The position numbers were made by a program, and so were the translations under genes. The notes beneath the pieces are model-generated. The model was not told the DNA's origin, ran no database searches, and was given only the letters and a program-made list of their open reading frames with translations. A stretch of 64,000 bases of DNA from Sphingopyxis sp. Lineage in GTDB: Bacteria > Pseudomonadota > Alphaproteobacteria > Sphingomonadales > Sphingomonadaceae. The number at the start of each line of letters is the position of its first letter. Positions within the stretch are counted from its first letter, which is position 1. Below are positions 1 through 64,000 of this stretch, piece by piece. The stretch is taken from assembly GCA_040079655.1 (NCBI GenBank), contig JBEBJX010000001.1, positions 14,060-78,059 of the forward strand. The letters are read 5' to 3'.

Positions 1-1908
1 GGCCATGCGATGCAATCGCTTAAGAACAGCATGGCGTGGGACGAGCGTGCCTATGGCCGCGAATATGACCTGTCCGTGTTCAACATCGTCGCGGTCAGTG
101 ATTTCAACATGGGGGCCATGGAAAATAAGGGGCTGAACATCTTTAACACCCGCTATATTCTGGCCGATGCAGACACCGCGTCGGACATAGATTTTGACGG
201 GGTCGAGGGGGTGGTCGCGCATGAATATTTCCACAATTGGTCGGGTAATCGCGTTACATGCCGTGACTGGTTCCAGCTCAGCCTCAAGGAAGGCTTCACC
301 GTCTATCGCGACCAGTGCTTTTCGGCTGACATGGGCTCGAACGCGGTCAAACGGATCGAGGATGTACGGGTGCTGCGCGCCGCGCAATTTCCCGAAGACT
401 TCAGCCCTTTGGCACACCCGATCCGCCCCGATAGCTATCAGGAAATCTCGAACTTCTATACCGCGACCATCTATAACAAGGGTGCCGAAGTCATCCGCAT
501 GATGGCGACGATGGTCGGCGCAGAACGATTTCGTAGCGGAACCGACCTCTATTTCGATCGCCATGATGGCGAGGCGGCGACATGTGAAGACTTTGTGCAT
601 GCGATTGAGGACGGCGCGCAAATCGACCTTGGCCAGTTCCGGCGCTGGTATCAGCAAGCGGGAACGCCGCATGTAACCGCAGAGCTAGAGCACGACCCCG
701 CCACCAGCACAGTCATGCTCCGCGTTTCGCAAACTCTGGCGCCGACATCGGATCAGCCCGAAAAACTACCGATGGCAATCCCGATCAAGTTCGCGCTATT
801 CGACAAGGATAGCGGCGCTTCATCGGGCGAAATGCTTGAAATATTGGCTGAACCCAGCGCCGAATATATGTTCCAAGGTTATGCCACCCGCCCGATGCTC
901 TCGTTCAACCGGAGGTTTTCCGCGCCGATCATCGCCGATGTCGTGCGCAGCGCGGGCGAGCTGGCGTGGCTCGCTGCGCACGATGACGACCCGTTCGCCC
1001 GTTATGAAGCGCTCCAGGCGTTGATGCTCGAAACATGTGTGGCGCGCGTCTCCGGTCAATCGCGTTCAACCGACGATGTTGTGGCCGCGATAGGCAATAT
1101 GCTCGGCGATTGGCGCAGCGACCCGGCTTTTGTTACCGAAGCCTGCACGCTTCCTGGCGAAAGTTTCATCGGCGATCAGATGCTGATTGTCGACCCCGAT
1201 GCCATCCGCTTTGAGCGCCGCCATTTGCAAAAATCGATCGGCGCGGCCCATGCCCAGCTATGGCGCGAAATCCATGACCAGACATTGACCGACGCCATCG
1301 ACCTGTCGCCCGCAGCCAAGGGCAATCGCAAACTGCGCGGACTGAGCCTGATGATGCTGTGGGCGGGTGGCGCCGAAGATGCGCCGGCAATGGCGCTATC
1401 GCAATTTAACAGCGCCAGTGGGATGACCGACCGTCAATCGGCGATGGCTGTGCTTGCACATAGCGATGCACCAGAACGCGCAATTGCTCTCGACCATTTT
1501 TATGCGCGTTACCGCGACAACCCGCTTGTCATAGACAAATGGTTCACAACACAGGCTTTTTCCATGCGAGACGACACGCCGGAAATGGTGGGCCGATTGG
1601 CAAATCATGCCGACTTTACCTTGGCCAACCCCAATCGCGTGCGATCGCTCTATGGTGCATTTGCCGGCAATCAGGGCAGCTTTCATGTTGCGGATGGGCG
1701 CGGCTATGATTTGCTCACCGAGCTCATTATCGCGCTTGACCCCAAAAACCCGCAAACGGCGGCGCGGATGATTGCCTCGCTTGGCCGCTGGAAACGGTTC
1801 GATGCCGCCCGCGCCGAAATGATGCGCATCTGCCTCGAGCGCATTCTTGCCCAGCCCAATTTATCCCGCGACACAGCAGAGCAAGCGAGCAAGAGCCTGT
1901 TGGGTTAG
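1..1908 (+). CDS. pepN: Aminopeptidase N (M1 family), 5'-truncated by the window edge
   Basis: GAMEN exopeptidase motif, HEYFH zinc motif followed by LKEG, C-terminal DPKNPQTAARM region typical of PepN; the frame is open back to position 1. Confidence 0.95.
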   Translation, partial: GHAMQSLKNSMAWDERAYGREYDLSVFNIVAVSDFNMGAMENKGLNIFNTRYILADADTASDIDFDGVEGVVAHEYFHNWSGNRVTCRDWFQLSLKEGFTVYRDQCFSADMGSNAVKRIEDVRVLRAAQFPEDFSPLAHPIRPDSYQEISNFYTATIYNKGAEVIRMMATMVGAERFRSGTDLYFDRHDGEAATCEDFVHAIEDGAQIDLGQFRRWYQQAGTPHVTAELEHDPATSTVMLRVSQTLAPTSDQPEKLPMAIPIKFALFDKDSGASSGEMLEILAEPSAEYMFQGYATRPMLSFNRRFSAPIIADVVRSAGELAWLAAHDDDPFARYEALQALMLETCVARVSGQSRSTDDVVAAIGNMLGDWRSDPAFVTEACTLPGESFIGDQMLIVDPDAIRFERRHLQKSIGAAHAQLWREIHDQTLTDAIDLSPAAKGNRKLRGLSLMMLWAGGAEDAPAMALSQFNSASGMTDRQSAMAVLAHSDAPERAIALDHFYARYRDNPLVIDKWFTTQAFSMRDDTPEMVGRLANHADFTLANPNRVRSLYGAFAGNQGSFHVADGRGYDLLTELIIALDPKNPQTAARMIASLGRWKRFDAARAEMMRICLERILAQPNLSRDTAEQASKSLLG

Positions 1909-2161
1909 GTCTGTGGTGCAAGTGGATGGGGCGTGCGCGAGCCGGATTTCGCCGTTGAACAGGCGGAAATCGCGGCGCGTAGCGCGACTTTCCGACGCCT
2001 TCAGGGACAAAATCCGCCGCGCCGCAAAGTGGTATGAGCGAAAATCGTCCATTTCCGCGTCGCGCTCGCTGGACAGGGGGCCACCTTGCCTGCGCTCGCA
2101 CTCCTTGTGAACCGACGATATTCGCTCATACCAGGCTCCACACCCACTCTTACCACAGGCC

Positions 2162-3703
2162 TTAGCCCTCTTCACGCACCCGCAACATCGCGAGGCCCGC
2201 CAGCGCCATCGTCACCGCTGCAAAAGCCATCGTGTAGATCGGCTCGCCGGGGAAAAACGCCTGCGCGATACTGCCCATCACGGTTGCCACCATCAACTGT
2301 GGCAGAACGATGAAGACATTGAATAAGCCCATGTAGATGCCGAGCTTGGCCTGCGGAAGCGTCGCGGCGAGGATCGAATAGGGCATGGCGAGAATCGACG
2401 CCCAGGCGAGGCCGAGCAACACCTCGCAGCCAATCAGCAGCATCGGATCGCGGATGAAGAAGAAGCCGAGAAAGCCCAGCGATCCCGCAAACAGGCATAG
2501 CATGTGCGCATGGGCCTTGCCGACGCGGCGCGCCAGCCACGGCAACACCAGCAGAGCGGCGATGGCGGCGACGCCATTTTGCACAGAAAACAGCACACCC
2601 ACCCAGTTGCCCGCGCGATTGAACAGTTCGGATGAGGTGTCGAGCGCGCCAAAGGCATATTGCGCGACCACCGGCGTGGTGTTGAACCACATGATGAACA
2701 GCGCCGACCAGGTGAAAAATTGCACCAGCGCCAGCCGTTTCATCACCGGTGGCATGCCCGAAAAATCGCCAACGACATGGCCAAGCAGCGTCGCGCCCCG
2801 CCCCGCCCTGGCTAGTCCGATCGCAATGGCGCTGGCCACCCCATAGGTGCCGAGCAAAGCGCCGAGCAGATAGACTTCGGGCTTGGCACCAAGCGGCTCG
2901 ACCAGCAGCGCGACGGTCACCCCCGCCGCGACCCACAACGCGCATCTGCCAAAACTGCGCGCAGCAAGCGCGCGGGTGGCGGTGCCCTCATCCGCTGCAT
3001 CGTCGCTTATCCCGCGTCCGGCAAAGCCGCGCATTTCAGCCGGGCTATATTCACGCGTCGACAACACCGTCGCCAGCACCGCGATCAGCAATGCCGCGCC
3101 GCCGAACCAAAAGCTGTAGCGCACGGTATCCGGCACAACATTTGCCGCCGCCTCATTGGCGACACCAAGACTGGTCAGCAGCGTCGGGAACAGCGATCCC
3201 GCCACCGCACCCGCACCGATAAAGGCGGTCTGCACCGCATAGCCCGCAGTATGCTGATCGGTGCGCAGCATGTCGCCGACAAAAGCGCGGAACGGCTCCA
3301 TCGCGACATTGATGCTGGCATCCATCACCCATAACGCCACGGCAGCGGACAAAAGGTAGGGCGCGAGCGGCAGATAGGCCATCGCCAGTGCTGCGAAGAT
3401 CGCGCCAGCCAGGAAATAAGGGCGGCGGCGGCCAAAACGGCCCCCAAAGCCGGCCCAGGTGCGGTCCGAATAATGGCCGATGATCGGCTGGACCAACAAC
3501 CCGGTGAGCGGCGCAGCGACCCACAGCGCAGGCAGGTCTTCGACATTGGCCCCCAGCGTCTGGAAAATCCGGCTCATATTGGCGTTTTGCAAGGCAAAGC
3601 CGATCTGAATACCAAAAAAGCCGAGGCTGATCATGGCGAGGCCTGCCCAGCTTTGACGCGGTTTTTCTATGCGAACACCGCCTCTACGACCCGTGTCGTC
3701 CAT
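2162..3703 (-). CDS. MFS sugar transporter of the maltose/sucrose (SLC45/GPH-like) type
   Basis: Multiple hydrophobic helices; GLLVQPIIGHYSDRTW and GRRRPY motifs; ATG at 3703 preceded by GGGAGAGAG RBS (ORF track start of 3784 is probably too long); sits in a maltose locus. Confidence 0.85.
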   Translation of the reverse strand: MDDTGRRGGVRIEKPRQSWAGLAMISLGFFGIQIGFALQNANMSRIFQTLGANVEDLPALWVAAPLTGLLVQPIIGHYSDRTWAGFGGRFGRRRPYFLAGAIFAALAMAYLPLAPYLLSAAVALWVMDASINVAMEPFRAFVGDMLRTDQHTAGYAVQTAFIGAGAVAGSLFPTLLTSLGVANEAAANVVPDTVRYSFWFGGAALLIAVLATVLSTREYSPAEMRGFAGRGISDDAADEGTATRALAARSFGRCALWVAAGVTVALLVEPLGAKPEVYLLGALLGTYGVASAIAIGLARAGRGATLLGHVVGDFSGMPPVMKRLALVQFFTWSALFIMWFNTTPVVAQYAFGALDTSSELFNRAGNWVGVLFSVQNGVAAIAALLVLPWLARRVGKAHAHMLCLFAGSLGFLGFFFIRDPMLLIGCEVLLGLAWASILAMPYSILAATLPQAKLGIYMGLFNVFIVLPQLMVATVMGSIAQAFFPGEPIYTMAFAAVTMALAGLAMLRVREEG

Positions 3704-3846
3704 AGTCTCTCTCCCTGACAGGCGCATTTGTGGCGCTCTGATTATTTGTTTTTGCCGCAATTTCCGAGTTGCGGGATGTGCCATCCCGCTTGAAATCGCT
3801 CTATACGGTGACGCTGACAGAGATAGGCGCGCGGGGCAACCGCGCT

Positions 3847-3858
3847 ACATACGAATAC
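3847..3858. promoter_or_regulatory. Candidate LacI-family operator upstream of the MFS transporter (ACATACGAATAC)
   Basis: 10/12 match to the reverse complement of the 4981-4992 site; about 145 bp upstream of the MFS start. Confidence 0.45.
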
Positions 3859-3909
3859 AATGCGCAAGAGTAGTTATGGTAGTGGCGCCCGGCCCCACTC
3901 ACCAAAACG

Positions 3910-4929
3910 CTACCCCGATGATGCGCGCACCACCAGCCTTGCCGGGATGACTTCGCTGGGCGCACTGCCGGCGTGGATCAATTCGTGCAGCTTGCTTACC
4001 AGTAAATCGCCAGCCAACTGAACATCTTGCGTCACCGTGGTCAGTGGTGGATTGGTAAAACTGGCGGCAAGGATATCATCAAACCCAGTCAGTGCGACAT
4101 CGCCAGGCACGCTTAGGCCCGCCTCGCGTAAAACGCGCAAGGCCCCGATGGCGATCATGTCGCTGGCACAGACGATGGCGTCAAACCCAACATTGCGGTC
4201 AATGAGGGTGCGCGCAGCCTCCCCGCCCGCCGCTTCTGCATTGGAGGCGTCTATTTGGAGTGCGGGGTCGCTCGCAAGGCCTGCGTCTTTTTTCGCGTCG
4301 CAATAGCCGACATATCGTTCAAGAAACTCAGGCGCTCCTGTATCGATTGCGCCGATGAACGCGATTTTCCTGCGCCCCTGATCTATCAAGTGCTGGGTGA
4401 CGCTGCGCCCGCCTTCGCGGTTATTACAGCCAACGACCACTTCGGGTTGCCCGGCGACCTCTGATCCCCAGCGGACAAAATGGGTGCCCTGCTCGGCGAG
4501 CCGTGCCAGTCGCTCCTGATAATCGCGATAGTCCCCATAACCGAGCAGGATCAGGCCATCAGCCTTGCGGCTATCCTCGTAATCGGTGTGCCAATCGCTC
4601 GATAACTGTTGAAACGACACCAGCAGGTCATAGCCGCGCCGCGCCGATGCGCGTGTAATCGACCCCAGCATTGCAAGGAAGAAGGGGTTTATCATGCTGT
4701 CGTCGGGGGTCGGATCTTCGAACAGCAATAACGCCAACGTGTTACTGTGGCGGCTACGCAGATTAGACGCATTCTTATCGACTTTGTAATTCAATTGCCG
4801 CGCAATTTCGTGGATGCGGTTGCGGGTCAGTTCGTTGACGGTCGGGCTGTTGCGCAGCGCACGCGACGCCGTCGGCTGTGACACCCCCGCCAGTTCGGCA
4901 ATATCAAAGGATGTTGGCTTGCCTGCCAA
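3910..4929 (-). CDS. LacI-family transcriptional regulator (MalI/MalR-like)
   Basis: N-terminal HTH PTSFDIAELAGVSQPTASRAL, hinge helix, periplasmic-binding-protein-like sensor with LTGFDD...PPLTTV; likely TTG start at 4929; divergent from the TonB receptor. Confidence 0.9.
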   Translation of the reverse strand: MAGKPTSFDIAELAGVSQPTASRALRNSPTVNELTRNRIHEIARQLNYKVDKNASNLRSRHSNTLALLLFEDPTPDDSMINPFFLAMLGSITRASARRGYDLLVSFQQLSSDWHTDYEDSRKADGLILLGYGDYRDYQERLARLAEQGTHFVRWGSEVAGQPEVVVGCNNREGGRSVTQHLIDQGRRKIAFIGAIDTGAPEFLERYVGYCDAKKDAGLASDPALQIDASNAEAAGGEAARTLIDRNVGFDAIVCASDMIAIGALRVLREAGLSVPGDVALTGFDDILAASFTNPPLTTVTQDVQLAGDLLVSKLHELIHAGSAPSEVIPARLVVRASSG

Positions 4930-4980
4930 GATAATATCCTGACCCTCGACTCCGTTCCCGCATTCCCCCGACAGCGGTTT

Positions 4981-4992
4981 GAATACGTATGT
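4981..4992. promoter_or_regulatory. Candidate LacI operator (gaATACGTATgt) in the regulator/TonB receptor divergent promoter region
   Basis: Perfect 8-bp palindrome ATACGTAT (4983-4990) with central CG, the usual LacI operator geometry; similar sites at 3847 and 17946. Confidence 0.55.
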
Positions 4993-5107
4993 GCCAAGCT
5001 TCCCTTTGAAGAGCAAGCGCCGCATTGAGATCGCGATACACGACCGCCTTTTGTAATCCGGGACCAAATGGTGTCCGGCGGGGGCGGGGGGTCAAGGGAG
5101 TTAGAGT

Positions 5108-7885
5108 ATGAATCGGTCTTACACCATAAGGCAATTGCGCCTTTCGCGCAGCGCCAGCGCGCTTTCGCTGGCCGCCGCACTGGCTTTCAGCACATCTGCC
5201 TTCGCGCAAACGGCCGACGCCGCCGCCGACGAAGAGAATGAAGATATTGTCGTCACCGGCTATGCCGCCGCGCTCGACAATGCGGTCGAGGTAAAGCGCG
5301 ACGCCGATCAAATCGTCGAGTCGGTCTCGGCTGAAAATATTGGCCGCTTGCCCGATGCGTCGATCGGTGAAGCCATTGCCCGCCTGCCCGGCATTGCATC
5401 ACAACGCAACAATGGCCGCGCCAGCGGCATCGCTGTTCGTGGCTTTGGCCCTGACTTCTCTCAAACCCTGTTAAATGGCCGTGAACAGACCACGACCAGC
5501 GACAACCGCTCAGTAGAATTTGACCAATACCCCTCGGATGTCGTTAGCCGCGTTGATGTGTTCAAATCACCGACGGCTGCCTTGGTTGGCCAAGGGCTTT
5601 TCGCAACGATCAACATTCGCACCGTCCGTCCGCTTGATGTTAATGAGCGTATCCTAGCGGTCGGTGGTCGCGTTAGCTATGCCGATCTCGGCGCGCTGAA
5701 CGCAGGATCCGAGGATATCGGCTATCGTGGCAACATGACCTATGTCGATAAGTTTGCTGATGATACGCTCGGCATTGCCCTGTCGGCATCTTATGTGAAC
5801 GAGCCCTACCAAAACCAAGAATTCAACGCCTGGGGATATAACCGTGTATCGGGCGCAGTCAGCAACGGCACGGCGACTGATGCCGGCCTAGTAGGCGGCT
5901 CAAAATCTTTTGTCACATCGACAGGCCTTGAACGGCTCGCCTTCAACGGCACAGTGCAGTGGGAACCAGCGCCAGAAGTGCGGGTGACTTTCGATGGTTT
6001 CTACAGCAATTTCCGCGATGAACAGTTTAAGCGCGGCATCGAGCTACCGCTCGGCTTCTTCGCCTTTGGCACAACCGGCGTCCCAGCCGATTTTTCGGTC
6101 ACCGGCAACCACATTACATCGGGCACATTCCGCAATGTTCGCGGCGTCATTCGCAACGACATTTTCGAACGTGAAGCCGACCTCTATAGCTTTGGCTTTA
6201 ACGCGGCCTATGAAGGCGACAGCGGTTGGAACGCGACATTCGACGTTGGATATTCGCGCACCGACCGCAACGAACTGAGCCTTGAATCCTATTCTGGCAC
6301 CGGCTTTAATGGTGACGACACGGGCAATGGTGCTGCGGCAACCATCCGCTTCACATCTGGTGCAAACGGCGGCACATTCACTCCGTCGATCGATTATTCG
6401 AACGCGGCTGCCATTTTTCTAACCGACCCGCTCGGCTGGGGCGGCGGCACCGTTCCGCAGGCGGGCTATTCTAACAACCGCATCATTGATGACGAATTGT
6501 GGCAGTTCCGCACCGAAGTGGAACGCGAGTTCGAGGGCAGTTTCCTTCGCTCGGTTCAGTTTGGCCTGAATTATACGACGCGCGAAAAGAGCCTGACACC
6601 GGACGAGGCCTTTGTGCGTCTGCCGGGCGCCGCGCTGCAAAGCGCTCTACCATCGCAATATCGCCTAAATCCAACAAACCTAGCCTATCTTGGTCTGGGT
6701 CCGGTGCAAAGCTACGACCCGCGTGCACTGATCCGTGACGGTGTGCTGGTGCTTGAGCCGCGTAATGCGACTGGACCGAATGCAGCGTTTGACGTGCTGG
6801 GCAAGGGCTATACGGTCGAAGAAGACCTGATGACTGCCTATCTACAGTTCAATATCGAACAAGAGATCGGCTTCGGGACGCTTACCGGCAATTTCGGCGT
6901 GCAGGCGATTAACACCGAACAGGAAAGCAGCGGTTTCATCCGCGCGCCGAACGGTCCTGAACTGCGGACCTTTGGTGACAATTTCTGGGATGTTCTGCCC
7001 AGCCTTAATCTGTCGCTGCGGTTGGAAAGCAACACCGTCATCCGTTTTGCAGCGGCCCGCGAGATTCAAAGGCCACGGCTCGACCAGATGCGCCTGTCGA
7101 TCGAATATGGCGTGAATAACAATTTTTCTGAAAACCCGAACGGTGTTGCCGCACCTTTCATCAGCGGGAGCGGTGGTAACCCATTCCTGCGCCCCTATCG
7201 TGCCAATTCGTTTAATTTCAACGTCGAGCAATATTTCGGCCGTGGCGGTCTCATTTCGGCTCAGTTATTCTATAAGGATATCAAATCCTTCATCGCGAAC
7301 GGTCGCTTTATCTTCGACTATTCGGGCTTCACTCTGCCAACTGGCCAGAGTGTTCCTTCGCCGATCGGCCGTATCGACGCACCGATCAATACCGGAGGCG
7401 GCCCCGTTTATGGTGCCGAATTGGCGGTCACACTACCACTCAACAACCTGACATCCGCGCTCGAAGGGTTCGGTGTTACAGGTGGCGTGGGCTGGACCAA
7501 AACCAAGGTCGAGAACGCAGCGGGTGCTCGCGAGGCGATTCCAGGCTATTCGAGGTGGGTGGCCAACGCCACGGCCTATTTCGAACGCTGGGGCTTCAAC
7601 GCACGCGCAAGCGCCCGTTATCGTTCGACCTTCATTGGCGATTTTACCGGATTTGGCGGCTCGCCAACACGCCGTCAGGCCCTGCCGGAAACGATCATCG
7701 ATGCCCAGATTGGCTATGATTTTCAGGAGGGCAGCGCGCTCGACGGATTGTCGCTCTATCTGCAAGGACAGAATCTTACCGACGAGCGATTCGCCTCAGT
7801 GAGCAGCAATGCCCGTCCACAAGAGGTGCTCGACTATCAAATCTATGGCCGCCGCTTCCTCGCCGGCTTTAGCTTCAAGTTCTGA
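5108..7885 (+). CDS. TonB-dependent receptor, probably maltose/maltodextrin (MalA-like)
   Basis: Signal peptide ending AFA, TonB box EDIVVTG, plug motif ENIGRLPDASIGEAIARLPG, 925 aa, C-terminal Phe; neighbours GH13/GH97 genes. Confidence 0.92.
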   Translation: MNRSYTIRQLRLSRSASALSLAAALAFSTSAFAQTADAAADEENEDIVVTGYAAALDNAVEVKRDADQIVESVSAENIGRLPDASIGEAIARLPGIASQRNNGRASGIAVRGFGPDFSQTLLNGREQTTTSDNRSVEFDQYPSDVVSRVDVFKSPTAALVGQGLFATINIRTVRPLDVNERILAVGGRVSYADLGALNAGSEDIGYRGNMTYVDKFADDTLGIALSASYVNEPYQNQEFNAWGYNRVSGAVSNGTATDAGLVGGSKSFVTSTGLERLAFNGTVQWEPAPEVRVTFDGFYSNFRDEQFKRGIELPLGFFAFGTTGVPADFSVTGNHITSGTFRNVRGVIRNDIFEREADLYSFGFNAAYEGDSGWNATFDVGYSRTDRNELSLESYSGTGFNGDDTGNGAAATIRFTSGANGGTFTPSIDYSNAAAIFLTDPLGWGGGTVPQAGYSNNRIIDDELWQFRTEVEREFEGSFLRSVQFGLNYTTREKSLTPDEAFVRLPGAALQSALPSQYRLNPTNLAYLGLGPVQSYDPRALIRDGVLVLEPRNATGPNAAFDVLGKGYTVEEDLMTAYLQFNIEQEIGFGTLTGNFGVQAINTEQESSGFIRAPNGPELRTFGDNFWDVLPSLNLSLRLESNTVIRFAAAREIQRPRLDQMRLSIEYGVNNNFSENPNGVAAPFISGSGGNPFLRPYRANSFNFNVEQYFGRGGLISAQLFYKDIKSFIANGRFIFDYSGFTLPTGQSVPSPIGRIDAPINTGGGPVYGAELAVTLPLNNLTSALEGFGVTGGVGWTKTKVENAAGAREAIPGYSRWVANATAYFERWGFNARASARYRSTFIGDFTGFGGSPTRRQALPETIIDAQIGYDFQEGSALDGLSLYLQGQNLTDERFASVSSNARPQEVLDYQIYGRRFLAGFSFKF

Positions 7886-7905
7886 AGCCACAAGGATTGA
7901 AGCTA

Positions 7906-7946
7906 TGCCCCTGCCAGCCATCATACTGGCGGGGGCAATAGTTTTT
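7906..7946 (+). terminator. GC-rich stem-loop followed by a T-run after the TonB receptor (terminator or mRNA stabiliser)
   Basis: tgcccctgccag / ctggcgggggca 12-bp stem with one G-U pair, followed by atagttttt. Confidence 0.6.
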
Positions 7947-7954
7947 GATACTGT

Positions 7955-9541
7955 GTGCCCATGAGCAAAATACCAACTAGAACACTCACCATTGTCGGCG
8001 GTGGCACCGCCGGATGGATGACGGCTGCGGCGGTCGCGCATTTTTTGCGGCGTGGCTGGGCCATCACGCTCGTCGAATCGGATGCCATCGGCACCATCGG
8101 GGTCGGTGAGGCGACTATACCGCAAATACGCCACTTCAATGCCGCGCTCGGGATAGACGAGGCGGAGATGCTGCGCGCTTGCCAAGGCAGTTTCAAACTG
8201 GGCATCGCGTTTGAGGGGTGGCGCGCACCGGGGCATCGCTACATGCACGGCTTTGGCGGCGTTGGCCGCGACCTTGGCCTGATGCCCTTCTGTCACTATT
8301 GGGTGGCCGCAAAGCGTAGCGAGGACAACCGCGCTGGCTTGCCCGTGGGAAAGGCCCGAGAGGACAGCCTTGATGCCCATAGTGTGGCGGCACAGGCGGC
8401 CTATGCCGGGCGCTTTGCACCGCCCGACCCCGCGCGGCCCGCCCCCGCTGGTGGCCACAATTACGCTTATCATATCGATGCAACGCTTTATGCGGCGTTT
8501 CTGCGGCAACGCGCCGAAGCTGGCGGTGTAACGCGGATCGAAAGCCGCATCACCCATGTGACACGCGATGGGGCAAGCGGCGATATATCCGCGCTGGTGC
8601 TGGAAAATGGAACGCACGTCGGCGGTGATCTTTTCATCGACTGTTCGGGCATGGCTGGTCTGTTGATCGAGCGCGAATGCGCCGCCGGGTTTGAAGACTG
8701 GGGCCATTGGTTGCCATGCGACACCGCGCTAGCGGTGCCCAGCCGCGCTGGATTTCCAGTGGGAAAGGCGGGAGAGGAAGGCCAGCATGGCGGGCCGATC
8801 ATGCCCTATACCCGTTCGATTGCGCGGCCCGCAGGCTGGCAGTGGCAAATCCCGCTGCAACACCGCGTTGGCAACGGTCACGTCTATGCGAGCCGCCATA
8901 TGTCCGATGACGAAGCGGCGACGATATTGCTGGCCAACCTGCCGGGTGAGGCGCTGGCCGAACCGCGCAAAATTGGCTTTACTGCGGGGCGCAGGCGCAA
9001 AATCTGGTCGCAAAATGTCATTGCTATCGGCCTGTCGAGCGGTTTCCTTGAGCCGCTTGAATCGACGAGTATCCACCTCATTCAAACGGGGATTGAGCGA
9101 TTGTTGCAACGCTTGCCGACAGCAAGCCCCAGCGAAGTGGAGCGCGCGGCCTATAATGACGATGCGAGGGTCGAGATGGAGCGCATCCGCGATTTCATCA
9201 TCCTCCATTATTGTGCCAATGGCCGCGACGAGCCATTCTGGCGCGGGCGACGCGATGCACCAATACCGGACAGCCTGTCGGAGCGCATCGCGCTGTTCCG
9301 CGACTGTGGGCGGATCGCGCGCCATGGCAATGAGCTGTTCACGCAGCTGGCGTGGCAACAGGTGCTGATTGGACAAGGCGTGGTTCCGAATGCGGCGCAC
9401 CCGCTGACCGAGCAGATTAGTGCAGACGACCTATCGGGTTTCATCGAAACGACACGCCGCGCGGTTAGCCACAGCGCCGCCGCCATGCCCACCCATGCCG
9501 ATTTCATTGCGCGCCATTGCGCCGCAGGAGTGCCCTTATGA
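7955..9541 (+). CDS. Tryptophan halogenase-family flavoprotein (copy 1)
   Basis: VGGGTAGW FAD motif, IGVGEAT, FKLGI (catalytic Lys position), WQWQIP (WxWxIP), FLEPLEST. Confidence 0.9.
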   Translation: MPMSKIPTRTLTIVGGGTAGWMTAAAVAHFLRRGWAITLVESDAIGTIGVGEATIPQIRHFNAALGIDEAEMLRACQGSFKLGIAFEGWRAPGHRYMHGFGGVGRDLGLMPFCHYWVAAKRSEDNRAGLPVGKAREDSLDAHSVAAQAAYAGRFAPPDPARPAPAGGHNYAYHIDATLYAAFLRQRAEAGGVTRIESRITHVTRDGASGDISALVLENGTHVGGDLFIDCSGMAGLLIERECAAGFEDWGHWLPCDTALAVPSRAGFPVGKAGEEGQHGGPIMPYTRSIARPAGWQWQIPLQHRVGNGHVYASRHMSDDEAATILLANLPGEALAEPRKIGFTAGRRRKIWSQNVIAIGLSSGFLEPLESTSIHLIQTGIERLLQRLPTASPSEVERAAYNDDARVEMERIRDFIILHYCANGRDEPFWRGRRDAPIPDSLSERIALFRDCGRIARHGNELFTQLAWQQVLIGQGVVPNAAHPLTEQISADDLSGFIETTRRAVSHSAAAMPTHADFIARHCAAGVPL

Positions 9542-11298
9542 TTGCTCGTTCGACACTCATCGCATTATTGGGCGCAGCAGCGGTGCTGAGCGGCTGCGCG
9601 ATGGCGCGTGCGCAGGTGCCAAGTGCCCCCGTGCCGCTATCGTCGGTGCGTGACCGTCTGCCAGAGGACGAGATCATCTATCTCGTCATGCCTGATCGAT
9701 TCGACAATGGCGATACGACCAATGATACGGGCGGTATCGCGGGCGGGCCATTGCAGACGGGGTTCGACCCGACGCACAAGGGTTTCTATCACGGCGGTGA
9801 CCTTGCTGGATTGACCCAACGGCTAGATTATATCCAGGGGCTGGGCGTCACCGCAATCTGGTTCACGCCAATCTTCGTCAACCGCCCGGTCCAAGGGGAT
9901 CCTGGTGCGCCTGAGGGGCAACTGAGTGCGGGTTATCACGGCTATTGGGCGACTGACTTTACCACCATCGACCCGCATTTGGGGACCGAAGCCGAGTTCC
10001 GCGCCTTTGTCGACGCCGCGCATGCGCGTGGGATGAAGGTCTATATGGACATCGTTACCAACCACACCGCCGATGTCATTCGCATGGCCGAATGCCCGAA
10101 TAGCGCCTGCCCCTATCGCAGCATCGCCGATTATCCTGACCATGCCTATACCCCCGTCGTCCCAGCGGGTGAAGCGGGGGTGAAGGTGCCCGCGTGGCTC
10201 AACGACCCCCAATATTACCATAATCGCGGCAACACGACCTTTCGCGGCGAAAGCTCGACCATGGGTGATTTTGTCGGCCTCGACGATCTGGCGACCGAAA
10301 ACCCGCGTGTCGTCAGTGGATTCATTGACATTTACGCCAGCTGGATCGATCGCTTTGGTATCGATGGCTTTCGCATCGACACCGCACAGCATGTGAATCC
10401 CGAATTCTGGCAGGCATTTGTCCCCGCAATCGAGGCGCGCGCGCGCGCGGCGGGAATCCCCAATTTCCATATCTTTGGCGAAGTATTCAACGAGGACCGA
10501 GACGTCGCACGACAGGCCTATTGGACACATGCCGCCGCGCTCCCGTCGCTGCTCGACTATGCCGTGGCGCGAACGATCGACGAGGTCGCAGGTGCCGCTG
10601 GGCCGACCGATGCGTTCGAGGTCACGTTCCGTGGTGACATCCTTTACGCTGGGGGCGTCGATCGCGCGCGTCAAATGCCCATTTTTCACGGCAACTATGA
10701 CGCTGGGCGCTTCGGCCACTTCATGGACGTTGCCAACCCGCGTGCCAGCGATGCCGAACGGTTGGCCCGCGCGGAACTCGCCAATGCGATGTTGATGACC
10801 ATGCGCGGCGTGCCAACGATCTACGCTGGCGATGAGCAAGGCTTCACCGGCGATGGCAATGACCAGAATGCGCGTCAGGACATGTTCGCCAGCCAAGTTG
10901 CCAGCTACAACGATGATCGGCTGATTGGGACGGAGGCGACGACCGCGACCGCCAATTTTGTGACGACACACCCGCTCTATCAGCAGATCGCGACACTCGC
11001 CGCCATCCGCCGCAGCCATCCGGCATTGACACGCGGGCGGCAAATTGTCCGTAATGCAGGGCCGACGCCCGGCCTGCTCGCCATATCGCGGATCGACCCG
11101 GTGACGGGGCGCGAGGTGGTGGCAGTGTTCAACACGTCATCGAGCGCACAATCGGGCAATATCATCGTTGACCGCGCCACGATGCGCTTTACGGCATTGG
11201 CTGGCCATTGCCCGGCAACGGTGCGTGTGGCTGGGAGTGCTGCCATAACGCTTCCTGCTTTTGGTTATATGATTTGTGCTGCGGAGCCGAACGCGTGA
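9538..11298 (+). CDS. GH13 alpha-amylase-family lipoprotein
   Basis: ATGA overlap with the upstream stop; lipobox LSGC; YHGY, DIVTNH, GFRIDT (nucleophile), GEVF (acid/base); region IV reads GNYD. Confidence 0.88.
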   Translation: MIARSTLIALLGAAAVLSGCAMARAQVPSAPVPLSSVRDRLPEDEIIYLVMPDRFDNGDTTNDTGGIAGGPLQTGFDPTHKGFYHGGDLAGLTQRLDYIQGLGVTAIWFTPIFVNRPVQGDPGAPEGQLSAGYHGYWATDFTTIDPHLGTEAEFRAFVDAAHARGMKVYMDIVTNHTADVIRMAECPNSACPYRSIADYPDHAYTPVVPAGEAGVKVPAWLNDPQYYHNRGNTTFRGESSTMGDFVGLDDLATENPRVVSGFIDIYASWIDRFGIDGFRIDTAQHVNPEFWQAFVPAIEARARAAGIPNFHIFGEVFNEDRDVARQAYWTHAAALPSLLDYAVARTIDEVAGAAGPTDAFEVTFRGDILYAGGVDRARQMPIFHGNYDAGRFGHFMDVANPRASDAERLARAELANAMLMTMRGVPTIYAGDEQGFTGDGNDQNARQDMFASQVASYNDDRLIGTEATTATANFVTTHPLYQQIATLAAIRRSHPALTRGRQIVRNAGPTPGLLAISRIDPVTGREVVAVFNTSSSAQSGNIIVDRATMRFTALAGHCPATVRVAGSAAITLPAFGYMICAAEPNA

Positions 11299-12920
11299 AC
11301 GAGCTTTCTCCCCAACTTCGGCCTGCAAAATCTGTGGCAACAGCCACACCATGGTGGCGCGGAGCGTCGATCTATCAGATTTATCCGCGCAGTTTTGCTG
11401 ATTCCAACGGCGACGGCATTGGCGATTTGCCGGGGATAACGGCGCGGCTTGACCATGTTGCAGACCTAGGGGTTGATGCGGTGTGGATTTCGCCCTTTTA
11501 CACCAGCCCGATGCGCGATTTTGGCTATGACATAGCCGATTATCGCGGGGTTGATCCCATTTTTGGTTCGATGGAGGACTTTAATGCGCTGGTGGCAAAG
11601 GCGCACGGCCTTGGTCTCAAAATACTGGTCGATCAGGTCTATTCGCATACGTCCGACCAGCATGAATGGTTCGTGACCAGCCGGTCAAACCGCACCAACA
11701 CCAAGGCGGACTGGTATGTATGGGCCGACGCCAAGCCCGATGGTTCGCCGCCAAGCAATTGGCAGTCGGTGTTTGGCGGGCCTGCGTGGCGATGGGACGC
11801 GCGGCGCGGGCAATATTATTTGCATAATTTCCTCAGCGAACAGCCGCAGCTCAATTGCCACAATCCGGCGGTGCAAGACGCGCTGCTCGACGTTGCGCGG
11901 TTCTGGCTTGATCGCGGGGTAGATGGTTTCCGCGTCGATGCGATCAATTTCGCGATGCACGATCCACAATTGCGCGATAATCCGCCTGCGCCCGATGATG
12001 GGTTCCCACGCACGCGGCCATTTAATTTTCAGAAGCATCTTTATAATCAAAGCCATCCGGATATCCCCTTGTTCATCCAGCGCCTGCGCGCGCTGACCGA
12101 TAAATATGGCAGCATATTCACGGTGGCCGAGGTCGGCGGGCCTGACCCTCAGGCGGAAATGCATGCCTTCACGCGGGGCGATGCGCATTTCAACAGCGCC
12201 TACAGTTTTGACTTTCTCTATGCCGAACGATTGACGCCGGCGCTGGTGCGCGATGCCTTAGAACAGTGGTCCGACGGTGGCGATGAAGGCTGGCCAAGCT
12301 GGGCCTTTGCCAATCATGATGCGCCGCGTTGGATCAGCCGCTGGGCGCCTGTTGATGCCCGCGCCGCTTATGCGCGGATGGTGATGCTGTTGTTCATTGC
12401 GCTTCGCGGTAATATCATATTGTGGCAGGGCGAGGAATTGGGGCTGACGCAGGTCGATATTCCGTATGAGAGGTTACAAGACCCCGAAGCCATCGCCAAC
12501 TGGCCGCTGACGTTGAGCCGCGACGGGTCGCGAACGCCGATGATATGGTGCGACGGTACACCGCATGGTGGTTTTTCGAGCGGCGAGCCATGGCTGCCGA
12601 TTGGCGAGGACCATTTGGCACTGGCGGCGTCGCGACAGACGGGAGACGAAAACTCTCTGCTTGAACTGACGCGCCAACTGCTCGCGCTACGGCGGGCTAC
12701 CCCGGCGCTGACGCTGGGCAGTTTGACGGTGGCGACGGCCGACGATAGCCTATTGATATTTCACCGAATGCATGCCGGCCAGCACTTGGTTTGCGCATAT
12801 AATATGGGTGCCAGCGCGCGCGATTGGGCGTGTGAGCCAGGCATCGTGCTGACTAGTGTGGGGGGCGCTTCTTGCAACAAGTTGCCGCCTTATTCCGCCA
12901 TCATCATCGCAATCACTTAG
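11295..12920 (+). CDS. GH13 alpha-glucosidase / oligo-1,6-glucosidase family
   Basis: GTGA overlap; WWRGASIYQIYPRSFADSNGDGIGDL, DQVYSHTS, QPQLN, GFRVDA, AEVG, FANHD motifs. Confidence 0.92.
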   Translation: MNELSPQLRPAKSVATATPWWRGASIYQIYPRSFADSNGDGIGDLPGITARLDHVADLGVDAVWISPFYTSPMRDFGYDIADYRGVDPIFGSMEDFNALVAKAHGLGLKILVDQVYSHTSDQHEWFVTSRSNRTNTKADWYVWADAKPDGSPPSNWQSVFGGPAWRWDARRGQYYLHNFLSEQPQLNCHNPAVQDALLDVARFWLDRGVDGFRVDAINFAMHDPQLRDNPPAPDDGFPRTRPFNFQKHLYNQSHPDIPLFIQRLRALTDKYGSIFTVAEVGGPDPQAEMHAFTRGDAHFNSAYSFDFLYAERLTPALVRDALEQWSDGGDEGWPSWAFANHDAPRWISRWAPVDARAAYARMVMLLFIALRGNIILWQGEELGLTQVDIPYERLQDPEAIANWPLTLSRDGSRTPMIWCDGTPHGGFSSGEPWLPIGEDHLALAASRQTGDENSLLELTRQLLALRRATPALTLGSLTVATADDSLLIFHRMHAGQHLVCAYNMGASARDWACEPGIVLTSVGGASCNKLPPYSAIIIAIT

Positions 12921-12933
12921 TTGGGGACACGCC

Positions 12934-15000
12934 ATGCGACTGCCGATATCCACATTGTTCCGCTTCATCGCACCACTCCTCGCCGCGCTGTTGATTGCCC
13001 CCGCATCGGCACAGCAAAGCGTGCAAGCAACATCACCCGACGGCAGCATCAGCGTGACGGTGGGCGTCAACAGCGAAGGGCGGCCATCCTATAGCATCAG
13101 CCGGGGTGGTGCCGTGATCATTGCCCCGTCGCGGCTAGGCTTCCTGTTCACCGACGCACTGGCATTTGACCGCGGACTTGCCATCGAAAGCCATAGCGAG
13201 ACGAGCGTCGATACGCGTTGGGAATTGCCATGGGGTGAGCGCCGCTTTGTCCGCGATCATCACAATGAATTGCTGGTGTTGTTGCGCGAAGGGGCCGATG
13301 CGCATCGGCGCATTGCGGTGCGATTTCGCCTGTTCGACGATGGCGTCGGTTTTCGCTATGAGTTTTTGCAAGATAGCGGCTGGAGCACGGTCCGCATTCA
13401 GGATGAGGTGACCGAGTTCAACATCGCGCCGCATGGCACCGCTTGGTGGATCACTGGCGGCGATTGGAACCGTTACGAGCAAGTCTATCAGCACACCGCG
13501 ATTGATGCGGTATCGACTGCGCACACGCCGATCACGATGCGGCTTGATGATGGCACGCATTTGGCGTTTCACGAGGCCGCGCTGGTCGACTATGCAGGCA
13601 TGTGGCTGCGCCGGGTCGATGGCCAGCGATTCAGGGCAACTTTGTCGCCGTCATCCTCCGGTGCACGGGTGACGAGGGTGGCACCATTTCCGACACCGTG
13701 GCGCAGCATCCGCATAACGGCAAACGCAGCGGGGCTGGTTGAAAGCGATCTAGAGCTTAACCTCAATGAACCCAACCGCCTTGGCGACGTTAGCTGGGTT
13801 CGCCCCTATAAATATATCGGTATCTGGTGGGACATGCATCTCGACAACTGGAGCTGGGCGTCGGGCGCGCGGCACGGAGCGACCACCCAAAACACCCGCC
13901 GCTATATCGACTTTGCCGCCGCACACGGATTTCGCGGTGTTTTGGTCGAAGGGTGGAATGTCGGCTGGGACGGCAATTGGTTTGGCCATGGCGACGAATA
14001 CAGCTTTACCCAGCCCTATCCCGATTTTGATATCGAGGGGCTGGCCGCTTATGGCCGCGCGCACGGGGTGCGCCTGATCGGGCATCATGAAACCGGCGGC
14101 AATATCGCCAATTATGAGGGACAGTTAGAGGATGCCATGGCGCTGTATCAGCGGCTGGGGATCGACAGCGTCAAAACGGGCTATGTCGCCGATGCCGGTG
14201 GGATCATCAGCCGCAATGCGGCGGGCGCACTGGCGATGGAATGGCACGATGGGCAGGTCATGAGCCGTCATCATTTGAACGTCGTCGAAACGGCGGCGCG
14301 GCACCATGTCATGGTCAACCCGCACGAGCCGATCAAGGACACAGGGCTACGACGCACTTACCCCAATTGGGTGGCGCGCGAAGGAGCGCGCGGCGCGGAA
14401 TACGACGCGTGGGGCGAACCTGGCAACAGCGTCGATCATATCCCAACACTTGTTTATACACGGATGCTGTCGGGCCCAATGGATTATACGCCCGGCGTGC
14501 TGAGTTTACAGGGGCGCGGCGGTCGGGCGATCAATTCGACGTTGGCGCGGCAACTGGCATTGTATCTCACCATCTATAGCCCGATCCAGATGGCAGCAGA
14601 CCGCATCGAAAACCTGGAGCGTTTTCCCCGCGAACTGGCGTTCATCAGCACGGTGCCGACCGATTGGGAGGATAGCCGCCTGATCGATGGCGCGGTCGGT
14701 GATTATGCGCTGTTCCGGCGCAAGGGTCGCAACAGTGCCGACTGGTATGTTGGTGGTGTCACCGACGGCGTTGCGCGCGATTTTGACGTCGCGCTCGATT
14801 TTCTGCCTGCGGGGCAGCGTTACCGCATGACGACCTATGCGGATGGCCCTGACGCCGATTATCGCACCGCCAATCGCGGGCAAATCGTCATTGAGGAACG
14901 TATCGTCACTTCGACCAGCCGCGTGGCGCTGCACATGGCGCCGGGCGGCGGGGTGGCGGTGCGGCTGACCCCCGCCATCCAGAGGCGCGCACGGCGGTGA
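12934..15000 (+). CDS. GH97 glycoside hydrolase (SusB-like alpha-glucosidase)
   Basis: Signal peptide; RLFDDGVGFRY, YIDFAA, GVLVEGWN, GHHETGG, NPHE, REGARGAEY, GPMDYTPG, QMAAD motifs; ATG 12934 with GGGGA RBS. Confidence 0.92.
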   Translation: MRLPISTLFRFIAPLLAALLIAPASAQQSVQATSPDGSISVTVGVNSEGRPSYSISRGGAVIIAPSRLGFLFTDALAFDRGLAIESHSETSVDTRWELPWGERRFVRDHHNELLVLLREGADAHRRIAVRFRLFDDGVGFRYEFLQDSGWSTVRIQDEVTEFNIAPHGTAWWITGGDWNRYEQVYQHTAIDAVSTAHTPITMRLDDGTHLAFHEAALVDYAGMWLRRVDGQRFRATLSPSSSGARVTRVAPFPTPWRSIRITANAAGLVESDLELNLNEPNRLGDVSWVRPYKYIGIWWDMHLDNWSWASGARHGATTQNTRRYIDFAAAHGFRGVLVEGWNVGWDGNWFGHGDEYSFTQPYPDFDIEGLAAYGRAHGVRLIGHHETGGNIANYEGQLEDAMALYQRLGIDSVKTGYVADAGGIISRNAAGALAMEWHDGQVMSRHHLNVVETAARHHVMVNPHEPIKDTGLRRTYPNWVAREGARGAEYDAWGEPGNSVDHIPTLVYTRMLSGPMDYTPGVLSLQGRGGRAINSTLARQLALYLTIYSPIQMAADRIENLERFPRELAFISTVPTDWEDSRLIDGAVGDYALFRRKGRNSADWYVGGVTDGVARDFDVALDFLPAGQRYRMTTYADGPDADYRTANRGQIVIEERIVTSTSRVALHMAPGGGVAVRLTPAIQRRARR

Positions 15001-15037
15001 TGGGAACGTTGTCTTACCGTGTTTTCCGAGCCGTTTG

Positions 15038-16606
15038 ATGGCTCATCAAACTCGAAAACACTATAGGCCGCCAGCCACCGCAGAAAAGCCGCTGCGCATC
15101 GTCATCGTTGGCGGCGGCACGGCTGGGTGGATGGCGGCGGCGCTGATGGCGCATCATTGGGGAGTGCGGGCGCAGGTGACCGTGCTGGAAAGCCCGGACA
15201 TCGGCATTATCGGGGTCGGCGAGGGGTCAACTCCCCAGTTCAAGGCTTTTTTTGACAAGCTAGGTATCGCCGAGGCCGATTGGATGCCGGGGTGCAACGC
15301 CACCTATAAAGCGGGAATTCGCTTTGTTGGCTGGTCAGAGCGGCCGGGCTATGAGAGTTATTTTCACCCGTTCGCCACCGCGCTCGACAGCCACACTGCC
15401 CCCGCATTTTTCTTTAACGCCCGCGCACGGCGCACGGGGCGCGATGTGTGGGCGCATGGCGACCGTTTTTTTGTACCCCAGCGGCTGGCAAGTGAACAGT
15501 TGTGCCCGATTCCCGTCGACAATTTCCCCTTCGCGATTGGCTATGGCTATCATTTCGACGCGACATTGGTGGGGCGGTTTTTGCGCGACCATGCCACTAC
15601 CAAACTCGGCGTTACCTATTTGGAACGGACAGTGACTTCGGTCAATCTAGCGGAAGATGGCAGCATCGCGTCGCTCACTTGTGACAATGATGAGGGGTTT
15701 TGCGCTGACCTGTTCGTTGATGCCAGCGGCTTTCGCGCTCTGCTCATACAACAGGCGCTTTGCGAACCGTTTATCCCTTTTGCCGATAATTTGTTCAATG
15801 ATCGCGCGGTCGCCATCCCCACACCGCGTAATGAGGCGAGTGGCCTCTCGTGCGAGACGCGTAGCACCGCACTGTCTGCGGGCTGGGCCTGGGCTATTCC
15901 GCTGACCAACCGCACCGGCAATGGCTATGTCTATAGTTCACGCTATCTGAGCGCAGAGCAAGCCGAAGCTGAATTACGCAGCCATTTGGGTGTTGGTGAT
16001 GAAAGCGAAGCGCGGCATTTGTCGATGAATGTCGGTCGAGTCGCCCGAAGCTGGGTCAAAAACTGTCTCGCCGCCGGGCTCAGCCAAGGGTTTATCGAGC
16101 CGCTGGAGGCCACCGCGCTGCATATCGTTCAGGCAACGGTCGAGGGGTTCATGGCCGCATATGACGCCACCCTTGAACAAGGAGGCGGCGAATCTGAACG
16201 CGACGCCTTCAACGAGCGGCTCAATGCACGCTATGATGGTATCCGCGACTATATCGTCGCGCATTACCGCATGAATGGGCGAACCGACACGCCTTATTGG
16301 CGTGACAATGCTGCCAACCAAAACCTGTCAAATAATTTGAAAGCAGTGATGACCGCGTGGTTCACCGGCGCGGATATGGAGGCGGAAATAGCGCAGTTGG
16401 GGATTGGGGGATATTATGGGGCCCTAAGCTGGCATTGCCTGTTCGCGGGCTATGGCCAGTTTCCCGATGATGCCAAGATGGTGCCACCCGAAGCAGGGTT
16501 GCCATTGACCGATATGGCGGTGATTGACGATTTTATTTCGCGGTGCATTCGTAATTTCATTGACCATGCGGATAGGATTACGGCATTGTCTCCGGCAAAT
16601 AAATAA
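15038..16606 (+). CDS. Tryptophan halogenase-family flavoprotein (copy 2)
   Basis: VGGGTAGW, IGVGEGST, YKAGI (Lys), WAWAIP, FIEPLEAT. Confidence 0.9.
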   Translation: MAHQTRKHYRPPATAEKPLRIVIVGGGTAGWMAAALMAHHWGVRAQVTVLESPDIGIIGVGEGSTPQFKAFFDKLGIAEADWMPGCNATYKAGIRFVGWSERPGYESYFHPFATALDSHTAPAFFFNARARRTGRDVWAHGDRFFVPQRLASEQLCPIPVDNFPFAIGYGYHFDATLVGRFLRDHATTKLGVTYLERTVTSVNLAEDGSIASLTCDNDEGFCADLFVDASGFRALLIQQALCEPFIPFADNLFNDRAVAIPTPRNEASGLSCETRSTALSAGWAWAIPLTNRTGNGYVYSSRYLSAEQAEAELRSHLGVGDESEARHLSMNVGRVARSWVKNCLAAGLSQGFIEPLEATALHIVQATVEGFMAAYDATLEQGGGESERDAFNERLNARYDGIRDYIVAHYRMNGRTDTPYWRDNAANQNLSNNLKAVMTAWFTGADMEAEIAQLGIGGYYGALSWHCLFAGYGQFPDDAKMVPPEAGLPLTDMAVIDDFISRCIRNFIDHADRITALSPANK

Positions 16607-16617
16607 GGGAGAGAAAA

Positions 16618-17928
16618 ATGGCCGCACCAATACCCAATGGCGCTGTAACTGGAAGCGCTTCCATCATTAAAGGCAACGCCCTGCCACTGCTGATATTGGT
16701 GGTGGCGGTGTTTTTCCTGCTTGGCGGGGTTACCAACATCAATGATGTGCTGATTCCCAAGTTGAAGGGGCTGTTCAGCCTCAGCAATTTTGAGGCGAAC
16801 CTCGTTCAATTTGCCTTCTTCACCAGCTATGCGTTGTTTTCGATACCAGCCGGCATGCTGGTCGCGCGGCTCGGCTATATGCGCAGCTTTACTGTCGGCT
16901 TCCTGATTGTTGCACTGGGCGCATTGATGTTCATTCCAGCCGCAAGCTCGGGTGTCTTCATCAGCTTTCTAGCGGCATTGTTCGTTGTTGGCGGCGGCAT
17001 CACGCTGTTGCAAGTCGGCATGAACCCCGTGGTGATTGCGCTCGGGAGCCCCGAAACCGCACATAGCCGCTTGACCTTTGCGCAGTTTTTCAACTCGCTT
17101 GGCGTGTTCCTGATGATTTATGGCGGCGCCGAATTGATGTTGGGCAAAGGCAGCGACGTTGACCCTGCGAACCTGAGCGGCGATGCGCTAACACAATATC
17201 GCGCCTCCGAAAGCGCCGTGATCGGCCAAGCTTATTTCTGGGTCGCGGCGTTTCTTGCCGCGATTGCGCTCATATTCTGGCTACGGCGCCGTGCGCTTGA
17301 CCACACCAAAGCAGAGCAAGTGCAACTGGCGGGAACATGGTCGCTTTTCACCAACAACCCGCGCGTCCGTTTCGGTGCGCTGTGCATCTTCATGTATGTC
17401 GGGGCCGAGGTTGCGATCGGCAGCAACCTCATCACCTATCTTTCCGGTGACGCACATGTTGCGGGCGACGGGGTGATGGGAATCGATGCGCTCGCCGCTG
17501 GCAAGATGCTCGCCTATTATTGGGGTGGGGCAATGGTCGGAAGGCTAGTTGGCGGGTTAGTCCTGCGCGCACTTCCCGCTGGTCGCGTGCTTTGGGCCTA
17601 TGCAACGCTCGCGATTATCATGATTGCCATTTCGGCCTTCACTTCGGGGGCGCTGTCGGGATGGACATTGGTGCTGGTTGGCTTCTTCAACTCGTTAATG
17701 TTCCCGACAATCTTTAGTTTGGCAACCGAAGGGTTGACCGACGAAGCACCAAAAGCATCGGGCATTTTGTGCACTGCGATTGTCGGCGGTGCGCTGGTGC
17801 CACCGCTATTCGGATTGGTCACTGACCATGCGTCGATCCAGCTCGCTCTGATCGTTCCCGCTATCTGCTATGCGATCATCGCTGCCTTTGGCCTGTGGGC
17901 GTTGAAGCAAAGTCGCACGCCTGCGTAA
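16618..17928 (+). CDS. gluP: Glucose/galactose MFS transporter (GluP/FucP family)
   Basis: NDVLIPKLK..F.L, QFAFF, LQVGMNP, YVGAEV, NSLMFPTIF, GALVPP motifs of the FucP/GluP family; GGGAGAG RBS. Confidence 0.85.
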   Translation: MAAPIPNGAVTGSASIIKGNALPLLILVVAVFFLLGGVTNINDVLIPKLKGLFSLSNFEANLVQFAFFTSYALFSIPAGMLVARLGYMRSFTVGFLIVALGALMFIPAASSGVFISFLAALFVVGGGITLLQVGMNPVVIALGSPETAHSRLTFAQFFNSLGVFLMIYGGAELMLGKGSDVDPANLSGDALTQYRASESAVIGQAYFWVAAFLAAIALIFWLRRRALDHTKAEQVQLAGTWSLFTNNPRVRFGALCIFMYVGAEVAIGSNLITYLSGDAHVAGDGVMGIDALAAGKMLAYYWGGAMVGRLVGGLVLRALPAGRVLWAYATLAIIMIAISAFTSGALSGWTLVLVGFFNSLMFPTIFSLATEGLTDEAPKASGILCTAIVGGALVPPLFGLVTDHASIQLALIVPAICYAIIAAFGLWALKQSRTPA

Positions 17929-17945
17929 TCGGTCGAGCCATCCGC

Positions 17946-17953
17946 ATACGTAT
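17946..17953. promoter_or_regulatory. Candidate LacI operator (ATACGTAT) upstream of zwf
   Basis: Same 8-bp palindrome as at 4983-4990, 95 bp upstream of the zwf ATG. Confidence 0.45.
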
Positions 17954-17987
17954 AACGCCCCGCGTGCACAGGCATTGCGGGGCGTTA
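17953..17987. terminator. Stem-loop between gluP and zwf
   Basis: taacgccccgc / gcggggcgtta perfect 11-bp inverted repeat; no clear U-tract. Confidence 0.5.
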
Positions 17988-18048
17988 GCATGTTGCAAGG
18001 GCGCGCTTTTCGGCTAACAGCAATAGCGGCATATGGAGACTGAAAAGC

Positions 18049-19494
18049 ATGGCATTTGTTTCCGATCGACTGATATTGTTCGGCGCGACGGGCGATCTCG
18101 CCAAACGGATGCTTTTGCCCTCGCTCGCTGCGCTCTCTGCTGACAAATTGATAGCGGATGACTTGCGGATCATCGGCACCGCGCGCTCGGCGCATGATGA
18201 CGCCAGCTTTCGCGCCTTTGCCCGCGCAGCACTCGATGAATTCCTACCCAAAGGACAGCTTGACGAAGCCGATATTGTGCGTTTTCTTGAGCGATTGAGC
18301 TACCAGCCGCTCGATGCTTCGCAAGCGGACGGGTTTGCGGCGTTGGCGGCCAAAGTGGGCGAGGTTAAACGCGGGCTTTCGATTTTCCTCTCCACCGCGC
18401 CATCATTGTTCGAGCCAACAATAGCGGGGCTGGCAGGTGCGGGGCTGGCGGGGGACAATGTCCGTATCGGCCTAGAAAAGCCGCTGGGCATTGATTTGAC
18501 CTCGAGCAAGGTCATCAACGATGCGGTGGGCAGCGTTTTCACCGAAGACCGTATTTTCCGTATCGATCATTATCTGGGCAAGGAAACGGTGCAGAATCTG
18601 CTCGCGCTGCGCTTTGCCAATATCTTGTTCGAGCCACTATGGAATGCGCAATCTATCGACCATATGCAAATCACAGTCGCTGAGACGGTCGGGCTTGAAG
18701 GGCGCGTCGGATTTTATGACGGCGCGGGGGCGTTGCGCGATATGGTGCAGAACCATATGCTGCAATTATTAGCGCTGGTGGCGATGGAACCACCCGCACG
18801 GTTTGACGCAACCGCGATCCGCGATGAAAAGGTCAAGGTGCTGCGATCCTTGCGCCCCCTGGCGGTTGGGGACAGCGTTACTGGCCAATATCGTGCAGGG
18901 TCAATCGATGGTGCTGCCGTGCCCGGTTATGATGATGAGCTTGGCAAGGATAGCGACACCGAGACGTTCGTGGCGATCAAGGCGCATATTGACAATTGGC
19001 GCTGGAAAGGCGTGCCGTTTTTCCTGCGCACCGGAAAGCGCCTGCCCGAACGCAAGACCGAAATTGTTATCCAGTTCAAGGCGGTGCCGCACAGTATCTT
19101 TGCTGAAATGGGCGCCGCAACACAGCCCAATCGACTGATTATAGGGATACAGCCGCGTGAAAATATTCGCCTGTCTGTGATGGCCAAAGTGCCCGGCCTC
19201 GACCGGGGCGGTGTGCGTCTGCGCGAAATGCCGCTCGATATTTCGATGCCCGATGCCTTTGCCGGGCCAAAGCGTCGGATCGCCTATGAACGGTTGTTGC
19301 TCGACCTGATTGAGGGCGAACAGACATTGTTCGTAAGGCGTGACGAGGTGGAGGCTCAATGGCATTGGGTTGATGCTATTCGTGCCGAATGGGCGAATGC
19401 TGCGGTAAAACCTCTCGAATATGCGGCAGGAAGCTGGGGGCCGGACGCCGCTACCCGGCTTATCGAACGCGATGGAGCAAGCTGGCATGAGTAA
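18049..19494 (+). CDS. zwf: Glucose-6-phosphate 1-dehydrogenase
   Basis: FGATGDLA, EKPLG, RIDHYLGKETVQN, RDMVQNH, WKGVPFFLRTGK. Confidence 0.97.
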   Translation: MAFVSDRLILFGATGDLAKRMLLPSLAALSADKLIADDLRIIGTARSAHDDASFRAFARAALDEFLPKGQLDEADIVRFLERLSYQPLDASQADGFAALAAKVGEVKRGLSIFLSTAPSLFEPTIAGLAGAGLAGDNVRIGLEKPLGIDLTSSKVINDAVGSVFTEDRIFRIDHYLGKETVQNLLALRFANILFEPLWNAQSIDHMQITVAETVGLEGRVGFYDGAGALRDMVQNHMLQLLALVAMEPPARFDATAIRDEKVKVLRSLRPLAVGDSVTGQYRAGSIDGAAVPGYDDELGKDSDTETFVAIKAHIDNWRWKGVPFFLRTGKRLPERKTEIVIQFKAVPHSIFAEMGAATQPNRLIIGIQPRENIRLSVMAKVPGLDRGGVRLREMPLDISMPDAFAGPKRRIAYERLLLDLIEGEQTLFVRRDEVEAQWHWVDAIRAEWANAAVKPLEYAAGSWGPDAATRLIERDGASWHE

Positions 19495-19500
19495 GCGGAA

Positions 19501-20487
19501 ATGAGCGAGACGATTGTTGCAGTTGATATTGGCGGCACCCATGCGCGATTTGCCCTGGCCGAAGTTGGGCAAGGCCGCGTTGTCTCGCTGGGGCAAAGCA
19601 TAACGCTGAAAACCGCCGAACATGCGAGTTTGCAAACCGCTTGGGAAGATTTTGGACGACAGATTGTGCAGCCATTACCGCGTGCCGCCGCCATCGCCAT
19701 CGCCGGGCCGATACGTGGAGAAGTGCTCAAACTTACGAACAATCCATGGATTATCCGACCCGCGCTGATTGAGGAGAAGCTGAACGTCGATCGATTTGCG
19801 CTGGTCAATGATTTCGAAGCGGTTGGCCATGCGGTGGCACAGTGCGATGCGGAGCATTTCCTGCATCTGACCGGCCCGGATATGCCGCTCCCTGCCGATG
19901 GCACCATCAGCATCATCGGCCCGGGCACCGGCCTGGGCGTTGCCCATGTGTGGCGACAGGCCAACAGCTATCATGTGCAAGCCACCGAGGGCGGGCATGT
20001 CGATTTTGCGCCGCTGGATGTGATCGACGATGCCTTGCTCAAGGCTTTGCGCGAACGCTATCGCCGCGTTTCTGTAGAGCGCGTGGTGGCTGGCCCCGCA
20101 CTCAACGATATATATGCCACGCTTGCCGCCATAGAAGGGCGCGCGGTTATGGCGATGGATAATAAGGCGCTATGGGCGCTGGCGATGGATGGATCGGACA
20201 GCGTCGCCGCAGCAGCAGCCGACCGTTTCTGCATGGCGCTGGGCAGTGTCGCGGGCGATATCGCCCTGGCCCAAGGCGGAAGCGGCGTGGTGATTGCCGG
20301 CGGGCTTGGCCTGCGCATCAAGGATATATTGGTGCGATCAGGCTTTGCGACGCGCTTTCGCGCCAAGGGGCGGTTCGAGGAGCTGATGGCGTCGCTGCCG
20401 GTCAAGCTCATCACGCATCCGGAGCCTGGCCTGTTCGGGGCGGCCGCCGCCTTTGCCCGCAGCCACAGCAATGGGAGCCACACATGA
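19501..20487 (+). CDS. glk: Glucokinase
   Basis: DIGGTHARFAL, NDFEA, GPGTGLG, EGGH, ERVV, GGL motifs of bacterial Glk. Confidence 0.95.
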   Translation: MSETIVAVDIGGTHARFALAEVGQGRVVSLGQSITLKTAEHASLQTAWEDFGRQIVQPLPRAAAIAIAGPIRGEVLKLTNNPWIIRPALIEEKLNVDRFALVNDFEAVGHAVAQCDAEHFLHLTGPDMPLPADGTISIIGPGTGLGVAHVWRQANSYHVQATEGGHVDFAPLDVIDDALLKALRERYRRVSVERVVAGPALNDIYATLAAIEGRAVMAMDNKALWALAMDGSDSVAAAAADRFCMALGSVAGDIALAQGGSGVVIAGGLGLRIKDILVRSGFATRFRAKGRFEELMASLPVKLITHPEPGLFGAAAAFARSHSNGSHT

Positions 20488-21101
20488 GCCATTCGATCCG
20501 CCAGATCATGCAGACATCGCCCGTCATTCCGGTGCTGGTCATCGATGATGTGGCGCACGCCGAGCCTATCGCCCGCGCGCTGGTTACGGGGGGGCTGAGG
20601 GTGCTGGAGGTGACGCTGCGCACTGCTGCCGCGCTCGACGCCATCGCCGCGATGAAGCGCGTTCCGGGCGCGATTGTTGGCGCGGGAACGGTGCTGAACC
20701 CCCAAGACCTCGCGGCATCGATTGGCGCAGGGGCTGAGTTTATCGTATCGCCGGGCCTGACCGATAGCCTTGGCAAGGCAGCGGTGGGATGTGGCATTCC
20801 GTTTTTGCCGGGCATCGCCAATGCGGGCGACATCATGCGCGGACTTGAGCTTGGCCTCGACCATTTCAAATTTTTCCCCGCAGAAACTAGCGGCGGTCGC
20901 CCCGCGCTCAAAGCCTTGTCAGGGCCATTTGGCGGGGTCAGCTTTTGTCCCACAGGTGGTATCACAGCGGCGAGTGCACCCGAATGGTTGGCGCTCGACC
21001 CTGTATTATGCGTGGGCGGCAGCTGGTTGGTCGAGCGCGGCGCGCCCGATGTGGCTGCGATTACGGCTGCCGCGGCGGCGGCTTTTCAGCTCGCGCCATG
21101 A
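20484..21101 (+). CDS. eda: KDPG/KHG aldolase
   Basis: ATGA overlap with glk; PVIPVL, LEVTLRT, VGAGTV, FIVSPG, FKFFPA, CPTGGI; true start 20484 rather than 20172. Confidence 0.95.
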   Translation: MSHSIRQIMQTSPVIPVLVIDDVAHAEPIARALVTGGLRVLEVTLRTAAALDAIAAMKRVPGAIVGAGTVLNPQDLAASIGAGAEFIVSPGLTDSLGKAAVGCGIPFLPGIANAGDIMRGLELGLDHFKFFPAETSGGRPALKALSGPFGGVSFCPTGGITAASAPEWLALDPVLCVGGSWLVERGAPDVAAITAAAAAAFQLAP

Positions 21102-23875
21102 CAATGGATCTGCGCGCAGAGCTTGGCGAATTGCACAAGCAGACGCAGGCAACGCCGCTGTTCAACCCCGTTTTTCAGCTTGGCCTCAACTTGTCGCGGC
21201 GGCTGGAACGCGGTGATATTTCGCTGAAAGACATCGCAGCAACAATCGAGGATTATGGCTGTGAGGCGTTGCAAAGCCGCGCGCACCGCCTTCATGATCT
21301 GTTAGCCCCGATGGGTAGAGATGACAATATCGTGCGGTTCCGCAATTTGGTGGAGCGAAGTGCGGCGAGCAGCGATTTCGCGGCCTTTGCTGCGCGTTGG
21401 TCGCGGCCATTACAACATATCGTATTCACCGGTCACCCAACCTTCCTCTTGAGCGAGACAGAGGCAGAGGCTGTCGCCAGCGCGGCGAGCCAATCGCAAG
21501 TCGGCCCCGCCATGTGTGTTATCAACACTCAACGCGAACCTGTGACATTGGAAGGCGAGCATGCGCAGGTTCTGGCCGCAATGGCGAGGGCGCAGAGTGC
21601 CCGCGATACGATGGTCGATACGGTCCTGTCCGCGGCCAGGGATCGCTGGCCCGATCAATGGCGCAGCTTATCACCTATGCCATTCCGCCTGGCCACTTGG
21701 GTCGGCTATGATATGGATGGCCGCACCGATATTGGGTGGCACACCAGCATCTCATATCGCCTGACAGAAAAAGCGACGCGGCTCAATAGCTATGCCGATG
21801 CGTTGAGTGCGCTGGCATGCACCGCCGAAATTGTCGAAGCATTGCACCGCGCCAGCAATCACGCTTCGGCCATGGCCGCGCTTTTTTCGGGGCCGCTGGA
21901 CGACCCGCAAACGCTGTCTGACGCCGCGAATCAGCTGACCGCTGATGGGCCCGATAAAATGGTGTCGCTGGAGCCGATCATAGCGCGATTACAGGCCATG
22001 GCCATCAATGCGGCCCCCGATGATGCGCAGCAACTATTGCGGATCATCGCCGCGATGCGCGCGGACGGGCTAGGCATGGGTTGGGTCCATTTTCGTGTTA
22101 ACGCCGCGCAATTACTCAACGCAATACGCCGCCGCATTGACCCCGACAATCAGCTCGACCTGGCGAGCGGCACCGCCCTCAATCGGTTGCGCGCGTTGCT
22201 GGCACATGTGAAGCCTTTGCGTAGCAATTTTGCCGCATTGGCTATGGAGAGCACGACAGCGGTACGGCAATTTCTGGCGATGGCGCAGATCATCCATCAT
22301 GTCGATGCTGATGCGCCGGTGCGGATGTTGATTGCCGAATGCGAAGAGCCGCAAACAGTCCTCGCCGCACTGTATTTTGCGCGGTTGTTTGGCATAGAGG
22401 ATCGGGTTGATATTTCACCATTGTTCGAGACCGAAAGCGCAATGGAGCATGGCGGGCGGTTTTTGGATGCACTGCTGCGTGAACCCGCCTATCGCGACTA
22501 TGCCAGGCTGCGCGGGCGCGTGGCCATCCAGACCGGTTTTTCCGATGCGGGGCGTTTTGTGGGGCAGATCCCGGCTGCTCTGGCTATCGAGCGGTTGCAC
22601 GGCCGCTTGGCCCAGGCCATGGTGCAGGGTGGCCTGTCGGATGTCGCGGCGCTGATATTTAATACGCACGGCGAATCGATGGGGCGCGGCGCGCATCCGT
22701 CGAGCATGAGCGACCGGCTCACTTACCCTATGAGCCACTGGGCAAGAGCGCGCTTTGCCCATGCAGGCATAACGCTTGAACCAGAGGTGAGCTTTCAAGG
22801 CGGCGATGGCTTTTTACCCTTCTTCAACGAGAGTTTGGCACTGGCTTGCCTCGTTCGCATAGCCGAGGTTGAGGGGCAGATTGAGCCTAGTGCAGAGCCT
22901 GATCCATTTTATTCGCGAACCGACCTTTCGCTCGATTACTATCGCGGAATCAGGCGGATGCAGCGCGATTTTCTAGCCTCGCGCAGCTATGCACGCGCCA
23001 TCACTGCCTTTGGCCTTGGCCTGCTCAATGAAACAGGATCGCGCAAATCGCGGCGGCAATCGGATCTGTCTGCTGATCGGGAAATGAGCCTGCGGCAAAT
23101 CCGCGCCATCCCGCATAACGCTGTGCTGCAACAGCTGGGCTATCCGGTCAATGTGATTGCCGGCGCTGGCACCGCAGCGGCCGATGAGCCGGAAGCTGTG
23201 ACAGAGCTGATCGCCCAAAGCCCGCGCGCACAGCAATTGATGCGGCTGGTGCGCGCCTCAAACGCGCTGGCCAGCATCAAGTCGGTCGCCGCCTTTGGCG
23301 AGTTGTTCAACAGCGCCTATTGGGCCAGCCGCCCCTATCGCGGAACAGAGCCGCACCTGGAGGATGCTTGCTTAGCACTGGCTGAGCAATTGGTCGCTGA
23401 CGATCGGGTTGGCGCGTTTCGCCGCCTAGCAAGCCGTTTGCGGATTGATGCCATAAAGCTGCATCGCATGCTGGCGATGTTGCCCGATGAAGGCCCCGAG
23501 CCTATGCGCGAGGAGCGGCGGCGATCCATTGGCGCGCTGCAAGCGATCCGCCTGGCGCTCATGCAGCATATTTTTCTGCTGGCGGTCCAGATCCCGGCAT
23601 TTTCCCGATCAAATGACATTAGCCGCGACGATGTATTGGCTATGGTATTTTCGCTTCGCATTGACGACGCGTTGGCGCAATTACGCCGCGCCTACCCCGT
23701 GTCCGAACCGTCGATGGGCGATTTCACTGTCAAAGAACCATGCGACTATCCCGATGGCGATGCCCAGCCCTATGCTGGCATACGCGCACGCTATATCGAC
23801 CCCATCGAGCATGCTTATGCGCTGTGCCTGCGCGTTGGCACCGCTATCGCTAATCATTTCGGCGCTCACGGCTAA
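21098..23875 (+). CDS. ppc: Phosphoenolpyruvate carboxylase, divergent type
   Basis: ATGA overlap with eda; VFTGHPT, PLFET, GFSDAGR, GRG, IRAIP are counterparts of PEPC motifs, several with substitutions. Confidence 0.75.
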   Translation: MTMDLRAELGELHKQTQATPLFNPVFQLGLNLSRRLERGDISLKDIAATIEDYGCEALQSRAHRLHDLLAPMGRDDNIVRFRNLVERSAASSDFAAFAARWSRPLQHIVFTGHPTFLLSETEAEAVASAASQSQVGPAMCVINTQREPVTLEGEHAQVLAAMARAQSARDTMVDTVLSAARDRWPDQWRSLSPMPFRLATWVGYDMDGRTDIGWHTSISYRLTEKATRLNSYADALSALACTAEIVEALHRASNHASAMAALFSGPLDDPQTLSDAANQLTADGPDKMVSLEPIIARLQAMAINAAPDDAQQLLRIIAAMRADGLGMGWVHFRVNAAQLLNAIRRRIDPDNQLDLASGTALNRLRALLAHVKPLRSNFAALAMESTTAVRQFLAMAQIIHHVDADAPVRMLIAECEEPQTVLAALYFARLFGIEDRVDISPLFETESAMEHGGRFLDALLREPAYRDYARLRGRVAIQTGFSDAGRFVGQIPAALAIERLHGRLAQAMVQGGLSDVAALIFNTHGESMGRGAHPSSMSDRLTYPMSHWARARFAHAGITLEPEVSFQGGDGFLPFFNESLALACLVRIAEVEGQIEPSAEPDPFYSRTDLSLDYYRGIRRMQRDFLASRSYARAITAFGLGLLNETGSRKSRRQSDLSADREMSLRQIRAIPHNAVLQQLGYPVNVIAGAGTAAADEPEAVTELIAQSPRAQQLMRLVRASNALASIKSVAAFGELFNSAYWASRPYRGTEPHLEDACLALAEQLVADDRVGAFRRLASRLRIDAIKLHRMLAMLPDEGPEPMREERRRSIGALQAIRLALMQHIFLLAVQIPAFSRSNDISRDDVLAMVFSLRIDDALAQLRRAYPVSEPSMGDFTVKEPCDYPDGDAQPYAGIRARYIDPIEHAYALCLRVGTAIANHFGAHG

Positions 23876-23909
23876 AGCCGCAGCTTATCATTTCGGCGCT
23901 CACGGCTAA
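23853..23909 (+). repeat. Perfect 23-bp direct repeat duplicating the ppc 3' end
   Basis: atcatttcggcgctcacggctaa at 23853-23875 and 23887-23909, 11-bp spacer. Confidence 0.95.
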
Positions 23910-23993
23910 TTCTATTTCATCACAGTTTCCGTTTGCGTAAGCGGTAGGCATTGCACACAATGGCATGTCAGACACAGCAACAGGAATCGCCCG

Positions 23994-25157
23994 ATGGACG
24001 CAGATATATTTGAGGCATTCCTCGTGTCGCTCAAACGCTATGTCCGCGAACGGCTCATCCCCGCAGAGGCGGACGTCATCGCCAATGACCGTATCCCAGA
24101 CCATATATTGGATGAAATGCGCGACATGGGGCTGTTTGGCATAACAATCCCGGTTGAATATGGCGGCGCGGGGATGACGATCAGCCAATATATCGAGACG
24201 GTCAAGCACCTGTCCTATGCGGCCCCGGCCTATCGTTCCACAATGTCGATCAATGTCGGGATGACCGGCACCGCGATCCGCAAATTCGGCACAGCGGAGC
24301 AGCGCGAGCGCTGGTTGCCGCGCATCGCCGCAGGGGAAATCGCCTGCTTCGGGCTGACCGAGCCAAATAGCGGATCAGACAGCGCAGCCATGCTGACCAG
24401 CGCAGTCAGGAGCGGCAACGGCTATGTGTTGAACGGCACAAAGCGTTATATCACCAACGCGCCGCATGCGAAAATCGCCCTCATCATGGCGCGGACCAAC
24501 AAAGAGGCTTTGCCTAAAAATGCCCATGTTTCTGCGTTCATTGTGCCGATGGACGCGGCCGGAATCACCGTTGGCAGCCCCGATGAAAAAATGGGGCAAT
24601 CGGGCGCGCATATTGCCGACATCATATTGGATAATGTGCAATTGCCGGGCGACGCATTGCTGGGCGGTGAGGAAGGCAAAGGCTTTGTCGCCGCGATGCA
24701 GAGCCTCGACAATGGTCGATTGTCGGTTGCGGCGATGAGTGTCGGGATGGGCCGCCGCATTCTGGACACGGCTGTGCGTTACGCAACGACGCGCAAAGCC
24801 TTTGGCGAGCCTATCGCCAATTTTCAGCTGATCCAGGCGATGCTGGCCGACAGCGAAGCAGAGCTATACGCCGCCGAGTGCATGATTGCCGATGCGTGCG
24901 CACGCGCGGACGCGGGCGAAAATATTGTGCGCAAGGCCGCTGCGGCCAAGATGTTTGCATCCGAGACATGTGGCCGCGTGGCCGATAGATGTGTGCAAAT
25001 CCATGGCGGCGCGGGCTATCTTGCGGAATATGAGGCTGAACGCTTTTTCCGTGATGCGCGTATCTTGCGGATATACGAGGGAACGACGCAAATTATGCAG
25101 TTGCAGATTGCCAAACATATGCTGCGCGATTTTGCCCGCGATGGCGCGCTGTGGTGA
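23994..25157 (+). CDS. Acyl-CoA dehydrogenase
   Basis: FGLTEPNSGSD, LNGTKRYITN, RKAFG..I..FQ, VQIHGGAGY, RIYEGTTQI. Confidence 0.92.
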   Translation: MDADIFEAFLVSLKRYVRERLIPAEADVIANDRIPDHILDEMRDMGLFGITIPVEYGGAGMTISQYIETVKHLSYAAPAYRSTMSINVGMTGTAIRKFGTAEQRERWLPRIAAGEIACFGLTEPNSGSDSAAMLTSAVRSGNGYVLNGTKRYITNAPHAKIALIMARTNKEALPKNAHVSAFIVPMDAAGITVGSPDEKMGQSGAHIADIILDNVQLPGDALLGGEEGKGFVAAMQSLDNGRLSVAAMSVGMGRRILDTAVRYATTRKAFGEPIANFQLIQAMLADSEAELYAAECMIADACARADAGENIVRKAAAAKMFASETCGRVADRCVQIHGGAGYLAEYEAERFFRDARILRIYEGTTQIMQLQIAKHMLRDFARDGALW

Positions 25158-25184
25158 TGGCATCGACAAGTGCGGTAGGATGAC

Positions 25185-26381
25185 ATGTATCCGCTGCTGC
25201 CCGATCTCACCATCATAGAGGCGTCATCCTTTGTCGCGTCTCCAAGCGCGGGGCTCTATATGGCGCAAATGGGGGCACAGGTGATCCGGGTGGATCAGAT
25301 TGGCGGCGGCCCAGATTATCGACGATGGCCGCTCGGCCCAAATGGGGACAGCCTGTATTGGGAAAACCTCAACCGTGCCAAAACCTCGCTGGCGCTTGAC
25401 CTGAAATCGGCGGAAGGGCGCGAATTGCTGGTTGAGCTAGTGCGCGCGACTGGCCAGTTCATCACCAATTACCCAGTGGATGGATTTTTGTCATACGCAG
25501 CACTCGCCCAGGCGCGCACAGACTTGGTGACGGTGCGCATCATGGGTCAGGCGGACGGCGGGTCGGCGCTTGATTATACGGTCAATTGCGCGGTCGGCAT
25601 TCCCGATATGACGGGCACAGGCACAAACCCAATCAACCATGTCCTGCCTGCCTGGGATTTGCTCACCGGTGCTTATGCAGCCTTTGCGATGCTGGCGGCG
25701 CTCCGCCACCGCGATGCCACTGGTGCCGGGCAAGAAGTGCGCATTCCCTTGCAGGATGTTGCAACGGCGAGCGTCGCCAATTTGGGGATGATTGCCGAAG
25801 TTTTGGTGGGCGGGCACAATCGCGAGCGGCTGGGCAACGCCGTTTATGGCGCATTTGGGCGCGATTTTGTGACCCGCGATGGCCGCCGCCTGATGATCAT
25901 GGCGATAACATCCAAACAATGGGCGGGGCTGGTTGCCGCGCTCGATATGGCGGGGGAGGTTGCGCAGATTGAAACGCAGCTAGTCCTGTCCTTTGCCGAT
26001 GACGAGGGGCTGCGCTTTGCCCATCGCGACAGGCTGTTCCCTTTGGTCGAGGGGCGCGTTGCCCAGTGGGACTATCCCGCATTAGCAATCGCATTGGATG
26101 CGCACGTCTGCTGTTACGGCCCATACCAAACTATGCTTGAGGCGGCGCAAGACCCGAAACTTGTCACGCACAACCCAATATTTTCACGGACCTCAAACCC
26201 AAGTGGAATGGCATATCCGGCGGCTGGCGCATTTGCCACTATCCCCCAAATGCCGCGCGAAGCGGCACGCGCTGCTCCGGCAATCGGTGCGCATAGCGAG
26301 CAAATTCTGGCTACGCATCTTGGGCTTTCCAGCGCGCAAATTGGCGCGCTCATAGACAAGGGCATAGTGTCGCAATCATGA
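25185..26381 (+). CDS. Family III CoA-transferase resembling mesaconyl-CoA C1-C4 CoA transferase (2-methylfumaryl-CoA isomerase, Mct-like)
   Basis: EASSFVASP, IGGGPDYRRWP, SLYWENLNRAK, DYTVN, NHVLPAWD, YGAFGRDF match my recollection of Mct sequences; CaiB/BaiF family assignment is firm, subfamily is by recognition. Confidence 0.75.
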   Translation: MYPLLPDLTIIEASSFVASPSAGLYMAQMGAQVIRVDQIGGGPDYRRWPLGPNGDSLYWENLNRAKTSLALDLKSAEGRELLVELVRATGQFITNYPVDGFLSYAALAQARTDLVTVRIMGQADGGSALDYTVNCAVGIPDMTGTGTNPINHVLPAWDLLTGAYAAFAMLAALRHRDATGAGQEVRIPLQDVATASVANLGMIAEVLVGGHNRERLGNAVYGAFGRDFVTRDGRRLMIMAITSKQWAGLVAALDMAGEVAQIETQLVLSFADDEGLRFAHRDRLFPLVEGRVAQWDYPALAIALDAHVCCYGPYQTMLEAAQDPKLVTHNPIFSRTSNPSGMAYPAAGAFATIPQMPREAARAAPAIGAHSEQILATHLGLSSAQIGALIDKGIVSQS

Positions 26382-27529
26382 CCAATAACCACATCGAAAT
26401 CCGCGAAGCCGTTGGCAAATTATGCGCTGGGTTCCCCGGAGACTATTGGCGCGCCAAAGATAAAAATCGTGAATATCCAGCGGAGTTTGTGGACGCGCTA
26501 GGAGACGCCGGCTTTCTCGCGGCGCTCATTCCCCAGGAATATGGCGGGTCCGGCCTTCCGATGTCCGCCGCAGCCGCAATTTTAGAAGAGGTGCAAGCGC
26601 ACGGGTGCAATGGCGCCGCCTGCCATGCGCAAATCTATGTGATGGGAACATTGCTTCGCCACGGGTCAGCGGCGCAGAAGGCGGCCTATCTGCCGCGCAT
26701 TGCCTCTGGCGAGCTCAGGCTACAGGCCTTTGCTGTGACCGAGCCGTCTAGCGGAACCGACACCCTAAGCCTGACCACCAGCGCGACCAGAGACGGCGAT
26801 CATTATGTCATCCGTGGCCAGAAAATATGGACCAGCCGCGCCGAGCATAGCGACCTGATGATTCTGCTAGCGCGGACAACACCAAAAGAATCCGTCGTAA
26901 AGCGAACCGACGGGTTGAGTGTATTCATTGTCGATATGCGCGAAGCATTGGGTAACGGCATGACCATCAGGCCAATTGAGACGATGATGAACCATGCGAC
27001 GACCGAAATCTTTTTTGATGATCTGCGCATATCCGCAGCGAATTTAATCGGCGAGGAGGGGCAAGGTTTTCGCTATATCCTGTCCGGAATGAACGCCGAG
27101 CGGCTGTTGATAGCGGCGGAGTGTATCGGCGATGCCAAATGGTTCATCGAAAAAGCGAGCGCCTATGCCAAGGAGCGCGTGCTGTTTGGCCGCCCAATCG
27201 GCCAGAATCAGGGTGTGCAATTCCCCATTGCCCGCGCCTATGCGCAAATGCGCGCTGCGGAGTTGATGGTGCATCAGGGACTGGCCCAATATGAAGCTGG
27301 CGCGGATTGCGGGGAGGAAGCGAACATCGCCAAAATGCTGGCCGCCGAAGCGAGCTTTGCCGCAGGCGAGGCTTGTATCCAGACGCATGGTGGCTTTGGT
27401 TTTGCCTGTGCCTATGACATTGAGCGCAAATGGCGCGAAACGCGGCTTTACCAAGTCGCGCCGATCAGCACCAACATGATCCTGTCCTATATTGGCGAGC
27501 ATGTGTTGGGCCTGCCGAGGAGCTATTGA
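26378..27529 (+). CDS. Acyl-CoA dehydrogenase (type found in itaconate/methylsuccinate clusters)
   Basis: ATGA overlap; LRLQAFAVTEPSSGTD, GQKIWTSRAEHSD, MNAERLLIAAE, THGGFGF, APISTNMIL. Confidence 0.88.
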   Translation: MTNNHIEIREAVGKLCAGFPGDYWRAKDKNREYPAEFVDALGDAGFLAALIPQEYGGSGLPMSAAAAILEEVQAHGCNGAACHAQIYVMGTLLRHGSAAQKAAYLPRIASGELRLQAFAVTEPSSGTDTLSLTTSATRDGDHYVIRGQKIWTSRAEHSDLMILLARTTPKESVVKRTDGLSVFIVDMREALGNGMTIRPIETMMNHATTEIFFDDLRISAANLIGEEGQGFRYILSGMNAERLLIAAECIGDAKWFIEKASAYAKERVLFGRPIGQNQGVQFPIARAYAQMRAAELMVHQGLAQYEAGADCGEEANIAKMLAAEASFAAGEACIQTHGGFGFACAYDIERKWRETRLYQVAPISTNMILSYIGEHVLGLPRSY

Positions 27530-27532
27530 TTG

Positions 27533-28399
27533 ATGACCGACTGGTCGCATTGGATTGACCGGACAGAGACGCGCCACGATGTGGTGACGCCCGGGCTGGT
27601 CGCGCGGTTGCGTGCGACGATCAACAGCGCGGGAACAGGCCATGGCGGGGCTGGAGACATCGCCCCCCTTGGCGTGCATTGGTGCCTATGCCTGCCAGAT
27701 GCGATGACAGCTGACCTCGGCGAAGATGGCCACCCCAATCGGTCCCTTCCCAATGCGTTCCTTCCGCCCATTCCCCTTCCCCGCCGCATGTGGGCATCGA
27801 GCAAGGTCGATTTCTTGACCCCGATCATGGTCGGATCGGATGTTGAGCGCATTTCAACCATTACCGCCATCACCGAGAAAGACGGCAGCAGCGGCCGGCT
27901 GGTTTTCGTAACCATTAGGCATGAAATGCGCGCCAACAGCGAACTGGCTGTGCGGGAAGACCAGATGCTGGTTTATCGCGGGGCAATGGCTTCGGCTCCG
28001 CAAGCGGGCATAGCGCCCTCTCCCGCAACTCCGCATGATCTATCCATGTGGCCGCACCGCCGATCAATAACGCCAAACGAGCCGATGCTGCTGCGCTACT
28101 CGGCCTTGACGTTCAACGCGCATCGCATTCATTATGATTTGCCCTACGCTCAACAGGTCGAAGGCTATGCTGGGCTCGTCGTCCACGGGCCATTGAGCGC
28201 GACGTTATTGCTTGATTTTGCTGCGCAGTTATTTGGCCCTGATCGCGTGAAACAGTTTGCGTTTCGCGGGCGCGCTCCTGCCATATGCGGGGAAGCCATA
28301 ACGCTCGTGGCGCGGCCAATCGGGAATGATGTAAAGTTGGCGGTCATCGGGTCGGGTGGCACAGCGGTGATGGAGGCAAGCGCGAGCCTGATTTGCTGA
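27533..28399 (+). CDS. Double hot-dog hydratase, mesaconyl-C4-CoA / itaconyl-CoA hydratase-like (HTD2/MaoC family)
   Basis: LGEDGHP, PRRMWA, KDGSSGRLVFV, YSALTFNAHRIHYD, GLVVHGPL. Confidence 0.8.
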   Translation: MTDWSHWIDRTETRHDVVTPGLVARLRATINSAGTGHGGAGDIAPLGVHWCLCLPDAMTADLGEDGHPNRSLPNAFLPPIPLPRRMWASSKVDFLTPIMVGSDVERISTITAITEKDGSSGRLVFVTIRHEMRANSELAVREDQMLVYRGAMASAPQAGIAPSPATPHDLSMWPHRRSITPNEPMLLRYSALTFNAHRIHYDLPYAQQVEGYAGLVVHGPLSATLLLDFAAQLFGPDRVKQFAFRGRAPAICGEAITLVARPIGNDVKLAVIGSGGTAVMEASASLIC

Positions 28400-28455
28400 T
28401 TGGCCGAAACAGGGAGCCATTGCGCCCTGCTCCCCTTCCCTCCTATGGCAGGGCC

Positions 28456-29362
28456 ATGAAAACGCCCCGATCACTTATTCTATCCGCCTTTCTAGCCGCA
28501 TGCGGCGGCGTCGCCTTTTTCTCGCTGATGGATGCGGCGATGAAGGGGTTAGCGCTTGGCATGGGCGCATATAATGCGCTGTTATGGCGCAATGTTGCTG
28601 GCACAGTGATAAGCGGCGGCGCCTATGCGGCCGCGCGCACAGGCTGGCCCACGCGGGCGGTGATGCGCCTGCATATCTGGCGTGGAATCATTGTCGCTGC
28701 GATGGCGTTGCTATTTTTCTGGGCGCTGACAATTTTGCCGATGGCCGAAGCCGTTGCCTTGTCGTTTATCGCACCACTTATCGCGCTTTTCCTGGCGGCG
28801 ATGTTGCTGGGCGAAAAGATAAGGTGGCCGGCCATCCTCGCCTCTTTGCTCGGCCTGGCTGGGGTTTGCGTGATAATAGCAGCGCGATTGAGCGATGAGG
28901 GCGGGCATGATCCGGCTGCGCTCTGGGGTGTGGCGGCGGTGCTCGGCTCTGCGGTATTATTTGCCTATAACCTCATTTTGGCGCGGCAGCAGGCGCAATT
29001 GGCCAAACCCGCCGAGATCGCTTTTTTTTCAGACGTTGACGATATTGGTGACGCTCGGTTTTGCTGCACCTTGGGTGGCGACATTGCCAGCGCTCAGGGA
29101 TTGGCCGCTGATCACGGGGGCGGCGTTGCTCGCTGTCGTCTCGTTACATCTCTTGTCATGGGCCTATGCCAGAGCAGAGGCGCAAATCCTCATTCCGGTC
29201 GAATATACGGCATTCATCTGGGCCGCGATATGCGGCTGGGTGTTTTTTGATGAAGCGCTCAGCTGGCCAATTGTCGGCGGCACCGTGTTGATAATCTGCG
29301 GTTGTTTGATTGCGGCCCGCGCCAACCCCCAGCCGCAACAGGTCGAGGAAGCGATTGCCTAG
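28456..29362 (+). pseudogene. DMT/EamA-family transporter split by a +1 frameshift in a T8 tract
   Basis: Frame 1 (28456 onward) reads ...AEIAFF; frame 2 continues FFQTLTILV...AEAQILIPVEYTAFIWA to 29362; T8 at 29022-29029 where T7 would restore one ORF; could be a sequencing error. Confidence 0.75.
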
Positions 29363-30591
29363 GCACTATGCGTGCTAATCCAATCTTCGACAATCGGCGC
29401 AATATTGGTCCGCCATTTGCTGCCATTGAAAATGCCATAATGACCGACATCAGGGGCCAGGTGATATTTTTTAGCGCGCTTATCGAGCCCCGTCGCAATC
29501 GTCAGCGCCGCCTTGGTTTGCCCCAACCCTGAAATATCGTCGCGCTCGCCCTCTATCGCCAATAATGCCGTTTTGGAAATGGCCGCAGGGTCAATGCGCT
29601 GTCCGCGATGCATCATCTCGCCCTTGGGCAGCGAATGGCGCTGAAAAACCGTTTCAACGGTTTGCAAATAAAACTCCGCCGTCATGTCGCACACCGCGCG
29701 ATATTCGTCGTAAAACGCCTTCGTTGCGTCGGCGCTTTCGTCATCACCATCGATCAAATGTCGAAACATGTCCCAGTGGCTCATTAAATGACTGCCAAGG
29801 TTCATAGACATGAAGCCGCTGAGCTGGAGAAAGCCGGGGTAAACTTTGCGCCCGCCGCCGGCATAATAATTGGGCACGCGGGCAATCACATTGTGCGCAA
29901 ACCATTCGTGCGGTCGCTGAGTCGCCATGCTATTCACCTGGGTAGGCGCCTCGCGCGTGTCGATCGGCCCACCCATCATAGTGAGCGTAAGTGGCGCTGC
30001 ACGGTGCTTTGCAGCGTTCATCAACGCCACCGCAGCATAAGCAGGAACCGATGGCTGGCACACCGCGAGCATATGGGCAGCGGGGCCGATATGGTCGAGA
30101 AAATCGATCAGATAATCGACATAGTCGTCGAGGTCGAACCGCCCCGCCCGCACCGGCACCAACTTAGCATCGGCCCAATCGGTGATATAAATGTCATGTT
30201 TACCTGACATTCGTTCGACCGTATCGCGCAATAATGTGGCATAATGACCCGACATTGGTGCGACAATGAGCAATTTTGGCAAAAATTCCGACCCGCCATC
30301 GGTGCCCACGCGCCGGAAATGCAGTAAATTGCCAAAGGGTTTTTCAAGCACCACCTCTTCGGCCAGCGCGATTTCGCGGCCATCGATCTTTATGCTCGGC
30401 AGATTGAACGAGGGCTTTCCGCGCGGTGCCGCTGCATGTGAAAATACATCAAGCGCAGACGCCAATATTGGCCCGCCACCAAAATAGGCGAGCGGCGCCA
30501 CACCGTTGCTCCAAAATCGGGCGCCGGCACCGGCCAAGGCGCTTGCCCCCGCAAGCATAGCGCGCTGCATATCATAAGCGTGGTATAACAT
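29359..30591 (-). CDS. phaZ: Intracellular polyhydroxyalkanoate depolymerase
   Basis: MLYHAY start, KPFGNLLHF, VAPMSGHYATLLR, AVCQP catalytic Cys motif, GGPID, EGERDDISG, VGHYGIFNG. Confidence 0.92.
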   Translation of the reverse strand: MLYHAYDMQRAMLAGASALAGAGARFWSNGVAPLAYFGGGPILASALDVFSHAAAPRGKPSFNLPSIKIDGREIALAEEVVLEKPFGNLLHFRRVGTDGGSEFLPKLLIVAPMSGHYATLLRDTVERMSGKHDIYITDWADAKLVPVRAGRFDLDDYVDYLIDFLDHIGPAAHMLAVCQPSVPAYAAVALMNAAKHRAAPLTLTMMGGPIDTREAPTQVNSMATQRPHEWFAHNVIARVPNYYAGGGRKVYPGFLQLSGFMSMNLGSHLMSHWDMFRHLIDGDDESADATKAFYDEYRAVCDMTAEFYLQTVETVFQRHSLPKGEMMHRGQRIDPAAISKTALLAIEGERDDISGLGQTKAALTIATGLDKRAKKYHLAPDVGHYGIFNGSKWRTNIAPIVEDWISTHSA

Positions 30592-30673
30592 CGGCAAAGC
30601 GGGGCTTTCTATAAAAGGGCAGTGGGCGCGGCGACTGTTGCCGAAAAATGGAGTGTCGCATTGGCCACGCTGC

Positions 30674-30692
30674 CATGTTGCAATGCAACATG
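30674..30692. promoter_or_regulatory. Perfect palindrome catgttgca-a-tgcaacatg upstream of phaZ (possible PhaR site)
   Basis: 9-bp arms with 1-nt spacer in the phaZ/ABC divergent intergenic region; TGC-N3-GCA core. Confidence 0.45.
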
Positions 30693-30751
30693 CAAGGCCC
30701 ATCTCAACAAAGCGCTAGTGGGGTGCAAACTTGGGTGCTAAGGCGTTGGTT

Positions 30752-32578
30752 ATGAGCGAAACACCTGCTGCGCCCGCGCCCACGCCACTCCCGTCCTCCC
30801 CCACTCCCGCCGCCACCCCAGCAGAAGCCCAGCGTCGGCTTGCCAGCCTGTCGATGGTGTGGGACCATGCACGGCAATATCCGTGGCAGATTGCGGCCGC
30901 CATCACCGGCCTTATTGGCTCGTCGAGCGCGACTTTGGCGATACCCGCTGGTTTCAAACTGGTCATCGATCGCGGTTTCGCAACGGGCAACACCGACAAT
31001 ATCAACCGCTATTTCCTGTATTTGCTCGGCATCGTGCTGGTGCTGGCCGTGGCAACGACAGTGCGGTTCTTTTTCGTCTCCTGGCTGGGCGAGCGCACAG
31101 TGGCAGACATCCGCCGCGCAGTGCAGCGCAATTTATTGCGTCAACCGCCCGCCTTTTTCGAGGAAAATCGCCCGTCAGAAATTTCCAGCCGAATGACATC
31201 GGACACCGCCGTCATCGAAATGGTGGTGGGCACAACCATTTCGGTCGCGCTGCGCAACTGCTTCACCGGACTGGGCGGGCTCGCCTATCTCTTCTATCTG
31301 TCGCCGACGATGGCGGGGTTCATCATCGTTGGAATTCCGCTGGTGATCATGCCGATTGTCGTCGTCGGCCGCCGTTTGCAAAAATTGTCGCGCGCCAGCC
31401 AGGACAGCGTCGCCAGCGTCGGGTCAATGACCACCGAAGTGCTGGGCGCGATGAAAATCGTTCAGGGATTTGGCCAGGAACGCCGCGAAGAACAGCGCTT
31501 TGCCGACGCGGTTGAACACACATTTGCAACCGCACGGCGCCGCATCACGATCCGCTCAATCATGACCGCATCGGTGATTGGTTTGATTTTTGGCGGCATC
31601 GTCTGTTTGCTCTGGTATGGCGCCTGGCAGGTTGTCGAGGGGCAAATCAGCGTCGGGACATTGGCTGCATTCGTGCTGACGGGTGGGTTCGTTGCCGGCG
31701 CATTTGGCGCGCTGACCGAGGTGTATGGCGATCTGGTGCGCGGTGCCGGCGCGGCAAGCAGGCTGGCCGAACTGCTGCATGCCGAACCTGCCATCAAAGC
31801 ACCTGCAAAGCCACGGACGCTGCCCGCAGTATCTACGGGCTCATTAGCGTTTACCGCTGTGGAATTTCGCTATCCAACCCGGCCAGATACGGCCGCGCTC
31901 CATGATTTCACGCTTGAGGTGGAAGCGAATGAAACCGTCGCCGTTGTGGGACCATCGGGCGCCGGCAAATCGACTCTGTTCCAACTGGCGCAGCGTTTTT
32001 ACGACCCGCAAGCGGGGCGGATCACCATGGATGGCATCGGCATCCGCGATGTCGACCCCGCCGATGTTCGCGCTCGCATGGCCGTTGTGCCGCAGGAAAC
32101 CGTTGTCTTCGCCGCCAGCGCGCGCGATAATCTGCGCTACGGCAATTGGGAGGCGAGCGACGCCGAGATTTGGGAAGCCGCCGATGCCGCCAACGCCAGC
32201 GAGTTTTTGAAAAAGCTCCCCGATGGCCTCGACACCTTTATGGGCGAAGCGGGAACACGGCTTTCGGGCGGGCAGCGGCAACGGATCGCCATTGCCCGCG
32301 CGTTGCTGCGCCGCGCACCGATATTGCTGCTCGACGAGGCTACATCCGCACTCGATGCCGAAAGCGAGCGCCTGGTCCAGGACGCGCTCGACCGCCTGAT
32401 GCATCAACGCACCACCATCGTCATTGCGCACCGCCTGGCCACCGTTCGCGCCGCAGATCGCATCATCGTGATGGATGATGGGCGCATCGTCGAGCAAGGC
32501 AATCACGACAGCCTGGTCGAACAGGGCGGGCTCTATGCGCGGCTTGCGCGGTTGCAATTTGACACGAGCGCCAATTAG
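30752..32578 (+). CDS. ABC exporter, fused permease/ATPase (MsbA/ABCB-like)
   Basis: Six-TM N-terminal domain, Walker A GPSGAGKST, LSGGQRQR signature, LLLDEATSALD, IAHRL. Confidence 0.92.
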   Translation: MSETPAAPAPTPLPSSPTPAATPAEAQRRLASLSMVWDHARQYPWQIAAAITGLIGSSSATLAIPAGFKLVIDRGFATGNTDNINRYFLYLLGIVLVLAVATTVRFFFVSWLGERTVADIRRAVQRNLLRQPPAFFEENRPSEISSRMTSDTAVIEMVVGTTISVALRNCFTGLGGLAYLFYLSPTMAGFIIVGIPLVIMPIVVVGRRLQKLSRASQDSVASVGSMTTEVLGAMKIVQGFGQERREEQRFADAVEHTFATARRRITIRSIMTASVIGLIFGGIVCLLWYGAWQVVEGQISVGTLAAFVLTGGFVAGAFGALTEVYGDLVRGAGAASRLAELLHAEPAIKAPAKPRTLPAVSTGSLAFTAVEFRYPTRPDTAALHDFTLEVEANETVAVVGPSGAGKSTLFQLAQRFYDPQAGRITMDGIGIRDVDPADVRARMAVVPQETVVFAASARDNLRYGNWEASDAEIWEAADAANASEFLKKLPDGLDTFMGEAGTRLSGGQRQRIAIARALLRRAPILLLDEATSALDAESERLVQDALDRLMHQRTTIVIAHRLATVRAADRIIVMDDGRIVEQGNHDSLVEQGGLYARLARLQFDTSAN

Positions 32579-32602
32579 GTAAGCGCCCTGAGGTCAGAGC
32601 CC

Positions 32603-32629
32603 TAAAACGCGCGTTGCAATATCCGTCTT
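32603..32629 (+). promoter_or_regulatory. Possible sigma-28-like promoter of fliD
   Basis: TAAA-N15-TCCGTCTT, a weak match to TAAA-N15-GCCGATAA, about 30 bp upstream of the fliD ATG. Confidence 0.25.
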
Positions 32630-32657
32630 TCCCTGTGAGCACACAAGGAATGGCGAT

Positions 32658-34271
32658 ATGGAATCAATTACATCCGCACTTGGCGCCGGATCGGGTATCG
32701 ACATTGCGACGCTGGTCGATCGATTGGCAAGCGCCGCGCGCAAGCCCAAAGACGATCAATTCACCCGCCGCACCACCGCCAATCAGGCGCGGTTACAGGC
32801 GCTGGCAGACATCAGCAGCAGCCTGAGCGGATTTTCCGACGCGCTAAACACCCTGGTTTCAGGCGGAGCATTGGCGATGCAACCGACCAGTTCGGACAGC
32901 GCGGCCCTCAGCGTAAATCTGGTTCGCGGTGCCCATATTGCTCAGCTAGCGTCAGAAATTGAGGTAATCTCGCTGGCGAAAAGCCAGACACTGCAATCGC
33001 TTTCAATGGCAGATAGCGTATCGCCCATTGGCCAAGGCACGCTCAGCCTGCAAACCGCTGGTGGTACTGTGGACATCGTCATCGGCGCGCAAAATGATAC
33101 GCTGTCAGGCCTGGCGAGCTCGATCAACGCCGCACAGGCCGAGGTCAAGGCGAGCATCATCACCGACAGCAGCGGCGCACGCCTGGTTTTACGCGGTGAA
33201 AGCGGCGCGGCAAAGGCTTTCACCCTCAGCGTTGCCAGCGGCACAGCCACGGGGCTAGAACGCTTCGCCTTTGCGCCGGGCGCTGCGGGCGGCATGCTAT
33301 TGGCGCAGGGTGCTGCCGATGCGGCGCTGAAAATCGATGGCATCGCGATGACAAGCGCAACAAATAGCGTCAGCAATGCCATAAGCGGTGTCACCATCGA
33401 TTTGAAACGCGCCGCGCCCGGCACAATCATCGCGATCGGATCAAGCCGCAACGCGGGCGCGCTTGAGCAGGGGCTGAGAGATTTTGTCGATGCCTATAAT
33501 CAGATCAGCACCCAAATTGACGAAGCAGGCCGAAACAGCGTTGGCAGCGAGGCGGGGCCGCTGCGCGGTGATACCGGGCTTAACGATTTGCGGCGGCGAC
33601 TGGCCAGCCTGATCGATACACCGTTGCTGACCAGCGGTAACGGCCCGCGCAGCCTTTCGGAAATTGGCATAAAAACGAACCGCGACGGGACACTTAGCGT
33701 CGATACGCCGCGGCTGACCAGCCAACTTGCCAGCAACGCCGATGGGATCGAGGCGCTGTTCAGCCCCGCACAGCGCAGCAGCACAGCCCTGGTCTCCATC
33801 CAAAGCGCCGCAGCAAGGGTGGCCCCCGGCACCTATGCGATAACCGATATCGTGCCGGCTTCGGGGTCAACCCCAGCATCGGCGATGATTGATGGCATTG
33901 CCATGACCGCAATCGATGACAGGCTCATCGCACCATCAAGCTCGCCCGCCGTGGGCTTGATCGTCCAGATTTTCCCCGGCGCGAGCGCGGCGGCGACCAT
34001 CGTCATTGACGGAGGCTTGAGCGGCACCCTGGCCGCGATCAAAAATACACTTGTCTCGCCGCGCGGCGCATTTAGCGCGACCCGCGACCGGATGAACAGA
34101 GAAGCCACAGCTATTGGCGCTGAACGAGCGTTACACGAAGCGCGATCAACCCGGTATAAAGACCGATTGTTGACAACATATGCGGCCATGGATCGTCGTG
34201 TTGCAGCCTTTAAGGCAACGCAATCCTATTTGGAACAACAGGTTGCGCTGTGGACGCGCAATAATGGTTAG
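32658..34271 (+). CDS. fliD: Flagellar filament cap protein
   Basis: ITSALGAGSGID..TLV N-terminus, V.SLAKSQTL, AADA..KIDGI..TSATN....AISGVTIDL, FVDAYN, LSEIGIKTNRDGTLSVD, C-terminal coiled coil. Confidence 0.9.
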   Translation: MESITSALGAGSGIDIATLVDRLASAARKPKDDQFTRRTTANQARLQALADISSSLSGFSDALNTLVSGGALAMQPTSSDSAALSVNLVRGAHIAQLASEIEVISLAKSQTLQSLSMADSVSPIGQGTLSLQTAGGTVDIVIGAQNDTLSGLASSINAAQAEVKASIITDSSGARLVLRGESGAAKAFTLSVASGTATGLERFAFAPGAAGGMLLAQGAADAALKIDGIAMTSATNSVSNAISGVTIDLKRAAPGTIIAIGSSRNAGALEQGLRDFVDAYNQISTQIDEAGRNSVGSEAGPLRGDTGLNDLRRRLASLIDTPLLTSGNGPRSLSEIGIKTNRDGTLSVDTPRLTSQLASNADGIEALFSPAQRSSTALVSIQSAAARVAPGTYAITDIVPASGSTPASAMIDGIAMTAIDDRLIAPSSSPAVGLIVQIFPGASAAATIVIDGGLSGTLAAIKNTLVSPRGAFSATRDRMNREATAIGAERALHEARSTRYKDRLLTTYAAMDRRVAAFKATQSYLEQQVALWTRNNG

Positions 34272-34677
34272 CGAATTTGCCGCCAATCATCCGGCCATCG
34301 CCACATATGAAAATATGCAATTTTCGGCGCGGGTAAACGGCGCCACTGCGGGCGGCCTTGTTTCCATCTTATACGAAGAATTGGAAAAATCCCTCATCGC
34401 AATTGAATATGCCTTAAAAAATAACCTGACAGGGCAATTGCGCCTTTCGCAAGTGCGGTTTCTGTCCATCATCATGGGGTTGGAAGGCGGGCTGAATTAT
34501 GAGCAAGGGGGGGCGGTCGCCAAAGCGCTGGGCTCCACCTATCACTATATCCGCCTGCGGACGCTGCGCGCCATAGCGCAGCACGACGCCAGCCAAATCG
34601 CTTCAGCCCTTCGCGATGTTTCGGGTTTAGCCGATGCCTGGGCACATATTCAGCGGCGCAATCCTGTGCCAGCATAG
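34264..34677 (+). CDS. fliS: Flagellin export chaperone FliS-like
   Basis: Overlaps the fliD stop; Y..M......ATAGGLVSILYE, II.GL..GLNYEQGG.VA..L...Y.Y, L.DAW pattern of FliS. Confidence 0.75.
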   Translation: MVSEFAANHPAIATYENMQFSARVNGATAGGLVSILYEELEKSLIAIEYALKNNLTGQLRLSQVRFLSIIMGLEGGLNYEQGGAVAKALGSTYHYIRLRTLRAIAQHDASQIASALRDVSGLADAWAHIQRRNPVPA

Positions 34678-34680
34678 CGA

Positions 34681-34702
34681 AACGCCCTAGGGTCAGGGCG
34701 TT
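34681..34702. terminator. Hairpin between the convergent fliS and activator genes
   Basis: aacgccct-agggtc-agggcgtt, perfect 8-bp stem. Confidence 0.5.
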
Positions 34703-35765
34703 AAGCGGCGGCGCTCAACATCGCATATTTTTGCATTTTCCCGATCAATGTCGTGCGCTGAAGCGTGAGCATCCGCGCCGCTTCGGAGACATTACCATTG
34801 CCGCGTTCAAGCGCCCGCGCGATGCAACGGCGCTCAAAATCCGCCACCATATCCGCCAGATCCAATGGCCCGTTTTCAGTTGGCAATTCAAAGGGCAGCA
34901 CAACCTCGCCCGGGGGTTCGCTCATCAGCGCACGCTCTGGCACGGGCGCGGCCGATAGTGACGGGGCCGATAGTGTTGGGCAGGCCGCCCGCCGCCCCAA
35001 TATCAGCGCATCGACATCCGCCGCCGTGACGATTTTCCCGGCATGAAAAATGGCCGCCCGCTGCACAATATTGCGCAATTCGCGGATATTGCCCGGCCAA
35101 TCATATTGCTGAAATTGCGCCATGGCCTCGGCGGAAAAGACCGTGCCCTTCGCCAGGTTCAACCTGTTTTCAAAATGCCGGATGAGTAACGATATATCCG
35201 ACGTGCGATGCGCGAGCGGCGGCACCAAAATCGATAATATAGCTATTCTATAAAAAAGATCCTCGCGGAACTGGCCTTGAGAAATAGCCGCATCAATGTC
35301 GCGATGTGTCGCAGCGACAATCCGGACATTGACCGCAATTTGCCCTTTTCCGCCCACGCGCTGAATGGCCCCATCTTCAAGCACCCTGAGCAATTTAACC
35401 TGCATCGCCGGCGGCATTTCGCCAATTTCATCGAGAAATAAAGTCCCCCCATCAGCCTCCTCAAAACGCCCGCACCGCTGTGCTATGGCCCCGGTAAACG
35501 AGCCCTTTTCATGGCCAAACAGTTCGGATTCCAATAGTTCGGTTGGAATGGCGCCGCAATTTATGGCGACAAAGGGCTGGTTTTTGCGGTCGCTGAAATC
35601 ATGCAATGCCCGCGCGACAAGCTCTTTGCCGCTGCCCGATGGCCCGCATATCAGCACCGACATGCTATTATCGGCCGAACGCAAAATGTCGGAGCGGAGC
35701 AGCTGTATCGCGTGCGAGCAACCAACCAATCGCGCCGACAGTTTGCGCATATTCTCATCAATCAT
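34701..35765 (-). CDS. Sigma-54-dependent enhancer-binding activator (FleQ/FlrA-like) without an N-terminal regulatory domain
   Basis: GPSGSGKE Walker A, ESELFGHEKGSFTGA, LFLDEIGEM, DWPGNIREL, C-terminal Fis-type HTH; ATG 35765 with GGAG RBS. Confidence 0.85.
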   Translation of the reverse strand: MIDENMRKLSARLVGCSHAIQLLRSDILRSADNSMSVLICGPSGSGKELVARALHDFSDRKNQPFVAINCGAIPTELLESELFGHEKGSFTGAIAQRCGRFEEADGGTLFLDEIGEMPPAMQVKLLRVLEDGAIQRVGGKGQIAVNVRIVAATHRDIDAAISQGQFREDLFYRIAILSILVPPLAHRTSDISLLIRHFENRLNLAKGTVFSAEAMAQFQQYDWPGNIRELRNIVQRAAIFHAGKIVTAADVDALILGRRAACPTLSAPSLSAAPVPERALMSEPPGEVVLPFELPTENGPLDLADMVADFERRCIARALERGNGNVSEAARMLTLQRTTLIGKMQKYAMLSAAA

Positions 35766-35908
35766 CACCTTGGCTCCGTCATCGTGGCCAGGTTTTGATG
35801 CGGTAAACATGGTGTGCAATGTGCAAATATTTCCACCACATTGGTGCGGCAACGGGGCGTGGGCGATAATAGTATCCGTTTTGGCCTAAAACACTATTTG
35901 ATCGAGGC

Positions 35909-36880
35909 CTATTGCTGGCTCCATCCGCGCCACGCAAACCACGCCGCGACACACAGCGCGATTGCGGCGCAAAAGGCGGTTACACCCCAAAACGCCCATG
36001 GATCGTGCGCATAGGGGATGCCATCAACATTCATGCCCAGCAACCCAGTGACAAAGGTTAGAGGCAGGAAGATCAGCGCCGCGATGGCGATTTGCAGCGA
36101 GCGCGCGTCCATCCGCTCTGCGCGCAGATCGGTGATTTCATCGTGCAATACGGCCGCGCGCTCGCGGACCGATTCCAATTCTTCGCCCATCCTGGCAAAA
36201 CGATCGCTTGCTTCGCGCAAAGCCGCACGCTCACCATCATCTATCCAGCGTATCGGGAAGGTCGTCAGCCTATCAATCGCCTGACTATGGGGCACAATGA
36301 AGCGCCGAAGGATAATCGCCTTGCTGCGCAATTGCGTGCTGCGTCGCCGCTCGGCAAAGGATGCGCCCTGATCGAGGCTGGATTCAAGATCATCAAGCTC
36401 ATCGCCAATATTGGCAACGATCACATCCAGCTCGTGGGCCGCAGTGGCCAGCAAGGCGATAATGAGGTCGCCCGGGTCATGGATCAACCCATCATTAAAC
36501 TGTCCGGCCACTTTTGGAACGACGTTCGAGTGGCGAAAGCTTACTGAAAGCAGCAGCCCCTCTTTCGCCCATAGCCTCAAAGAGACCAGCGGGTCGCCCT
36601 CGCCCGCCTTGACCTCGTCGTCATGGGGGGCGCGCAGATTGACCAGCAACCCGCCCTCGATCAAGTCACAGCGCGGCCGCGTTTCGGCGGCAAGCAGGGC
36701 GCGGGTAACGGCCTGCGGCAATTCAAACGGCAGCCCCGCAAGCTTATGCGCGCCACGGGTCTCGGCCATATAATGCACCCAGATAAAGCCGCCTTTCTCA
36801 TGGCGCAGAAATGCCTCGGCTATATCTGCTTCTTTGAGGGCGACTGGCTTACCATCTTGCCAGCAAAGAGCGGTGATCAT
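35909..36880 (-). CDS. zntB: CorA/ZntB-family divalent metal transporter
   Basis: ETRPRC, LVSLRLW, LRRFIVP, FLPLTFVTGLLGMNV (GMN signature), two C-terminal TM helices; ATGA overlap with the upstream gene. Confidence 0.85.
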   Translation of the reverse strand: MITALCWQDGKPVALKEADIAEAFLRHEKGGFIWVHYMAETRGAHKLAGLPFELPQAVTRALLAAETRPRCDLIEGGLLVNLRAPHDDEVKAGEGDPLVSLRLWAKEGLLLSVSFRHSNVVPKVAGQFNDGLIHDPGDLIIALLATAAHELDVIVANIGDELDDLESSLDQGASFAERRRSTQLRSKAIILRRFIVPHSQAIDRLTTFPIRWIDDGERAALREASDRFARMGEELESVRERAAVLHDEITDLRAERMDARSLQIAIAALIFLPLTFVTGLLGMNVDGIPYAHDPWAFWGVTAFCAAIALCVAAWFAWRGWSQQ

Positions 36881-37650
36881 CGCGTAAATTCCAGCCAAAT
36901 ATGGAGGCCATCAGCCGGAATGGCTGGAGCCACAGATGCTATGGTACGGGTCGCATCGGCCCGGGCACGGTTGAGTATGGACTCGGGCACATCGCCCTTG
37001 TGCCACAAGGCATCGGCACTGCCCAGTAGCCGCACATCGCGCAGCGTGAGCATCTCGGGGTCATCGCTGGTCAGGGCGATATGGGCAAGCCGCCCATCAT
37101 TGTCCGCCGCCCCGGGGGCTGCCAGCCAGCGATCCACCGCGTCTGTCGCCTGATCCTGCATCGGGTCGAGTGGCCCGCCTATAGCGAGCGCACGGTCAAT
37201 GGCGCGGCGGAAATCGGCACTATCTGGCCAGCGAGCGCGCATGGCTGGACGCGCCCTGCCCAGCGCGGCCGCCAGCGCCCCCACGCCATTTGGCACTATC
37301 TGTTCGAGCCGTTGCCGCATCGTTTTGGCCAGCCCTGCGGATGCCCCGCCTGTCCCCACGGCTATCAGCAGCGGGTCACGATCAAGGATGGCCGGCATGG
37401 TGAAATCGCACAAATCCGGGCGATCAACGACATTGACCAACAGCCCGCGCGCCTTTAATCGTTCCGCCACATCGGCCGCTTCGCCACCGAATAGCGAGAC
37501 AAAGGCCAGCTTTGCCACCGCGCCTTCATCGTTGCTGACCACAGCCCCGGCGCGTTCGAGCAATCGCCGCTTGGCTGCCGCCATCTCACCCTCTCCGATC
37601 AGGATCACTGTCTGGCCCGACAGGCGCACAAAGATGGGCAGGCTATGCAA
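36877..37650 (-). CDS. Precorrin-2 dehydrogenase/sirohydrochlorin ferrochelatase (CysG N-terminal module) with a degenerate methyltransferase remnant
   Basis: LPIFV.L.G..V..IG.G..A..K, VNVVDRPDLCDF..PA, IAVGTGGAS; C-terminal DPEMLTLR..RLL..AD remnant. Confidence 0.8.
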   Translation of the reverse strand: MHSLPIFVRLSGQTVILIGEGEMAAAKRRLLERAGAVVSNDEGAVAKLAFVSLFGGEAADVAERLKARGLLVNVVDRPDLCDFTMPAILDRDPLLIAVGTGGASAGLAKTMRQRLEQIVPNGVGALAAALGRARPAMRARWPDSADFRRAIDRALAIGGPLDPMQDQATDAVDRWLAAPGAADNDGRLAHIALTSDDPEMLTLRDVRLLGSADALWHKGDVPESILNRARADATRTIASVAPAIPADGLHIWLEFTR

Positions 37651-37653
37651 TGC

Positions 37654-38913
37654 TCACCTCAAAAAATCTGGCACATGTTCGGCGGCCATGATGTCTTCGG
37701 CAGGGATGCGCTTTGCAACAATGGCCCATTGCGAACCATCGACCATAACCTCGGGAACCATGGCGCGGCTATTATAGGTGCTGGCCATTGATGCACCATA
37801 AGCGCCCGTTGATCGGAACATGATCAAATCACCCGCGCGCACCGCGTCAATATCTCGGCCGGTTGCAAATGTATCGCTGCTTTCGCAAATCGGGCCAACG
37901 ATGGTCGCGCTCATCCTCTCACCCACGGGTTTGACAGCCATGATTTCGTGCCAGGCGTCATAAAGCGCAGGCCGCGCCAAATCATTCATCGCCGCATCGA
38001 CAACAACGAAAGGATGGCTAGCACCTGGCTTGACCCGAATGACTGTGCTCAGCATCACCCCGGCATTGGCGGCGATGACCCGCCCTGGCTCAAACATCAG
38101 CGTCACACCCCAGTCAGCCGTCACCCGGGCAACCATAGCACCATATTCTGACGCTGTTGGCGGAGCGTCATCGGGGCGGTATCGAACACCAAGGCCGCCA
38201 CCCAAATCGACATGCGTGATGCCATGGCCGCGCGCACGCAGCTCGCGCAATAATTCGCCAGCGTGCTTGAATGCCGATTCCAGCGGTTCGAGCGATAACA
38301 GCTGGCTACCGATATGGAGCGCAATGCCACGCAGATTCAACCCAGCGCGCCGTGAAAGGCGGTCAAAAATATCGGCGGCGTCATGGATAGGCACGCCAAA
38401 TTTATTATCCGCCTTGCCCGTGGAGATTTTGGCGTGGGTCAAAGCGTCAACATCGGGGTTGATGCGGAGCGCCGCCACCGCAACCTTGCCCATTTGCGCG
38501 GCAATATCGCCCAGCTCTTCGCCCTCAATTTCAGATTCGATATTGAACTGCCCAACGCCGGCAACAAGCGCACTGGCCATTTCGCCGTGCGTTTTCCCAA
38601 CGCCGGAAAAGACGATCATCCCCGGGCTAACACCGCCAGCAATAGCGCGCCTCATTTCGCCAAGTGATACGACATCGGCACCAAAACCCTTTCCCGCCAC
38701 CACCGCGATGACCGCGAGGTTGGGATTGGCTTTGATGGCATAGGCACAGTGAACATCGCCAGCCTGTCTCACTCCGCTATCGAAGCTTTCTACTGCCTGT
38801 TCGAGCATGGCGCGCGAATAGACATAAACAGGCGTGCCAACGGCGGCGGCGATGTCGCTTAGCGCCACATTTTCGCAAAAAAATGCGCCGTCTTTGTTGG
38901 TAAATTGTTGCAT
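37654..38913 (-). CDS. lysA: Diaminopimelate decarboxylase
   Basis: YAIKAN PLP lysine, DVVSLGE, KFGV, HIGSQ, DLGGGLG, EPGR, GPICES.D, GAYG.SM.S.YN. Confidence 0.95.
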   Translation of the reverse strand: MQQFTNKDGAFFCENVALSDIAAAVGTPVYVYSRAMLEQAVESFDSGVRQAGDVHCAYAIKANPNLAVIAVVAGKGFGADVVSLGEMRRAIAGGVSPGMIVFSGVGKTHGEMASALVAGVGQFNIESEIEGEELGDIAAQMGKVAVAALRINPDVDALTHAKISTGKADNKFGVPIHDAADIFDRLSRRAGLNLRGIALHIGSQLLSLEPLESAFKHAGELLRELRARGHGITHVDLGGGLGVRYRPDDAPPTASEYGAMVARVTADWGVTLMFEPGRVIAANAGVMLSTVIRVKPGASHPFVVVDAAMNDLARPALYDAWHEIMAVKPVGERMSATIVGPICESSDTFATGRDIDAVRAGDLIMFRSTGAYGASMASTYNSRAMVPEVMVDGSQWAIVAKRIPAEDIMAAEHVPDFLR

Positions 38914-38936
38914 GCGGATTGAGGCCTGTCTGTGGA

Positions 38937-39176
38937 TTAGCTCGGCGGCAAATCATATTCATCGGATTGGCGCTCTTCTGACCGCCGCAACACTTCATCG
39001 CTGCGTTGCGGCCGTGCCTGGGCAGATGGCGCGTTTTGCTGTTCCGCAGTTGGCGCCACCGTGTCGCCCGTTGGAATAGCGGGGCCGGGATCAGCCGGCT
39101 TGCGCACAAGCTCTCCGCGTTGCCCGCAACTGGCAAGCGCCAAGCTTATCACACCAATGAATATTGCCTGTTTCAT
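38937..39176 (-). CDS. Small lipoprotein, LptM/YifL-like
   Basis: Lipobox LASC followed by GQRGEL (CGQKG.L-type); position between argH and lysA is typical. Confidence 0.65.
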   Translation of the reverse strand: MKQAIFIGVISLALASCGQRGELVRKPADPGPAIPTGDTVAPTAEQQNAPSAQARPQRSDEVLRRSEERQSDEYDLPPS

Positions 39177-39192
39177 AACGCATTCTCGCTCA

Positions 39193-40626
39193 TCATGGAT
39201 GGCTAATCATCGTGGCGCGTATCGCCGCAATCTGTTCGCGCACGCGCTGTGGCGCCGTTCCCCCATAGCTGGTCCGGCTGGCGACCGAAGCGTCTATGGT
39301 CAATGCGCCAAGCGTCGCCGCATCCAGCCTTGCATCAATAGCCTGTGCGGCACCAAGCGGCAATGCAGGTAAATCGCACCCTGCGGCCTCGGCTGATTTG
39401 ACGGCGGCACCAACAATATGGTGCGCCTCTCTGAATGGCACATCGGCTGTCCGGACCAGCCAATCGGCGAGGTCGGTCGCGGTGGAATATCCGCTGGCCG
39501 CCGCAGCGCGCATCCTATCTGTCTGAAAGTGGCTGCTCGACACCATGCCCGTCATCGCGGCGATGGAAAGCGCCAACAGGTCATGCGCTTCAAACAGCGG
39601 CGGTTTATCGTCCTGCATATCCTTTGAATAGGCCAGTGGCAGGCCCTTCATCGTCATCATCAGGCTGATGAGACAGCCCGATATGCGCCCGCTATGCCCG
39701 CGGACCAGCTCCGCCGCATCAGGATTGCGCTTTTGCGGCATGATCGAGCTGCCCGTCGAAAAACTGTCGGATAAAGCGACGAACCCGAACATCTGGCTCG
39801 ACCAGATGACAAATTCTTCGGCCAGGCGCGACAGGTGCAGCGAGCAAAGGCTGGCTGCGGATAAATATTCAAGCGCGAAATCGCGATCGGATACCGAATC
39901 GAGGCTGTTACGCGTGGGCGCATCAAAGCCAAGCGCACGCGCCGTTGCTTCGCGGTCAATCGGAAAGCTGGTCCCCGCCAATGCCGCCGATCCTAAAGGG
40001 CATTGATTGAGCCGCGCCCGCGCGTCTGCAAATCGGCTGCGGTCGCGCCTTATCATCTCGACATAGGCCATCAGGTGATGGCCGAGGGTGATCGGCTGCG
40101 CGACCTGTAAATGCGTAAAGCCGGGCATGATAGTGTCGGCATGACGCTCTGCCACATCCAGCAGGGCATGGATCAGCGCAATGAGCGCCTGATCGGTCTG
40201 GTCGATGGCGTCGCGGACCCACAGGCGAAAATCGGTCGCCACCTGATCGTTGCGGCTGCGCGCAGTGTGCAACCGCCCGGCGACGGGGCCAATCAGCTCG
40301 GCCAGGCGGCTTTCCACCGTCATATGAATATCTTCTAACGCGAGATCCACCGGCACACCATGTTCGGCATATTCGGCCGCAATCTGCGCAAGGCCGGCAT
40401 CGATTTTGGCGCTATCATCCCGCGATAATATCCCCGTAGCGCTAAGCATGGCAACATGGGCGCGTGACCCCGCGATATCTTGCTGCCAAAGCCGCTTGTC
40501 AAAAGGAATGGAGGCATTAATCTCGCGCATGATTGCGGCTGGCCCTTCGGCGAAACGGCCGCCCCACATAGTACTGACCGCCGGAGCTGCATCCTTGCTT
40601 GATTTTAGAGACCCCGTATCCGTCAC
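39193..40626 (-). CDS. argH: Argininosuccinate lyase
   Basis: [46 protein letters not shown]; the start may be ATG 40569. Confidence 0.97.
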
Positions 40627-40672
40627 GCGATTAACCCATTCTCAAAAGTGGCATATTCAAAAGCGGCGACCA

Positions 40673-41242
40673 TTGGCTTTGGCCCTGCTGGTGCTGGTTG
40701 GCGGCATGGCCATGAGTGGCTGCGATAGGGAAAATGGCGTTCCCCCGCAACCCGCCGCAAACAATGAAAGCCAGGCAGGCGCCCCGAAACGCTATTCTAT
40801 TGACAGATCGCACGCCGGAGCCACCTTGCCGACAAATGCGGTGCGCAACGAACAGGGGCAAGCCGCCCACCTCGCTGACCTGAGCGGAAAGCCGATCATT
40901 CTCAACCTTTGGGCTACCTGGTGCGGGCCCTGTGTCGAGGAATTGCCGACCCTGAACCGCCTGGCAGCCGCAACATCGACCCGAGCGCATATTATTGGGC
41001 TGTCGCAAGATATTGGCGACGATGGCCACGGCCCGCGAGAGTTTCTGGCTGCGCGCGGCTGGGGCAATATCCGGTCATGGCACGACCCGGATAACGCGAT
41101 TGGCCTTGTCTATGGGGGTGGCCTTCCGACGACTATCCTGTTTGATGCAACAGGGCATGAGGTCGCGCGGGTCATTGGCCCGCTCGATTGGACGGGCGCT
41201 GAGGCTGCCGCCCTATTGGCCCAAGCGGGCGCCGCTATATAA
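40673..41242 (+). CDS. TlpA-family thiol:disulfide oxidoreductase (lipoprotein)
   Basis: Lipobox MSGC, LNLWATWCGPCVEELP.L, GLPTT; start codon uncertain. Confidence 0.85.
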   Translation: MALALLVLVGGMAMSGCDRENGVPPQPAANNESQAGAPKRYSIDRSHAGATLPTNAVRNEQGQAAHLADLSGKPIILNLWATWCGPCVEELPTLNRLAAATSTRAHIIGLSQDIGDDGHGPREFLAARGWGNIRSWHDPDNAIGLVYGGGLPTTILFDATGHEVARVIGPLDWTGAEAAALLAQAGAAI

Positions 41243-41328
41243 ACACGCAAAGCGGGTGGCCATATGGCGGCGACTGCGCCATAGAGGGTCAATGCGAACA
41301 TCCATTTTCGTCTGAACGGCACCGGGGC

Positions 41329-42243
41329 ATGGATCTCTATCTTCCCGTCGCCAACATGTCGGTCAACATCTTCATGATTGTTGCCCTGGGCGGCATGGTT
41401 GGCCTGTTGTCCGGCATGTTCGGTGTTGGCGGGGGGTTCCTCACCACGCCATTGCTGATATTTTACGGCATTCCCCCGACGGTGGCGGCTGCAAGCGCGG
41501 CTACTCAGGTGACGGGGGCGAGTGTTTCTGGCATATTTGCGCACTGGCAACGCGGCGGTGTTGATACTCGCATGGGCTTGGTGCTTATCGCGGGCGGTGT
41601 TGTCGGGTCATTGCTGGGCGCTATGCTGTTCGAATGGCTACAGACCAGGGGCCAAATCGATACGGTGATCAATCTGATGTATCTGGTGCTGCTCGGCTCT
41701 ATCGGTTGGTTGATGCTGCGTGAATCCTTGAATAGCCTGCGCGCACTCAAAAGCGGTATAGCCGTTCAGGCGCGCAAACGCAGGCACCATCCATTGGTCA
41801 CGCTCCTGCCTATGCGCTGGCGATTTTATAAATCCGGATTGTATATGTCACCGCTCGCGCCCTTCATCCTGGGTGTGGCGACGGGCATTATGACGATGCT
41901 GCTGGGCGTTGGTGGCGGTTTCATCATGGTGCCGGCGATGCTTTATATTTTGGGCATGGACGCCCAGATGGTTGTCGGGACATCGCTGTTCCAAATCCTG
42001 TTCACAACGATTGCTTCGACCATGGTCCACAGCCTGACCACGCGCGCGGTAGACATTGTGCTGGCCCTCTTGTTGCTGGTCGGCGGAGTCGTTGGTGCAC
42101 AGGTGGGCGCGCGATTTGCGATGAAGGTAAACCCAACGAAAATGCGGCTGGGCCTCGCTGTCATTGTGTTGCTGGTTGCGTTTCGCACCGCCATCGGGCT
42201 GGCTTGGCAACCCGACGAAATTTTTTCAATCCAATGGCTATAA
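41329..42243 (+). CDS. TauE/SafE-family (sulfite exporter-like) membrane protein
   Basis: MDLYLP, GMFGVGGGFLTTP, LGVGGGFIMVP internal duplication. Confidence 0.88.
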   Translation: MDLYLPVANMSVNIFMIVALGGMVGLLSGMFGVGGGFLTTPLLIFYGIPPTVAAASAATQVTGASVSGIFAHWQRGGVDTRMGLVLIAGGVVGSLLGAMLFEWLQTRGQIDTVINLMYLVLLGSIGWLMLRESLNSLRALKSGIAVQARKRRHHPLVTLLPMRWRFYKSGLYMSPLAPFILGVATGIMTMLLGVGGGFIMVPAMLYILGMDAQMVVGTSLFQILFTTIASTMVHSLTTRAVDIVLALLLLVGGVVGAQVGARFAMKVNPTKMRLGLAVIVLLVAFRTAIGLAWQPDEIFSIQWL

Positions 42244-42244
42244 C

Positions 42245-43033
42245 ATGAGCCTGGCGCGCTTCCTCTGGCCAGTGATCTGCGGCTTGATTGTGGCGATAGC
42301 CATGACCACACACGCGCCCGCAGCGCCGGGTGACCCGGTTTTGGTGCCCGATGTATCAAGCCGCAGCATCGACATAAAATATAGCTTTACTGGTGAAGAA
42401 TTGCTTTTGTTTGGAGCAATAATATACCCAGACGGCCGTGCGCCGGACGCGCGGGCTGATATTGTTGTCGTCATCAGAGGGCCGACCCAGTCTATCAGGC
42501 TGCGCGAAAAACAGCGCGTGGCCGGCATATGGGTCAATGCCGATAGCGTGCGATTTGGCAGCGCGCCCGGCTATTACGCCGTGGCTGCATCGCGCCCTAT
42601 TCCAGACATGATTGATGAGCGCACAGCCGCTATATACGAAATCGGCCTTCAAAATCTGTCACTTTCGCCGGCTGAATTTTCGGACAGCGCCCAACTTAGG
42701 CATTTCGAAGGCGGCCTGGTCGACTTGAAACAGCGCCAATTGCTCTATGTTGAGCGCACAAACGCCGTAGAGATTTCTCATGGTGCGCTTTACCGTGCGC
42801 GATTAATGATTCCGGCACAGGTGCCCGTCGGGCGCTATACGGCCGAAACATTCCTTATCAGTCACGGCGATGTCATCGCTGTTGCCTCGCGCGACATCGA
42901 TATTCGTAAAACCGGATTCGACCGGTTTGTCGCCTATGCCGCCGAAAACTTCGGCTTATTCTACGGCCTTTTGGCCATCGCGATGTCGGTTGGCCTGGGC
43001 TGGTTTGCTGGCTGGATATTCCGCAAAGTCTGA
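42245..43033 (+). CDS. TIGR02186-family conserved membrane protein
   Basis: I..SFTGEELLLFGAI, REKQRVAGIWVN, P.YYAVA, V.PVG.Y, K.GF..F pattern; usually downstream of TauE in alphaproteobacteria. Confidence 0.8.
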   Translation: MSLARFLWPVICGLIVAIAMTTHAPAAPGDPVLVPDVSSRSIDIKYSFTGEELLLFGAIIYPDGRAPDARADIVVVIRGPTQSIRLREKQRVAGIWVNADSVRFGSAPGYYAVAASRPIPDMIDERTAAIYEIGLQNLSLSPAEFSDSAQLRHFEGGLVDLKQRQLLYVERTNAVEISHGALYRARLMIPAQVPVGRYTAETFLISHGDVIAVASRDIDIRKTGFDRFVAYAAENFGLFYGLLAIAMSVGLGWFAGWIFRKV

Positions 43034-43151
43034 TTGTCCTGCAATCGTCACACTATCCTATTAACCATGTTGCAGGAATTTCTTAACACCCCTTTGCTAG
43101 TCACTGTTCAATCTCGTCCTATTTCGCGACATTGAACGGTAAATAGTCACA

Positions 43152-44843
43152 ATGGATAATTTCTCCAACTTTCCGCAAGCCAACCCCCAGGCCAATTCCG
43201 ACGCCTCTATCGTTGATATGGTCGACGCGCGAACCGCCAGCACGGAAAGCCTGCGCATTGGCGACGTGATGGACATTGCAGGGTCCTCCTCTGCTGTTAT
43301 TTTACACGCCGATGCCCTCAACATATTGGCCAGCAATGCTGACTCGGTTGTGTCGATTGCGGGACAGGTCGGCAGTCAGATCAAAATCCGTGTCGGCGAT
43401 GTCTGGCTTGTTGCGGGTATCCGCAATCAACGTATGCACCAGCGCGACCCCAGCCTGATTATCGCCACGGTCGATTTTCTGGGCGAAGGCGACGAGGAAA
43501 TCTTGACGGGAAAGATCAACAATTTCCGCCGCGGTGTAACGCGCTACCCCATCCCCGGCAGCCCCGTCTATGCTGCGACCGCTGCTGATCTTCGCCAAAT
43601 CTATGCCGCCGACACCCGGCCACATATCGATATTGGCACGGTCTATCCTACCAAAGACACGCGTGCCGCGCTGTATATCGACCCCATGCTGGGCAAGCAT
43701 TTTGCGCTGCTCGGCTCAACGGGTACAGGTAAATCAACCAGCGCGGCGCTCATCCTCCATCGCATCATCGCCATGGCGCCCGAAGGGCATGTGGTGATGA
43801 TTGATCCGCACGGCGAATATAGCGCCGCGTTCAAAGGGCAAGGCGCGCTGTTCGATGTCGACAATCTTGCAATGCCCTATTGGCTGCTTAACTTTCACGA
43901 ACATTGCGAAGTTTTCGTGACGTCCGAGGGCAAGGAACGGCAGATCGACTGCGATATTCTTTCACGATGCCTGCTTGCCGCGCGCGCCAAAAACAAAGCG
44001 TCGGAGGGTGTTTCCAAGCTGACGGTGGATAGCCCCGTTCCCTATTTACTGTCTGACCTGTTGAACATTATCCAGCTCGAAATGGGCAAGCTCGAAAAAT
44101 CGACATCAACCGCGCCGTTCATGCGGCTAAAGGGGAAAATCGAGGAATTACGCGCCGACCCGCGCTATAATTTCATGTTTTCCGGCATGCTTGTCGGCGA
44201 CACGATGGCCAGTTTCCTGTCCAAAATATTCCGCCTGCCGGGCGATGGCCGCCCGATTTCGATCGTCGACGTATCCGGCGTGCCGTCCGATGTCGTCAGC
44301 GTCGTGGTCGGCGTATTGGCGCGGATGGTGTTCGATTTTGCCATCTGGTCACGCGATGAGCCCCAGCGGCCCATCCTGCTGGTGTGCGAAGAGGCGCACC
44401 GCTATGTTCCCAATGAACGCAATGCCGACGGCTCATCAGTGGGCCGCATCTTGTCACGCATCGCCAAGGAAGGCCGTAAATATGGCGTGTCTCTAGGCCT
44501 CATTACCCAGCGCCCGTCCGACCTGGCCGAAGGGGTGTTGTCGCAATGCGGCACGATCATCGCCATGAGGCTCAACAATGAGCGCGATCAGAATTTTGTC
44601 AAAGCCGCGATGCCCGAAGGGTCAAAGGGCTTTATCGATTCGATAGCGGCGCTTCGCAACCGCGAATGCATTATCTGCGGCGAAGGTGTCGCCATTCCCA
44701 TCCGCGTCATGCTCGATACGCTGGAGGAAGAAAAACGCCCAGCATCGACCGATCCGCTGTTTTCTGAATTGTGGCGCAACACCGGCGGAGAGGCCGAGAT
44801 CGTCGGGCGCATCGTGCGGCGTTGGAGAAGCCAGGGCCGATAG
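43152..44843 (+). CDS. HerA/FtsK-superfamily ATPase (DUF87/DUF853-like)
   Basis: N-terminal HAS-barrel-like region, KHFALLGSTGTGKS, IDPHGEY, LVCEEAHRY, IAKEGRKYGV.L.LITQRPS. Confidence 0.85.
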   Translation: MDNFSNFPQANPQANSDASIVDMVDARTASTESLRIGDVMDIAGSSSAVILHADALNILASNADSVVSIAGQVGSQIKIRVGDVWLVAGIRNQRMHQRDPSLIIATVDFLGEGDEEILTGKINNFRRGVTRYPIPGSPVYAATAADLRQIYAADTRPHIDIGTVYPTKDTRAALYIDPMLGKHFALLGSTGTGKSTSAALILHRIIAMAPEGHVVMIDPHGEYSAAFKGQGALFDVDNLAMPYWLLNFHEHCEVFVTSEGKERQIDCDILSRCLLAARAKNKASEGVSKLTVDSPVPYLLSDLLNIIQLEMGKLEKSTSTAPFMRLKGKIEELRADPRYNFMFSGMLVGDTMASFLSKIFRLPGDGRPISIVDVSGVPSDVVSVVVGVLARMVFDFAIWSRDEPQRPILLVCEEAHRYVPNERNADGSSVGRILSRIAKEGRKYGVSLGLITQRPSDLAEGVLSQCGTIIAMRLNNERDQNFVKAAMPEGSKGFIDSIAALRNRECIICGEGVAIPIRVMLDTLEEEKRPASTDPLFSELWRNTGGEAEIVGRIVRRWRSQGR

Positions 44844-44872
44844 ATCGGCCTGAGGGGGAAGTCGCAGGGCCG

Positions 44873-45256
44873 CTAACCCTTCGGCTGTTCCCACAGTTCG
44901 ATCGCATTGCCCTCCGGGTCATGGACGCGGGCAAAGCGCCCGAGCGACGGATCATCCCATTCGGGTTTGGTGATAACCTCGGCACCCGCCGCACGGAATG
45001 GTGCGAGCACCACGTCAAGATCGTCGACCCTGACGTTGATCATGAACGATTTGTCCGCCGCAAAATAATCGCTGTCGGCCTTGAACGGCGCAAAAACCAT
45101 CGGCCCGCCCTGCGTGGCCCATACCCATTCATTGGCCTCTGCCAACGGGTCCGACACACAGCCCGCGCCGATGCCCAGCCATTCCTTGTACCAAAGGGAG
45201 AGCGCATCGGGGTCTTGCGCCCTAAAGAACAGCCCACCCATGCCAAGCACGCTCAT
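44873..45256 (-). CDS. VOC (glyoxalase/bleomycin resistance) family protein
   Basis: V.GMGGLFFRAQDP..L..WY, FMIN.RVDDLD, GRFARVHDPEGNAIELW; AGGAGG RBS. Confidence 0.88.
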   Translation of the reverse strand: MSVLGMGGLFFRAQDPDALSLWYKEWLGIGAGCVSDPLAEANEWVWATQGGPMVFAPFKADSDYFAADKSFMINVRVDDLDVVLAPFRAAGAEVITKPEWDDPSLGRFARVHDPEGNAIELWEQPKG

Positions 45257-45273
45257 GCCGCTATCCTCCTTGC

Positions 45274-46491
45274 CTACCGCGCGACCGGCGCGCCGCTGTT
45301 GCGATATTCCTCTCTTATAGAGCCGGAACCAGAAAGCCTAGGGTCGGTATAGTGGGGTTCTGGGCGCGCAGACACTGGCGCAAGCGGCGTGAAGCCGGGC
45401 TGTGCTGTGACCACAGGAGCGACGGTTCCCACGGGCGATGAGCGCGCAATAGCCGCCATGGTCGCCGCATCCGCCGCGCCCGGGATGCTCGCCACCACGG
45501 GGACAAGCGGTGACAGCGCGGGTGATGACCGCCCTGCCCTTGCCGCGAGCTGTGCAGCAATCGGAAGGTAGGGCCCGGGGACGGGCTCGTGCCCCGAATA
45601 GGGCCGACTGAACGCGGCTGGCATGCCCCAGCGCCCGCGCCATCGATGAAAAATATGCGCACCGACAATATTGGTCATCGCTAGGCTGCGCCCCCATGAC
45701 GGCCAGATCGCTTGGGTATGATAGTGCGTCGCCAGGCCAACGGCGGGGAAGGTCCGGCCCGACAGCGCCTCGGCTGCGATCCGGCTGGCGCGCGACCAAT
45801 TGGGGCGGCTGGGCGCACGCGCCATCGCGCCATCACAGGAAAAGGTGAATTGACACACGATCGCGCGCTGCGACCCCTGGAACACGACGCCGCACACACT
45901 GCCGGGGAAGCTGGGGTGGCGAACCCGGTTGAGCACAACCTGCGCGACGCCGCGCATGCCGTCGTCGCTCTCGCTCGCGGCCTCATAATAAAGCGCCGCT
46001 GTCAGGCAATAATGCGCACGCGCCGTGTCTGTCGATGTGGCACCGCGGAAAACGGTGCGTTGCGCCGCAGGGCCAACATAGGCTTCCTGCCTGAGTGACG
46101 CTGCATTGATAGTCGGCGCGGTCACGCTTGCCTCTCCCAAAGCCTGGACGGACAAGGGATCAGGCAGTTCGGCGTCGATAGCCTGCGCCGCAGCAAAATC
46201 GTCGGCATTGACCAGCGACCATAATTGCGGATCATGCGGATGAAGCGTGACAGGCACCGAAACACGATATGGCGTGGCAAAAGCTGTGCGGCCAAGCACT
46301 TCGCGCGACCCGAACAGGATGATCGGGATGAGCAGAATAGCAGCCAGCCAATTGCGCAGCACATGGCCCCGTTTTGTGGGCGCAGAGCGCCAACCCGCCT
46401 CGGGCGCAGAGCGCCAACCCGCCTCGGGCACAGAGCGCCATTGCCCAGAGGCGGGCAATGCTGTCGCAGGATTGGTGCTATTTTTCGTCAA
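45274..46491 (-). CDS. Cell wall hydrolase (SleB/Hydrolase_2 family)
   Basis: CLTAALYYEAASE...G..GVAQVVLNRVRHPSFPGSVCGVVFQG, CQFTF, ATHYH, W, GAHIF. Confidence 0.88.
   Translation of the reverse strand: MTKNSTNPATALPASGQWRSVPEAGWRSAPEAGWRSAPTKRGHVLRNWLAAILLIPIILFGSREVLGRTAFATPYRVSVPVTLHPHDPQLWSLVNADDFAAAQAIDAELPDPLSVQALGEASVTAPTINAASLRQEAYVGPAAQRTVFRGATSTDTARAHYCLTAALYYEAASESDDGMRGVAQVVLNRVRHPSFPGSVCGVVFQGSQRAIVCQFTFSCDGAMARAPSRPNWSRASRIAAEALSGRTFPAVGLATHYHTQAIWPSWGRSLAMTNIVGAHIFHRWRGRWGMPAAFSRPYSGHEPVPGPYLPIAAQLAARAGRSSPALSPLVPVVASIPGAADAATMAAIARSSPVGTVAPVVTAQPGFTPLAPVSARPEPHYTDPRLSGSGSIREEYRNSGAPVAR
46378..46440. repeat. 24-bp tandem repeat (about 2.6 copies) in the N-terminus of the cell wall hydrolase
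   Basis: gggcgcagagcgccaacccgcctc x2 plus gggcacagagcgcca; encodes WRS(V/A)PEAG repeats. Confidence 0.9.
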
Positions 46492-46621
46492 GCGAACGAG
46501 CTCCCTAGTTGTCGCGCGCTTCGAATCACGCTGTGAAGCCCCTTTGCCAGATAATTATGGCCAAATCCTCACCGCTAACCAATTTGCGCTATTTCGGGAC
46601 AATATGCGTGAGCTGCGCAGG

Positions 46622-47554
46622 CTATAACGCCCCTGGCACGCCGAGCATCCGCGCCTGCGCGCGCAGCCGCGCCTCTTGCCCAGGGTTGGCTGCCACCGCG
46701 CGGCGCAGCGCCTCGCCCGCCTGTGCGCTCTGCCCCAACGTCATCCGGCTGCGCATCAGCATGATCCAGCGGTCGGGCTGCGCGGGGTTGGCATCGAGCT
46801 TGGCCTGAAGGCTGTCGACCATCCCCTGCACCATCATATCCTGTTGCCCCTTGGGCAGCGCCGCCGCTTGCTGCATCTGGCCGCGTGTTGGGCCGGGGAT
46901 AGCGCGGGCGGCGACAGGTAGCTGCTCGGCGGTCAATTGCGGCTGGCGCACGGCGGCGAGGCGGCTTGCCACGTCGATATTGTTCCGTTCCCCAACTTGC
47001 TGAATGGTGCGGCGCAAGTCCGCCTCCCACGGCGCGCCTTGCGGGGTGTCGGCCAGCAAAGCCAGCCAGGCGGTGATTGCGCCCGCATGGTCGCCATCAA
47101 CATCGCGTTTGGCGGCAATGAAATAGCGCGCACGCGGATCATCCGCATCAAGCCCGACTGCCCGTTCAAAGGCCGCCATCGCATCAGCCGGTATTGGCGG
47201 GCCGACGCGCGGCGCGGCCATCACCAATGCCTCGCCAAGTCCCGACCACAGGCCAGCGACAGCGGGGGAAAGCGACGTCGCCTTGCGATAGGCGGCAACC
47301 GCACCGGCATAATCTTCGCTATCAAACCGCGCCTGCGCCAGATTGGCCCATGCTTCGCCGTTTTCAGGTTCGGCGACGGTGCGCGCCTCCAGCGCGGCAA
47401 TGCCTGCGCCAACAGGTGCTGCTGGTGCAGCAGCGGCGGTGTCATCACTCTGACCCGCCGAACGGCTCAACGCAAAGCCCAGCGCGCCGATCAAAGCGAC
47501 GCAGCCTAGCCCCAGCAGCAACCAACGGCCATTGCCTGCGGTTTCCTCCGTCAT
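46622..47554 (-). CDS. Membrane-anchored TPR protein resembling the periplasmic part of CcmI/CycH
   Basis: N-terminal TM helix, TPR helices (GEAWANLAQA, AYRKA, GLGEAL, RARYF), M.QGMVDSL..KL..NP....RWIML.RS C-terminal pattern. Confidence 0.65.
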   Translation of the reverse strand: MTEETAGNGRWLLLGLGCVALIGALGFALSRSAGQSDDTAAAAPAAPVGAGIAALEARTVAEPENGEAWANLAQARFDSEDYAGAVAAYRKATSLSPAVAGLWSGLGEALVMAAPRVGPPIPADAMAAFERAVGLDADDPRARYFIAAKRDVDGDHAGAITAWLALLADTPQGAPWEADLRRTIQQVGERNNIDVASRLAAVRQPQLTAEQLPVAARAIPGPTRGQMQQAAALPKGQQDMMVQGMVDSLQAKLDANPAQPDRWIMLMRSRMTLGQSAQAGEALRRAVAANPGQEARLRAQARMLGVPGAL

Positions 47555-47797
47555 GCCCACACCATCATCATCCGAATGCTCGATCTTGCTCACCACAATC
47601 CCTTTTCAAAAAGGCGCCAATAGTTTTGCCGCCATAATCTGACAATGCCACACATCACAGCGCCCTGAAAGAATAGACGCTATTCACGAGATGGGGGGTT
47701 GGAACAGCCGGATAAATCCCCTAAGCCCGTGACTCAGAGATGCCGTCAGAGCATCCATAGGGGTCGCGTAACCGTCTGTTTGGGGAGGGAGCGACAT

Positions 47798-49153
47798 ATG
47801 GCAGTCACCGATCATGTAGATCTTGCCACATTTATGGAAGGGGTGGCGCGCCGCAACCCCGGCCAAACCGAATTTATTCAGGCTGTTCAGGAAGTCGCCG
47901 AGGATATTTACGACTTTATCGAGGATAAAGAGCCATATCACCGCGAACAGATTTTGCGGCGGATTGCCGAGCCTGACCGCGTCCTCTCGTTTCGCGTCTG
48001 CTGGGAAGATGACAATGGCCATGTCCGGGTTCAGCGCGGCTGGCGGGTGCAAAACAACAACGCTATCGGCCCGTATAAGGGCGGCATCCGTTTTCACCCC
48101 AGCGTCACCGAATCGATCCTCAAATTCCTCGCGTTCGAACAGACGTTCAAAAATGCGCTGACCGGACTGCCGATGGGCGGCGGCAAGGGCGGATCTAACT
48201 TTAACCCCAAGGGCAAGAGCGAGCGCGAAATCATGCGTTTTTGCCAAAGCTTTATGAACGAGCTGTATCGCCATATTGGGCCGGACACCGATGTCCCGGC
48301 GGGTGACATTGGCGTTGGCGGGCGCGAGATCGGCTTTATGTTCGGCCAGTATAAACGGCTGACCAATCATTGGAACGGCGTGTTGACCGGCAAGGGGTTG
48401 GAATATGGCGGCTCGCTCATCCGCCCCGAAGCGACAGGATATGGCGCCGTATATTTCCTTGCCGCGATGTTGCGCACCAAGGGGCTTGACCTCAAGGGCA
48501 AGACTGCGGTGATTTCCGGCTCGGGCAATGTCGCCACCCACGCCGCCGAAAAAATCACCCAACTGGGCGGCAAGGTGCTGACCCTGTCCGATTCGGGCGG
48601 GTTTATTCACGACCCCGACGGCATCAATCAGGACAAGATCAATTGGGTGAAAGCGCACAAGACGCATCGGCGCGGGCGGATAGAGGATTATGTCACCGAA
48701 TATCCTGGCGCGACGTTCACCGCCGGAAAAACGCCGTGGGGCGTGCCATGCGATGTCGCGTTGCCCTGTGCGACGCAAAATGAGCTGCTCGGCGATGATG
48801 CGCGCGCGCTGGTCGCCAATGGCTGTATCGCGGTCAGCGAAGGTGCCAATATGCCGACCAACCTAGAAGGCGTGCATGTGTTCAAGGATGCGCGCATCCT
48901 GTTTGCACCCGGCAAGGCCGCCAATGCCGGCGGGGTTGCGGTGTCGGGGCTGGAGATGAGCCAGAATAGCGAGCGGCGTTCATGGAAAGAGGCCGAGCTG
49001 CAACAGATGCTGCTCGACATTATGGAGGGTATCCACGAACGTTGTCTCACCTATGGCCGGATTACGCCCGATTATGTTGATTATGTGAAGGGCGCGAATA
49101 TCGCCGGGTTCAAAAAAGTCGCCGATGCTATGCTGGCATTTGGTGTAGTATAG
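47798..49153 (+). CDS. gdhA: NADP-specific glutamate dehydrogenase
   Basis: GPYKGGIRFHP, KNALTGLPMGGGKGG, DVPAGDIGVG, RPEATGYG, KAANAGGVAVS; GGGGAGG RBS before ATG 47798. Confidence 0.97.
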   Translation: MAVTDHVDLATFMEGVARRNPGQTEFIQAVQEVAEDIYDFIEDKEPYHREQILRRIAEPDRVLSFRVCWEDDNGHVRVQRGWRVQNNNAIGPYKGGIRFHPSVTESILKFLAFEQTFKNALTGLPMGGGKGGSNFNPKGKSEREIMRFCQSFMNELYRHIGPDTDVPAGDIGVGGREIGFMFGQYKRLTNHWNGVLTGKGLEYGGSLIRPEATGYGAVYFLAAMLRTKGLDLKGKTAVISGSGNVATHAAEKITQLGGKVLTLSDSGGFIHDPDGINQDKINWVKAHKTHRRGRIEDYVTEYPGATFTAGKTPWGVPCDVALPCATQNELLGDDARALVANGCIAVSEGANMPTNLEGVHVFKDARILFAPGKAANAGGVAVSGLEMSQNSERRSWKEAELQQMLLDIMEGIHERCLTYGRITPDYVDYVKGANIAGFKKVADAMLAFGVV

Positions 49154-49224
49154 GCAGGCCATAGAAAGTTAGGCGGACACGGCGGGGGTCGGAAACTATG
49201 ACGGATGCATGGCAAAGGGCGCGG

Positions 49225-50592
49225 ATGCGCATTAGCCTGTTTGGGGCGGCGGCGGCAATACTGCTGGCGGCGCTGGTCCTCGTCGCACCCGAAGCGCGCT
49301 CCAATGCTGCACAGGACGGCGCGCATCTTGGCGTTGCATCCTGTGCTGGATCAACCTGCCATGGCCGAATGCTGGGCGATGGGCCTGTGGTGCGACAGGA
49401 CGAGATCGCGCGATGGCAGGAGCCATCGACCCAAAGCGGTGCCCATTCGCGGGCCTATTCTGTGCTTTCCAATGCGCGTAGCCGCACCATCGCCCGCAAT
49501 CTGGGCATTGCCGACGCCGCCAGCTCCTCGACCTGCCTTGGTTGTCATTCGAGCGCCGCAGCAACCAGCGGCGGGGCATTTCGCTATCAATTGTCGGACG
49601 GCGTCAATTGCGAAAGCTGCCACGGCGCGTCATCTGGCTGGATTGCATCGCACTATGCCGGAACGTTGACTGGCGCGGCGCAGCATGATGATAATGTAAG
49701 GCGCGGGCTGCGGCGATTGGAAGACCCGGTGGTGCGCGCGGGGGTGTGCCTTGATTGCCATTTTGGCTCGGCAACGGACGGGCAATTTGTCACCCACCGC
49801 ATCATGGCGGCGGGGCACCCGCGCATCGCCTTTGAGCTCGATCTGTTTTCAACATTACAGATGCACCATGTTGAGGACGCCGACTATGCCCAGCGCAAAG
49901 GCAGTGTTGACCATGTGCGGATGTGGGCGGTGGGTCAGGCGATGGCGATCGAACGCTCTCTGTCGCTGTTTCAAAACGCCAATCGCGGCACCGATGGCGT
50001 GTTCCCCGAGTTTACTTTCTATGACTGCCATAGCTGTCATCGCCGGATATTCGACCAGGCACAGCCTAGCATAACCGCAGTCGGCAACCCAGCGCGGCCC
50101 ATTCCCCAAGGGATGCCGCCCTATAATGATGAAAATATGATCATGCTGTCGGCAGCGGCACGCGTGGCCGCACCCAGTTTGGCGACGCGTTTTGACGAAA
50201 AGGCGCGCGCTTTTCACGCGGCGATGACCCGCGACCGCGGGGCTGCGGTGGCGGCAGCACGCGAACTGATGGCAGCGGTGGGCGACGTGCGTAGCGCATT
50301 GGCGGGCACGAACTTTGGTGCCGGATCAGCACGCCAAATGGCCCAGGCGATTGCGGGAGAGGCGATCCGCGCCCGCTTCACCGATTATGAAGGGTCGGTG
50401 CAGGCGGTGATGGGGATTGATACATTATTGAATGCAATGATCAGCAACGGACAAGCGACAGTGGGATCGGCGGCGGGTATTCGTGGTGACATCAACCGCG
50501 CCTATGCGGCGGTGCGCGACCCCAATGCCTATCGCCCGCGTGATTTCCAATCCGCACTCGCCAGTGCCGTTCGCAGCATCGGTGCGCTGTGA
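49225..50592 (+). CDS. Periplasmic multiheme c-type cytochrome (cytochrome c554-like N-domain, 5 heme motifs)
   Basis: Signal peptide; CAGSTCH, CLGCH, CESCH, CLDCH, CHSCH; helical C-terminal domain; start 49198 or 49225. Confidence 0.85.
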   Translation: MRISLFGAAAAILLAALVLVAPEARSNAAQDGAHLGVASCAGSTCHGRMLGDGPVVRQDEIARWQEPSTQSGAHSRAYSVLSNARSRTIARNLGIADAASSSTCLGCHSSAAATSGGAFRYQLSDGVNCESCHGASSGWIASHYAGTLTGAAQHDDNVRRGLRRLEDPVVRAGVCLDCHFGSATDGQFVTHRIMAAGHPRIAFELDLFSTLQMHHVEDADYAQRKGSVDHVRMWAVGQAMAIERSLSLFQNANRGTDGVFPEFTFYDCHSCHRRIFDQAQPSITAVGNPARPIPQGMPPYNDENMIMLSAAARVAAPSLATRFDEKARAFHAAMTRDRGAAVAAARELMAAVGDVRSALAGTNFGAGSARQMAQAIAGEAIRARFTDYEGSVQAVMGIDTLLNAMISNGQATVGSAAGIRGDINRAYAAVRDPNAYRPRDFQSALASAVRSIGAL

Positions 50593-50682
50593 TGAAGCGA
50601 TGCCGCACAACCCAAAAGCGATTTGAAGTCAGATGGCACCGCCTGACGGCTCGCAAATCGCGGCAAGGCAAAGGAGTAGAGC

Positions 50683-52680
50683 ATGGTCTTTGATACAATC
50701 AAAGGACGTCATGCTCTAGGCTGGACAGCCTGTTTGGCAATGAGCCTGGCCGGATGCGGCAGCGGCGGCACTGGCGGCCCAGGCGGCGGATCGCCCTCGC
50801 CAACACCAACCCCAACACCGACCGGCATGGCCTTTGTGCTGCCCGCAGCCGAGGCGCTTAGCGTCTCCGATGTTGAGCGCATCATCGGCCAGGCGGTTAC
50901 CGAAGCCCAGGCGCGCGGGCAAAATGCGGTGATTGCGGTGGTTGATCGCCCCGGCAATGTGCTTGGCGTTTTCCGCATGACGGGCGCACCGCCAACCTCT
51001 GTGGTCGGCGCAGCGCCCAATGGCCAAAACCGCGATGCACAGGGCCAAACCATCCCATCCACCGCAGCAGCCATCGCCAAGGCGGTCACCGGCGCCTATC
51101 TGTCAAGCGGCGGCAATGCCTTTTCCACCCGCACCGCCAGCATGATTGTGCAACAGCATTTTCCGCCTGCGCCGGTCGCGGTGGGGCTTGAGAGCGGCCC
51201 GCTTTATGGTGTGCAATTCAGCTCGCTGCCCTGTTCTGACCTGTCGGCGCGCTATCGCGACGGCAACCTTGGGACGGGGCCGCTGATCGGGCCAAAGCGT
51301 TCGCCGCTTGGCCTGTCGGCGGATGCGGGCGGGCTGCCGCTCTATAAAAATGGCGTGCTGGTTGGCGGCATTGGCGTGATGTCCGATGGCGTCTATGGTT
51401 TTGACCCCGATGTCACCAATATCGACAATGACCCAGAGGAGTATAGCGCGCTGGCGGGAACACGCGGGTTCGAAGCACCCGTGGAAATCCGCGCCGACCG
51501 CATCCCCGTTGATGGCACGACATTGCGCTATTCGGATGCGCGCTATGACCAATTGACCACCAGCACCGCCCCCGCATTTGCAACGATTAACGGCACATTG
51601 GGGCAATTGATCGCAGTGCGCGGCTATTTTGGCGCTCCCGTCCCCGTTATCCAGGCGGGCGCGATTTACGGCACAGAAGCGTCGGGGCTGCGGCTCGCCA
51701 CGGCAGCAGAGTTTAGCCGCAGCGACGCGATGATCCTGAGCAATGGCGCGGGAACGGGGCGCTACCCGATACGCGGCGGCACCGATGCCGGCACCGTCGC
51801 CACACCGATGAGCGCCGCTGAAACGCGCGCGATATTGGAAGAGGCCTTTACCGTCATGGCGCGGGCGCGCGCGCAAATCCGCCGCCCATTGAACGCCCAG
51901 GCGCAGGTGACGATCAGTGTCGTTGACAGTTTCGGCGCGGTGTTGGGCATGGTGCGTTCGCCCGATGCGCCACTGTTTGGCATTGACGTCAGCCTGCAAA
52001 AGGCGCGCTCGGCAATGTTCCTGTCAAACAGCGTCGCCGCCGCCAATTTGCTGGCCGATCCTGACCCTGCGGTTCGTACCTATGTCGGCGCGGCGCGAAC
52101 CTTCCTCAATGACCCAGCCGCCCTCACCGGCACCGTCGCTTATTCCAATCGCGCGATCGGCCTGTTGCATCGCCCCTATTTTCCCGACGGCGAAGTCGGG
52201 CGCGCCAACGGCCCATTTTCCCGCGATATTGGCGGGTTTAACCCGCTATCGACCGGGCTGCAAAGCGCGATGACATTTCCCGACATCCTCAATCACCTGT
52301 TGTTTGTCCTCAATATCAACTCGGCTGATGTGAAACAGCGCTGCACCAACATTCCCGACAGCGCGCCCGGGCTTAATCGCTTGGCCAATGGCATGCAGAT
52401 TTTCCCCGGTGCGGTGCCCATTTATCGCGGAAATCAGCTGGTCGGCGGTATCGGCATATCGGGCGACGGCATCGACCAGGATGATATGGTGGCCTTCCTC
52501 GGCGTCGCCAATGCGTCCGCGCGGCTGGGCGGCAGCGTAACGCAAGCGCCGTTTGATCGCCGCGCTGATCGCTTGGTCGTTACGCTTCCCGATGCGCGGC
52601 AAGTGCGGCTGCGCTATGTCAATTGCCCGTTCACGCCGTTCCTCGATACCGACGCGCAAAATGTCTGTCAGGGCCTGTAA
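50683..52680 (+). CDS. Lipoprotein with tandem GlcG/HbpS (DUF336) heme-binding domains
   Basis: Lipobox LAGC plus PT linker; two copies of the pattern AVVD..G..L / KA..A / GG(L/V)P.Y..G.LVGGIG. Confidence 0.75.
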   Translation: MVFDTIKGRHALGWTACLAMSLAGCGSGGTGGPGGGSPSPTPTPTPTGMAFVLPAAEALSVSDVERIIGQAVTEAQARGQNAVIAVVDRPGNVLGVFRMTGAPPTSVVGAAPNGQNRDAQGQTIPSTAAAIAKAVTGAYLSSGGNAFSTRTASMIVQQHFPPAPVAVGLESGPLYGVQFSSLPCSDLSARYRDGNLGTGPLIGPKRSPLGLSADAGGLPLYKNGVLVGGIGVMSDGVYGFDPDVTNIDNDPEEYSALAGTRGFEAPVEIRADRIPVDGTTLRYSDARYDQLTTSTAPAFATINGTLGQLIAVRGYFGAPVPVIQAGAIYGTEASGLRLATAAEFSRSDAMILSNGAGTGRYPIRGGTDAGTVATPMSAAETRAILEEAFTVMARARAQIRRPLNAQAQVTISVVDSFGAVLGMVRSPDAPLFGIDVSLQKARSAMFLSNSVAAANLLADPDPAVRTYVGAARTFLNDPAALTGTVAYSNRAIGLLHRPYFPDGEVGRANGPFSRDIGGFNPLSTGLQSAMTFPDILNHLLFVLNINSADVKQRCTNIPDSAPGLNRLANGMQIFPGAVPIYRGNQLVGGIGISGDGIDQDDMVAFLGVANASARLGGSVTQAPFDRRADRLVVTLPDARQVRLRYVNCPFTPFLDTDAQNVCQGL

Positions 52681-52683
52681 CGG

Positions 52684-54633
52684 ATGAGCGTCACTTTCGC
52701 CTTTGCCCTGCCTTTGGTGGCTTCGGTGGTGCCCGCCACGACGACTGTCGAAACGGTGACGAACCCCGAAGAGAGCGAGAGCACGCCTGAGGCCGCGCCT
52801 GAAAACGCCGAGCAAGCCGAACCGTCGCCCCCGCCGCCGCCACCCGACTGGCAACGACGTATCGAGCCAACATTGTTGCAGGAAATCCTAGAAGGCCGCC
52901 GCCGCCCGGGCTATCAACCCGGCCTGCCAGAGGCGGTGACGCAGGAAAATGTCGGGGCAATCCGCGCCCTGCCGCCATCGGCATTTCCACAGGAGACATT
53001 GCCGATACCCGATCGCTGGCGGCTGATCACAGCGCTTTGCCCGGTGCAGAGCATCTTCACCGCGCTACAAAATGTCTGCCATTCCGCGCGCGACCCCTAT
53101 CATCAAAATCTGCTCAAGGGTGACAGACCCATCCCGCCCGAGGATTTCCCCAGCTTTTTGGGAATAGAGGGGCATGACTGGTTTTTAACCTTGTCGGCAA
53201 TTTCAGACACGGTGGTCGAGCCGCGCAGTTTCCCCATCCCGGTCGGCGTCCAAACGACAGAGCGGCCCGACAGCAACAATGTGTTCGGTCGCCCGACCAG
53301 CCTGGTCTTGTCACAAACATTCATTATGGGCGCGGCGCTGACCAAGGGGATGACCGCGTTCAAGCCACCCGATGTTGAATATCGCGTCGCGATTGCGTTC
53401 AACATGAATTATGTCGATGTGCCAGAGCGCCGCGTGCTGTTTGTCGAACCATCGCGTCCATCCCATCGGTTTGATTATTTTCTGGGCGTCCAGGAAGCCT
53501 TTATCGACAAGCATCTGGGCAATGATTCAGACCGCTATGATTTTCATTCGATCCGCGTCGGCATTCAGCCCTTTCAGACCGATTTTCGCGGCTTTCTGTT
53601 CAATGATAATCAGCTCGGTATCCGCCTGTTTGGCAACCGCGACAATAATCGCTTTCAATATAATCTGGCGGCATTTTGGCGGCTGGAAAAGGACACCAAT
53701 TCGGGCCTGAACGATGTCACCCAAACCCCGCGCAATGATTTTGTGCTCGCGGCCAATCTGTATCGTCAGGATTTGCCTATCCCCGGCCTGACCAGCCAAG
53801 TGACGCTTGTCTATAACCGCAACCGCGAAGGCGGCGACATCCATATCGACGACAATGGCTTTCCCATTCGCCCCGCGCTGTTCGGCACATTGCGCGGGCG
53901 CGATTATGATGTGTTTTACGCTGGTTACAACGCCGATGGTCATGTCGGCCGCATCAACCTGACAACCTCACTCTACGCGGCATTTGGCAAGGACCACAAC
54001 AACCCCATCACCGATCGGCCGGCGCGGATTGCCGGCTATTTCGCCGCCGCCGAAGCGAGTTATGACCATAATTGGATGCGCTTTCGCCTCTCGGCGCTCT
54101 ATGCCAGCGGCGACGGCAACCCCTATGACGATGTTGAGAGCGGGTTCGATGCCATTTCTGAAAACCCCCAGTTTGCGGGGGCCGATACCAGCTACTGGAT
54201 CCGCCAGGCTATCCCCTTTGCCGGCGGCGCGCGCGCGGTAACGGTCAATGGGCGTGGCGGGGTGTTAAACTCGCTGCGCTCATCCAAGGACGAAGGGCAA
54301 TCGAACTTCACCAACCCGGGAACGATATTGCTGGGGGTTGGCGGCGATTTCGACATCAGACCCGACACGCGCGTAACCGCCAACATCAACCATTTATGGT
54401 TCGAAAATACGCGGGTGATAGAGGTGCTGCGCAACCAAGGCGGCATTTCGCGCAACATTGGCTGGGACGTCTCGGTGTCGAGCATCTATCGCCCCAACAC
54501 CAACCAGAATATCGTGCTCAGACTGTCTGCCGCCGCGCTTATCCCCGGGCGCGGGTTCGACCAACTCTTTGCCAATAGCCCGCGTAGGGGGGCCTATTAT
54601 TCCATCCTCGCCAACGCAATATTGAGTTTTTGA
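52684..54633 (+). CDS. Predicted outer-membrane beta-barrel protein of unknown function
   Basis: Signal-like N-terminus, Pro/Glu-rich linker, many amphipathic aromatic-ended strands, C-terminal YYSILANAILSF ending in Phe. Confidence 0.6.
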   Translation: MSVTFAFALPLVASVVPATTTVETVTNPEESESTPEAAPENAEQAEPSPPPPPPDWQRRIEPTLLQEILEGRRRPGYQPGLPEAVTQENVGAIRALPPSAFPQETLPIPDRWRLITALCPVQSIFTALQNVCHSARDPYHQNLLKGDRPIPPEDFPSFLGIEGHDWFLTLSAISDTVVEPRSFPIPVGVQTTERPDSNNVFGRPTSLVLSQTFIMGAALTKGMTAFKPPDVEYRVAIAFNMNYVDVPERRVLFVEPSRPSHRFDYFLGVQEAFIDKHLGNDSDRYDFHSIRVGIQPFQTDFRGFLFNDNQLGIRLFGNRDNNRFQYNLAAFWRLEKDTNSGLNDVTQTPRNDFVLAANLYRQDLPIPGLTSQVTLVYNRNREGGDIHIDDNGFPIRPALFGTLRGRDYDVFYAGYNADGHVGRINLTTSLYAAFGKDHNNPITDRPARIAGYFAAAEASYDHNWMRFRLSALYASGDGNPYDDVESGFDAISENPQFAGADTSYWIRQAIPFAGGARAVTVNGRGGVLNSLRSSKDEGQSNFTNPGTILLGVGGDFDIRPDTRVTANINHLWFENTRVIEVLRNQGGISRNIGWDVSVSSIYRPNTNQNIVLRLSAAALIPGRGFDQLFANSPRRGAYYSILANAILSF

Positions 54634-57600
54634 TGGTGATGCAACGCCCCGCCTTTCTCCGTTTCGCTACGTTCATGCTGGCTCTGCTCACCATGCTCAG
54701 CGCGCTCGCCTTTCTCACGCCATCGGCCATCGCCAATGAGGGCGAGGTGCCCGTTGAGCGGCATTATGTCACCGCCCCAAATGCCCCCGCAAACCAGATA
54801 GGCGCAACATTCGAGGAACAGCGTAGCGCAGTGATGGCCAAATCCGAAGGGTGTTTCAGCTGCCATGTCCGCACCGACGAGCCATCGATGCACGCCAGCC
54901 CAGCGGTGCAGCTGGGCTGTGTCGATTGCCACGGCGGCGACGCAAGCGTTCGCGGTGACCCGGCGCTTGGCTATGCCCACCCCGACAATATGGCCGCACT
55001 AACCCGTGCCCATGTGCTGCCGCGTTACCCGCGCAGCTGGAACTGGCCTTCATCGGCCAACCCGCAGCGCAGCTACGCCCTGCTTAACCGCGAAGCACCT
55101 GAGTTCCTCCGCTTCGTCAACCCCGCTGATTATCGCGTTGCCCGCGAAGCATGCGGCGCGTGCCACCTCGCTATCATCGAAAATGCCGAGCGCTCGATCA
55201 TGTCAACCGGCGCGATGCTGTGGGGCGGGGCGGCCTATAACAATGGCATCGTCCCGTTCAAATCCTATTTGATGGGCGAAAGCTATACCCGCGAGGGCGA
55301 GCCAGCCTGCATCACCAGCCCATCGACCATATTGCCGCGCGAACAATGGGCCCGCGCCTGTGCCGACATCACCATGCCGGCGAGCGAAATATTGACGCCC
55401 GAAGAGCAAGCGCGCGGTGCACTGTCGCGCATGTACCCGCTGCCCAGCTGGACCGTGATCCCCCCGGGCGATGTGTTCCGCGTATTTGAACGCGGCGGAC
55501 GCAGCATCAACCCGGTGTTCCCAGAGATTGGCCTGCCCAATTCAACCGGGCAGATCCAGCGGCTTGACGAGCCTGGCCGCCCCGATCTGCGCCAGTCCAA
55601 TCGCGGGCCCGGCACTGGGCTTCGTGTTGCCATTCCGGTGCTCAACATCCACAAAACGCGGCTCAACGACCCGTTCATGTGGTTTATGGGCACTAATGAC
55701 CAACAAGGTGATTATCGTTCATCGGGATGTTCGGGTTGCCATGTTGTTTATGCCAATGACCGCGAGCCGCGCCACAGCAGCGTCTATGCCCAATATGGCC
55801 GCGACGGCCAGACAGCGACAGTTGACCCGACCATTTCCGGCCTGATGCAGCGCGCGCCTGTTCACGGGGAGAGTGGGCATGGCGAAGCGGGGCATGGTGA
55901 GAGCAGTAGCGGAGATGACGCACATGCCGAGGACGCACATGCCGAGAGCGGCCATGGCGGCCTGATTCCGGCTGGGTCACCGACACGCCGCGAGAGTGGC
56001 CACCCGATCCGCCACGCCTTCACCCGCGCCATCCCGACCGCGCAGTGCATGAACTGTCACATGCACCAGCCCAATGTATTCGTGAACACTTACCTTGGCT
56101 ATACGATGTGGGATTATGAAGCCGATGCGCCGCACATGTGGCCTGGCCCTGAAAATGAAGCGCCGCGCCCAGCCGGCATGAGCGACGAAGATTATAACCG
56201 CATCTATCGCAGCCAGCATTACCCGACCGCTACCGAGGTTCGCGCGATCAATGACCGCAATCCAGAGGGCGCGGCAACGCACGGCCTATGGGGCGATGTC
56301 GAGTTTCTGCGCGATGTGTACAGCCTCAACCCTGATCTCTCGGACACGCAATTTGCCGACTATCACGGCCATGGCTGGAATTTTCGCGCGGTGCTGCGCC
56401 GCGACCGCGAGGGCAATCTGCTTGATGCCGAGGGGCAAATCGTGCCGCCCGATGACCCCGAGCGCTGGCGCCGCAACGGCGAGGGCGAGTTTGCGCCGAT
56501 CGGCGTCAACCCTGGGCGCACCGTCCATTTGATGGACATCCACGCCGAAAAGGGAATGCAATGCGCCGATTGCCACTTCAGCCAAGACAGCCATGGCAAC
56601 GGGTTTATCTATGGCGAAGTTGCCAACGCGATCGAGATTGGTTGCAAGGATTGCCACGGCACTGCTGATGCCTACCCAACCCTGCTCACCTCCGGCCCTG
56701 CGGCACCGCCCGAAGGGACCAACCTCGCGCTGCTCCGCAATCCCGATGGCCAGCGGCGCTTTGAATGGGTCGATAACCCCGACGGCAGCCGCAAGCTTTT
56801 GCAGCGGTCGATCACCGACCCCGCTGTAACCTGGGAAGTCAGCCTAGTCCGCGACACGGTGACGCTCGGCAACCCGCGGTTCAACGCGCGCGCCGCGCGT
56901 GCCAAGCTTATGGGCCGTGTCAGCGAAGACGGGCAAACAAGCTGGGGCACCGGCGTCGCCTCCGATAATCGCGCCCATGGCGACGACCGCATGGCCTGTT
57001 TCACCTGCCATTTGTCATGGACCACCAGCTGCGGCGGCTGCCACTTGCCGATAGAAGCCAATTGGCTGACTAATGAGCATCATTTTGAAGGCGAAACGTC
57101 CCGTAATTTTGCGACCTATAACCCACAGGTCGCGCGCGACGAGATGTTCCAGCTGGGCATCCACCAAACCACCAAGGGCAATATCATCGCACCGGTACGC
57201 TCTTCATCGGCGCTGGTATTGTCTTCGACCAATATCAACCGCGAGCGTATCTATGTTCAGCAACCGCCGATCAGCGCGATCGGCTATTCGTCACAGGCCT
57301 TTGCGCCGCATTTCCCGCACACTGTGCGCACCACCGAAACCAAGACATGTAGCGACTGTCATTTGTCCGAAGACGAAGACAATAATGCCATCATGTCGCA
57401 GCTGCTGTTGCTCGGCACCAACTATGTCAATTTTGTCGGGCTCAACAATTTTGCGGGGCTGGAGGGCGGGTTCCAGGCGACGCGCGTCACCGAATGGGAT
57501 GAGCCACAGGCAGTCATCGGTAGTTATCTCCATCGCTATGCCTACCCCGATTTCTATCGCCTGCATGTCGACCAAAATGGCCGCGAGCTGCGCAATTGGG

Positions 57601-58832
57601 TGCGCGGTGCAATCCTTAACGATCATTTGTCGGGCGAGGGCGGCACCGAAGAGTTCCAAAATGTCGTGCAGGGCACCCGCGATCCGGTTTCCTGCCTGCA
57701 AATGCGCGGCGAATATATGTTCGTCGCCGAAGGACGCGGCGGCTTTGCGGTTTATGATATTGCGTCGGTCGCCAACAAGGGCTTTTCAGACCGCATCATT
57801 ACCGCGCCATTTTCTCCGCTCGGTCACGATCAACGCGTCGAAAGTCGCAACGCAACCTGCATGGCGCTCCCCACCAATCAGGCAATAGCGCCAACGCGCA
57901 GCACCGAAACATTGCGCACCATCAACCAGGAACAGCCGTTCCACCCTATCTATAATTATGCGGTGGTGACCGACGCCGAAGAGGGGTTGATCCTTGTCGA
58001 CGTCAATACATTTGCCGATGGCGAGCTGCGCAACAACAACTTGCGCCGCGCGCTCACCTGGAACCCCGATGGCGTGTTGAACGGCGCGCAGCACATCACG
58101 CTGGCGGGGTCGGTTGCCTATATTACCACTGCGCATGGGCTGGCGGTGGTTGATCTGGCCGATCCCATGAGCCCGCGCCTTACCGCCGACATTGCGATGG
58201 ATGGTGCCAAGGCGAGCACGATCCAGTTCCGCTATCTGTGGGTCAGCGACGCGAGCGGTATCAGGTTGTTCGACACCACCGATATGCGCGTTCCGGTGGC
58301 GGTGCCAAGCGGCGACATTGCGCTGCCGAGCGCGCAGCGCATGTATATCGCGCGCACCTACCTCTATGTTGCGGCGGGGGATCAGGGGCTGGTTATCATG
58401 AATGTGACGCGGCCACGCGCACCCGCTGAGCTGATGCGTTACACGGCGGGCGGCACGCTCAATGATGCGCGCGACGTGGTGGTCGCATCGACCAATGCCA
58501 GCCTGTTTGCCTATGTCGCCGATGGCCGCAACGGGGTGAAGATATTGCAACTGACCAGCCCCGCCAGTCAGCCCAATTTCTATGGCTTCAGCCCGCGCCC
58601 GGTGCCCGAACTCATTGCCTGGGCGCGCACGCCGACCCCGGCGGTTGCGATGTCCAAGGGGCTGGACCGTGACCGCGCGGTTGATGAAACCGGCGGGCAG
58701 ATTGCTGTGTTCGGGCGGCTTGGCTCGCGGCCATTTACACGGCCGGAGATGGAACGGCTGTTCCGCACGCCGGGTGGACTCTTATACAAGGTCAGCGACC
58801 GAACCGATATGGCGCGGTGGGCGGGGAACTAG
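54633..58832 (+). CDS. Large secreted decaheme c-type cytochrome with C-terminal LVIVD-repeat beta-propeller
   Basis: Signal peptide; ten CxxCH motifs (CFSCH, CVDCH, CGACH, CSGCH, CMNCH, CADCH, CKDCH, CFTCH, CGGCH, CSDCH); repeats such as GLILVDV, GLAVVDL, GIRLFD, GLVIMNV; TGATG coupling to the barrel gene. Confidence 0.85.
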   Translation: MVMQRPAFLRFATFMLALLTMLSALAFLTPSAIANEGEVPVERHYVTAPNAPANQIGATFEEQRSAVMAKSEGCFSCHVRTDEPSMHASPAVQLGCVDCHGGDASVRGDPALGYAHPDNMAALTRAHVLPRYPRSWNWPSSANPQRSYALLNREAPEFLRFVNPADYRVAREACGACHLAIIENAERSIMSTGAMLWGGAAYNNGIVPFKSYLMGESYTREGEPACITSPSTILPREQWARACADITMPASEILTPEEQARGALSRMYPLPSWTVIPPGDVFRVFERGGRSINPVFPEIGLPNSTGQIQRLDEPGRPDLRQSNRGPGTGLRVAIPVLNIHKTRLNDPFMWFMGTNDQQGDYRSSGCSGCHVVYANDREPRHSSVYAQYGRDGQTATVDPTISGLMQRAPVHGESGHGEAGHGESSSGDDAHAEDAHAESGHGGLIPAGSPTRRESGHPIRHAFTRAIPTAQCMNCHMHQPNVFVNTYLGYTMWDYEADAPHMWPGPENEAPRPAGMSDEDYNRIYRSQHYPTATEVRAINDRNPEGAATHGLWGDVEFLRDVYSLNPDLSDTQFADYHGHGWNFRAVLRRDREGNLLDAEGQIVPPDDPERWRRNGEGEFAPIGVNPGRTVHLMDIHAEKGMQCADCHFSQDSHGNGFIYGEVANAIEIGCKDCHGTADAYPTLLTSGPAAPPEGTNLALLRNPDGQRRFEWVDNPDGSRKLLQRSITDPAVTWEVSLVRDTVTLGNPRFNARAARAKLMGRVSEDGQTSWGTGVASDNRAHGDDRMACFTCHLSWTTSCGGCHLPIEANWLTNEHHFEGETSRNFATYNPQVARDEMFQLGIHQTTKGNIIAPVRSSSALVLSSTNINRERIYVQQPPISAIGYSSQAFAPHFPHTVRTTETKTCSDCHLSEDEDNNAIMSQLLLLGTNYVNFVGLNNFAGLEGGFQATRVTEWDEPQAVIGSYLHRYAYPDFYRLHVDQNGRELRNWVRGAILNDHLSGEGGTEEFQNVVQGTRDPVSCLQMRGEYMFVAEGRGGFAVYDIASVANKGFSDRIITAPFSPLGHDQRVESRNATCMALPTNQAIAPTRSTETLRTINQEQPFHPIYNYAVVTDAEEGLILVDVNTFADGELRNNNLRRALTWNPDGVLNGAQHITLAGSVAYITTAHGLAVVDLADPMSPRLTADIAMDGAKASTIQFRYLWVSDASGIRLFDTTDMRVPVAVPSGDIALPSAQRMYIARTYLYVAAGDQGLVIMNVTRPRAPAELMRYTAGGTLNDARDVVVASTNASLFAYVADGRNGVKILQLTSPASQPNFYGFSPRPVPELIAWARTPTPAVAMSKGLDRDRAVDETGGQIAVFGRLGSRPFTRPEMERLFRTPGGLLYKVSDRTDMARWAGN

Positions 58833-58848
58833 AGTCCCATCACACCAC

Positions 58849-58946
58849 CGTCATTGCGAGGAGGCATTTGCCGACGAAGCAATCCAGCGCGGTGCACGCC
58901 TGACTCTGGATTGCTTCCCCCAGCCTTCACTGGGGTCGCAATGACG
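58849..58946. repeat. 98-bp nested palindromic REP-like element between convergent genes
   Basis: Outer cgtcattgcga/tcgcaatgacg, inner gaagcaatccag/ctggattgcttc, extra ccccag/ctgggg hairpin; resembles the gtcattgcga...gcaatgac elements common in alphaproteobacteria. Confidence 0.85.
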
Positions 58947-58955
58947 CCTCCCGCG

Positions 58956-59417
58956 CTATGGCTCCACCGACTCTACGCTCACTGGAAAATTGACCGAGCG
59001 CGCGATGAAGCAAAGTCGATGCGCCTCATCATGCAGCGCGTCCGCCTCTGCGCGGCGCGCCTCGTCGCTGATCGTCACGGCAGGGTGCAGCGTCACGGAC
59101 ACAAATTGCCCGCCGCCATCCGCACCCTCGGTCATCACGCCGACAGGGTCGTCGGTGTATGCGGTGACGTTGATCCCCGCCACCGCCGCCAGGTGCAGAT
59201 ACCACAGCTGGTGACAGGCGCTGATTGACGCGACCAGCAATTCCTCGGGGTTCCACGCGCCTGCGTCTCCGCGAAAGGCGGGGTCGGATGACCCGGCGAT
59301 GGCGGGCTTGCCGCTCGCGGACAGAATATGCTCGCGGCCATAGGCGCGGTAGTCGGTGGTGCCGCCCCCATGATTGCCGGTCCATTCAAGGTGGAGTGTA
59401 TAATGATGGTCGCGCAT
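58956..59417 (-). CDS. OsmC/Ohr-family protein
   Basis: GSSDPAFRGD...WNPEELL.A..SACHQLWYL and C-terminal AH..CFIA.SVNFPV. Confidence 0.85.
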   Translation of the reverse strand: MRDHHYTLHLEWTGNHGGGTTDYRAYGREHILSASGKPAIAGSSDPAFRGDAGAWNPEELLVASISACHQLWYLHLAAVAGINVTAYTDDPVGVMTEGADGGGQFVSVTLHPAVTISDEARRAEADALHDEAHRLCFIARSVNFPVSVESVEP

Positions 59418-59448
59418 CGCGGCACTGTACACCGTGCCGCGCCGCTTA

Positions 59449-60309
59449 TCAAGCGCTGGAAACCCCCGGCCGCTCGCCAATCAGATGCTCGACCAGGTCG
59501 ATCATAGCGTGGTTATATTGCGCTAAAACAAGTCCTTGTGATGCGCTGTCAAAATGGCTGACCATTTGCGCGCCATTCCAGTGGTGGAGCGCATAGCCTG
59601 GGTCGTCGGCAATGATCATCGCGCGGTCGTCGGTCGCCCTCGTGTCAATCGGGCGCAGGTCGAGCGCGACCTGTGGCGAGGTCGATGAGCAAACGATTGC
59701 AGTCAATCCATGCCATTGCACGCTCATTGACCGATGCAAATGGCCGCAAATTAGCCCGCAAAGTTGCGGCGCATCGGCGATCGCCTCTGTGAAGCGCTGC
59801 ACCCATGGCTCGCTGGGGTCGGTGGTCATCCAGTCAATCCCGCTATCGAACGGCGGATGGTGCATGACAATATAGGTTGGAAGGTGAGGATGCTCGGCCA
59901 GCCGCGATTTCAGCCACGCGGCGCGCACTTCGCAAAAAGCGCCGCCGTGCCGCCCCTCTTCCAATGTGTCGATAACGATCAGGCGGAAATCTGCGAACAG
60001 CCGATCATATTGGATGAAGCCGCTGCGATCAGCGAAATCGGGGAAAACCTCGGTAAAGGCGGTGCGGACATCGTGATTGCCGACGCACGGAAACACGGGC
60101 CACGGATAAGCCGCAAAGGCATTGCGCAACCGCACATAGCTCGCCGTATCCCCCTGATCGGTCAAATCGCCCGTCGCCAACATCAGATCAGGCGCATTTG
60201 GGCCGACTGCCAGCCTTTCCAGCACCATGTCCAGCCGCTGCTGATTATATTCATCGGGATTCCCAGAATCAAAACCGATGTGAATATCGGTGATCTGGGC
60301 GATCAACAT
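59449..60309 (-). CDS. Metallophosphoesterase, CpdA/Icc-like cyclic-nucleotide phosphodiesterase
   Basis: QITDIH, TGDLTD, GNHD, MHHPP, GHLH calcineurin-like metal motifs; GAGAGG RBS. Confidence 0.85.
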   Translation of the reverse strand: MLIAQITDIHIGFDSGNPDEYNQQRLDMVLERLAVGPNAPDLMLATGDLTDQGDTASYVRLRNAFAAYPWPVFPCVGNHDVRTAFTEVFPDFADRSGFIQYDRLFADFRLIVIDTLEEGRHGGAFCEVRAAWLKSRLAEHPHLPTYIVMHHPPFDSGIDWMTTDPSEPWVQRFTEAIADAPQLCGLICGHLHRSMSVQWHGLTAIVCSSTSPQVALDLRPIDTRATDDRAMIIADDPGYALHHWNGAQMVSHFDSASQGLVLAQYNHAMIDLVEHLIGERPGVSSA

Positions 60310-60348
60310 AGGCTGCTCTTTCCTCTCAATGGGCTATTATCCACCCTA

Positions 60349-62205
60349 CTACCGTTGCCTATCAGAGTCTGTGATGGAAATCACTCGGCCCGATTGCTCT
60401 CGGCCTGCGGGCCCTCGGCCTCCGCGCTGTCGACGGTCTGACGATTGCGGCGGTTGCCACGGGGCATCGGCCCGCTCACCTGCATGATATTCATGGCACG
60501 AAGCGCAAGGGCTTTCGACATCCGCGCCGGAATTTTCACCGCCATGACAATCGCGGCACACCTTGATTTCAGGAATCAGCAATTGATTGGCGGAGGATGA
60601 TCGCGCGGCCAGATGGCAGGTGCTGCATGGCTCATCATTATGCGGGCGATGATCGAACCAGCCATGCTCCAGATAGCGCGCGGTCTGGGTCACGGGCAGA
60701 ACGCGCCAATTGCTGTTTCCGGCGGCGGGCGCAAATATGGTGTGGCAATCATAACAAGCCCCACCGCGTGAAAATACGGCGCGCACCGCATCATTGGCGC
60801 GTGTCGGACGCACCGTGGTTTCGCGGAAATAGATGTTATAGATTTGCCCCTGGGCAAATTCACCCGGCCTGCGCCGCGCCATCCCGCCAAGGCTGATCGG
60901 CCGTGTTGGCGGGGTAGACCGATAATAGGCATAAAGGTCAGCCACCACCTGGGCCGGCTCACCATGGCGCAATGTCCGCGTCACCCCGCCCACGCTTTCG
61001 AACGACAGGCTGTGGCATCCCTGGCAATCGCGCTCCATATCAACGGGTTCAAAACGCACGCCATCCGCCGTTGGTCTATGGCAATTGGCACAATCCAGCC
61101 CCGACTGTTGGCCAGCGTTGAGGCGCAAATGTCGCGCCATGCGCGCCACCCCGCCCGCTTGTTGCAGATGCATATTATGCGGGAACTTCAGGCCGTTGAT
61201 GTCGGTTGTCTGTGGTGTGAGGGTGGTACGGACAAAACGTGGGGCCGCGCCCGGTGCCACTTGAACCCGTGGGCGAAACTGCGGGTGCGAAGTGCCAAAA
61301 TCACCCGCATCGCCGATCCGCGTATCGGTTAACCGGCTCGACATGCCGTTGTGACAATCGGCGCAAAATGCCTGAGCGGTGGCGGGCATCGGGCCTGCAC
61401 CCTCATGCTCATTATGACAATCAACGCATCGGCCCTGTGTCCGGTTGAACGCCGCACCAATGCGATTTAATACGCCGCGGAACATCCCCGGCTCGCCGCG
61501 CGCAGCCAATTGCCGATTGATCGGCGCATGGTCATGCGCATCATCATGGCAGCTTTTACATGCCTGATCGGTCACCGCGACAAAGGCATCTGTGTGGCAC
61601 GACTGGCAATCGCGAGCCAGCGCGGCGTGCACGCTGCTCAACGGCCCCGATGACCAGCTTTGGTCAGCATGAAAGGTTGCTGGGCGCTCCTCAATTCCGC
61701 GCCACTGCATATAGGCGAATATCGGCGCAATCAGGAAAGCGCCTATGACGAGCAGCGCAAAGGCCCAGGCCGAAAGCCGCCGCCCGGGCAATTTTCCTCG
61801 CAATGAAAATGCGCGCCCCTCATCACGATCAAGCGCCGAATGGCTGAGCTCATCTGTCCGTGTTACGGTCAATGTCACGCGGGAATCAGCGGTTTCGCTA
61901 TCCAGACCAACGGTGATACGATGCCCGCCAAAGCGCAGTTCAGCGCCATCACCAGCATCAATCGAGGCGCGGGTGACCGTGCGACCATCCCATTCAAATC
62001 CAAGGCCGGTTGTCGCCTGAACCTCGATATGGCGGCCGTCATTGGAGGTGATCGTGGCGTGATGAGGGATCACCGCCAGATCGGCGAGGTGGATGTCGCT
62101 CGACGCATCACGGCCGACCGCAATTTCACGCTGCACGAGCGGCGTCGAACGGATGATTTCGCGGCCAGCGCTGGTCACCGAAACCCGGCGGAGAAGGAAG
62201 CTCAT
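60349..62205 (-). CDS. FHA-like domain + TM helix + periplasmic decaheme cytochrome c
   Basis: N-terminal VGRDASSDIHL...HHA FHA-like pattern, one TM helix, ten CxxCH (CQSCH, CKSCH, CVDCH, CADCH, CANCH, CQGCH, CYDCH, CSTCH, CRDCH, CASCH); ATG 62205. Confidence 0.85.
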   Translation of the reverse strand: MSFLLRRVSVTSAGREIIRSTPLVQREIAVGRDASSDIHLADLAVIPHHATITSNDGRHIEVQATTGLGFEWDGRTVTRASIDAGDGAELRFGGHRITVGLDSETADSRVTLTVTRTDELSHSALDRDEGRAFSLRGKLPGRRLSAWAFALLVIGAFLIAPIFAYMQWRGIEERPATFHADQSWSSGPLSSVHAALARDCQSCHTDAFVAVTDQACKSCHDDAHDHAPINRQLAARGEPGMFRGVLNRIGAAFNRTQGRCVDCHNEHEGAGPMPATAQAFCADCHNGMSSRLTDTRIGDAGDFGTSHPQFRPRVQVAPGAAPRFVRTTLTPQTTDINGLKFPHNMHLQQAGGVARMARHLRLNAGQQSGLDCANCHRPTADGVRFEPVDMERDCQGCHSLSFESVGGVTRTLRHGEPAQVVADLYAYYRSTPPTRPISLGGMARRRPGEFAQGQIYNIYFRETTVRPTRANDAVRAVFSRGGACYDCHTIFAPAAGNSNWRVLPVTQTARYLEHGWFDHRPHNDEPCSTCHLAARSSSANQLLIPEIKVCRDCHGGENSGADVESPCASCHEYHAGERADAPWQPPQSSDRRQRGGRGPAGREQSGRVISITDSDRQR

Positions 62206-62216
62206 TTTACCCGCCC

Positions 62217-63101
62217 CTACCAGTAGAAAAAAACGCTGATGATGTGTGCCGTCAGCGCCGCGATCAACGCAAATGTCATCGGCACATGGGCGTAAAGCCA
62301 TATTTCGAGCAGCGACTTAAGCTTGAGATGTCGGCGCAACCGCCCCAATGCCGCAAGCTTGCGGGTCAATAAAATATCCACTTTTTCCATTGGGTCGTGG
62401 CCACTATCGTGCTGTGGCCCAGTCTGTGCGCGCACCAGCTCTAGCGCCCTCGCCGTGTCACACCGCCGCATCCGGCCCGTGAGGCGCGACCATAGCGAGC
62501 CGGCAAAAGGGTCCTGATCGAGCGACAGGCGGACAATCTGGGCATCGGCAGGGTCGAGCGGTTGCGCGGCCGCATGAAGTTGTCGATCAAGGCCGCGAAT
62601 ATCCTCGAGCATCTGTGCCTGGGTCCGCTCATCGCGATTGTTCGAGAGCAAGGCTGGCAAGCTGCTGTAAACGGTGATGCCCCAAATCCCCGACGCAATG
62701 ACCAGCATCATCAGGCTCCAGGCCAGCGTATGGACATTCCAGCCCAGTTGAAACCCCGTGTGCAATGTGCCGATGACGACAAGCGACAGCCCCAGATAGA
62801 CATGGGCCGATGTCCATGACTTTAACGACCATGCGCCGCGCGTCATCGCCCGTTTGCGCACACCGAGCAGCGTCAGCCACAGGATCAACAGCGCGCCGAT
62901 CGTTCCAAGCGTATAGCCATACCAACTGCCACCATTATGCCGCGGGGCAACATCGACCAGCCAGTAACTGACGAAGCAGATGAGGATGATGGCGACCGCA
63001 ATTTTGAGCCACAAGAAACCAGCATGCGAGAGAAAGCCCGTGTGCAGGCTCGATCGCTGGCGTTCGCCCTGTGCGGCGCGGCGTTTGAAACGACTAGCCA
63101 T
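62217..63101 (-). CDS. Inner-membrane protein, predicted di-heme cytochrome b (ferric-reductase-like)
   Basis: About 5 TM helices; His pairs H100/H114 and H272/H286, each 14 residues apart within a TM helix; TAATG coupling. Confidence 0.6.
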   Translation of the reverse strand: MASRFKRRAAQGERQRSSLHTGFLSHAGFLWLKIAVAIILICFVSYWLVDVAPRHNGGSWYGYTLGTIGALLILWLTLLGVRKRAMTRGAWSLKSWTSAHVYLGLSLVVIGTLHTGFQLGWNVHTLAWSLMMLVIASGIWGITVYSSLPALLSNNRDERTQAQMLEDIRGLDRQLHAAAQPLDPADAQIVRLSLDQDPFAGSLWSRLTGRMRRCDTARALELVRAQTGPQHDSGHDPMEKVDILLTRKLAALGRLRRHLKLKSLLEIWLYAHVPMTFALIAALTAHIISVFFYW

Positions 63102-64000
63102 TAATCGTCATCCTGCGTCAGGCGCGCGACGGACAAAAATGCCTCTGGCGAAACGCGGATGGCCGCCCCCGTCGGGCAGGCACGCACGCACGCTGGCCCG
63201 CCCGATATTCCAGAGCACATGTCGCATTTGATCGCCTTTTTCGGCGTTTCAACCCCCTTTGGCCCATGTGCTTTTGACCATTTTTTACTCGGCTCGCCAG
63301 GTCCAGGCCCAAGCCCGAGGAACAGCCAGGACAATAGGCCTGGTTTCTTTGGCGGCGCCGCGTCCATGCGAATGACGCCATAGGGGCAGTATCGCTGGCA
63401 ATTGCCACAGCCGATGCAGGTGTCGTCTATGAACACTTCGCCATCTGGGCCGCGGTGGATGGCATTGGGCGGACAGTCAGACATGCAATGCGGATGCTCA
63501 CAATGTCGACAAGAGGTTGGCACATGAATATGCGCGAAAGTTGCGCCGGCCTCACGATCGAGGCGCGATAATCCTTCATGGCTGTCGGCACAGGCTTTTT
63601 CGCAATTATCGCACGCCACGCACAATGTCTCGTCGATGAGCAACACATCGGTCGCTTCGCCAATCCCTTTGTCCACCAGGAATTTGGCGGTTTCAGAATA
63701 GAGCTCAACCGCACTGGAAAAGCTCGCTTTGCGCCCTTCGATAAAATTATTCAGGTCTTGGCGGGCGGCCATATCACCGCGCAAACGCGCCGCCAAATCG
63801 GGCTTGGTTGCCAATATTTTACGGAATGCGGCGCCCGACACCTTGACCACTTCGGATTTGACAGCAGCCTTGACCGTAGCCGTGCGCGCACCGCCGGCAA
63901 TAACCGCCATTTCCCCGACATAGGATCCCGCTGGCAGATAAGATAAAAACACCGGCTTGCCGCCAATCTGTTTTTCAACAACCATTGACCCCTGGCGAAC
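63101..64000 (-). CDS. Cyclic-nucleotide-binding domain fused to a DmsB/NrfC-type 4x[4Fe-4S] domain; 5' part lies beyond the window
   Basis: G.YVGEMA...GARTATVKA cNMP motif; CVACDNCEKAC, CRHCEHPHCMSDCP, CIGCGNCQRYCP, CDMC...PACVRACP; frame open to the window end. Confidence 0.85.
   Translation of the reverse strand, partial: VRQGSMVVEKQIGGKPVFLSYLPAGSYVGEMAVIAGGARTATVKAAVKSEVVKVSGAAFRKILATKPDLAARLRGDMAARQDLNNFIEGRKASFSSAVELYSETAKFLVDKGIGEATDVLLIDETLCVACDNCEKACADSHEGLSRLDREAGATFAHIHVPTSCRHCEHPHCMSDCPPNAIHRGPDGEVFIDDTCIGCGNCQRYCPYGVIRMDAAPPKKPGLLSWLFLGLGPGPGEPSKKWSKAHGPKGVETPKKAIKCDMCSGISGGPACVRACPTGAAIRVSPEAFLSVARLTQDDD

Follow-up and report, generated by a model that had tools for sequence, protein, structure and literature searches.

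The window, i.e. the whole 64,000-nt stretch of Sphingopyxis sp. DNA that was analysed, contains two convergent operons encoding multihaem cytochromes, membrane proteins and a flavin/Fe-S protein. Nine ORFs were confirmed at the coordinates given in Table 1, together with the 25 c-type haem motifs, four Fe-S motifs and two His-x13-His pairs that a preliminary description had reported for them. In a motif scan, the c-haem motifs were distributed over P0001 (four CxxCH and one CX4CH), P0004 (ten) and P0007 (ten). The tight junctions of that description were likewise found: P0003 and P0004 overlap in TGATG, P0010 and P0008 in TAATG, and P0008 is separated from P0007 by 11 nt, provided that P0007 begins at M33. 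Translational coupling at these three junctions supports a single system. The edge-cut cNMP/Fe-S gene is labelled P0009 in the motif and Pfam results and P0010 where the complete protein is meant.

Table 1. Genes of the two convergent operons and a neighbouring gene (coordinates within the window).
Feature	Coordinates	Strand	Remarks
CcmI/CycH-like TPR membrane protein	46622..47596	-	Pfam TPR_CcmH_CycH, E 4e-13
P0001, 464-aa periplasmic pentahaem cytochrome	49198..50592	+	Pfam Cytochrome_C554
P0002, 665-aa lipoprotein	50683..52680	+	Lipobox LAGC, Pro/Thr linker, GlcG/HbpS-like PF03928 repeats
P0003, 649-aa outer-membrane beta-barrel	52684..54633	+	AlphaFold model
P0004, 1400-aa secreted decahaem cytochrome	54630..58832	+	10 CxxCH and LVIVD repeats
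P0005, OsmC-family protein	58956..59480	-	Pfam OsmC
P0006, class III metallophosphoesterase	59449..60309	-	Metallophos fold, SpdA/CpdA-related
P0007, FHA-like/TM/decahaem protein	60349..62205 (longest ORF to 62301)	-	Likely start M33
P0008, 294-aa membrane protein	62217..63101	-	Five predicted TM helices
P0010, C-terminal 299 aa	63101..64000	-	Full gene 816 aa, reaches contig C1:79610

The first minus-strand gene, described earlier as cut by the window edge, occupies C1:77160-79610 of the contig, with about 1.55 kb lying outside the window. In the complete protein, a Pyr_redox_2/3 FAD/NAD(P)H domain at the N-terminus is combined with two cNMP-binding domains and a 4x[4Fe-4S] domain, so that the flavin domain predicted upstream is indeed part of the cut gene. 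This flavin domain is TrxR/YpdA-like, without a CxxC. Inside the window, P0009 matched Pfam cNMP_binding and Fer4 and showed four Cys clusters in the motif scan (two canonical CxxCxxCxxxC, CRHCEHPHCMSDCP and CDMC-x7-CVRACP). The Fe-S cysteines, the GxGxxG motifs and the cassette residues G-E...R-x-A were at least 95% conserved among 52 homologues, which carry generic names only in the sources; the conserved binding-cassette residues suggest that P0010 may be gated by cNMP. Neither a signal peptide nor a Tat signal was detected in P0010; the protein is therefore expected to be cytoplasmic. Four Cys motifs for 4x[4Fe-4S] are shared with the DmsB/NrfC/HybA ferredoxins, but all NCBIfam equivalog scores of P0010 were far under the cut-off and, given the missing Tat signal, the Fe-S domain here is placed in the cytoplasm.

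P0008 reached no Pfam threshold (sub-threshold Ni_hydr_CYTB, 22.6 versus 30.1 bits). With the helix order taken from a hydropathy scan, its His-x13-His pairs are located in TM3 (H100/H114) and TM5 (H272/H286; the numbering counts M1, which the first row of the alignment lacks). All four histidines were invariant in 27 homologues with identities down to 33%, and the prediction for P0008 is a transmembrane carrier with two b haems. NOX/FRE ferric-reductase-domain enzymes (and MsrQ) have in common an arrangement leading from NAD(P)H via flavin and two stacked b haems to an outside acceptor; their bis-His sites lie on TM3 and TM5 with the histidines 12-14 residues apart, a pattern that the predicted pairs of P0008 share. 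Yet P0008 lacks a PF01794 match and has five predicted TM helices instead of six. Here the dehydrogenase is a protein of its own, with a TrxR fold, cNMP domains and four Fe-S clusters, and electrons would continue into 25 c haems.

P0007 combines a cytoplasmic FHA-like domain, one TM helix (residues 174-200) and a periplasmic decahaem domain. The FHA match in Pfam was borderline (21.5 bits), and the domain is degenerate, with only G63, R64 and H81 retained. Ten CxxCH motifs and 9-10 additional His were invariant in 49 homologues of P0007. P0001, whose C-terminal half is helical, has four CxxCH and the motif CAGSTCH (CX4CH), all five of them 100% conserved in 60 homologues. For the haem motifs of the system as a whole, conservation was complete in sets of 49-60 homologues.

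On the plus strand, P0002 contains three HbpS-like stretches (Pfam, E 5.5e-25), and the order P0002-barrel-P0004 was kept in 58 of the 59 loci with sufficient upstream DNA. No Pfam match was obtained for P0003. Its AlphaFold2 model, of moderate confidence (mean pLDDT 68.7, pTM 0.69), shows about 18 strands over residues 166-647 and a C-terminal Phe, preceded by a low-confidence N-terminal extension of about 165 aa. In Foldseek searches with this model, the alginate-export barrel AlgE was the best match (E 9e-13, TM on target 0.54-0.60), followed by 18-strand MOMP/OccD porins. P0003 differs from AlgE in its low identity (10-12%), the lack of a Pfam Alginate_exp match and the additional 165 aa at its N-terminus; polysaccharide genes are absent nearby. 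As modelled, P0003 is an AlgE/OprD-like porin rather than an MtrB-type sheath. The proposal of an outer-membrane barrel was thus upheld, at the confidence of the model, but not that of a continuous path through the outer membrane, since a barrel of about 18 strands is too small for MtrB-type cytochrome sheaths. According to the model, electrons need not pass the outer membrane via P0003.

Multihaem cytochromes (decahaems among them) beside an outer-membrane barrel and an envelope-spanning logic are also features of MtrCAB, PioAB and MtoAB. Their MtrB/PioB barrels, however, have 26-28 strands, and PF11854 was not matched here. An MtrA/DmsE decahaem is absent as well (TIGR03508, 21.7 bits for P0007 and 17.5 bits for P0001 versus a cut-off of 192). 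Nor is a CymA/NapC quinol dehydrogenase encoded here; the donor would instead be NAD(P)H via the flavin/Fe-S protein.

The two operons were found to co-occur, as the preliminary description had proposed to check. Among 301 genomes drawn evenly from the class Alphaproteobacteria, all 14 genomes with P0004 also possessed the FHA-decahaem protein P0007, versus 2 of 287 with P0007 only (Fisher exact p = 3e-22). The two gene groups were less than 10 kb apart in 44 loci, with three adjacent arrangements in Sphingomonadaceae and Caulobacterales. Of 60 informative loci, 16 had them more than 10 kb apart, and each of the 16 genomes that lack adjacency holds the FHA-decahaem gene elsewhere. In ten out of ten fetched loci of other alphaproteobacterial families, the genes formed a single co-directional cluster in the order FAD-cNMP-FeS, TM-b, FHA-decahaem, HbpS2, barrel and decahaem-LVIVD. 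The two convergent operons are thereby confirmed as one conserved system. The convergent, separate transcription seen here and the loci with distances above 10 kb would fit merely unrelated neighbours, a reading that complete co-occurrence and the single operon of other families contradict and that can hardly be credited.

A P0001-like gene adjoined the core in 12 of 12 fetched loci outside the family, including two genomes without P0004. These two genomes retain the core and the P0001-like gene with a different outer module or none; the design is modular, with a fixed inner core and exchangeable outer modules. Of 14 other species sampled from the family, 6 possessed the system, and it was also present in nine further families of Alphaproteobacteria, with identities across homologues of 54-92% (best 120 and other-family loci). 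The patchy distribution within the family points to an accessory role.

A related cluster, ptdABCDEFG, has been reported from marine Alphaproteobacteria and others as a penta-/tetra-/decahaem cluster known in silico and from transcription only (bioRxiv 10.1101/2023.11.21.568154). It encodes (i) PtdE, a cNMP Fe-S protein; (ii) PtdF, a TM ferric-reductase-like protein; (iii) PtdG, a periplasmic decahaem; (iv) PtdD, a 'tetrahaem'; (v) PtdC, an FAD/NAD(P) oxidoreductase likened to flavohaemoprotein, which may differ in flavoprotein fold from P0010; and an outer module of the pentahaem PtdA (NrfA COG, C-terminal beta-sandwich) and the porin PtdB (accessions, e.g. MBT5131319-25, in Table S7 of the same study). 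Compared by architecture rather than with the deposited Ptd sequences, the inner core described here appears to match the ptd core. PtdE/PtdC-like content is present in P0010 (Pyr_redox_2/3, 2x cNMP_binding and Fer4 in one chain), P0008 and P0007 are the counterparts of PtdF and PtdG, and P0001, with four CxxCH like the 'tetrahaem', probably corresponds to PtdD. In a ptd-like locus of marine Rhodospirillaceae MAGs (L089), called ptd by architecture and host taxon rather than by matching accessions, homologues were detected with identities of 49% (P0010), 39% (P0008), 28% (P0007, E 1e-63) and 36% (P0001).

Unlike in ptd, the flavin, cNMP and Fe-S modules are fused here in one polypeptide, the locus includes a phosphodiesterase and its genes form two convergent operons. 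The outer module also differs, consisting of an HbpS-like lipoprotein, an AlgE-like barrel and a decahaem-LVIVD protein in place of PtdA and PtdB. No significant BLASTP similarity was observed between the PtdA/PtdB-like proteins of L089 and P0004 or P0003, and a gene of the PtdA/PtdB type is missing at the present locus. The claim of an undescribed system holds in part: the inner core has this architectural match, and for a module of HbpS-like protein, barrel and decahaem-LVIVD protein a literature search found no description.

Judging from sequence, we consider it somewhat more probable than not that about seven genes encode one conserved envelope redox system that is cNMP-gated, NAD(P)H-driven, outward and quinone-bypassing. 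From what is established here, namely which genes are present, their cofactor motifs and how well these are conserved, topology, co-occurrence and synteny, we infer a flow direction, protein contacts and a cNMP gate as follows: (i) NAD(P)H would reduce the FAD of the TrxR/YpdA-like domain in cytoplasmic P0010; (ii) the four [4Fe-4S] clusters of P0010 would relay the electrons, with the two cNMP domains, placed between the flavin module and the Fe-S module, acting as a gate and the phosphodiesterase encoded next door resetting the signal in this lineage; (iii) P0008 would move electrons over the inner membrane by way of a stacked pair of b haems (H100 and H272 on the cytoplasmic side, H114 and H286 on the periplasmic side), leaving quinones unused; (iv) the membrane-anchored bis-His decahaem P0007 would accept them, its FHA-like domain probably binding P0010; (v) the pentahaem P0001 would serve as periplasmic shuttle; and (vi) P0002, the barrel P0003 and P0004 would form a terminal reductase at the outer membrane. 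The proposed order from Fe-S clusters via di-haem b to decahaem agrees with the topology.

Attachment of c-type haem takes place in the periplasm (Ccm biology), and haems can accept electrons from NAD(P)H (about -320 mV); both points would favour an outward direction. Pio and Mto porin-cytochromes are known to run inward and the cofactors are in principle reversible, so that Fe(II), Mn(II), reduced humics or another external donor might also supply electrons to NAD(P)+. This is very improbable: reduction of NAD(P)+ from such donors would be strongly uphill and oppose the membrane potential, neither an energy-coupling subunit nor a quinone link is encoded, and the named hosts in the related loci (Sphingomonadales, Caulobacterales and Hyphococcus) belong to groups generally viewed as aerobic heterotrophs.

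The last step of the outward route would depend on P0004, whose location and acceptor we infer. Its ten CxxCH lie inside residues 75-911, and an LVIVD beta-propeller forms the C-terminal part of the fusion. More than 7800 homologues were found, the best 120 of which share 66-92% identity and are all unnamed or generically named; in loci of other families of the class, identity was 54-59%. No PDB relative was found by sequence. Possibly, the same inner chain feeds an outer module that is a periplasmic reductase of a soluble substrate (Fe(III) chelate, metalloid oxyanion or other oxidant), with P0004 in the periplasm, entry of the substrate or exit of the product via the AlgE-like porin, and nothing reduced outside the cell. 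The size of an 18-strand AlgE/OprD-like barrel suits a substrate channel, the signal peptide of P0004 is an ordinary one that lacks a lipobox, and the low haem density of this protein (10 per ~900 aa) together with the very high conservation makes it more enzyme-like than wire-like. Segments of P0004 are also weakly similar to ExtM/N/O of the Geobacter cluster extHIJKLMNOPQS, in which the porin-like ExtI is linked to selenite/tellurite reduction (PMC5877670). That cluster likewise combines a small porin-like barrel, several multihaem cytochromes, an Fe-S protein and a cytochrome b. However, P0004 scored only 82.3 bits against ExtM (NF040943, cut-off 800), the Geobacter chain is quinol-linked and includes the Rieske protein ExtO, and the flavin/cNMP module, HbpS-like protein and propeller present here are lacking there. 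According to the Pfam description, moreover, LVIVD repeats are a typical feature of proteins at the cell surface, and no catalytic signature or metal site was recognised in P0004. We therefore regard a purely periplasmic reductase as unlikely, albeit as an alternative of real weight, and retain the terminal reductase at the outer membrane.

P0006 has a clear Metallophos fold but equivalog scores well below cut-off (SpdA, 124 versus 400 bits; CpdA, 79 versus 225 bits); phosphodiesterases of the SpdA/CpdA type act on 3',5'- or 2',3'-cNMP. It adjoins the FHA-decahaem gene in most loci of Sphingomonadaceae and Caulobacterales, and a homologue was absent from all 12 loci of other families. By sequence, P0006 would be a putative phosphodiesterase and a lineage-specific companion of the core, its linkage being confined to these two groups. 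OsmC, which had been listed as a member, is adjacent only: homologues occurred in 0 of 80 related loci (E<=1e-10) and in 0 of 12 more (E<=1e-5), i.e. in 0 of 92. A cluster with the CcmI/CycH-like protein, a possible apocytochrome chaperone, is a recurrent neighbour of the system; it was seen in 34 related loci, where it is usually transcribed away from the gene homologous to P0010. A search for known regulator boxes or riboswitches found none; class III cyclase domains are encoded in the host genome.

The FHA domain, the two cNMP domains and the class III phosphodiesterase embedded in the cluster, as well as the HbpS-like PF03928 match in P0002 (HbpS is part of a redox-sensing system in Streptomyces), might indicate a redox sensor, in which the haem chain reports the periplasmic or extracellular redox state to the cytoplasm with these domains as output, instead of serving bulk electron transfer. 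Such a role is improbable, as 25 c haems, four Fe-S clusters and a flavin dehydrogenase far exceed the needs of a sensor, the neighbourhood shows no conserved output by way of a kinase, transcription factor or cyclase, the phosphodiesterase is missing in other families, and the phosphothreonine-binding residues of FHA are degenerate.

Because its donor would be NAD(P)H and quinones would be bypassed, the favoured outward route resembles a non-respiratory, NOX-like reductase rather than an energy-conserving chain. More speculatively, and with considerable doubt on our side, it may represent an envelope-wide bacterial counterpart of NOX/FRE enzymes, cNMP-switched and NAD(P)H-driven, that brings electrons to the cell surface in such common aerobic heterotrophs as the Sphingomonadaceae and Caulobacterales. 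Candidate purposes of a cell-surface system would be extracellular superoxide production and the mobilisation of Fe(III)/Mn oxides by reduction so that the metals can be assimilated; we know of no bacterial enzyme established for either. Multihaem envelope conduits are a textbook trait of anaerobic metal respirers and iron oxidisers. If reduction occurs outside or at the surface of the cell, the system would extend extracellular electron transfer in oxic habitats by a route that is not respiratory, with relevance to bioelectrochemistry, the formation of reactive oxygen and the cycling of iron and manganese. Should cNMP indeed gate an electron wire by direct allostery, this would be new biochemistry, and the fixed core with its swappable outer modules offers a handle for comparative and genetic studies.

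Nine open reading frames were recovered at 49198-64000, with the same tight junctions as in the preliminary description; their features and those of flanking elements are summarized in the table. The window sits in contig C1 of an assembly of 2.3 Mb in 184 contigs. The junction between P0003 and P0004 reads TGATG and that between P0010 and P0008 TAATG, and the gap ahead of P0007 measures 11 nt, provided that M33 is the start. For P0010, which is cut by the window edge, reading past the edge gave a full-length protein of 816 aa lacking a signal peptide and composed of a TrxR/YpdA-like FAD/NAD(P)H domain devoid of the redox CxxC, two cNMP-binding domains, and a four-cluster ferredoxin. A flavin/NAD(P)H domain had been suspected among the upstream genes and is indeed present, as part of P0010. 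Among 52 homologues, conservation was at least 95% at the Fe-S cysteines, at the glycines that bind the dinucleotide, and at the G-E...R-x-A residues of both cNMP cassettes. The next gene upstream, encoding an arginyl/leucyl-tRNA protein transferase, is unrelated to the system.

Genes and other elements of the region and its upstream flank
Feature	Coordinates	Strand	Length	Characteristics
HerA/DUF87-type ATPase	43152-44843	+		Pfam E 8.6e-46
CcmI/CycH-like TPR membrane protein	46622-47596	-		Pfam TPR_CcmH_CycH, E 4e-13
NAD(P)-glutamate dehydrogenase (gdh)	47699-49153	+		ends 44 nt ahead of the pentahaem gene
P0001, pentahaem cytochrome		+	464 aa	4 CxxCH + CAGSTCH; Pfam Cytochrome_C554
P0002, HbpS-like lipoprotein		+	665 aa	lipobox LAGC; three HbpS-like stretches
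P0003, barrel		+	649 aa	no Pfam family; C-terminal Phe
P0004, decahaem-LVIVD protein		+	1400 aa	10 CxxCH at residues 75-911; LVIVD repeats past ~1020
Intergenic gap, P0004/OsmC	58833-58955		123 nt	nested inverted repeats
OsmC		-
P0006, phosphodiesterase		-		class III metallophosphoesterase
P0007, FHA-decahaem protein		-		FHA-like domain + one TM helix + 10 CxxCH
P0008, membrane protein		-	294 aa
P0010, cNMP/Fe-S protein		-		3′ part only inside the window

The two convergent operons constitute one system, as indicated by their adjacency, their co-occurrence, and their union in a single operon elsewhere. Using a profile of P0004, we retrieved 80 loci with 10-kb flanks, mostly from Sphingomonadales, with some from Caulobacterales and Hyphococcus; the nearest belonged to a Sphingopyxis MAG (92% identity). 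The gene order pentahaem, HbpS-like, barrel, decahaem-LVIVD was kept in 58 of the 59 loci whose upstream sequence reached far enough. The triplet of P0010, P0008, and P0007 homologues was located within 10 kb of the outer genes in 44 loci (40 convergent downstream, two co-directional downstream, and two upstream); for 16 loci without a nearby triplet, an FHA-decahaem homologue was encoded elsewhere in all 16 genomes. Co-occurrence of both operons, proposed earlier as a test, was borne out in 301 genomes drawn evenly from the class. P0004 was detected in 14 and P0007 in 16 genomes; all 14 P0004 genomes also carried P0007, and none of the 301 had P0004 alone (Fisher p = 3e-22, for genomes that are phylogenetically non-independent but come from 10 families).

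All 10 loci fetched from other alphaproteobacterial families displayed one co-directional cluster in the order FAD-cNMP-FeS, TM protein, FHA-decahaem, a small periplasmic ORF (in 8/10), HbpS-like, barrel, and decahaem-LVIVD, with a P0001-like gene convergent downstream where the downstream flank was retrieved (5/10). It follows that the convergent layout of the window arose by a derived rearrangement. We also noted that five Caulobacterales loci (L059, L061, L064, L065, and L071) have the split convergent layout in common with Sphingomonadaceae, which hints at lateral transfer or at shared ancestry of the rearranged form. In these five, the phosphodiesterase and FHA-decahaem genes are separated by an additional 3-7 kb.

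Both genomes with P0007 but without P0004 kept the core and a P0001-like gene. At one of these loci (L090) the outer module is absent; at the other (L089, from marine Rhodospirillaceae MAGs) a 641-aa pentahaem protein faintly similar to NrfA and a 538-aa protein assigned to no family are encoded. The system is thus modular: an inner core that stays constant (flavin/cNMP/Fe-S protein, TM protein, FHA-decahaem, and pentahaem) is combined with an exchangeable outer module.

The closest description in the literature is the ptdABCDEFG operon of marine Alpha- and Gammaproteobacteria, Nitrospirales, Planctomycetes, and others (bioRxiv 10.1101/2023.11.21.568154). It encodes (i) a pentahaem cytochrome, PtdA; (ii) a porin, PtdB; (iii) an FAD/NAD(P) oxidoreductase, PtdC; (iv) a tetrahaem cytochrome, PtdD; (v) a cNMP/4Fe-4S protein, PtdE; (vi) a TM protein resembling ferric reductase, PtdF; and (vii) a decahaem cytochrome, PtdG. 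Transcripts of ptdA, ptdB, and the gene after them were reported from an oxygen-deficient zone, and the authors call the function "completely unknown" (bioRxiv 10.1101/2023.11.21.568154). By architecture, the core of the window matches PtdC/E, PtdF, PtdG, and PtdD, and homology links it to the core of the ptd-like locus L089. In contrast, its outer module is distinct and not homologous to PtdA/PtdB-like proteins, its flavin, cNMP, and Fe-S domains are fused in one subunit, and a phosphodiesterase is attached. Literature searches on LVIVD with multihaem, Sphingomonadales with multihaem, and FHA/cNMP/decahaem returned the ptd preprint alone as relevant; no paper describing an HbpS-like/barrel/decahaem-LVIVD module was found, and homologues in public sources bear generic names or none. 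Within these searches, the system is undescribed only in its outer module; its core belongs to a type that had been named in silico before. Its unlikeness to Mtr/Pio/Mto, remarked upon earlier, holds for barrel type, MtrA-family decahaem, and quinol dehydrogenase, the defining tests for those systems. An identity with ExtM/N/O was rejected, as the ExtM test failed and the resemblance lay far under the cut-off. NOX/FRE enzymes work alike in outline, but their family profile was unmatched. Overall, the preliminary observation was confirmed and its interpretation partly supported.

In 49 homologues of P0007, the ten CxxCH motifs and nine to ten other histidines were invariant, a pattern which is that of a bis-His electron wire. 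Likewise, all five haem motifs of P0001, including CX4CH, were invariant in 60 homologues; cytochrome c554 (E 0.008) was its sole match in a PDB sequence search, in which P0004 and P0007 had none. P0008 is predicted to form five TM helices with N-in topology. It contains an invariant His-x13-His pair in TM3 (H100/H114) and in TM5 (H272/H286), besides an invariant H124, and this geometry, which resembles that of ferric-reductase-domain proteins and cytochrome b, predicts a transmembrane stack of two b haems. P0008 stayed under every Pfam threshold (Ni_hydr_CYTB, 22.6 vs 30.1 bits). For the FHA domain of P0007, a scaffold role seems more likely than phosphothreonine reading, since its score is borderline (21.5 bits) and only G63, R64, and H81 are kept.

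In the path that we consider most likely, electrons would pass within P0010 from NAD(P)H to FAD and on to the four Fe-S clusters, then through the two b haems of P0008 to the decahaem of P0007, from which the pentahaem P0001 would take them to the outer module. We infer that the flow is directed outward because NAD(P)H is of low potential, because the membrane potential favours outward and opposes inward electron movement, and because a quinone-reactive or energy-coupling subunit is absent. The two cNMP domains separate the flavin module of P0010 from its Fe-S module, so that a bound ligand could gate electron transfer inside the protein. Class III cyclase domains are encoded in the genome, and together with the adjacent phosphodiesterase they would be consistent with such gating.

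The weakest step of this path is the last one, at the outer module. An AlphaFold model of P0003 (30-sequence alignment; mean pLDDT 68.7, pTM 0.69) displayed about 18 long strands at residues 166-647, preceded by 165 N-terminal residues of low confidence. Foldseek ranked AlgE first (E 9e-13, TM on target 0.54-0.60), followed by 18-strand MOMP and OccD/OprD porins, with no MtrB-type barrel among the top 50. Given a barrel of 18 strands, P0004 might reside in the periplasm, its substrate being a soluble compound that passes through the porin, a reading to which we give a fairly low probability; alternatively, P0004 may be surface-exposed by a route not evident here. The AlphaFold2 model of P0004 residues 1-1010 (23-sequence alignment; mean pLDDT 39.5, pTM 0.30) was unusable.

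Conserved-neighbour clustering of 93 loci turned up neither a cyclase nor a regulator, TonB receptor, or secretion gene that was linked to the system; its sole hits were a CcmI-like TPR gene and a periplasmic protein of about 150 aa, the second of them in other families. The former lies beside the system in 34 related loci, mostly divergent from the P0010 homologue, and upstream of gdh in the window; it may encode a dedicated apocytochrome chaperone or simply be the organism's cycH. The latter, a signal-peptide protein without Pfam family (e.g. L083:11047-11493, minus strand, between the FHA-decahaem and HbpS-like genes), is present in 8/10 single-operon loci of other alphaproteobacterial families; no homologue was found in the genome of the window. 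OsmC, counted earlier as a component of the minus-strand operon, is not conserved (a counterpart in 0/92 related loci) and was therefore excluded. The CpdA-like phosphodiesterase accompanies the FHA-decahaem gene in most Sphingomonadaceae and Caulobacterales loci but was not found in loci of other families. The glutamate dehydrogenase gene is paired with the pentahaem gene in 19 related loci. Co-transcription is possible, and the link may be functional, as a source of NAD(P)H, or fortuitous. The HerA/DUF87-type ATPase gene further upstream is unrelated to the system.

Box scans and k-mer footprinting upstream of P0010, P0001, and P0006 homologues detected no real enrichment of FNR/FixK, CRP, Fur, Irr-ICE, RirA, or OxyR-like boxes. 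Two signals upstream of the phosphodiesterase gene, TGA-N9-TCA (31/49) and a CRP-like one, were rejected as artefacts because they fall within scanned coding sequence; the gene's own first codons, ATGCTGATCGCGCAGATCACC (MLIAQIT), contain the TGA-N9-TCA pattern. Against Rfam, neither the window nor locus L001 matched a riboswitch or any other RNA family. In the gap where P0004 and OsmC converge, the inverted repeats CGTCATTGCGA...TCGCAATGACG and GCAATCCAG...CTGGATTGC suggest a bidirectional terminator or a REP-like element.

At 90% clustering, relatives of P0004 number more than 7800. The FHA-decahaem protein was detected in 6/14 other sampled species of its own family and in 0/66 species of nine other families of the order. 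Within the class, 10 families have the system with P0004 and two more have just the core; within the phylum, three further families carry more distant P0007 relatives (24-34% identity). This distribution across family, order, class, and phylum marks an accessory and patchy trait, apparently prone to gain and loss. The system is well suited to experiment.

Follow-up and report, generated by a model that had tools for sequence, protein, structure and literature searches.

What does a decaheme cytochrome that ends in a beta-propeller do at the outer membrane: does it catalyse a terminal reaction, or does it pass electrons on? The question is raised by a 64,000-nucleotide stretch of Sphingopyxis sp. 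DNA (the window, from whose first nucleotide all coordinates are counted unless stated otherwise). In it, one open reading frame is translated without interruption from an ATG at 54633 to a stop at 58832; an alternative TTG start at 54630 would add one residue. The gene and the parts of its product are:

54633-58832, plus strand: decaheme c-type cytochrome with LVIVD beta-propeller, 1399 aa (ORF, ten CxxCH, Pfam)
54633-54734, plus strand: predicted Sec-type signal peptide, aa 1-34, cleaved between AIA and NE, no lipobox (read from translation)
54735-57512, plus strand: heme domain with ten heme sites, aa 35-960 (motifs, Pfam, AlphaFold2)
55845-55982, plus strand: hypervariable loop rich in His, Gly, Asp and Glu between hemes 4 and 5, aa 405-450
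57663-58652, plus strand: LVIVD beta-propeller of 7-8 blades, aa ~1011-1340 (Pfam, AlphaFold2, Foldseek)
58653-58829, plus strand: conserved charged C-terminal tail (SKGLDRDRAVDE..GRxGSRPF) with invariant residues

The original prediction of a sparsely hemed decaheme cytochrome joined to an LVIVD propeller holds. The ten CxxCH motifs (aa 74, 96, 174, 366, 472, 644, 671, 789, 800 and 906) contain 20 of the 24 cysteines of the protein, against 0.013 motifs expected by chance from its own composition, and heme density is low, with one heme per 84 aa over the span 74-910 and one per 137 aa in the mature protein. Pfam matches the 1399-aa protein with LVIVD, Cytochrom_c3_2 and Cytochrome_C7. LVIVD (PF08309) scores 46.7 bits over two stretches (E = 2e-12; cut-off 20.2), which makes the protein a member of that family, and AlphaFold2 models aa 960-1399 as a beta-propeller fold (pLDDT 83, pTM 0.83). 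All ten heme sites are retained among 250 full-length relatives and the N-terminus (MVMQRPAFLRFATFMLALLTMLSALAFLTPSAIA, followed by NE) reads by eye as a Sec signal peptide without a lipobox, placing the protein among predicted multiheme c-type cytochromes. As one part of the relay explanation towards which we lean overall, it would be a cytochrome exported by Sec, with a mass of ~150 kDa and ten c-type hemes attached covalently. In some distant homologs a lipobox replaces the plain signal peptide. A check for a type II secretion system returned two secretins and only a weak GspL-like match.

Heme ligation was derived from residue counts across the alignment and not from structure. Exactly ten histidines outside the motifs are conserved in ≥99% of the 250 members, a number compatible with bis-His ligation of all ten hemes, and two more, H381 and H580, are 96-98% conserved. 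The protein has no CxxCK or other unusual proximal ligand, apart from a Cx4CH variant of heme 3 in distant family members. Profile searches give hemes 1-2 NrfH/ONR-like signatures, and hemes 6-9 are c7/c3-like modules by Pfam and other profile searches. The block of hemes 3-5 is heme-poor yet strongly conserved, and conservation of the whole protein peaks around heme 4 (K341-T-R-L-x-D-P ... G-T-N-D-x-x-G-D-Y-R-x-S-G-C366xxCH-V-x-Y-A-N-D). Near hemes 3-5 lies an invariant polar cluster (K210, K341, R343, D346, N355, D360, R362, Y202, Y373, N375 and M190) for which axial ligation does not account. The loop at aa 405-450 is specific to the Sphingomonadales clade, with pLDDT < 50 and a mean conservation of 0.12. 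One relative carries ~18 extra, closely spaced N-terminal hemes, an arrangement consistent with a wire feeding the core. AlphaFold2 modelled the heme domain with pLDDT 71.7 and pTM 0.78; a Foldseek search of the PDB gave no match at E < 1, and Pfam, NCBIfam and Foldseek matched the domain to no solved fold or characterised enzyme family.

Heme-plus-propeller architectures occur in cd1 nitrite reductase (NirS) and hydrazine synthase, and the propeller was proposed to form a catalytic site with the hemes at their interface. Foldseek matches it to generic propellers (E ~1e-8, TM ~0.5), the top 50 matches being WD40, BamB, AztD and SMP30-like folds, with NirS, NosZ and hydrazine synthase absent from these 50. 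NirS and hydrazine synthase, like our protein, unite a beta-propeller with a c-type heme domain, but their propellers carry or shape a cofactor site with a conserved His or Tyr, whereas no His, Cys or Met of this propeller is conserved in the family alignment. With ten ≥99% conserved histidines and no CxxCK in the heme domain as well, the proposed interface site is unsupported. Some 30 invariant polar residues lie in the propeller and tail; the tail may be an interface segment, because it is poorly modelled on its own (pLDDT < 50 at model residues 387-406).

The neighbouring genes upstream are:

46622-47596, minus strand: CcmH/CycH-type TPR protein (Pfam PF23914), linked in most loci
49198-50592, plus strand: c554-like periplasmic cytochrome, 464 aa, four CxxCH and one Cx4CH, synteny conserved
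50683-52680, plus strand: lipoprotein with HbpS/GlcG-like domains, 665 aa, Pfam PF03928 in three stretches, lipobox LAGC
52684-54633, plus strand: outer-membrane beta-barrel partner, 649 aa, C-terminal Phe

The TGA stop of the barrel gene overlaps the ATG of the cytochrome (TGATG), an arrangement of translational coupling. A barrel is present at every locus for which upstream sequence was included; it is 37% identical to its acidobacterial partner (E = 4e-117), and the barrel partners of other phyla end in F or Y. The double HbpS-like lipoprotein is encoded near the cytochrome in all five loci examined from other phyla. The TPR protein is likely an accessory for cytochrome c maturation. An OsmC gene also adjoins the system in the window and is not conserved in other loci.

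Downstream, on the other strand, lies a second operon:

59449-60309, minus strand: metallophosphoesterase, cyclic-nucleotide phosphodiesterase-like, adjoining the FHA-like decaheme gene, conserved
60349-62301, minus strand: FHA-like decaheme cytochrome, FHA-like domain at aa 51-125 (Pfam), then ten CxxCH at aa 232-599, synteny
62217-63101, minus strand: putative inner-membrane di-heme-b protein with two WX3HX13H motifs and SGXXG
63101-64000, minus strand: 3' part of a cytoplasmic flavoprotein gene that extends past the end of the window

The true start of the FHA-like decaheme is probably downstream of 62301, because the reading frame overlaps the next gene. The motifs of the di-heme-b protein are W96/H100/H114, W268/H272/H286 and S137GIWG, and its match to PF01292 is weak. 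The complete flavoprotein, read from the genome (L095:161-2611, minus strand), is an 816-aa fusion of Pyr_redox_2/3 (FAD/NAD(P)H), two cNMP_binding domains and Fer4_11 (4Fe-4S). Together with the FHA-like decaheme, which may be membrane-anchored, the flavoprotein and the di-heme-b protein make up the inner-membrane module. Every lineage examined has, on the cytoplasmic side, a flavoprotein of the NAD(P)H type together with Fe-S clusters, in four module types that differ by lineage: fused Pyr_redox, NuoE/F-like, NDH2-like with cNMP, and an FHA-cytochrome-Fer4-Pyr_redox fusion. One acidobacterial locus includes a CHASE2-cyclase regulatory part.

The decaheme-propeller protein belongs to a large family without a name, with more than 7,800 database matches and at least 579 species genomes, and its members include Sphingomonadales, Acidobacteriota, Planctomycetota and Rokubacteria. 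Across 80 Sphingomonadales loci the four-gene operon is retained, and in most of them the second operon adjoins it. The same components recur in loci whose protein labels name Acidobacteriia, Planctomycetota and Rokubacteria, as well as in two loci without labels. In a sample of 151 genomes of its order, the decaheme-propeller and the inner-membrane protein occur in the identical 16 (chance 6.5e-22), and all eight genomes in which the two operons lie apart still have the inner-membrane protein. The claim that the protein is the terminal, outer-membrane-adjacent member of a larger redox system is supported by the barrel coupling, the operon context with its synteny in the 80 loci and in four further phyla, and the presence of the protein in the same 16 genomes as the inner-membrane module. 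Sequence identity is 60-70% between alphaproteobacterial families and 45-50% between phyla, which is unusually high for an outer-membrane relay cytochrome.

With moderate confidence, we favour a reading in which the protein is the outer-membrane-proximal relay end-piece of a two-operon trans-envelope redox system, with all hemes bis-His and an outward flow of electrons. NAD(P)H would be oxidised by the cytoplasmic flavoprotein, with its cNMP-binding domains and 4Fe-4S clusters, and electrons would cross the inner membrane through the di-heme-b protein, whose two HX13H pairs resemble those of NOX and ferric reductases. Transfer through the periplasm by the FHA-like decaheme and the c554-like cytochrome would bring them to a module of barrel, decaheme-propeller and double HbpS-like lipoprotein. 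There, the ten hemes may form a low-spin bis-His relay that would reduce, by outer-sphere transfer, an acceptor located at the outer membrane or outside it. The propeller and the tail, rather than holding a cofactor site, may offer a surface on which the barrel, the lipoprotein or the acceptor docks or binds. Outer-sphere transfer is understood for the bis-His outer heme of NOX and for MtrC-type cytochromes. Flow is expected to be outward because only outward movement through a simple two-heme wire in the membrane goes with the membrane potential, and outward flow would therefore mean regulated export of reductant rather than energy-conserving respiration. As acceptors we rank Fe(III) or other metal chelates or oxides first, then O2, giving superoxide. 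Of this picture, the anatomy, the conservation, the barrel pairing and the joint inheritance with the inner module are observed directly; the direction of flow, the heme ligation, the position relative to the outer membrane and the acceptor are inferred. Counting for the relay are the ten conserved heme sites with ten further conserved histidines, the c7/c3-type and NrfH/ONR-type signatures, the ligand-free propeller, the coupling to a cross-phylum barrel, the conserved operon, the shared phyletic pattern and the varied NAD(P)H flavoproteins. Counting against it are the low heme density, the very high conservation, the invariant cluster at hemes 3-5, H381 and H580, and two resemblances to NrfA that are taken up below.

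Much of the chain has been described before. The PCC4 porin-cytochrome cluster (He et al. 2017, PMC5566968) and the ptdABCDEFG cluster (bioRxiv 10.1101/2023.11.21.568154), which we read as the same cluster, are both purely bioinformatic proposals. Our locus shares with them an inner-membrane protein that bears SGXXG and a pair of WX3HX13H motifs; an Fe-S (PF13247) and cNMP-binding protein with an FAD/NAD(P) oxidoreductase upstream of it, here as the 816-aa fusion; and a porin gene adjoining a multiheme cytochrome, with a tetraheme c554-like cytochrome and a second decaheme also present. It differs in having the double HbpS-like lipoprotein in addition and, in the porin-adjacent position, the 1399-aa decaheme with a beta-propeller, which is set apart from PtdA by the published description and is described in neither paper. 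The inner module equals the PCC4/Ptd cluster as published, whereas the end-piece found here, the decaheme-propeller, forms a distinct and undescribed terminal unit.

Other outer-membrane conduits are less close. MtrCAB of Shewanella and Pcc/Ext of Geobacter likewise have a barrel gene beside decaheme genes, with presumed electron crossing of the outer membrane, but electrons would enter here through an NAD(P)H flavoprotein with a di-heme-b protein rather than through a quinol dehydrogenase, and the named carriers come from mostly aerobic groups. The decaheme-propeller matched neither the MtrC/OmcA models (TIGR03507, PF22113), lacking a lipobox as well, nor the MtrA/DmsE model (TIGR03508), and its 84-137 aa per heme contrast with ~33 in MtrA (quoted in PMC5566968). 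The best named sequence relative is Geobacter ExtM, the cytochrome of a selenite/tellurite reduction operon (NCBIfam NF040943; E = 2.5e-23, around hemes 6-7), but the 82 bits are a tenth of the family cut-off of 800, the heme domain is aligned in part only, and ExtM (599 profile positions) has no propeller. At hemes 8-10 there are weak alignments to the models of ExtN and ExtO.

It is possible, if doubtful, that the protein is instead a true enzyme, a terminal catalytic reductase (or oxidase) in which one of hemes 3-5 has a substrate pocket, perhaps capped by the propeller, for something small and soluble such as an N- or S-oxyanion, peroxide or O2. This reading stays alive because of the 45-50% cross-phylum identity and the invariant Lys/Arg/Tyr/Asp/Asn cluster at hemes 3-5, and it can also draw on the low heme density, the near-invariant His381 and His580 beyond the ten, the ~30 invariant polar residues of propeller and tail and the dedicated CcmH-like maturation protein encoded nearby. 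Hemes 1-2 and 6-7 further show weak local profile similarity (E about 1e-3) to NrfA and octaheme nitrite reductase (TvNiR), in addition to the NrfH-like N-terminal di-heme signature, and the equivalent, porin-adjacent position in the Ptd cluster is held by a pentaheme reported in the NrfA COG (bioRxiv 10.1101/2023.11.21.568154). Profile and fold searches also gave no end-to-end match to a characterised enzyme family, a match that would have told against the original proposal. Against the enzyme reading, ten universal distal-type histidines are available for ten hemes, with no CxxCK and no odd heme motif besides Cx4CH, and no Pfam or NCBIfam enzyme family scores above cut-off. NrfA and octaheme nitrite reductases gave no fold match, HAO, OTR and MccA gave neither a sequence nor a structural match (OTR 1sp3 at E = 2.4, TM 0.05 in Foldseek against the PDB), and the propeller has no cofactor ligands.

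Returning to the relay, its direction could be reversed, as in the PCC4 model (He et al. 2017), in which extracellular Fe(II)/Mn(II) or another donor is oxidised and electrons flow inward to the inner-membrane protein and the quinone pool or the cytoplasm. The first PCC4-type clusters to be noticed came from Fe(II)-oxidising Zetaproteobacteria, Hyphomicrobium and drinking-water filter genomes (PMC5566968), and our inner-membrane protein shares their WX3HX13H and SGXXG hallmarks. We consider uptake improbable, given that all lineages examined have an Fe-S-containing flavoprotein of NAD(P)H type on the cytoplasmic side; in addition, by established bioenergetics, inward two-heme transfer would oppose the membrane potential and transfer from Fe(II) to NAD(P)+ would be strongly uphill. 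The carriers named in the searches, Sphingomonadales, Acidobacteriota and Planctomycetota, are mostly aerobic heterotrophs, not lithotrophs.

Least probable, by a shade, is a chain that repairs or senses oxidised envelope components (cf. MsrPQ, DsbD), in which the HbpS-like lipoprotein would be the true functional partner, the decaheme-propeller serving as scaffold or relay: the lipoprotein is present at every locus examined, HbpS of Streptomyces is a redox-stress sensor component, and cNMP-binding, FHA, phosphodiesterase and, once, CHASE2-cyclase parts are encoded, but 24 or more hemes are a large investment for repair or signalling, the conserved gene set holds no thiol or Msr-type catalytic partner, and the adjacent OsmC gene lacks conservation in other loci.

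Outward relay through the decaheme-propeller invites comparison, at the level of the whole system and with no claim of homology for the decaheme, with eukaryotic NOX/FRE and with bacterial MsrQ-type ferric-reductase-domain proteins, in which NAD(P)H reduces a flavin, then two b hemes on HX13H pairs and then an external acceptor; the analogy has been made for the inner-membrane protein (PMC5566968). Here, the flavoprotein is a separate Fe-S/cNMP protein, and at least 24 c hemes plus a barrel in the outer membrane lengthen the path. We speculate that the two operons may be a diderm bacterial counterpart of the eukaryotic NADPH oxidase/ferric reductase, a cyclic-nucleotide-gated export of NAD(P)H electrons across both membranes, with the decaheme-propeller as dedicated terminal reductase of O2 to extracellular superoxide or of Fe(III)/metal chelates for uptake, a proposal that we regard as unlikely, if less so than electron uptake. 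To our knowledge, the Gram-negative enzymes behind extracellular superoxide and reductive metal chemistry are largely unidentified; if true, the proposal would supply a molecular source for both in many aerobic heterotrophs. The end-piece belongs to an unstudied chain that, in common oxygen-breathing bacteria, apparently leads from NAD(P)H in the cytoplasm out to the cell envelope.

Four genes, ending with that of the decaheme-propeller (the ten-heme protein under study), stand in the same order in all 80 Sphingomonadales loci with enough flank. In the window these are:

49198-50592, + strand: c554-like "tetraheme" cytochrome, with a fifth possible heme site, Cx4CH (CAGSTCH, aa 49)
50683-52680, + strand: lipoprotein with HbpS/GlcG-like domains
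52684-54633, + strand: 649-aa partner protein
54633-58832, + strand: decaheme-propeller
55845-55982, within the last (aa 405-450): hypervariable low-complexity loop between hemes 4 and 5, rich in His/Gly/Asp/Glu (HGESGHGEAGHGESSSGDDAHAEDAHAESGHGG) and found in Sphingomonadales members alone

The decaheme-propeller ORF is uninterrupted from ATG to stop and encodes 1399 aa. Its ten CxxCH motifs (aa 74, 96, 174, 366, 472, 644, 671, 789, 800 and 906) compare with 0.013 expected by chance from the protein's own composition, and 20 of its 24 cysteines lie inside them. The LVIVD repeats score 46.7 bits against a Pfam cut-off of 20.2, and the surroundings of hemes 6-7 carry Pfam signatures of the c3/c7 type. 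Motif count, LVIVD score and the propeller obtained with AlphaFold2 bear out the original prediction of a ten-heme cytochrome fused to LVIVD repeats, as well as the low heme density it had remarked on: 84 aa per heme in the heme-bearing span and 137 over the mature protein. The N-terminal sequence looks like a Sec signal peptide and lacks a lipobox.

The check proposed with that prediction, structure prediction followed by a fold search, was carried out on separate AlphaFold2 models of the heme domain (aa 35-1000) and the C-terminal part (aa 960-1399). The C-terminal part was folded as a beta-propeller (pLDDT 83, pTM 0.83), matched by Foldseek to generic WD40, BamB, AztD and SMP30-like structures (E ∼1e-8, TM ∼0.5); NirS, NosZ and hydrazine synthase were absent from its top 50 matches. 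The C-terminal tail, which is charged and conserved, gave a poor model when folded alone. The heme-domain model (pLDDT 71.7, pTM 0.78) found no PDB match at E < 1, octaheme tetrathionate reductase giving E = 2.4 and a TM of 0.05, a search in which Foldseek may be weak because multiheme apo-models are loop-rich. Sequence searches of the PDB returned chance-level c7 matches for the single sequence (E ∼0.2) and, for the family profile, local NrfA/TvNiR matches only (E ∼1e-3).

Every full-length family member keeps the ten heme sites, heme 3 being Cx4CH in distant members. Across 250 full-length sequences, exactly ten His outside the motifs are ≥99% conserved (H87, H127, H457, H461, H478, H632, H637, H654, H782 and H896), and the next most conserved are H580 (98%) and H381 (96%). 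The patterns VH632xxDIH637...C644xxCH and AH782...C789xxCH...C800xxCH are c7/c3-like, and hemes 1-2 are similar to NrfH and the octaheme nitrite reductase N-terminus. Conservation is highest round heme 4, heme 5, hemes 6-7 and hemes 8-10; the heme 4 block includes the invariant run KTRLxDP...GTNDxxGDYRxSGCxxCHVxYAND, and K210, M190, Y202, Y373 and Y829 are likewise invariant. The propeller has ∼30 invariant Asp, Glu, Asn and Arg residues, and in the family alignment it shows no conserved His, Cys or Met. In 121 close relatives the heme 4-5 loop has a median length of 69 aa and contains 5 His (range 2-12), and the same segment is a fixed 31 aa with ≤3 His in 128 members from other phyla; from its composition, the loop may be metal-binding. 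A 50%-identity representative of 1648 aa, P0137, contains 28 CxxCH motifs, the ∼18 extra hemes being closely spaced and fused N-terminal to the ten-heme core, as if forming a wire on the entry side.

The decaheme-propeller has more than 7,800 matches among database proteins. The best 120 of these are 66-92% identical, and the named ones among them are from Sphingomonadales and annotated merely as 'hypothetical' or 'LVIVD repeat-containing'. Relatives occur in at least 579 species genomes, the nearest in a Sphingopyxis MAG (92%), and an exhaustive search of 50%-identity representatives gave 634 clusters at E < 1e-30, with full-length members to ∼40% identity. A profile built from distant members reached proteins labelled Acidobacteriota, Planctomycetota, Rokubacteria/Methylomirabilales and Wallbacteria. 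In the order to which the window belongs, the distribution is patchy (16/151 genomes, 9/54 genera), and class-wide the gene is present in ∼14 of 256 good genomes, scattered over many families at ∼60% identity. Despite this patchiness, the GC profile round the locus is flat (0.57-0.62), with no island signature.

The ATG of the decaheme-propeller overlaps the TGA of the 649-aa partner, which ends in Phe. The partner shares 37% identity (E = 4e-117) with the protein at the same position in an acidobacterial locus. Its equivalents in four further loci have Phe or Tyr as their last residue, and one of them has an N-terminal tetraheme domain. The C-terminal Phe/Tyr and the conservation across loci, together with a weak porin-model match, lead us to read the partner as an outer-membrane barrel. 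In one distant genome (L097:7612-9966) the barrel partner has 784 aa, ends in Tyr and carries four N-terminal CxxCH, a cytochrome-porin fusion that recalls Cyc2. The c554-like cytochrome and the lipoprotein lie upstream of the barrel, and the fifth, Cx4CH site of the cytochrome recurs in its acidobacterial and Rokubacteria homologs. The gene for a CcmH-type TPR protein remains linked to the system. Upstream of it in the window (43152-46491) lie genes for a 563-aa HerA/DUF87-type ATPase and a 405-aa cell-wall hydrolase; among the related loci the former was found in none and the latter in one only. For type II secretion, the source genome yielded two secretins and one sub-threshold GspL-like match. 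The homolog P0288, annotated 'LPXTG cell-wall anchored' and possessing a hydrophobic C-terminal anchor, was considered as a single-membrane case and rejected: a gene for a CarboxypepD_reg-type outer-membrane protein and the usual partner genes adjoin it, and these neighbours make it uninformative on the localisation of the decaheme-propeller.

A second operon, convergent with the first, encodes an inner-membrane module:

63101-64000, - strand, cut by the window end and continued at L095:161-2611 (same genome): 816-aa protein with an N-terminal Pyr_redox_2/3 FAD/NAD(P)H flavoprotein domain, then two cNMP-binding domains, and also a 4Fe-4S module
62217-63101, - strand: putative di-heme-b membrane protein, with the WX3HX13H motif twice and SGXXG
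60349-62301, - strand: FHA-decaheme, with an FHA-like N-terminal domain; its longest ORF shares 85 nt with the 3′ end of the di-heme-b gene

The flavoprotein domain at its start makes the 816-aa cytoplasmic subunit itself a putative NAD(P)H dehydrogenase. Given the 85-nt overlap, the true FHA-decaheme start is probably further downstream. The operon also includes a metallophosphoesterase resembling cyclic-nucleotide phosphodiesterases. At its tail, an OsmC-like gene (58956-59480, - strand) is present in the source genome copy and in none of the other loci, and is therefore probably not part of the system; a 124-aa ORF (58854-59228, + strand) that overlaps it on the opposite strand and has no family match is probably not a gene.

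Together the two operons make up a single system. Of 151 genomes, 16 carry the decaheme-propeller gene, and precisely those 16 carry the di-heme-b gene (coincidence chance 6.5e-22); the di-heme-b protein is still present in all eight genomes in which the operons are >10 kb apart. The decaheme-propeller is secreted, forms an obligatory pair with the barrel and is inherited along with an NAD(P)H/Fe-S/di-heme-b/multiheme chain; this pairing and co-inheritance support its original placement as the terminal subunit. Five loci from other phyla were examined, three of which bear the labels Acidobacteriia, Planctomycetota and Rokubacteria; all show the same set of parts, and among them the NAD(P)H-oxidising module varies: NuoE/F-like, NDH2-like with a cNMP-binding domain, or an FHA + cytochrome + Fer4 + Pyr_redox fusion. 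That different flavoproteins fill one position is an argument for NAD(P)H as the cytoplasmic partner. An NADP-specific glutamate dehydrogenase gene (window 47699-49153, + strand) lies ≤10 kb from the system, on either side, in ∼31 of 80 Sphingomonadales loci and also in one Planctomycetota locus, and an acidobacterial locus has glucose-6-phosphate dehydrogenase instead (dehydrogenase genes at L094:22436-23830 and L093:6063-7601); this proximity may reflect a connection with the supply of NADPH, or nothing more than synteny. Within the acidobacterial system, L093:2728-6055 encodes a FecR-like protein and a CHASE2-guanylate/adenylate cyclase, an arrangement that agrees with the cNMP-binding domains carried by the Fe-S subunit and points to cyclic-nucleotide control.

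Two published clusters match the inner module, 'PCC4' (He et al. 2017, PMC5566968) and ptdABCDEFG (bioRxiv 10.1101/2023.11.21.568154); both descriptions are bioinformatic and call the function unknown. By these accounts the cytochrome beside the porin is a pentaheme that has a beta-sandwich, whereas here the position is taken by the decaheme-propeller and the HbpS-like lipoprotein, which neither paper describes. The literature search found no paper on a decaheme-LVIVD protein or tying LVIVD repeats to such a multiheme cytochrome. Alphaproteobacterial matches of ∼800 aa (∼30% identity, hemes 6-9) were rejected as PtdA-like: they are other proteins, with 10-12 hemes, and no Ptd context was visible around them. 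Among named sequence relatives Geobacter ExtM scores best, reaching a tenth of the ExtM family cut-off, and the decaheme-propeller falls outside MtrC/OmcA and MtrA/DmsE. It also falls outside the NrfA/ONR, HAO/OTR/MccA and cd1/HZS-type enzymes, in keeping with the original prediction, which an end-to-end match to a characterised enzyme family would contradict.

On balance, and with modest confidence, we favour a system in which electrons would flow outward, from the NAD(P)H side to the outer membrane, with the decaheme-propeller as a terminal reductase module there. The ten universally conserved extra His would make every heme a bis-His relay centre, the external acceptor, reached by outer-sphere transfer, would be metal chelates or oxides, or O2, and the propeller and C-terminal tail would serve as a docking or binding platform. 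That the protein is instead catalytic, with an active site at the heme/propeller interface as originally predicted, seems unlikely: the His count, ten for ten hemes, weighs somewhat against such a site, and on the other side stand the low heme density, the very high sequence conservation, an invariant polar cluster at hemes 3-5, the near-invariant H381 and H580, the weak NrfA/ONR similarity of the family profile and the reported placing of the equivalent Ptd-cluster protein in the NrfA COG (bioRxiv 10.1101/2023.11.21.568154). Electron uptake, as proposed for PCC4, is less likely; outward flow is the sole direction that would run with the membrane potential through the two-heme wire, and passing electrons from Fe(II) to NAD(P)+ would be strongly uphill. 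A role in envelope repair or signalling is also less likely.

Anaerobic metal respirers are the main group in which porin-cytochrome conduits are known, and Sphingomonadales, Acidobacteriota and Planctomycetota are common in soil and water and mostly oxygen-breathing. The present system, widespread in mostly aerobic groups, is a porin-cytochrome conduit whose terminal cytochrome is undescribed and whose input is of the NAD(P)H type. It differs in taking its electrons from NAD(P)H-type modules rather than quinol dehydrogenases, in its cyclic-nucleotide-binding domains and in a very large terminal cytochrome of unsolved fold. The family is large and strongly conserved, and the gene is present in named, cultured Sphingomonadales strains, so its role is directly open to experiment. 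If outward flow is true, many aerobes would own a regulated machine for exporting reducing power, which would bear on iron and manganese cycling, extracellular reactive-oxygen production and bioelectrochemistry.

Follow-up and report, generated by a model that had tools for sequence, protein, structure and literature searches.

A membrane-anchored ten-heme cytochrome with an FHA fold at its cytoplasmic end, encoded in a conserved gene trio of Sphingopyxis sp.

The SctD proteins of type III secretion systems (YscD/PrgH/EscD) combine a cytoplasmic FHA-like head, lacking the phosphothreonine-binding residues, with one transmembrane (TM) helix and a periplasmic domain, and their head docks a cytoplasmic assembly. 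GarA and OdhI of actinobacteria bind metabolic enzymes through their FHA surface. In Tmc and Hmc complexes, as well as in NOX/ferric-reductase proteins, electrons pass from a cytoplasmic Fe-S or flavin donor to a b-heme carrier in the membrane and from there to periplasmic c hemes.

The one prior report of a protein in which an FHA domain in the cytosol is joined, through one TM helix, to a periplasmic multiheme part concerns the nonaheme ‘NHC’ of Ferrigenium straubiae, to which no function was assigned (bioRxiv 10.64898/2026.01.22.701106, section 6.3.2). A 10-heme cytochrome has also been described for the PCC4 gene cluster (He et al. 2017, PMC5566968), with PtdG as its equivalent in the ptdABCDEFG cluster, for which Nitrospirales and Planctomycetes are listed among the carriers (bioRxiv 10.1101/2023.11.21.568154). 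FHA domains are mentioned in neither of these two latter papers.

Here we analyzed a stretch of 64 000 nucleotides from Sphingopyxis sp., referred to as the window, in which one gene codes for a ten-heme cytochrome that is anchored in the membrane and has an FHA fold at its cytoplasmic end, as confirmed by the analyses below (Table 1). Its predicted start is the ATG at 62205, which comes 11 nt past the upstream gene's stop codon and has GGGCGGG, a ribosome-binding-like motif, in front of it; homologues use the same start, with M1 present in 86% of 44 representatives and F3 in 70%. A word-indexed search gave more than 1650 homologues of the decaheme gene; both searches of this kind were saturated by Sphingomonadales, and diversity was instead taken from a representative search together with genome searches.

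Table 1. Features of the decaheme cytochrome gene and of its neighbors in the window
Feature	Position	Strand	Basis
FHA-TM-decaheme cytochrome gene, 618 aa	60349..62205	-	ORF, translation, homologues, GGGCGGG motif
Cytoplasmic FHA-fold head, residues 1–118	61852..62205	-	Pfam, family profile against PDB, AF2, Foldseek
Juxtamembrane helix, residues 122–138, with conserved F133-S-L	61792..61842	-	AF2 at low pLDDT, conservation
Single transmembrane helix, residues 143–168, P161 invariant	61702..61779	-	Hydropathy, AF2, positive-inside bias
Periplasmic decaheme domain, residues 184–574	60484..61656	-	Invariant columns, Pfam, 3ov0 match
Five-TM membrane protein, 294 aa (upstream partner)	62217..63101	-	Translation, invariant residues
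3′ part of flavo-Fe-S gene, first of the trio (extends beyond the window)	63101..64000	-	Pfam, NCBIfam
CpdA/SpdA-like metallophosphoesterase (downstream)	59449..60309	-	Pfam Metallophos

The original prediction, made from the DNA letters, had described the N-domain as FHA-like, and this was borne out at the levels of both sequence and structure. The Pfam FHA family (PF00498) matched the N-domain with 21.7 bits, just above the cut-off of 20.7, with scores of 26 bits for the genome translation and 29–33 bits in distant relatives. When a profile of 37 family N-domains was compared with the PDB, it matched 45 chains, all of which were FHA domains, the best being GarA (E 1.4e-8). The structure prediction that had been proposed as a check likewise returned the FHA fold: residues 1–118 were modeled by AF2 as an eleven-stranded beta-sandwich typical of FHA domains, at pLDDT 80–94, and the 50 best Foldseek matches of this model in the PDB were all FHA domains, having target-normalised TM-scores of about 0.6–0.7 for single-domain FHA chains.

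The head is followed by one hydrophobic helix, covering residues 146–164 by hydropathy and 143–168 in the AF2 model, in agreement with the single TM helix first proposed. According to the positive-inside rule its orientation would be N-in/C-out, with flanking K+R of 3.2 versus 1.5, and the same bias was seen in 63 of 70 relatives; R143, positioned just after the juxtamembrane helix, was found in 69 of the 70. No N-terminal signal peptide was found in this protein, and judging from the positive-inside bias the helix is a predicted signal anchor that leaves the N-terminus in the cytoplasm. Attachment of heme c by the Ccm system occurs in the periplasm, and Ccm genes were present. The proposed placement of the head in the cytoplasm and the hemes in the periplasm is thus supported by the charge bias, the lack of a signal peptide and the site of Ccm-dependent heme attachment.

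All ten CxxCH motifs that had been counted could be located, starting at residues 200, 216, 260, 281, 372, 394, 484, 527, 550 and 567, although the description of them as closely spaced did not hold, with the motifs being spread over about 375 residues. In a set of 44 cluster representatives, nine Cys-X-X-Cys pairs (residues 200–553 and 567) were invariant, and C487, the remaining Cys, was kept in at least 90% of the set. The same representatives had ten further invariant His residues (193, 226, 267, 307, 343, 346, 414, 519, 522 and 574), and because ten distal His thereby accompany ten CxxCH motifs, the domain fits with ten bis-His hemes. The domain opens with the lead-in W184-S-x-G-x-L-S-x-x-H193 and the first heme motif lies about 32 residues past the TM helix. 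Pfam matches within the heme domain were to Cytochrome_C7, c3_2 and Paired_CXXCH, and the nearest solved relative was the GSU1996 dodecaheme (3ov0, E 4e-16), while the score for MtrA/DmsE (TIGR03508), 22.3 bits, was far below its cut-off of 192.2. The AF2 model of this domain had low confidence, as expected for modeling without hemes, and was for that reason left out of all statements on fold.

The decaheme gene is the third in a trio, following a gene for a flavoprotein with two cNMP-binding domains and four [4Fe-4S] motifs, and then a gene for a five-TM membrane protein with four His residues. This order was co-directional in 26 of 26 distant loci from more than 20 families and in about 78 of 80 sphingomonad loci, so that the linkage to the cNMP/Fe-S and membrane protein genes is a fixed one. 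The first gene could be completed from the same genome (L004:3161-5611) to give a protein of 816 aa. The cNMP-binding and Fe-S parts of the earlier assignment were real, but the description as a cytoplasmic Fe-S/cNMP subunit fell short, since this is a full flavoprotein with a Pyr_redox (FAD/NAD(P)H) domain in addition to the two cNMP-binding domains and four [4Fe-4S] Cys motifs. In one genus (L100, L103) the Fe-S protein was fused in frame to the membrane protein, which suggests that the two products work as one complex. Two long frames (G591 and G645) were considered as further fusions of this type and rejected, with G591 (L116), the one that was fetched, ending in a stop. The downstream metallophosphoesterase, for which the NCBIfam SpdA/CpdA match was below cut-off, followed the decaheme gene in 80 of 80 sphingomonad loci; it is a fourth operon gene in Sphingomonadales only, with the position lacking it in most other families. 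A pentaheme, an outer-membrane barrel and a decaheme-propeller are encoded next door to the module.

The membrane protein carries the motifs W96-x3-H100-x13-H114, S137-G-x-x-G141 and W268-x3-H272-x13-H286, with W96, H100, H114, H124, W268, H272 and H286 being invariant in 27 of 27 sequences, and its motif matches that of the ‘IMP’ of He et al. 2017 (PMC5566968). We presume, from these residues, that it is a di-heme b carrier across the membrane; on the cytoplasmic side it would have a loop of 110 aa. An AF2 model built from an alignment of 21 sphingomonad sequences reached pLDDT 63 and pTM 0.48, Foldseek with this low-confidence model found nothing at E <= 0.001, and phmmer gave no match in the PDB. 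As none of these three analyses confirmed a fold, the label ‘ferric-reductase-like’ is here taken solely from motifs and literature.

We also determined where this type of head is found. Out of 1.84 billion representatives, only 301 matched the head at E <= 1e-3, and the best 150 of these 301 included 45 full decahemes and 18 truncated ones, with only three having clearly different architectures; the FHA subfamily is found almost only on TM-decahemes. Three entries that looked like heads with few or no hemes (P0137, P0207 and P0246) were discarded because their sequences, rich in Arg, Ala and Pro, come from frameshifted gene calls. The module is common: of 401 alphaproteobacterial genomes sampled, 25 had it, covering about 17 families, and all 25 carriers matched from profile position 1–4; in the organism's own family, 6 of the 15 genomes sampled had it. 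Many of the bacteria that carry it live as ordinary aerobic heterotrophs, for example members of Sphingopyxis, Sphingomonas and Sphingobium, and Sphingopyxis alaskensis has a homologue (P0115). A cluster look-up gave ‘FHA domain-containing protein [Rhizomicrobium sp.]’ as the sole name among distant members.

Compared with the ptd/PCC4 clusters, the decaheme found here is homologous and collinear (BLASTP blocks 184–398 and 472–592, E ~1e-6), including the TM-proximal motif as well as the decaheme domain. The gene order is also shared, with a cNMP/Fe-S (pfam13247) protein, a five-TM protein and a 10-heme cytochrome, and the membrane protein has the same five TM helices, two WX3HX13H motifs and SGXXG. 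The head, however, differs: ptd/PCC4-type loci have a Cys-rich one with four invariant Cys and no Pfam match in place of the FHA fold. Their Fe-S subunit is 553–582 aa and lacked Pyr_redox in 6 of 6 loci (L126–L131), as opposed to the 816-aa flavoprotein here, and they encode a separate FNR-like protein (PtdC) and a tetraheme (PtdD), companions that were not found here. The FHA head co-occurred with Pyr_redox in 26 of 26 loci, a correlation that should be counted as one event rather than as 32 independent ones because a single ancestral split may underlie it. The FHA-headed module is a sister type of the ptd/PCC4 system and not the same system. With regards to Ferrigenium NHC, compared through its description in the preprint rather than by sequence, all features were found here too, i.e. 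the cytosolic FHA domain, the one TM helix, the periplasmic multiheme part and the neighboring genes for a five-TM protein and a [4Fe-4S] protein. That protein is known from one genus of iron oxidisers and was counted as having nine hemes instead of ten, whereas the sphingomonad module lies beside the barrel and decaheme-propeller genes and includes a phosphodiesterase gene. A relative in L100 is similar to NHC in having nine CxxCH motifs, together with one CX3-4CH. The logic of the module also resembles that of the GSU1996-type, Tmc/Hmc and NOX/ferric-reductase systems, with no family-level sequence membership in any of them.

Taken together, the conserved three-protein module probably carries electrons across the inner membrane, as judged from sequence. 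Our main reading, to which we assign a probability of about 0.5, is that the decaheme protein is the periplasm-facing subunit of an inner-membrane redox trio and that its FHA head is a docking or assembly module acting independently of phosphorylation. The cytoplasmic flavoprotein would then exchange electrons with a pair of b hemes, for which the five-TM protein provides its four invariant His, and these hemes would pass the electrons on to the first c heme, sited just outside the membrane, whereupon the ten c hemes could relay them towards the pentaheme, barrel and decaheme-propeller encoded nearby. Flow from NAD(P)H to the outside would be the thermodynamically easy direction. The five-TM protein, rather than the single helix of the decaheme subunit, is much the more probable path for electrons across the membrane, because the four His are invariant in all 27 sequences while a single helix without heme is unlikely to serve as a wire. 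The FHA head has no cofactor of its own and does not form part of the wire, but may hold or position the flavo-Fe-S subunit against the membrane subunits, most likely via its flavin or cNMP part, comparable to the SctD head and the cytoplasmic complex that it docks. Its role must go beyond tethering the Fe-S protein, since the head was kept also where the Fe-S and membrane proteins form a single fused chain.

The FHA part is most likely a docking piece and not a reader of phosphothreonine (pThr), as seen from its degenerate pocket. The original reading that Gly-Arg is kept, that IPHH replaces the Ser-x-x-His motif and that Asn-Gly is missing was accurate in every respect: the protein has G31-R32, I46-P-H-H49 in place of the canonical S-R-x-H, and no Asn-Gly, and thereby lacks the Ser-x-x-His and Asn-Gly used for contacts with pThr and peptide. 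Over 70 relatives having N-domains 15–46% identical to this one, G31 and R32 of the beta3–beta4 loop were found in 70 and His49 in 57, as compared with 13 having the phosphate-binding Ser, 2 the Arg following it and 7 the pocket Asn. Given the invariant Arg32, which is the Arg that contacts phosphate in canonical FHA domains, and the Ser kept in 13 relatives, the head may still bind a phosphate or some acidic ligand. A working pThr reader, through which phosphorylation of the Fe-S subunit, of the membrane protein or of some regulator by a Ser/Thr kinase would let FHA binding switch electron flow on or off, would agree with Arg32 and His49, with the pThr-regulated GarA/OdhI being the nearest FHA relatives both by profile and by fold, and with Hanks kinases being present in 5 of 11 carrier genomes. 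GarA and OdhI are, however, small soluble proteins under PknB/PknG control with Ser and Asn intact, residues that are lost here. Furthermore, neither Pkinase nor PP2C was found in this 99%-complete genome, where the N-domain is the only FHA, and 6 of the 11 carriers, including this one, had no Pkinase above the Pfam cut-off, five of the six being without any Pkinase match at E <= 0.01. A pT-x-x-D tail on the Fe-S subunit (LTQDDD here) was tried as an FHA ligand and rejected as lineage-specific, leaving no conserved TxxD/I/L tail. We consider the pThr reader improbable.

A self-associating head that forms a ring scaffold, as in SctD or TIFA, and clusters decahemes without binding the Fe-S subunit seems somewhat less improbable, but still unlikely. 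The layout of head, one TM helix and periplasmic domain is that of SctD, the Yop-YscD_cpl family (PF16697) matched here with 26.1 bits and, in the distant relative P0264, with 34.9 bits, TIFA was among the Foldseek matches, and the retention of the head in spite of the Fe-S/membrane protein fusion would also fit. The score here is nonetheless below the family cut-off of 33.2, exceeded by that of P0264, so that the YscD-type analogy is reasonable with regards to architecture but does not extend to Pfam membership; the periplasmic part is a heme wire rather than ring-building motifs, and the neighbors are redox genes, with no type III or other secretion genes nearby. The data held no signal of stoichiometry, and the head type shifts when the cytoplasmic subunit has a different set of domains, which fits better with a hetero-contact than with self-contact. 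The head might also signal inwards: the single helix would convey to it the redox state of the hemes in the periplasm, and the head would in response affect the cNMP-regulated flavoprotein, or another target in the cytoplasm, in its binding or activity. This would give a role to the conserved residues that flank the helix (F133, R143, W147, P161, W184, G187 and H193), to the cNMP-binding domains and to the CpdA-like phosphodiesterase of the same operon in Sphingomonadales, but it is a purely inferential idea in which FHA would be the sole output domain and a single helix, unless dimerised, a weak transducer; we find it hardly probable. Much the same low probability applies to the decaheme acting by itself as a CymA/NapC-like quinol dehydrogenase, with the neighboring genes not encoding redox partners. 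A single N-terminal helix with periplasmic hemes is indeed seen in NapC/NirT proteins, and such a function was proposed for the Ferrigenium nonaheme (bioRxiv 10.64898/2026.01.22.701106). The present protein, however, has ten hemes and no Pfam or NCBIfam match to NapC/NirT/CymA, its first heme motif is well separated from the helix, and it is strictly co-inherited with the four-His membrane protein and the flavo-Fe-S protein.

Returning to the docking reading, a more specific and more tentative version of it, which we hold possible but doubtful, is that the decaheme head is an exchangeable adaptor, FHA here and Cys-rich in ptd/PCC4, matching the wire to a particular cytoplasmic dehydrogenase, with the FHA clamping or gating the NAD(P)H flavo-Fe-S subunit under cyclic-nucleotide regulation. 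This would, if true, be the first case of an FHA domain that, without phosphothreonine, forms a structural or gating part of an electron-transfer complex of respiratory type. The swap between FHA and Cys-rich heads makes a natural experiment on the contacts of the head, which is the most unusual part of the module and would extend the use of FHA domains from phospho-signaling to assembly of redox complexes. The module is known from sequence, with no member characterised at the bench. If NAD(P)H-derived electrons do reach the cell surface through it, with cyclic nucleotides in control, the module would constitute an unrecognised route of extracellular electron transfer that concerns abundant soil and water bacteria.

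The N-terminal head of the FHA-decaheme protein is an FHA fold, and three independent lines of evidence concurred on this. The Pfam FHA model matched the window protein with 21.7 bits (cut-off 20.7) and its distant relatives with 29–33 bits. A profile built from 37 N-domains of the family matched 45 chains in the PDB, all of them FHA domains, with GarA, OdhI, EmbR and Rv1747 giving the best matches (E down to 1.4e-8). The structure prediction called for in the original prediction, made as an AF2 model with 50 homologues, returned residues 1–118 as an FHA fold with 11 strands (pLDDT 80–94), and a Foldseek search of the PDB with this model likewise gave FHA domains for all of the 50 best matches. 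Searches of the PDB by fold and by sequence found no solved structure holding an FHA and a multiheme domain together.

The gene starts at 62205, 11 nt past the stop of the upstream gene and with GGGCGGG in front; homologues begin at the corresponding residue. Its product carries the FHA-like head, one hydrophobic helix and ten CxxCH motifs, as had been described, with the correction that the motifs are not closely spaced but spread over ~375 residues. When 44 cluster representatives, just 29–50% identical to the window protein, were compared, nine Cys-X-X-Cys pairs (residues 200–553, 567) were invariant, as were ten more His, and the remaining Cys, C487, was kept in at least 90%; this pattern fits ten bis-His hemes. 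The nearest solved relative of the decaheme domain is the c7-repeat ‘nanowire’ GSU1996. Beyond the last heme motif lies a basic low-complexity tail, in which a small motif, V608-x-x-I/V-T612, is conserved in close sphingomonad relatives only. Covalent heme attachment needs the periplasm, and CcmF/CcmC-type genes are present in the genome. Since the protein moreover has no N-terminal hydrophobic segment, and Lys and Arg are more frequent in the 15 residues ahead of the helix than beyond it (mean 3.2 versus 1.5, with the bias in 63/70 relatives), the head is predicted to be cytoplasmic and the hemes periplasmic, on opposite sides of the membrane as originally proposed.

Coordinates of the genes and segments discussed (window positions unless a locus, L, or own-genome contig, C, is named)
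Feature	Position	Strand	Remark
FHA-decaheme gene, 618 aa	60349-62205	(-)	ORF translation
Tail of FHA-decaheme, residues 575-618	60349-60483	(-)	
Membrane protein gene, 294 aa	62217-63101	(-)	
CpdA/SpdA-like phosphoesterase gene	59449-60309	(-)	after decaheme gene in 80/80 sphingomonad loci
ptd/PCC4-type decahemes with Cys-rich head	L127:6090-8402, L128:9053-11122, L129:8857-11307, L130:8770-11238, L131:9075-11840		
In-frame flavo-Fe-S/membrane protein fusions	L100:4868-8203, L103:5401-8784		
Locus of second five-TM His-pair paralogue (298 aa) and the genes after it	L133:8194-13577; C28:20193-25576		

A full HMMER scan with residues 1–185 against 1.84 billion cluster representatives gave only 301 matches at E <= 1e-3. 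Among the best 150 of these were 45 complete proteins of ~530–710 aa with a helix at ~140–165 and 9–10 CxxCH, 18 truncated versions of the same architecture, 69 sequences too short for judging and three unrelated multi-FHA proteins; within these 150 the head thus occurs almost only in the TM-decaheme architecture. Three public gene calls (P0137, P0207 and P0246) were ruled out as novel head architectures, their Arg/Ala/Pro-rich tails arising from frameshifts that mimic new domains. The protein was found in 25/401 sampled alphaproteobacterial genomes (~17 families), with every match beginning at profile position 1–4, and in 13/401 genomes sampled across the phylum, among them 6/15 from this organism's own family. 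Some members bear the NCBI and UniRef name ‘FHA domain-containing protein’.

The order flavo-Fe-S, membrane protein, FHA-decaheme, all co-directional, was kept at 26/26 loci spanning over 20 families, and also in all sphingomonad loci with contigs reaching far enough. The original interpretation, that the protein links a cytoplasmic Fe-S/cNMP subunit to a periplasmic heme wire, held in part: the fold, the degenerate phosphothreonine pocket and the strict linkage of the three genes stood, but on the own-genome contig the subunit proved to be a full flavoprotein of 816 aa, in which a Pyr_redox FAD/NAD(P)H domain is joined by a pair of cNMP-binding domains and four [4Fe-4S] Cys motifs. The membrane protein encoded between it and the decaheme carries W-x3-H-x13-H twice and SGxxG, with Trp and His invariant in 27/27 sequences; its strong matches came only from carrier genomes of the sample and one incomplete genome of a carrier genus. 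Besides the two Hx13H pairs, a short periplasmic loop (G-W-N-V-H) holds a fifth His, H124, which is likewise invariant (27/27). One genus outside Alphaproteobacteria has, in two genomes, a flavo-Fe-S gene that continues in frame into the gene of the five-TM membrane protein, no stop intervening, and the FHA-decaheme gene, head kept, still comes next; this natural fusion argues for a physical association of the two fused partners. Outside the sphingomonads, the trio continues co-directionally in most Alphaproteobacteria with the tandem HbpS-like lipoprotein, barrel and decaheme-propeller genes, which are convergent to it in the window. The phosphoesterase is absent from the post-decaheme position in most families outside Sphingomonadales (~5 kb away at L102, a locus of another family), a lineage-specific tie of a cyclic-nucleotide hydrolase to a cNMP-binding redox subunit.

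Six loci (L126–L131), reached through weak paralogues of the membrane protein, encode a porin, FNR-like PtdC, a tetraheme, a 553–582-aa cNMP/Fe-S protein without Pyr_redox, the membrane protein and a decaheme, the composition of the published ptdABCDEFG/PCC4 clusters. Their decaheme is collinear with the FHA-decaheme over all ten hemes, beginning at a motif immediately outside the membrane. Its helix is preceded by a cytoplasmic Cys-rich head of ~95 aa that has no Pfam match and contains up to ~9 Cys, four of them invariant; binding of a metal or of an Fe-S cluster by this head is conceivable. A long acidic insert lies between hemes 6 and 7 of these decahemes. Both lineages thus retain a cytoplasmic head, of differing kinds, and the head type tracks the cytoplasmic subunit (FHA with Pyr_redox at 26/26 loci, Cys-rich without it at 6/6). 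This covariation fits a head that contacts the subunit, may be traceable to one ancestral event, and the comparison indicates sister types rather than one system.

We put the probability of the architecture as read here at roughly 0.9. The module would constitute a split transmembrane electron conduit. Electrons would enter or leave it on the cytoplasmic side through the flavo-Fe-S subunit, controlled by cyclic nucleotides; the four-His membrane protein would ferry them across the membrane on two putative b hemes and the decaheme would pass them on through the periplasm. That the head is a docking or assembly piece acting independently of phosphorylation we regard as an even bet. Were it instead a true phosphothreonine switch, the invariant Gly31-Arg32 (70/70 diverse relatives, N-domains 15–46% identical to that of the window protein) and the common canonical His (57/70) might be cited for it, and with its invariant Arg the site may still accept a ligand that is acidic or phosphate-like; the canonical Ser, the Arg following it and the Asn are, however, found in only 13/70, 2/70 and 7/70, a site that reads as degenerate. 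Neither Pkinase nor PP2C was found in the 99% complete genome, where this head is the sole FHA, and 6/11 carrier genomes tested had no Hanks kinase above cut-off. Because the site is degenerate and the kinase often missing, it is unlikely that Ser/Thr phosphorylation is needed in general.

The other rivals concern what the head or the whole protein does. The head could be an SctD-type scaffold that associates with itself, although the covariation with the cytoplasmic subunit fits a hetero-contact better. Less probably, the protein could signal periplasmic redox state inward or act as a CymA-like quinol dehydrogenase; against the latter stands the strict linkage to the flavo-Fe-S and membrane protein genes.

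The FHA-decaheme belongs to a kind known from sequence descriptions only. PCC4 and the membrane-protein motifs were defined by He et al. 2017 (PMC5566968), and PtdG was described as a ‘periplasmic deca-heme protein’ in the ptd preprint (10.1101/2023.11.21.568154), neither mentioning FHA. For Ferrigenium straubiae, a 2026 preprint (10.64898/2026.01.22.701106) reports a nonaheme whose FHA domain is cytosolic and whose neighbours are a five-TM and a [4Fe-4S] protein, calls the combination previously unreported and leaves its function open. Added here are the breadth and exclusivity of the family, the family-wide loss of phosphothreonine-binding residues, the finding that kinases are often missing, the complete domain make-up of the flavo-Fe-S partner, the swap between FHA and Cys-rich heads and the Fe-S/membrane-protein fusion.

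The Sphingopyxis sp. genome also holds a second, distant five-TM His-pair paralogue. Behind it come two cytochromes, one with 24 and one with 17 CxxCH, and a 322-aa protein whose N-terminus resembles a signal peptide; the locus resembles the ‘PCC3’ type of cluster in He et al. 2017.

Follow-up and report, generated by a model that had tools for sequence, protein, structure and literature searches.

A five-helix inner-membrane protein and putative di-heme cytochrome b between an Fe-S flavoprotein and a decaheme cytochrome in Sphingopyxis sp.

The window is the whole stretch of DNA that was analysed, 64,000 nucleotides of Sphingopyxis sp., and its last part carries four genes that read in the same direction. 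The gene of interest (the target) codes for a membrane protein of 294 residues and is flanked on one side by the gene for a large Fe-S flavoprotein and on the other by the gene for a multiheme cytochrome c. In the order in which they are read, the genes are:

63101..64000, reverse strand: 3' part of the upstream gene, whose full protein of 816 residues extends past the window (L003:5161-7611)
62217..63101, reverse strand: the target gene, an ORF whose translation is a 294-residue inner-membrane protein with five transmembrane (TM) helices, a putative di-heme cytochrome b (IMP/PtdF-like)
60349..62205, reverse strand: downstream gene for a periplasmic decaheme of 618 residues, which has an FHA domain at its N-terminus, a single TM helix (142-160) and ten CXXCH motifs
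59449..60309, reverse strand: ORF for a protein of 286 residues, the fourth gene of the conserved module

The sequence-only reading had described the target gene as tightly coupled to both of its neighbours, and the junctions bear this out: the target overlaps the upstream gene by one base in the sequence TAATG, and 11 nt separate its TAG stop codon from the downstream ATG at 62205, which is the likely start of the decaheme gene (MSFLLRR...). The upstream protein of 816 residues has a FAD GxGxxG motif at its extreme N-terminus, FAD/NAD(P) domains (Pyr_redox_3/Pyr_redox_2), two cNMP-binding domains and a C-terminal domain in which 16 Cys form four [4Fe-4S]-type motifs, with a match to PF13247 (Fer4_11). 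A sequence scan detects neither a TM helix nor a signal peptide in this protein. A convergent operon in the same window holds a further ORF of 649 residues (52684-54633) that is without a Pfam match.

The gene order is kept well beyond this one genome. The Fe-S flavoprotein gene is found upstream of the target homolog in 80 of 80 loci from named genomes, nearly all of them Sphingomonadales, and the FHA-decaheme gene follows in 77, the other three being loci where the contig ends shortly past the target homolog. The gene for the 286-residue protein is kept in 73 of the 80. The module is present in about a third of the sampled genomes of the host's family (48 of 150) and in 32 of 401 sampled genomes of the phylum, with the window's own genome counted; carriers include Sphingobium chlorophenolicum L-1, Sphingopyxis witflariensis DSM 14551 and Blastomonas natatoria DSM 3183.

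The target itself has five hydrophobic segments on the Kyte-Doolittle scale (residues ~27-52, 61-83, 97-119, 123-152 and 264-294) and His at positions 20, 26, 55, 100, 114, 124, 176, 231, 235, 258, 272 and 286. Two pairs among these, H100-x13-H114 and H272-x13-H286, had been singled out as intramembrane heme ligands, and both do fall within TM segments, the first in helix 3 (97-119) and the second in helix 5 (264-294). A soluble loop of ~120 residues had been proposed between the two His helices; this part has to be revised, as the region instead contains a TM helix (~123-152) followed by a cytoplasmic helical insert of ~110 residues. The features within the gene are:

62760..62816, reverse strand: TM3 motif W96-x3-H100-x13-H114 (H100 codon 62802-62804, H114 codon 62760-62762)
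62679..62693, reverse strand: TM4 motif S137-G138-I-W-G141, the SGXXG motif as defined in PMC5566968
62313..62645, reverse strand: TM4-TM5 cytoplasmic helical insert, residues 153-263, with 19 K+R and helices in the AlphaFold2 model
62244..62300, reverse strand: TM5 motif W268-x3-H272-x13-H286 (H272 codon 62286-62288, H286 codon 62244-62246)

The two His of each pair are 14 residues apart, which corresponds to ~21 Å along a helix and leaves them on roughly one face, the spacing that is classical for the two hemes of NOX2 on TM3 and TM5 (PMC3591440). When 12 His are placed at random in the protein, two HX13H pairs on different TM helices arise in 0.17% of trials.

An AlphaFold2 model built from an alignment of 137 sequences predicts an all-helical protein with a pLDDT of 82.3 and a pTM of 0.73; it replaces an earlier model from 30 closely related sequences that was too poor for use (pLDDT 64.7). 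Its helices agree with the five hydrophobic segments, and pLDDT is at least 90 for blocks within TM1, TM3, TM4 and TM5 and 88-90 for TM2. The insert between TM4 and TM5 is predicted as a small helical domain (helices 161-179, 184-194, 203-208, 215-227 and 237 onward), the last of these being part of a single long helix, 237-293, that continues into TM5. Basic residues are distributed unevenly between the loops: the N-terminus has 6 K+R, the TM2-TM3 loop 5 and the TM4-TM5 insert 19, against 1 and 0 in the remaining two loops. Both the positive-inside rule and the natural fusions to the cytoplasmic Fe-S protein described below place the N-terminus in the cytoplasm. The topology predicted from the sequence is N-in, C-out, which would put H100 and H272 towards the cytoplasmic face of the membrane, with H114 and H286 close to the periplasm.

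The four motif His (H100, H114, H272 and H286) are invariant in 79 representatives of 28-51% identity and make up four of the nine invariant columns (G66, R84, S98, H100, H114, G138, P149, H272 and H286). In the TM4 motif, one Gly (G138) is thus invariant, and the other (G141) is kept in at least 90% of the same 79 diverse relatives. Among 111 full-length cluster representatives, H100 and H114 are conserved in 100%, H272 in 95% and H286 in 96%, the exceptions being mostly gaps. Conservation of H124, which lies where TM4 starts on the periplasmic side, is confined to the target's own clade. The family is large: more than 5900 homologs are found in a collection of 5.8 billion proteins, the nearest in Sphingopyxis, Sphingobium and other Sphingomonadaceae, and when 1.84 billion cluster representatives are searched with the profile, 2364 families match at E <= 1e-3, 295 of them at E <= 1e-30. 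The names given to these homologs are ‘hypothetical protein’ at NCBI and, for several UniRef entries, ‘Ferric reductase like transmembrane component...’. Whichever of the three superfamily clades they belong to, nearly all relatives from diverse loci have two copies of WX3HX13H and one of [S/T]GXXG, and the two motif Trp are 171-196 residues apart, mostly 173. The two most divergent rows of the alignment (L133 and L134) have both HX13H pairs and are without the first Trp; L133 is also without the Gly motif.

This pattern bears directly on the idea that the five-helix protein is no more than a scaffold for its two partners, the decaheme and the Fe-S protein, with His that are structural or bind a metal ion. 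A 2026 preprint on Ferrigenium straubiae (bioRxiv 10.64898/2026.01.22.701106) reports that the equivalent five-TM protein has no match in InterPro and suggests that it is a binding platform, and for the target, too, no heme-family model in Pfam or NCBIfam scores above threshold. A mere scaffold is nevertheless very unlikely, to the point where we give it hardly any weight: it leaves unexplained the four invariant His inside the membrane, arranged as two x13 pairs on alternate helices with a conserved Trp ahead of each pair, and a conserved Gly on the His face of TM3. Without a cofactor in the membrane, furthermore, there would be no electron path from the cytoplasmic Fe-S clusters to the periplasmic hemes.

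Which known family of b-type cytochromes the target resembles most is a separate matter. Its only Pfam signal is to the prokaryotic cytochrome b561 family, PF01292, over residues 34-144 (22.6 bits against a cut-off of 30.1, E 9.9e-5). A whole-genome search with PF01292 does not return the target and finds three true members elsewhere in the genome. The Pfam scan gives no match of the target to PF01794 at E <= 0.1, and there is no NCBIfam family match for it. Among the 79 relatives, 47 have weak matches to PF01292, 12 to DUF4405 and four to PF01794 (Ferric_reduct, best E 0.0014). Sequence and profile searches of the PDB match no chain, giving coiled-coil noise only, on the cytoplasmic insert. 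A Foldseek comparison of the pLDDT-82 model with the PDB has a best E of 0.2 and no ferric reductase domain (FRD) in the top 50, with the proviso that the long insert may mask a match of the core. Profile-profile alignment with hhalign is equally silent: the family profile aligns to a 189-residue PF01292 protein of the same genome with a probability of 2.8% over 18 columns, and to a weak FRD-like protein of that genome with a probability of at most 3%, not significant. The same comparison gives 2.9-3.2% (E ~0.015) for six long-form four-His FRDs from other Alphaproteobacteria and about 3% or less, again not significant, for 14 short-form FRD proteins from other Alphaproteobacteria. Over a gapless stretch of 55 columns, the best local match to the long-form FRDs, the two TM3 His come into register together with TM2 and the basic loop, which is suggestive and no more. 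Because of these sequence, profile and fold results, the target is filed under neither PF01794 nor PF01292.

Members of PF01292 have four TM helices, and the His of FdnI are distributed differently from those of the target. The likeness to PF01292 and Ni_hydr_CYTB proteins (FdnI, HyaC, CybB) would lie in being a small helical di-heme b membrane protein with Fe-S subunit partners. A cytochrome b of the NarI/DsrM type was also considered and dropped on the layout of the His, which in those proteins form pairs on TM2 and TM5 with different spacings.

The parallel with the FRD superfamily (PF01794: NOX2/gp91phox, FRE, bacterial NOX, MsrQ/YedZ and STEAP) is one of motif and topology only. In NOX2, His-101 and His-209 hold the inner heme and His-115 and His-222 the outer heme, the pairs being on TM3 and TM5 (PMC3591440). 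The target likewise has four His, two on TM3 and two on TM5, and its cytoplasm-side and surface-side His pairs would each hold one heme b as they do in NOX2. Both systems would also take their electrons from a cytoplasmic NAD(P)H/FAD module, and both have cytoplasmic TM2-TM3 and TM4-TM5 loops. The match in spacing on which the sequence-only reading had relied is good for one pair and inexact for the other: 101/115 has the x13 of the target, but 209/222 is x12 (PMC3591440). Unlike the solved NOX and STEAP structures, which have six helices, the target has five, and its TM3 and TM5 His are 172 residues apart rather than the 108 of NOX2, owing to the helical insert. Its module, in contrast with an FRD enzyme, places an Fe-S relay between flavin and hemes and has a multiheme cytochrome as acceptor instead of O2 or Fe(III). 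By analogy, then, the target may work like the bis-heme core of NOX or FRE.

The idea of such a di-heme protein is not new. In PMC5566968 (He et al. 2017), the conserved inner-membrane proteins (IMPs) of the putative porin-cytochrome clusters PCC3 and PCC4 are described as having five TM helices, with WX3HX13H on TM3 and TM5 and SGXXG on TM4; cytochrome b and the ferric reductase domain are named as their likenesses, and they are proposed to hold two b hemes for trans-membrane electron transfer, possibly via quinone. The di-heme reading of the target repeats that hypothesis, and what the target adds is a distinct clade of this uncharacterised group. It has every feature of the published motif, being of ~300 residues with five TM helices, both WX3HX13H and SGXXG, next to a multiheme c gene and downstream of a pfam13247 Fe-S gene, as in PCC4 subgroup II. 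It differs in that (i) it belongs to a clade of its own, (ii) its Fe-S partner also has a FAD/NAD(P) domain on the same polypeptide, (iii) its decaheme partner has a cytoplasmic FHA domain, and (iv) its hosts are aerobic Sphingomonadaceae.

These proteins can be sorted by their gene contexts across the phylum. A multiheme cytochrome c gene (6-24 CXXCH) comes directly after the target homolog in 20 of 20 diverse loci, and an Fe-S gene directly before it, or fused to it, in 14 of the 20. The comparison loci were typed as PCC3 or PCC4 by gene content, and not by the reference sequences of PMC5566968; on this basis there are three contexts, and in a maximum-likelihood tree they are three clades. 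The target clade (support 97/98) has the order FAD-cNMP-FeS, IMP, FHA-type decaheme. Its sister, the ptd/PCC4-type clade (99/96), has tetraheme, cNMP+4Fe-4S, IMP and decaheme. In the PCC3-type clade (93/98), the IMP is followed by proteins of 21-24 and up to 46 hemes. The PCC3 and PCC4 IMPs were said to share no significant overall homology (PMC5566968); in contrast, a single family profile detects both, finding the IMPs of the tetraheme/cNMP-FeS/IMP/decaheme loci at E 7e-25 to 3.5e-12 and those beside 21-46-heme genes at E 1e-17 to 1e-21. The window's own genome has a PCC3-type paralog on contig C28, followed by 24-heme and 17-heme genes.

In some genomes the flavoprotein and the membrane protein are one. 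Stop-free frames in which the FAD-cNMP-FeS part is joined directly to the N-terminus of a target-type protein occur in three genomes (1120-1146 residues), and one metagenomic protein of 1110 residues has the same build. Such fusions imply a cytoplasmic N-terminus for the target and argue for direct contact between the Fe-S flavoprotein and the target. Two further candidates for longer fusion proteins, P0185 and P0249, were rejected as frameshifted read-throughs with low-complexity tails.

Contexts and fusions are also the evidence by which a quinone-coupled cytochrome b can be judged. Here the two hemes would link the periplasmic multiheme cytochrome with the quinone pool, and the Fe-S flavoprotein would be regulatory or secondary. 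Such a function was proposed for the same group in PMC5566968, where the protein is compared with bc1 cytochrome b or with the [NiFe]-hydrogenase b subunit. It fits the PCC3-type loci L123, L124 and L129, where no Fe-S gene lies directly upstream, and the weak similarity of those 47 relatives to PF01292, a family of quinone-reactive b cytochromes. In the target and ptd clades, however, the Fe-S gene is always directly upstream and is sometimes fused in frame, and even PCC3-type loci can have a Fer4 + Pyr_redox_3 gene nearby, as at L127 and at the paralog locus on contig C28. No quinone-site motif was recognised in the sequence. For the target we regard quinone coupling as rather unlikely, and its electrons would bypass the quinone pool. 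The PCC3-type relatives that are without an adjacent Fe-S gene do mean that the Fe-S donor is perhaps not universal in the superfamily.

Two described gene clusters come particularly close to the module. In the ptdABCDEFG operon, PtdC is a FAD/NAD(P) oxidoreductase, PtdE a protein with cNMP-binding and 4Fe-4S domains, PtdF a transmembrane ‘ferric reductase-like’ protein and PtdG a decaheme (bioRxiv 10.1101/2023.11.21.568154, a 2024 preprint). The order PtdE/PtdF/PtdG is that of the target module, and the layout cNMP+Fer4, IMP, decaheme also recurs in diverse genomes. In the target module, on the other hand, PtdC-like and PtdE-like parts are combined in the one protein of 816 residues with no tetraheme between them, the decaheme has an FHA domain, and the pentaheme gene and a putative porin gene are found on the other strand. 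The second cluster is a trio in Ferrigenium straubiae (bioRxiv 10.64898/2026.01.22.701106, section 6.3.2): a [4Fe-4S] protein, a five-TM protein and an FHA-nonaheme, ‘NHC’. The likeness to the target module extends to the single TM helix and the cytosolic FHA domain of the multiheme cytochrome. The authors saw no redox motif in the five-TM protein and proposed a scaffold, unlike the interpretation preferred here; its homology to the target is presumed from the layout.

Taken together, conservation, topology, synteny and gene fusion support the role that had been put forward for the target on first reading, that of a putative electron carrier across the inner membrane from the Fe-S protein to the decaheme. 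It is probable that the target is the middle subunit of a three-protein module, a wire of two b hemes from the NAD(P)H/Fe-S protein to the decaheme. In such a wire, a five-helix cytochrome b of the inner membrane would hold two b-type hemes by bis-His ligation: an inner heme near the cytoplasm between H100 of TM3 and H272, and an outer heme near the periplasm between H114 and H286. Electrons from NAD(P)H would enter the FAD of the cytoplasmic 816-residue protein and pass through its four [4Fe-4S] clusters to the inner heme b. Transfer from the inner to the outer heme b would carry them across the membrane to the membrane-anchored periplasmic decaheme c, and from there they would probably reach the products of the putative porin and decaheme-propeller genes on the opposite strand. 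The R82-K83-R84 loop between TM2 and TM3, in which R84 is the invariant residue, and the large insert would face the cytoplasm; by comparison with the cytosolic loops in NOX, the Fe-S protein probably docks there. Contact with the decaheme on the other side of the membrane is probably made by the periplasmic loops G57-Y63 and G116-H124, which are conserved. The literature searched contains no experimental heme evidence for target-type proteins and no report of purification, spectra or mutants of any family member.

The same chain of cofactors could in principle run in the opposite direction, with electrons from extracellular Fe(II) or Mn(II) entering the multiheme chain and crossing to the Fe-S flavoprotein for reduction of NAD(P)+. 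The PCC3 and PCC4 clusters were first found in Fe(II) oxidisers, and the models drawn for them are of electron uptake (PMC5566968); in Ferrigenium, the module is expressed while Fe(II) is being oxidised (bioRxiv 10.64898/2026.01.22.701106). An inward wire would, however, pay a double energy cost by established bioenergetics, as electrons would have to leave the positive side of the membrane for the negative one and also climb to about -320 mV. The family of the host, moreover, consists of aerobic heterotrophs, and about a third of its sampled genomes have the module. We consider the inward direction improbable; redox potential and membrane potential would both favour outward flow through the putative di-heme wire.

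Multiheme porin-cytochrome clusters (PCC3, PCC4 and ptd types) occur widely, and the five-helix protein with its two HX13H pairs is the only proposal for how electrons cross the inner membrane in them. To this proposal the present analysis adds one profile that joins the target, ptd/PCC4-type and PCC3-type clades, with HX13H pairs common to all three, and in-frame fusions that tie a target-type protein to its NAD(P)H/FAD/Fe-S donor. A more specific version, which is conceivable though doubtful, is a quinone-independent, cyclic-nucleotide-gated ‘split NOX’ in which electrons would run from NAD(P)H through FAD, four [4Fe-4S] clusters, two hemes b and ten hemes c to an outer-membrane decaheme-propeller. 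Were this true, the target would be the first Fe-S-fed bis-heme transmembrane wire, common aerobic heterotrophs would export cytoplasmic reducing power to the cell surface, and the module would be a candidate for the long-sought enzyme by which they reduce metals or produce superoxide outside the cell. Sphingomonadaceae that are cultured, aerobic and easily grown have the module, so that a direct biochemical test is practical.

According to He et al. 2017 (PMC5566968), the inner-membrane proteins (IMPs) of the PCC3 and PCC4 porin-cytochrome clusters share no significant overall homology with one another. The A2 profile, built from the clade of the 294-aa five-TM protein, matches both PCC3-type and PCC4-type IMPs with E values of 1e-12 to 1e-25 (loci L120-L133). 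Because a single profile detects both types, the two are, judged by profile similarity, members of one superfamily.

The five-TM protein is also found joined to its Fe-S flavoprotein partner in one-frame fusions of 1110-1146 aa, which combine Pyr_redox, two cNMP and 4Fe-4S domains with the five-TM protein:

L117:5577-8933, fusion frame in genome G191
L119:5550-8957, fusion frame in genome G168
P0242, metagenomic fusion protein of the same architecture

A similar single annotation exists in Oceanospirillum beijerinckii, where two genes were suspected (He et al. 2017, PMC5566968).

At its other end, the five-TM gene borders the decaheme gene, whose longest ORF starts at 62301 and would overlap it by 85 nt (window 62206-62301). 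This long form is probably not real, because the conserved decaheme protein begins with the ATG at 62205, 11 nt past the five-TM stop codon.

The source genome holds a second, PCC3-like module on another contig, C28 (locus L004, G000:C28:14000-25576, positions 3526-10585), which comprises:

298-aa paralog of the five-TM protein, with both WX3HX13H motifs and SGLVG
646-aa protein with 24 CXXCH, after the paralog
498-aa protein with 17 CXXCH, after the paralog together with the 646-aa protein
CcmH-like TPR protein, upstream of the paralog and divergent
438-aa protein that carries both Fer4 and Pyr_redox_3 domains, upstream of the paralog and divergent

A fifth histidine, H124, lies with N122 at the periplasmic start of TM4 (N122-V-H124, window 62730-62738); it is 98% conserved within the clade of the five-TM protein and absent from the C28 paralog. 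H124 could be a clade-specific contact to the FHA-type decaheme or to a heme propionate.

The module seems to carry a built-in cyclic-nucleotide switch. Two cNMP-binding domains are part of the Fe-S flavoprotein, and in 73 of the 80 related loci the decaheme gene is followed by one for a 286-aa protein (window 59449-60309, minus strand). Convergent to the module runs an operon (window 49198-58832, plus strand) that encodes:

464-aa protein with 4 CXXCH, plus strand
665-aa HbpS-like lipoprotein, plus strand
649-aa protein without a Pfam match, plus strand
1400-aa protein that contains 10 CXXCH motifs as well as an LVIVD repeat, plus strand

Among the 80 related loci, at least 26 have the 1400-aa gene beside the module.
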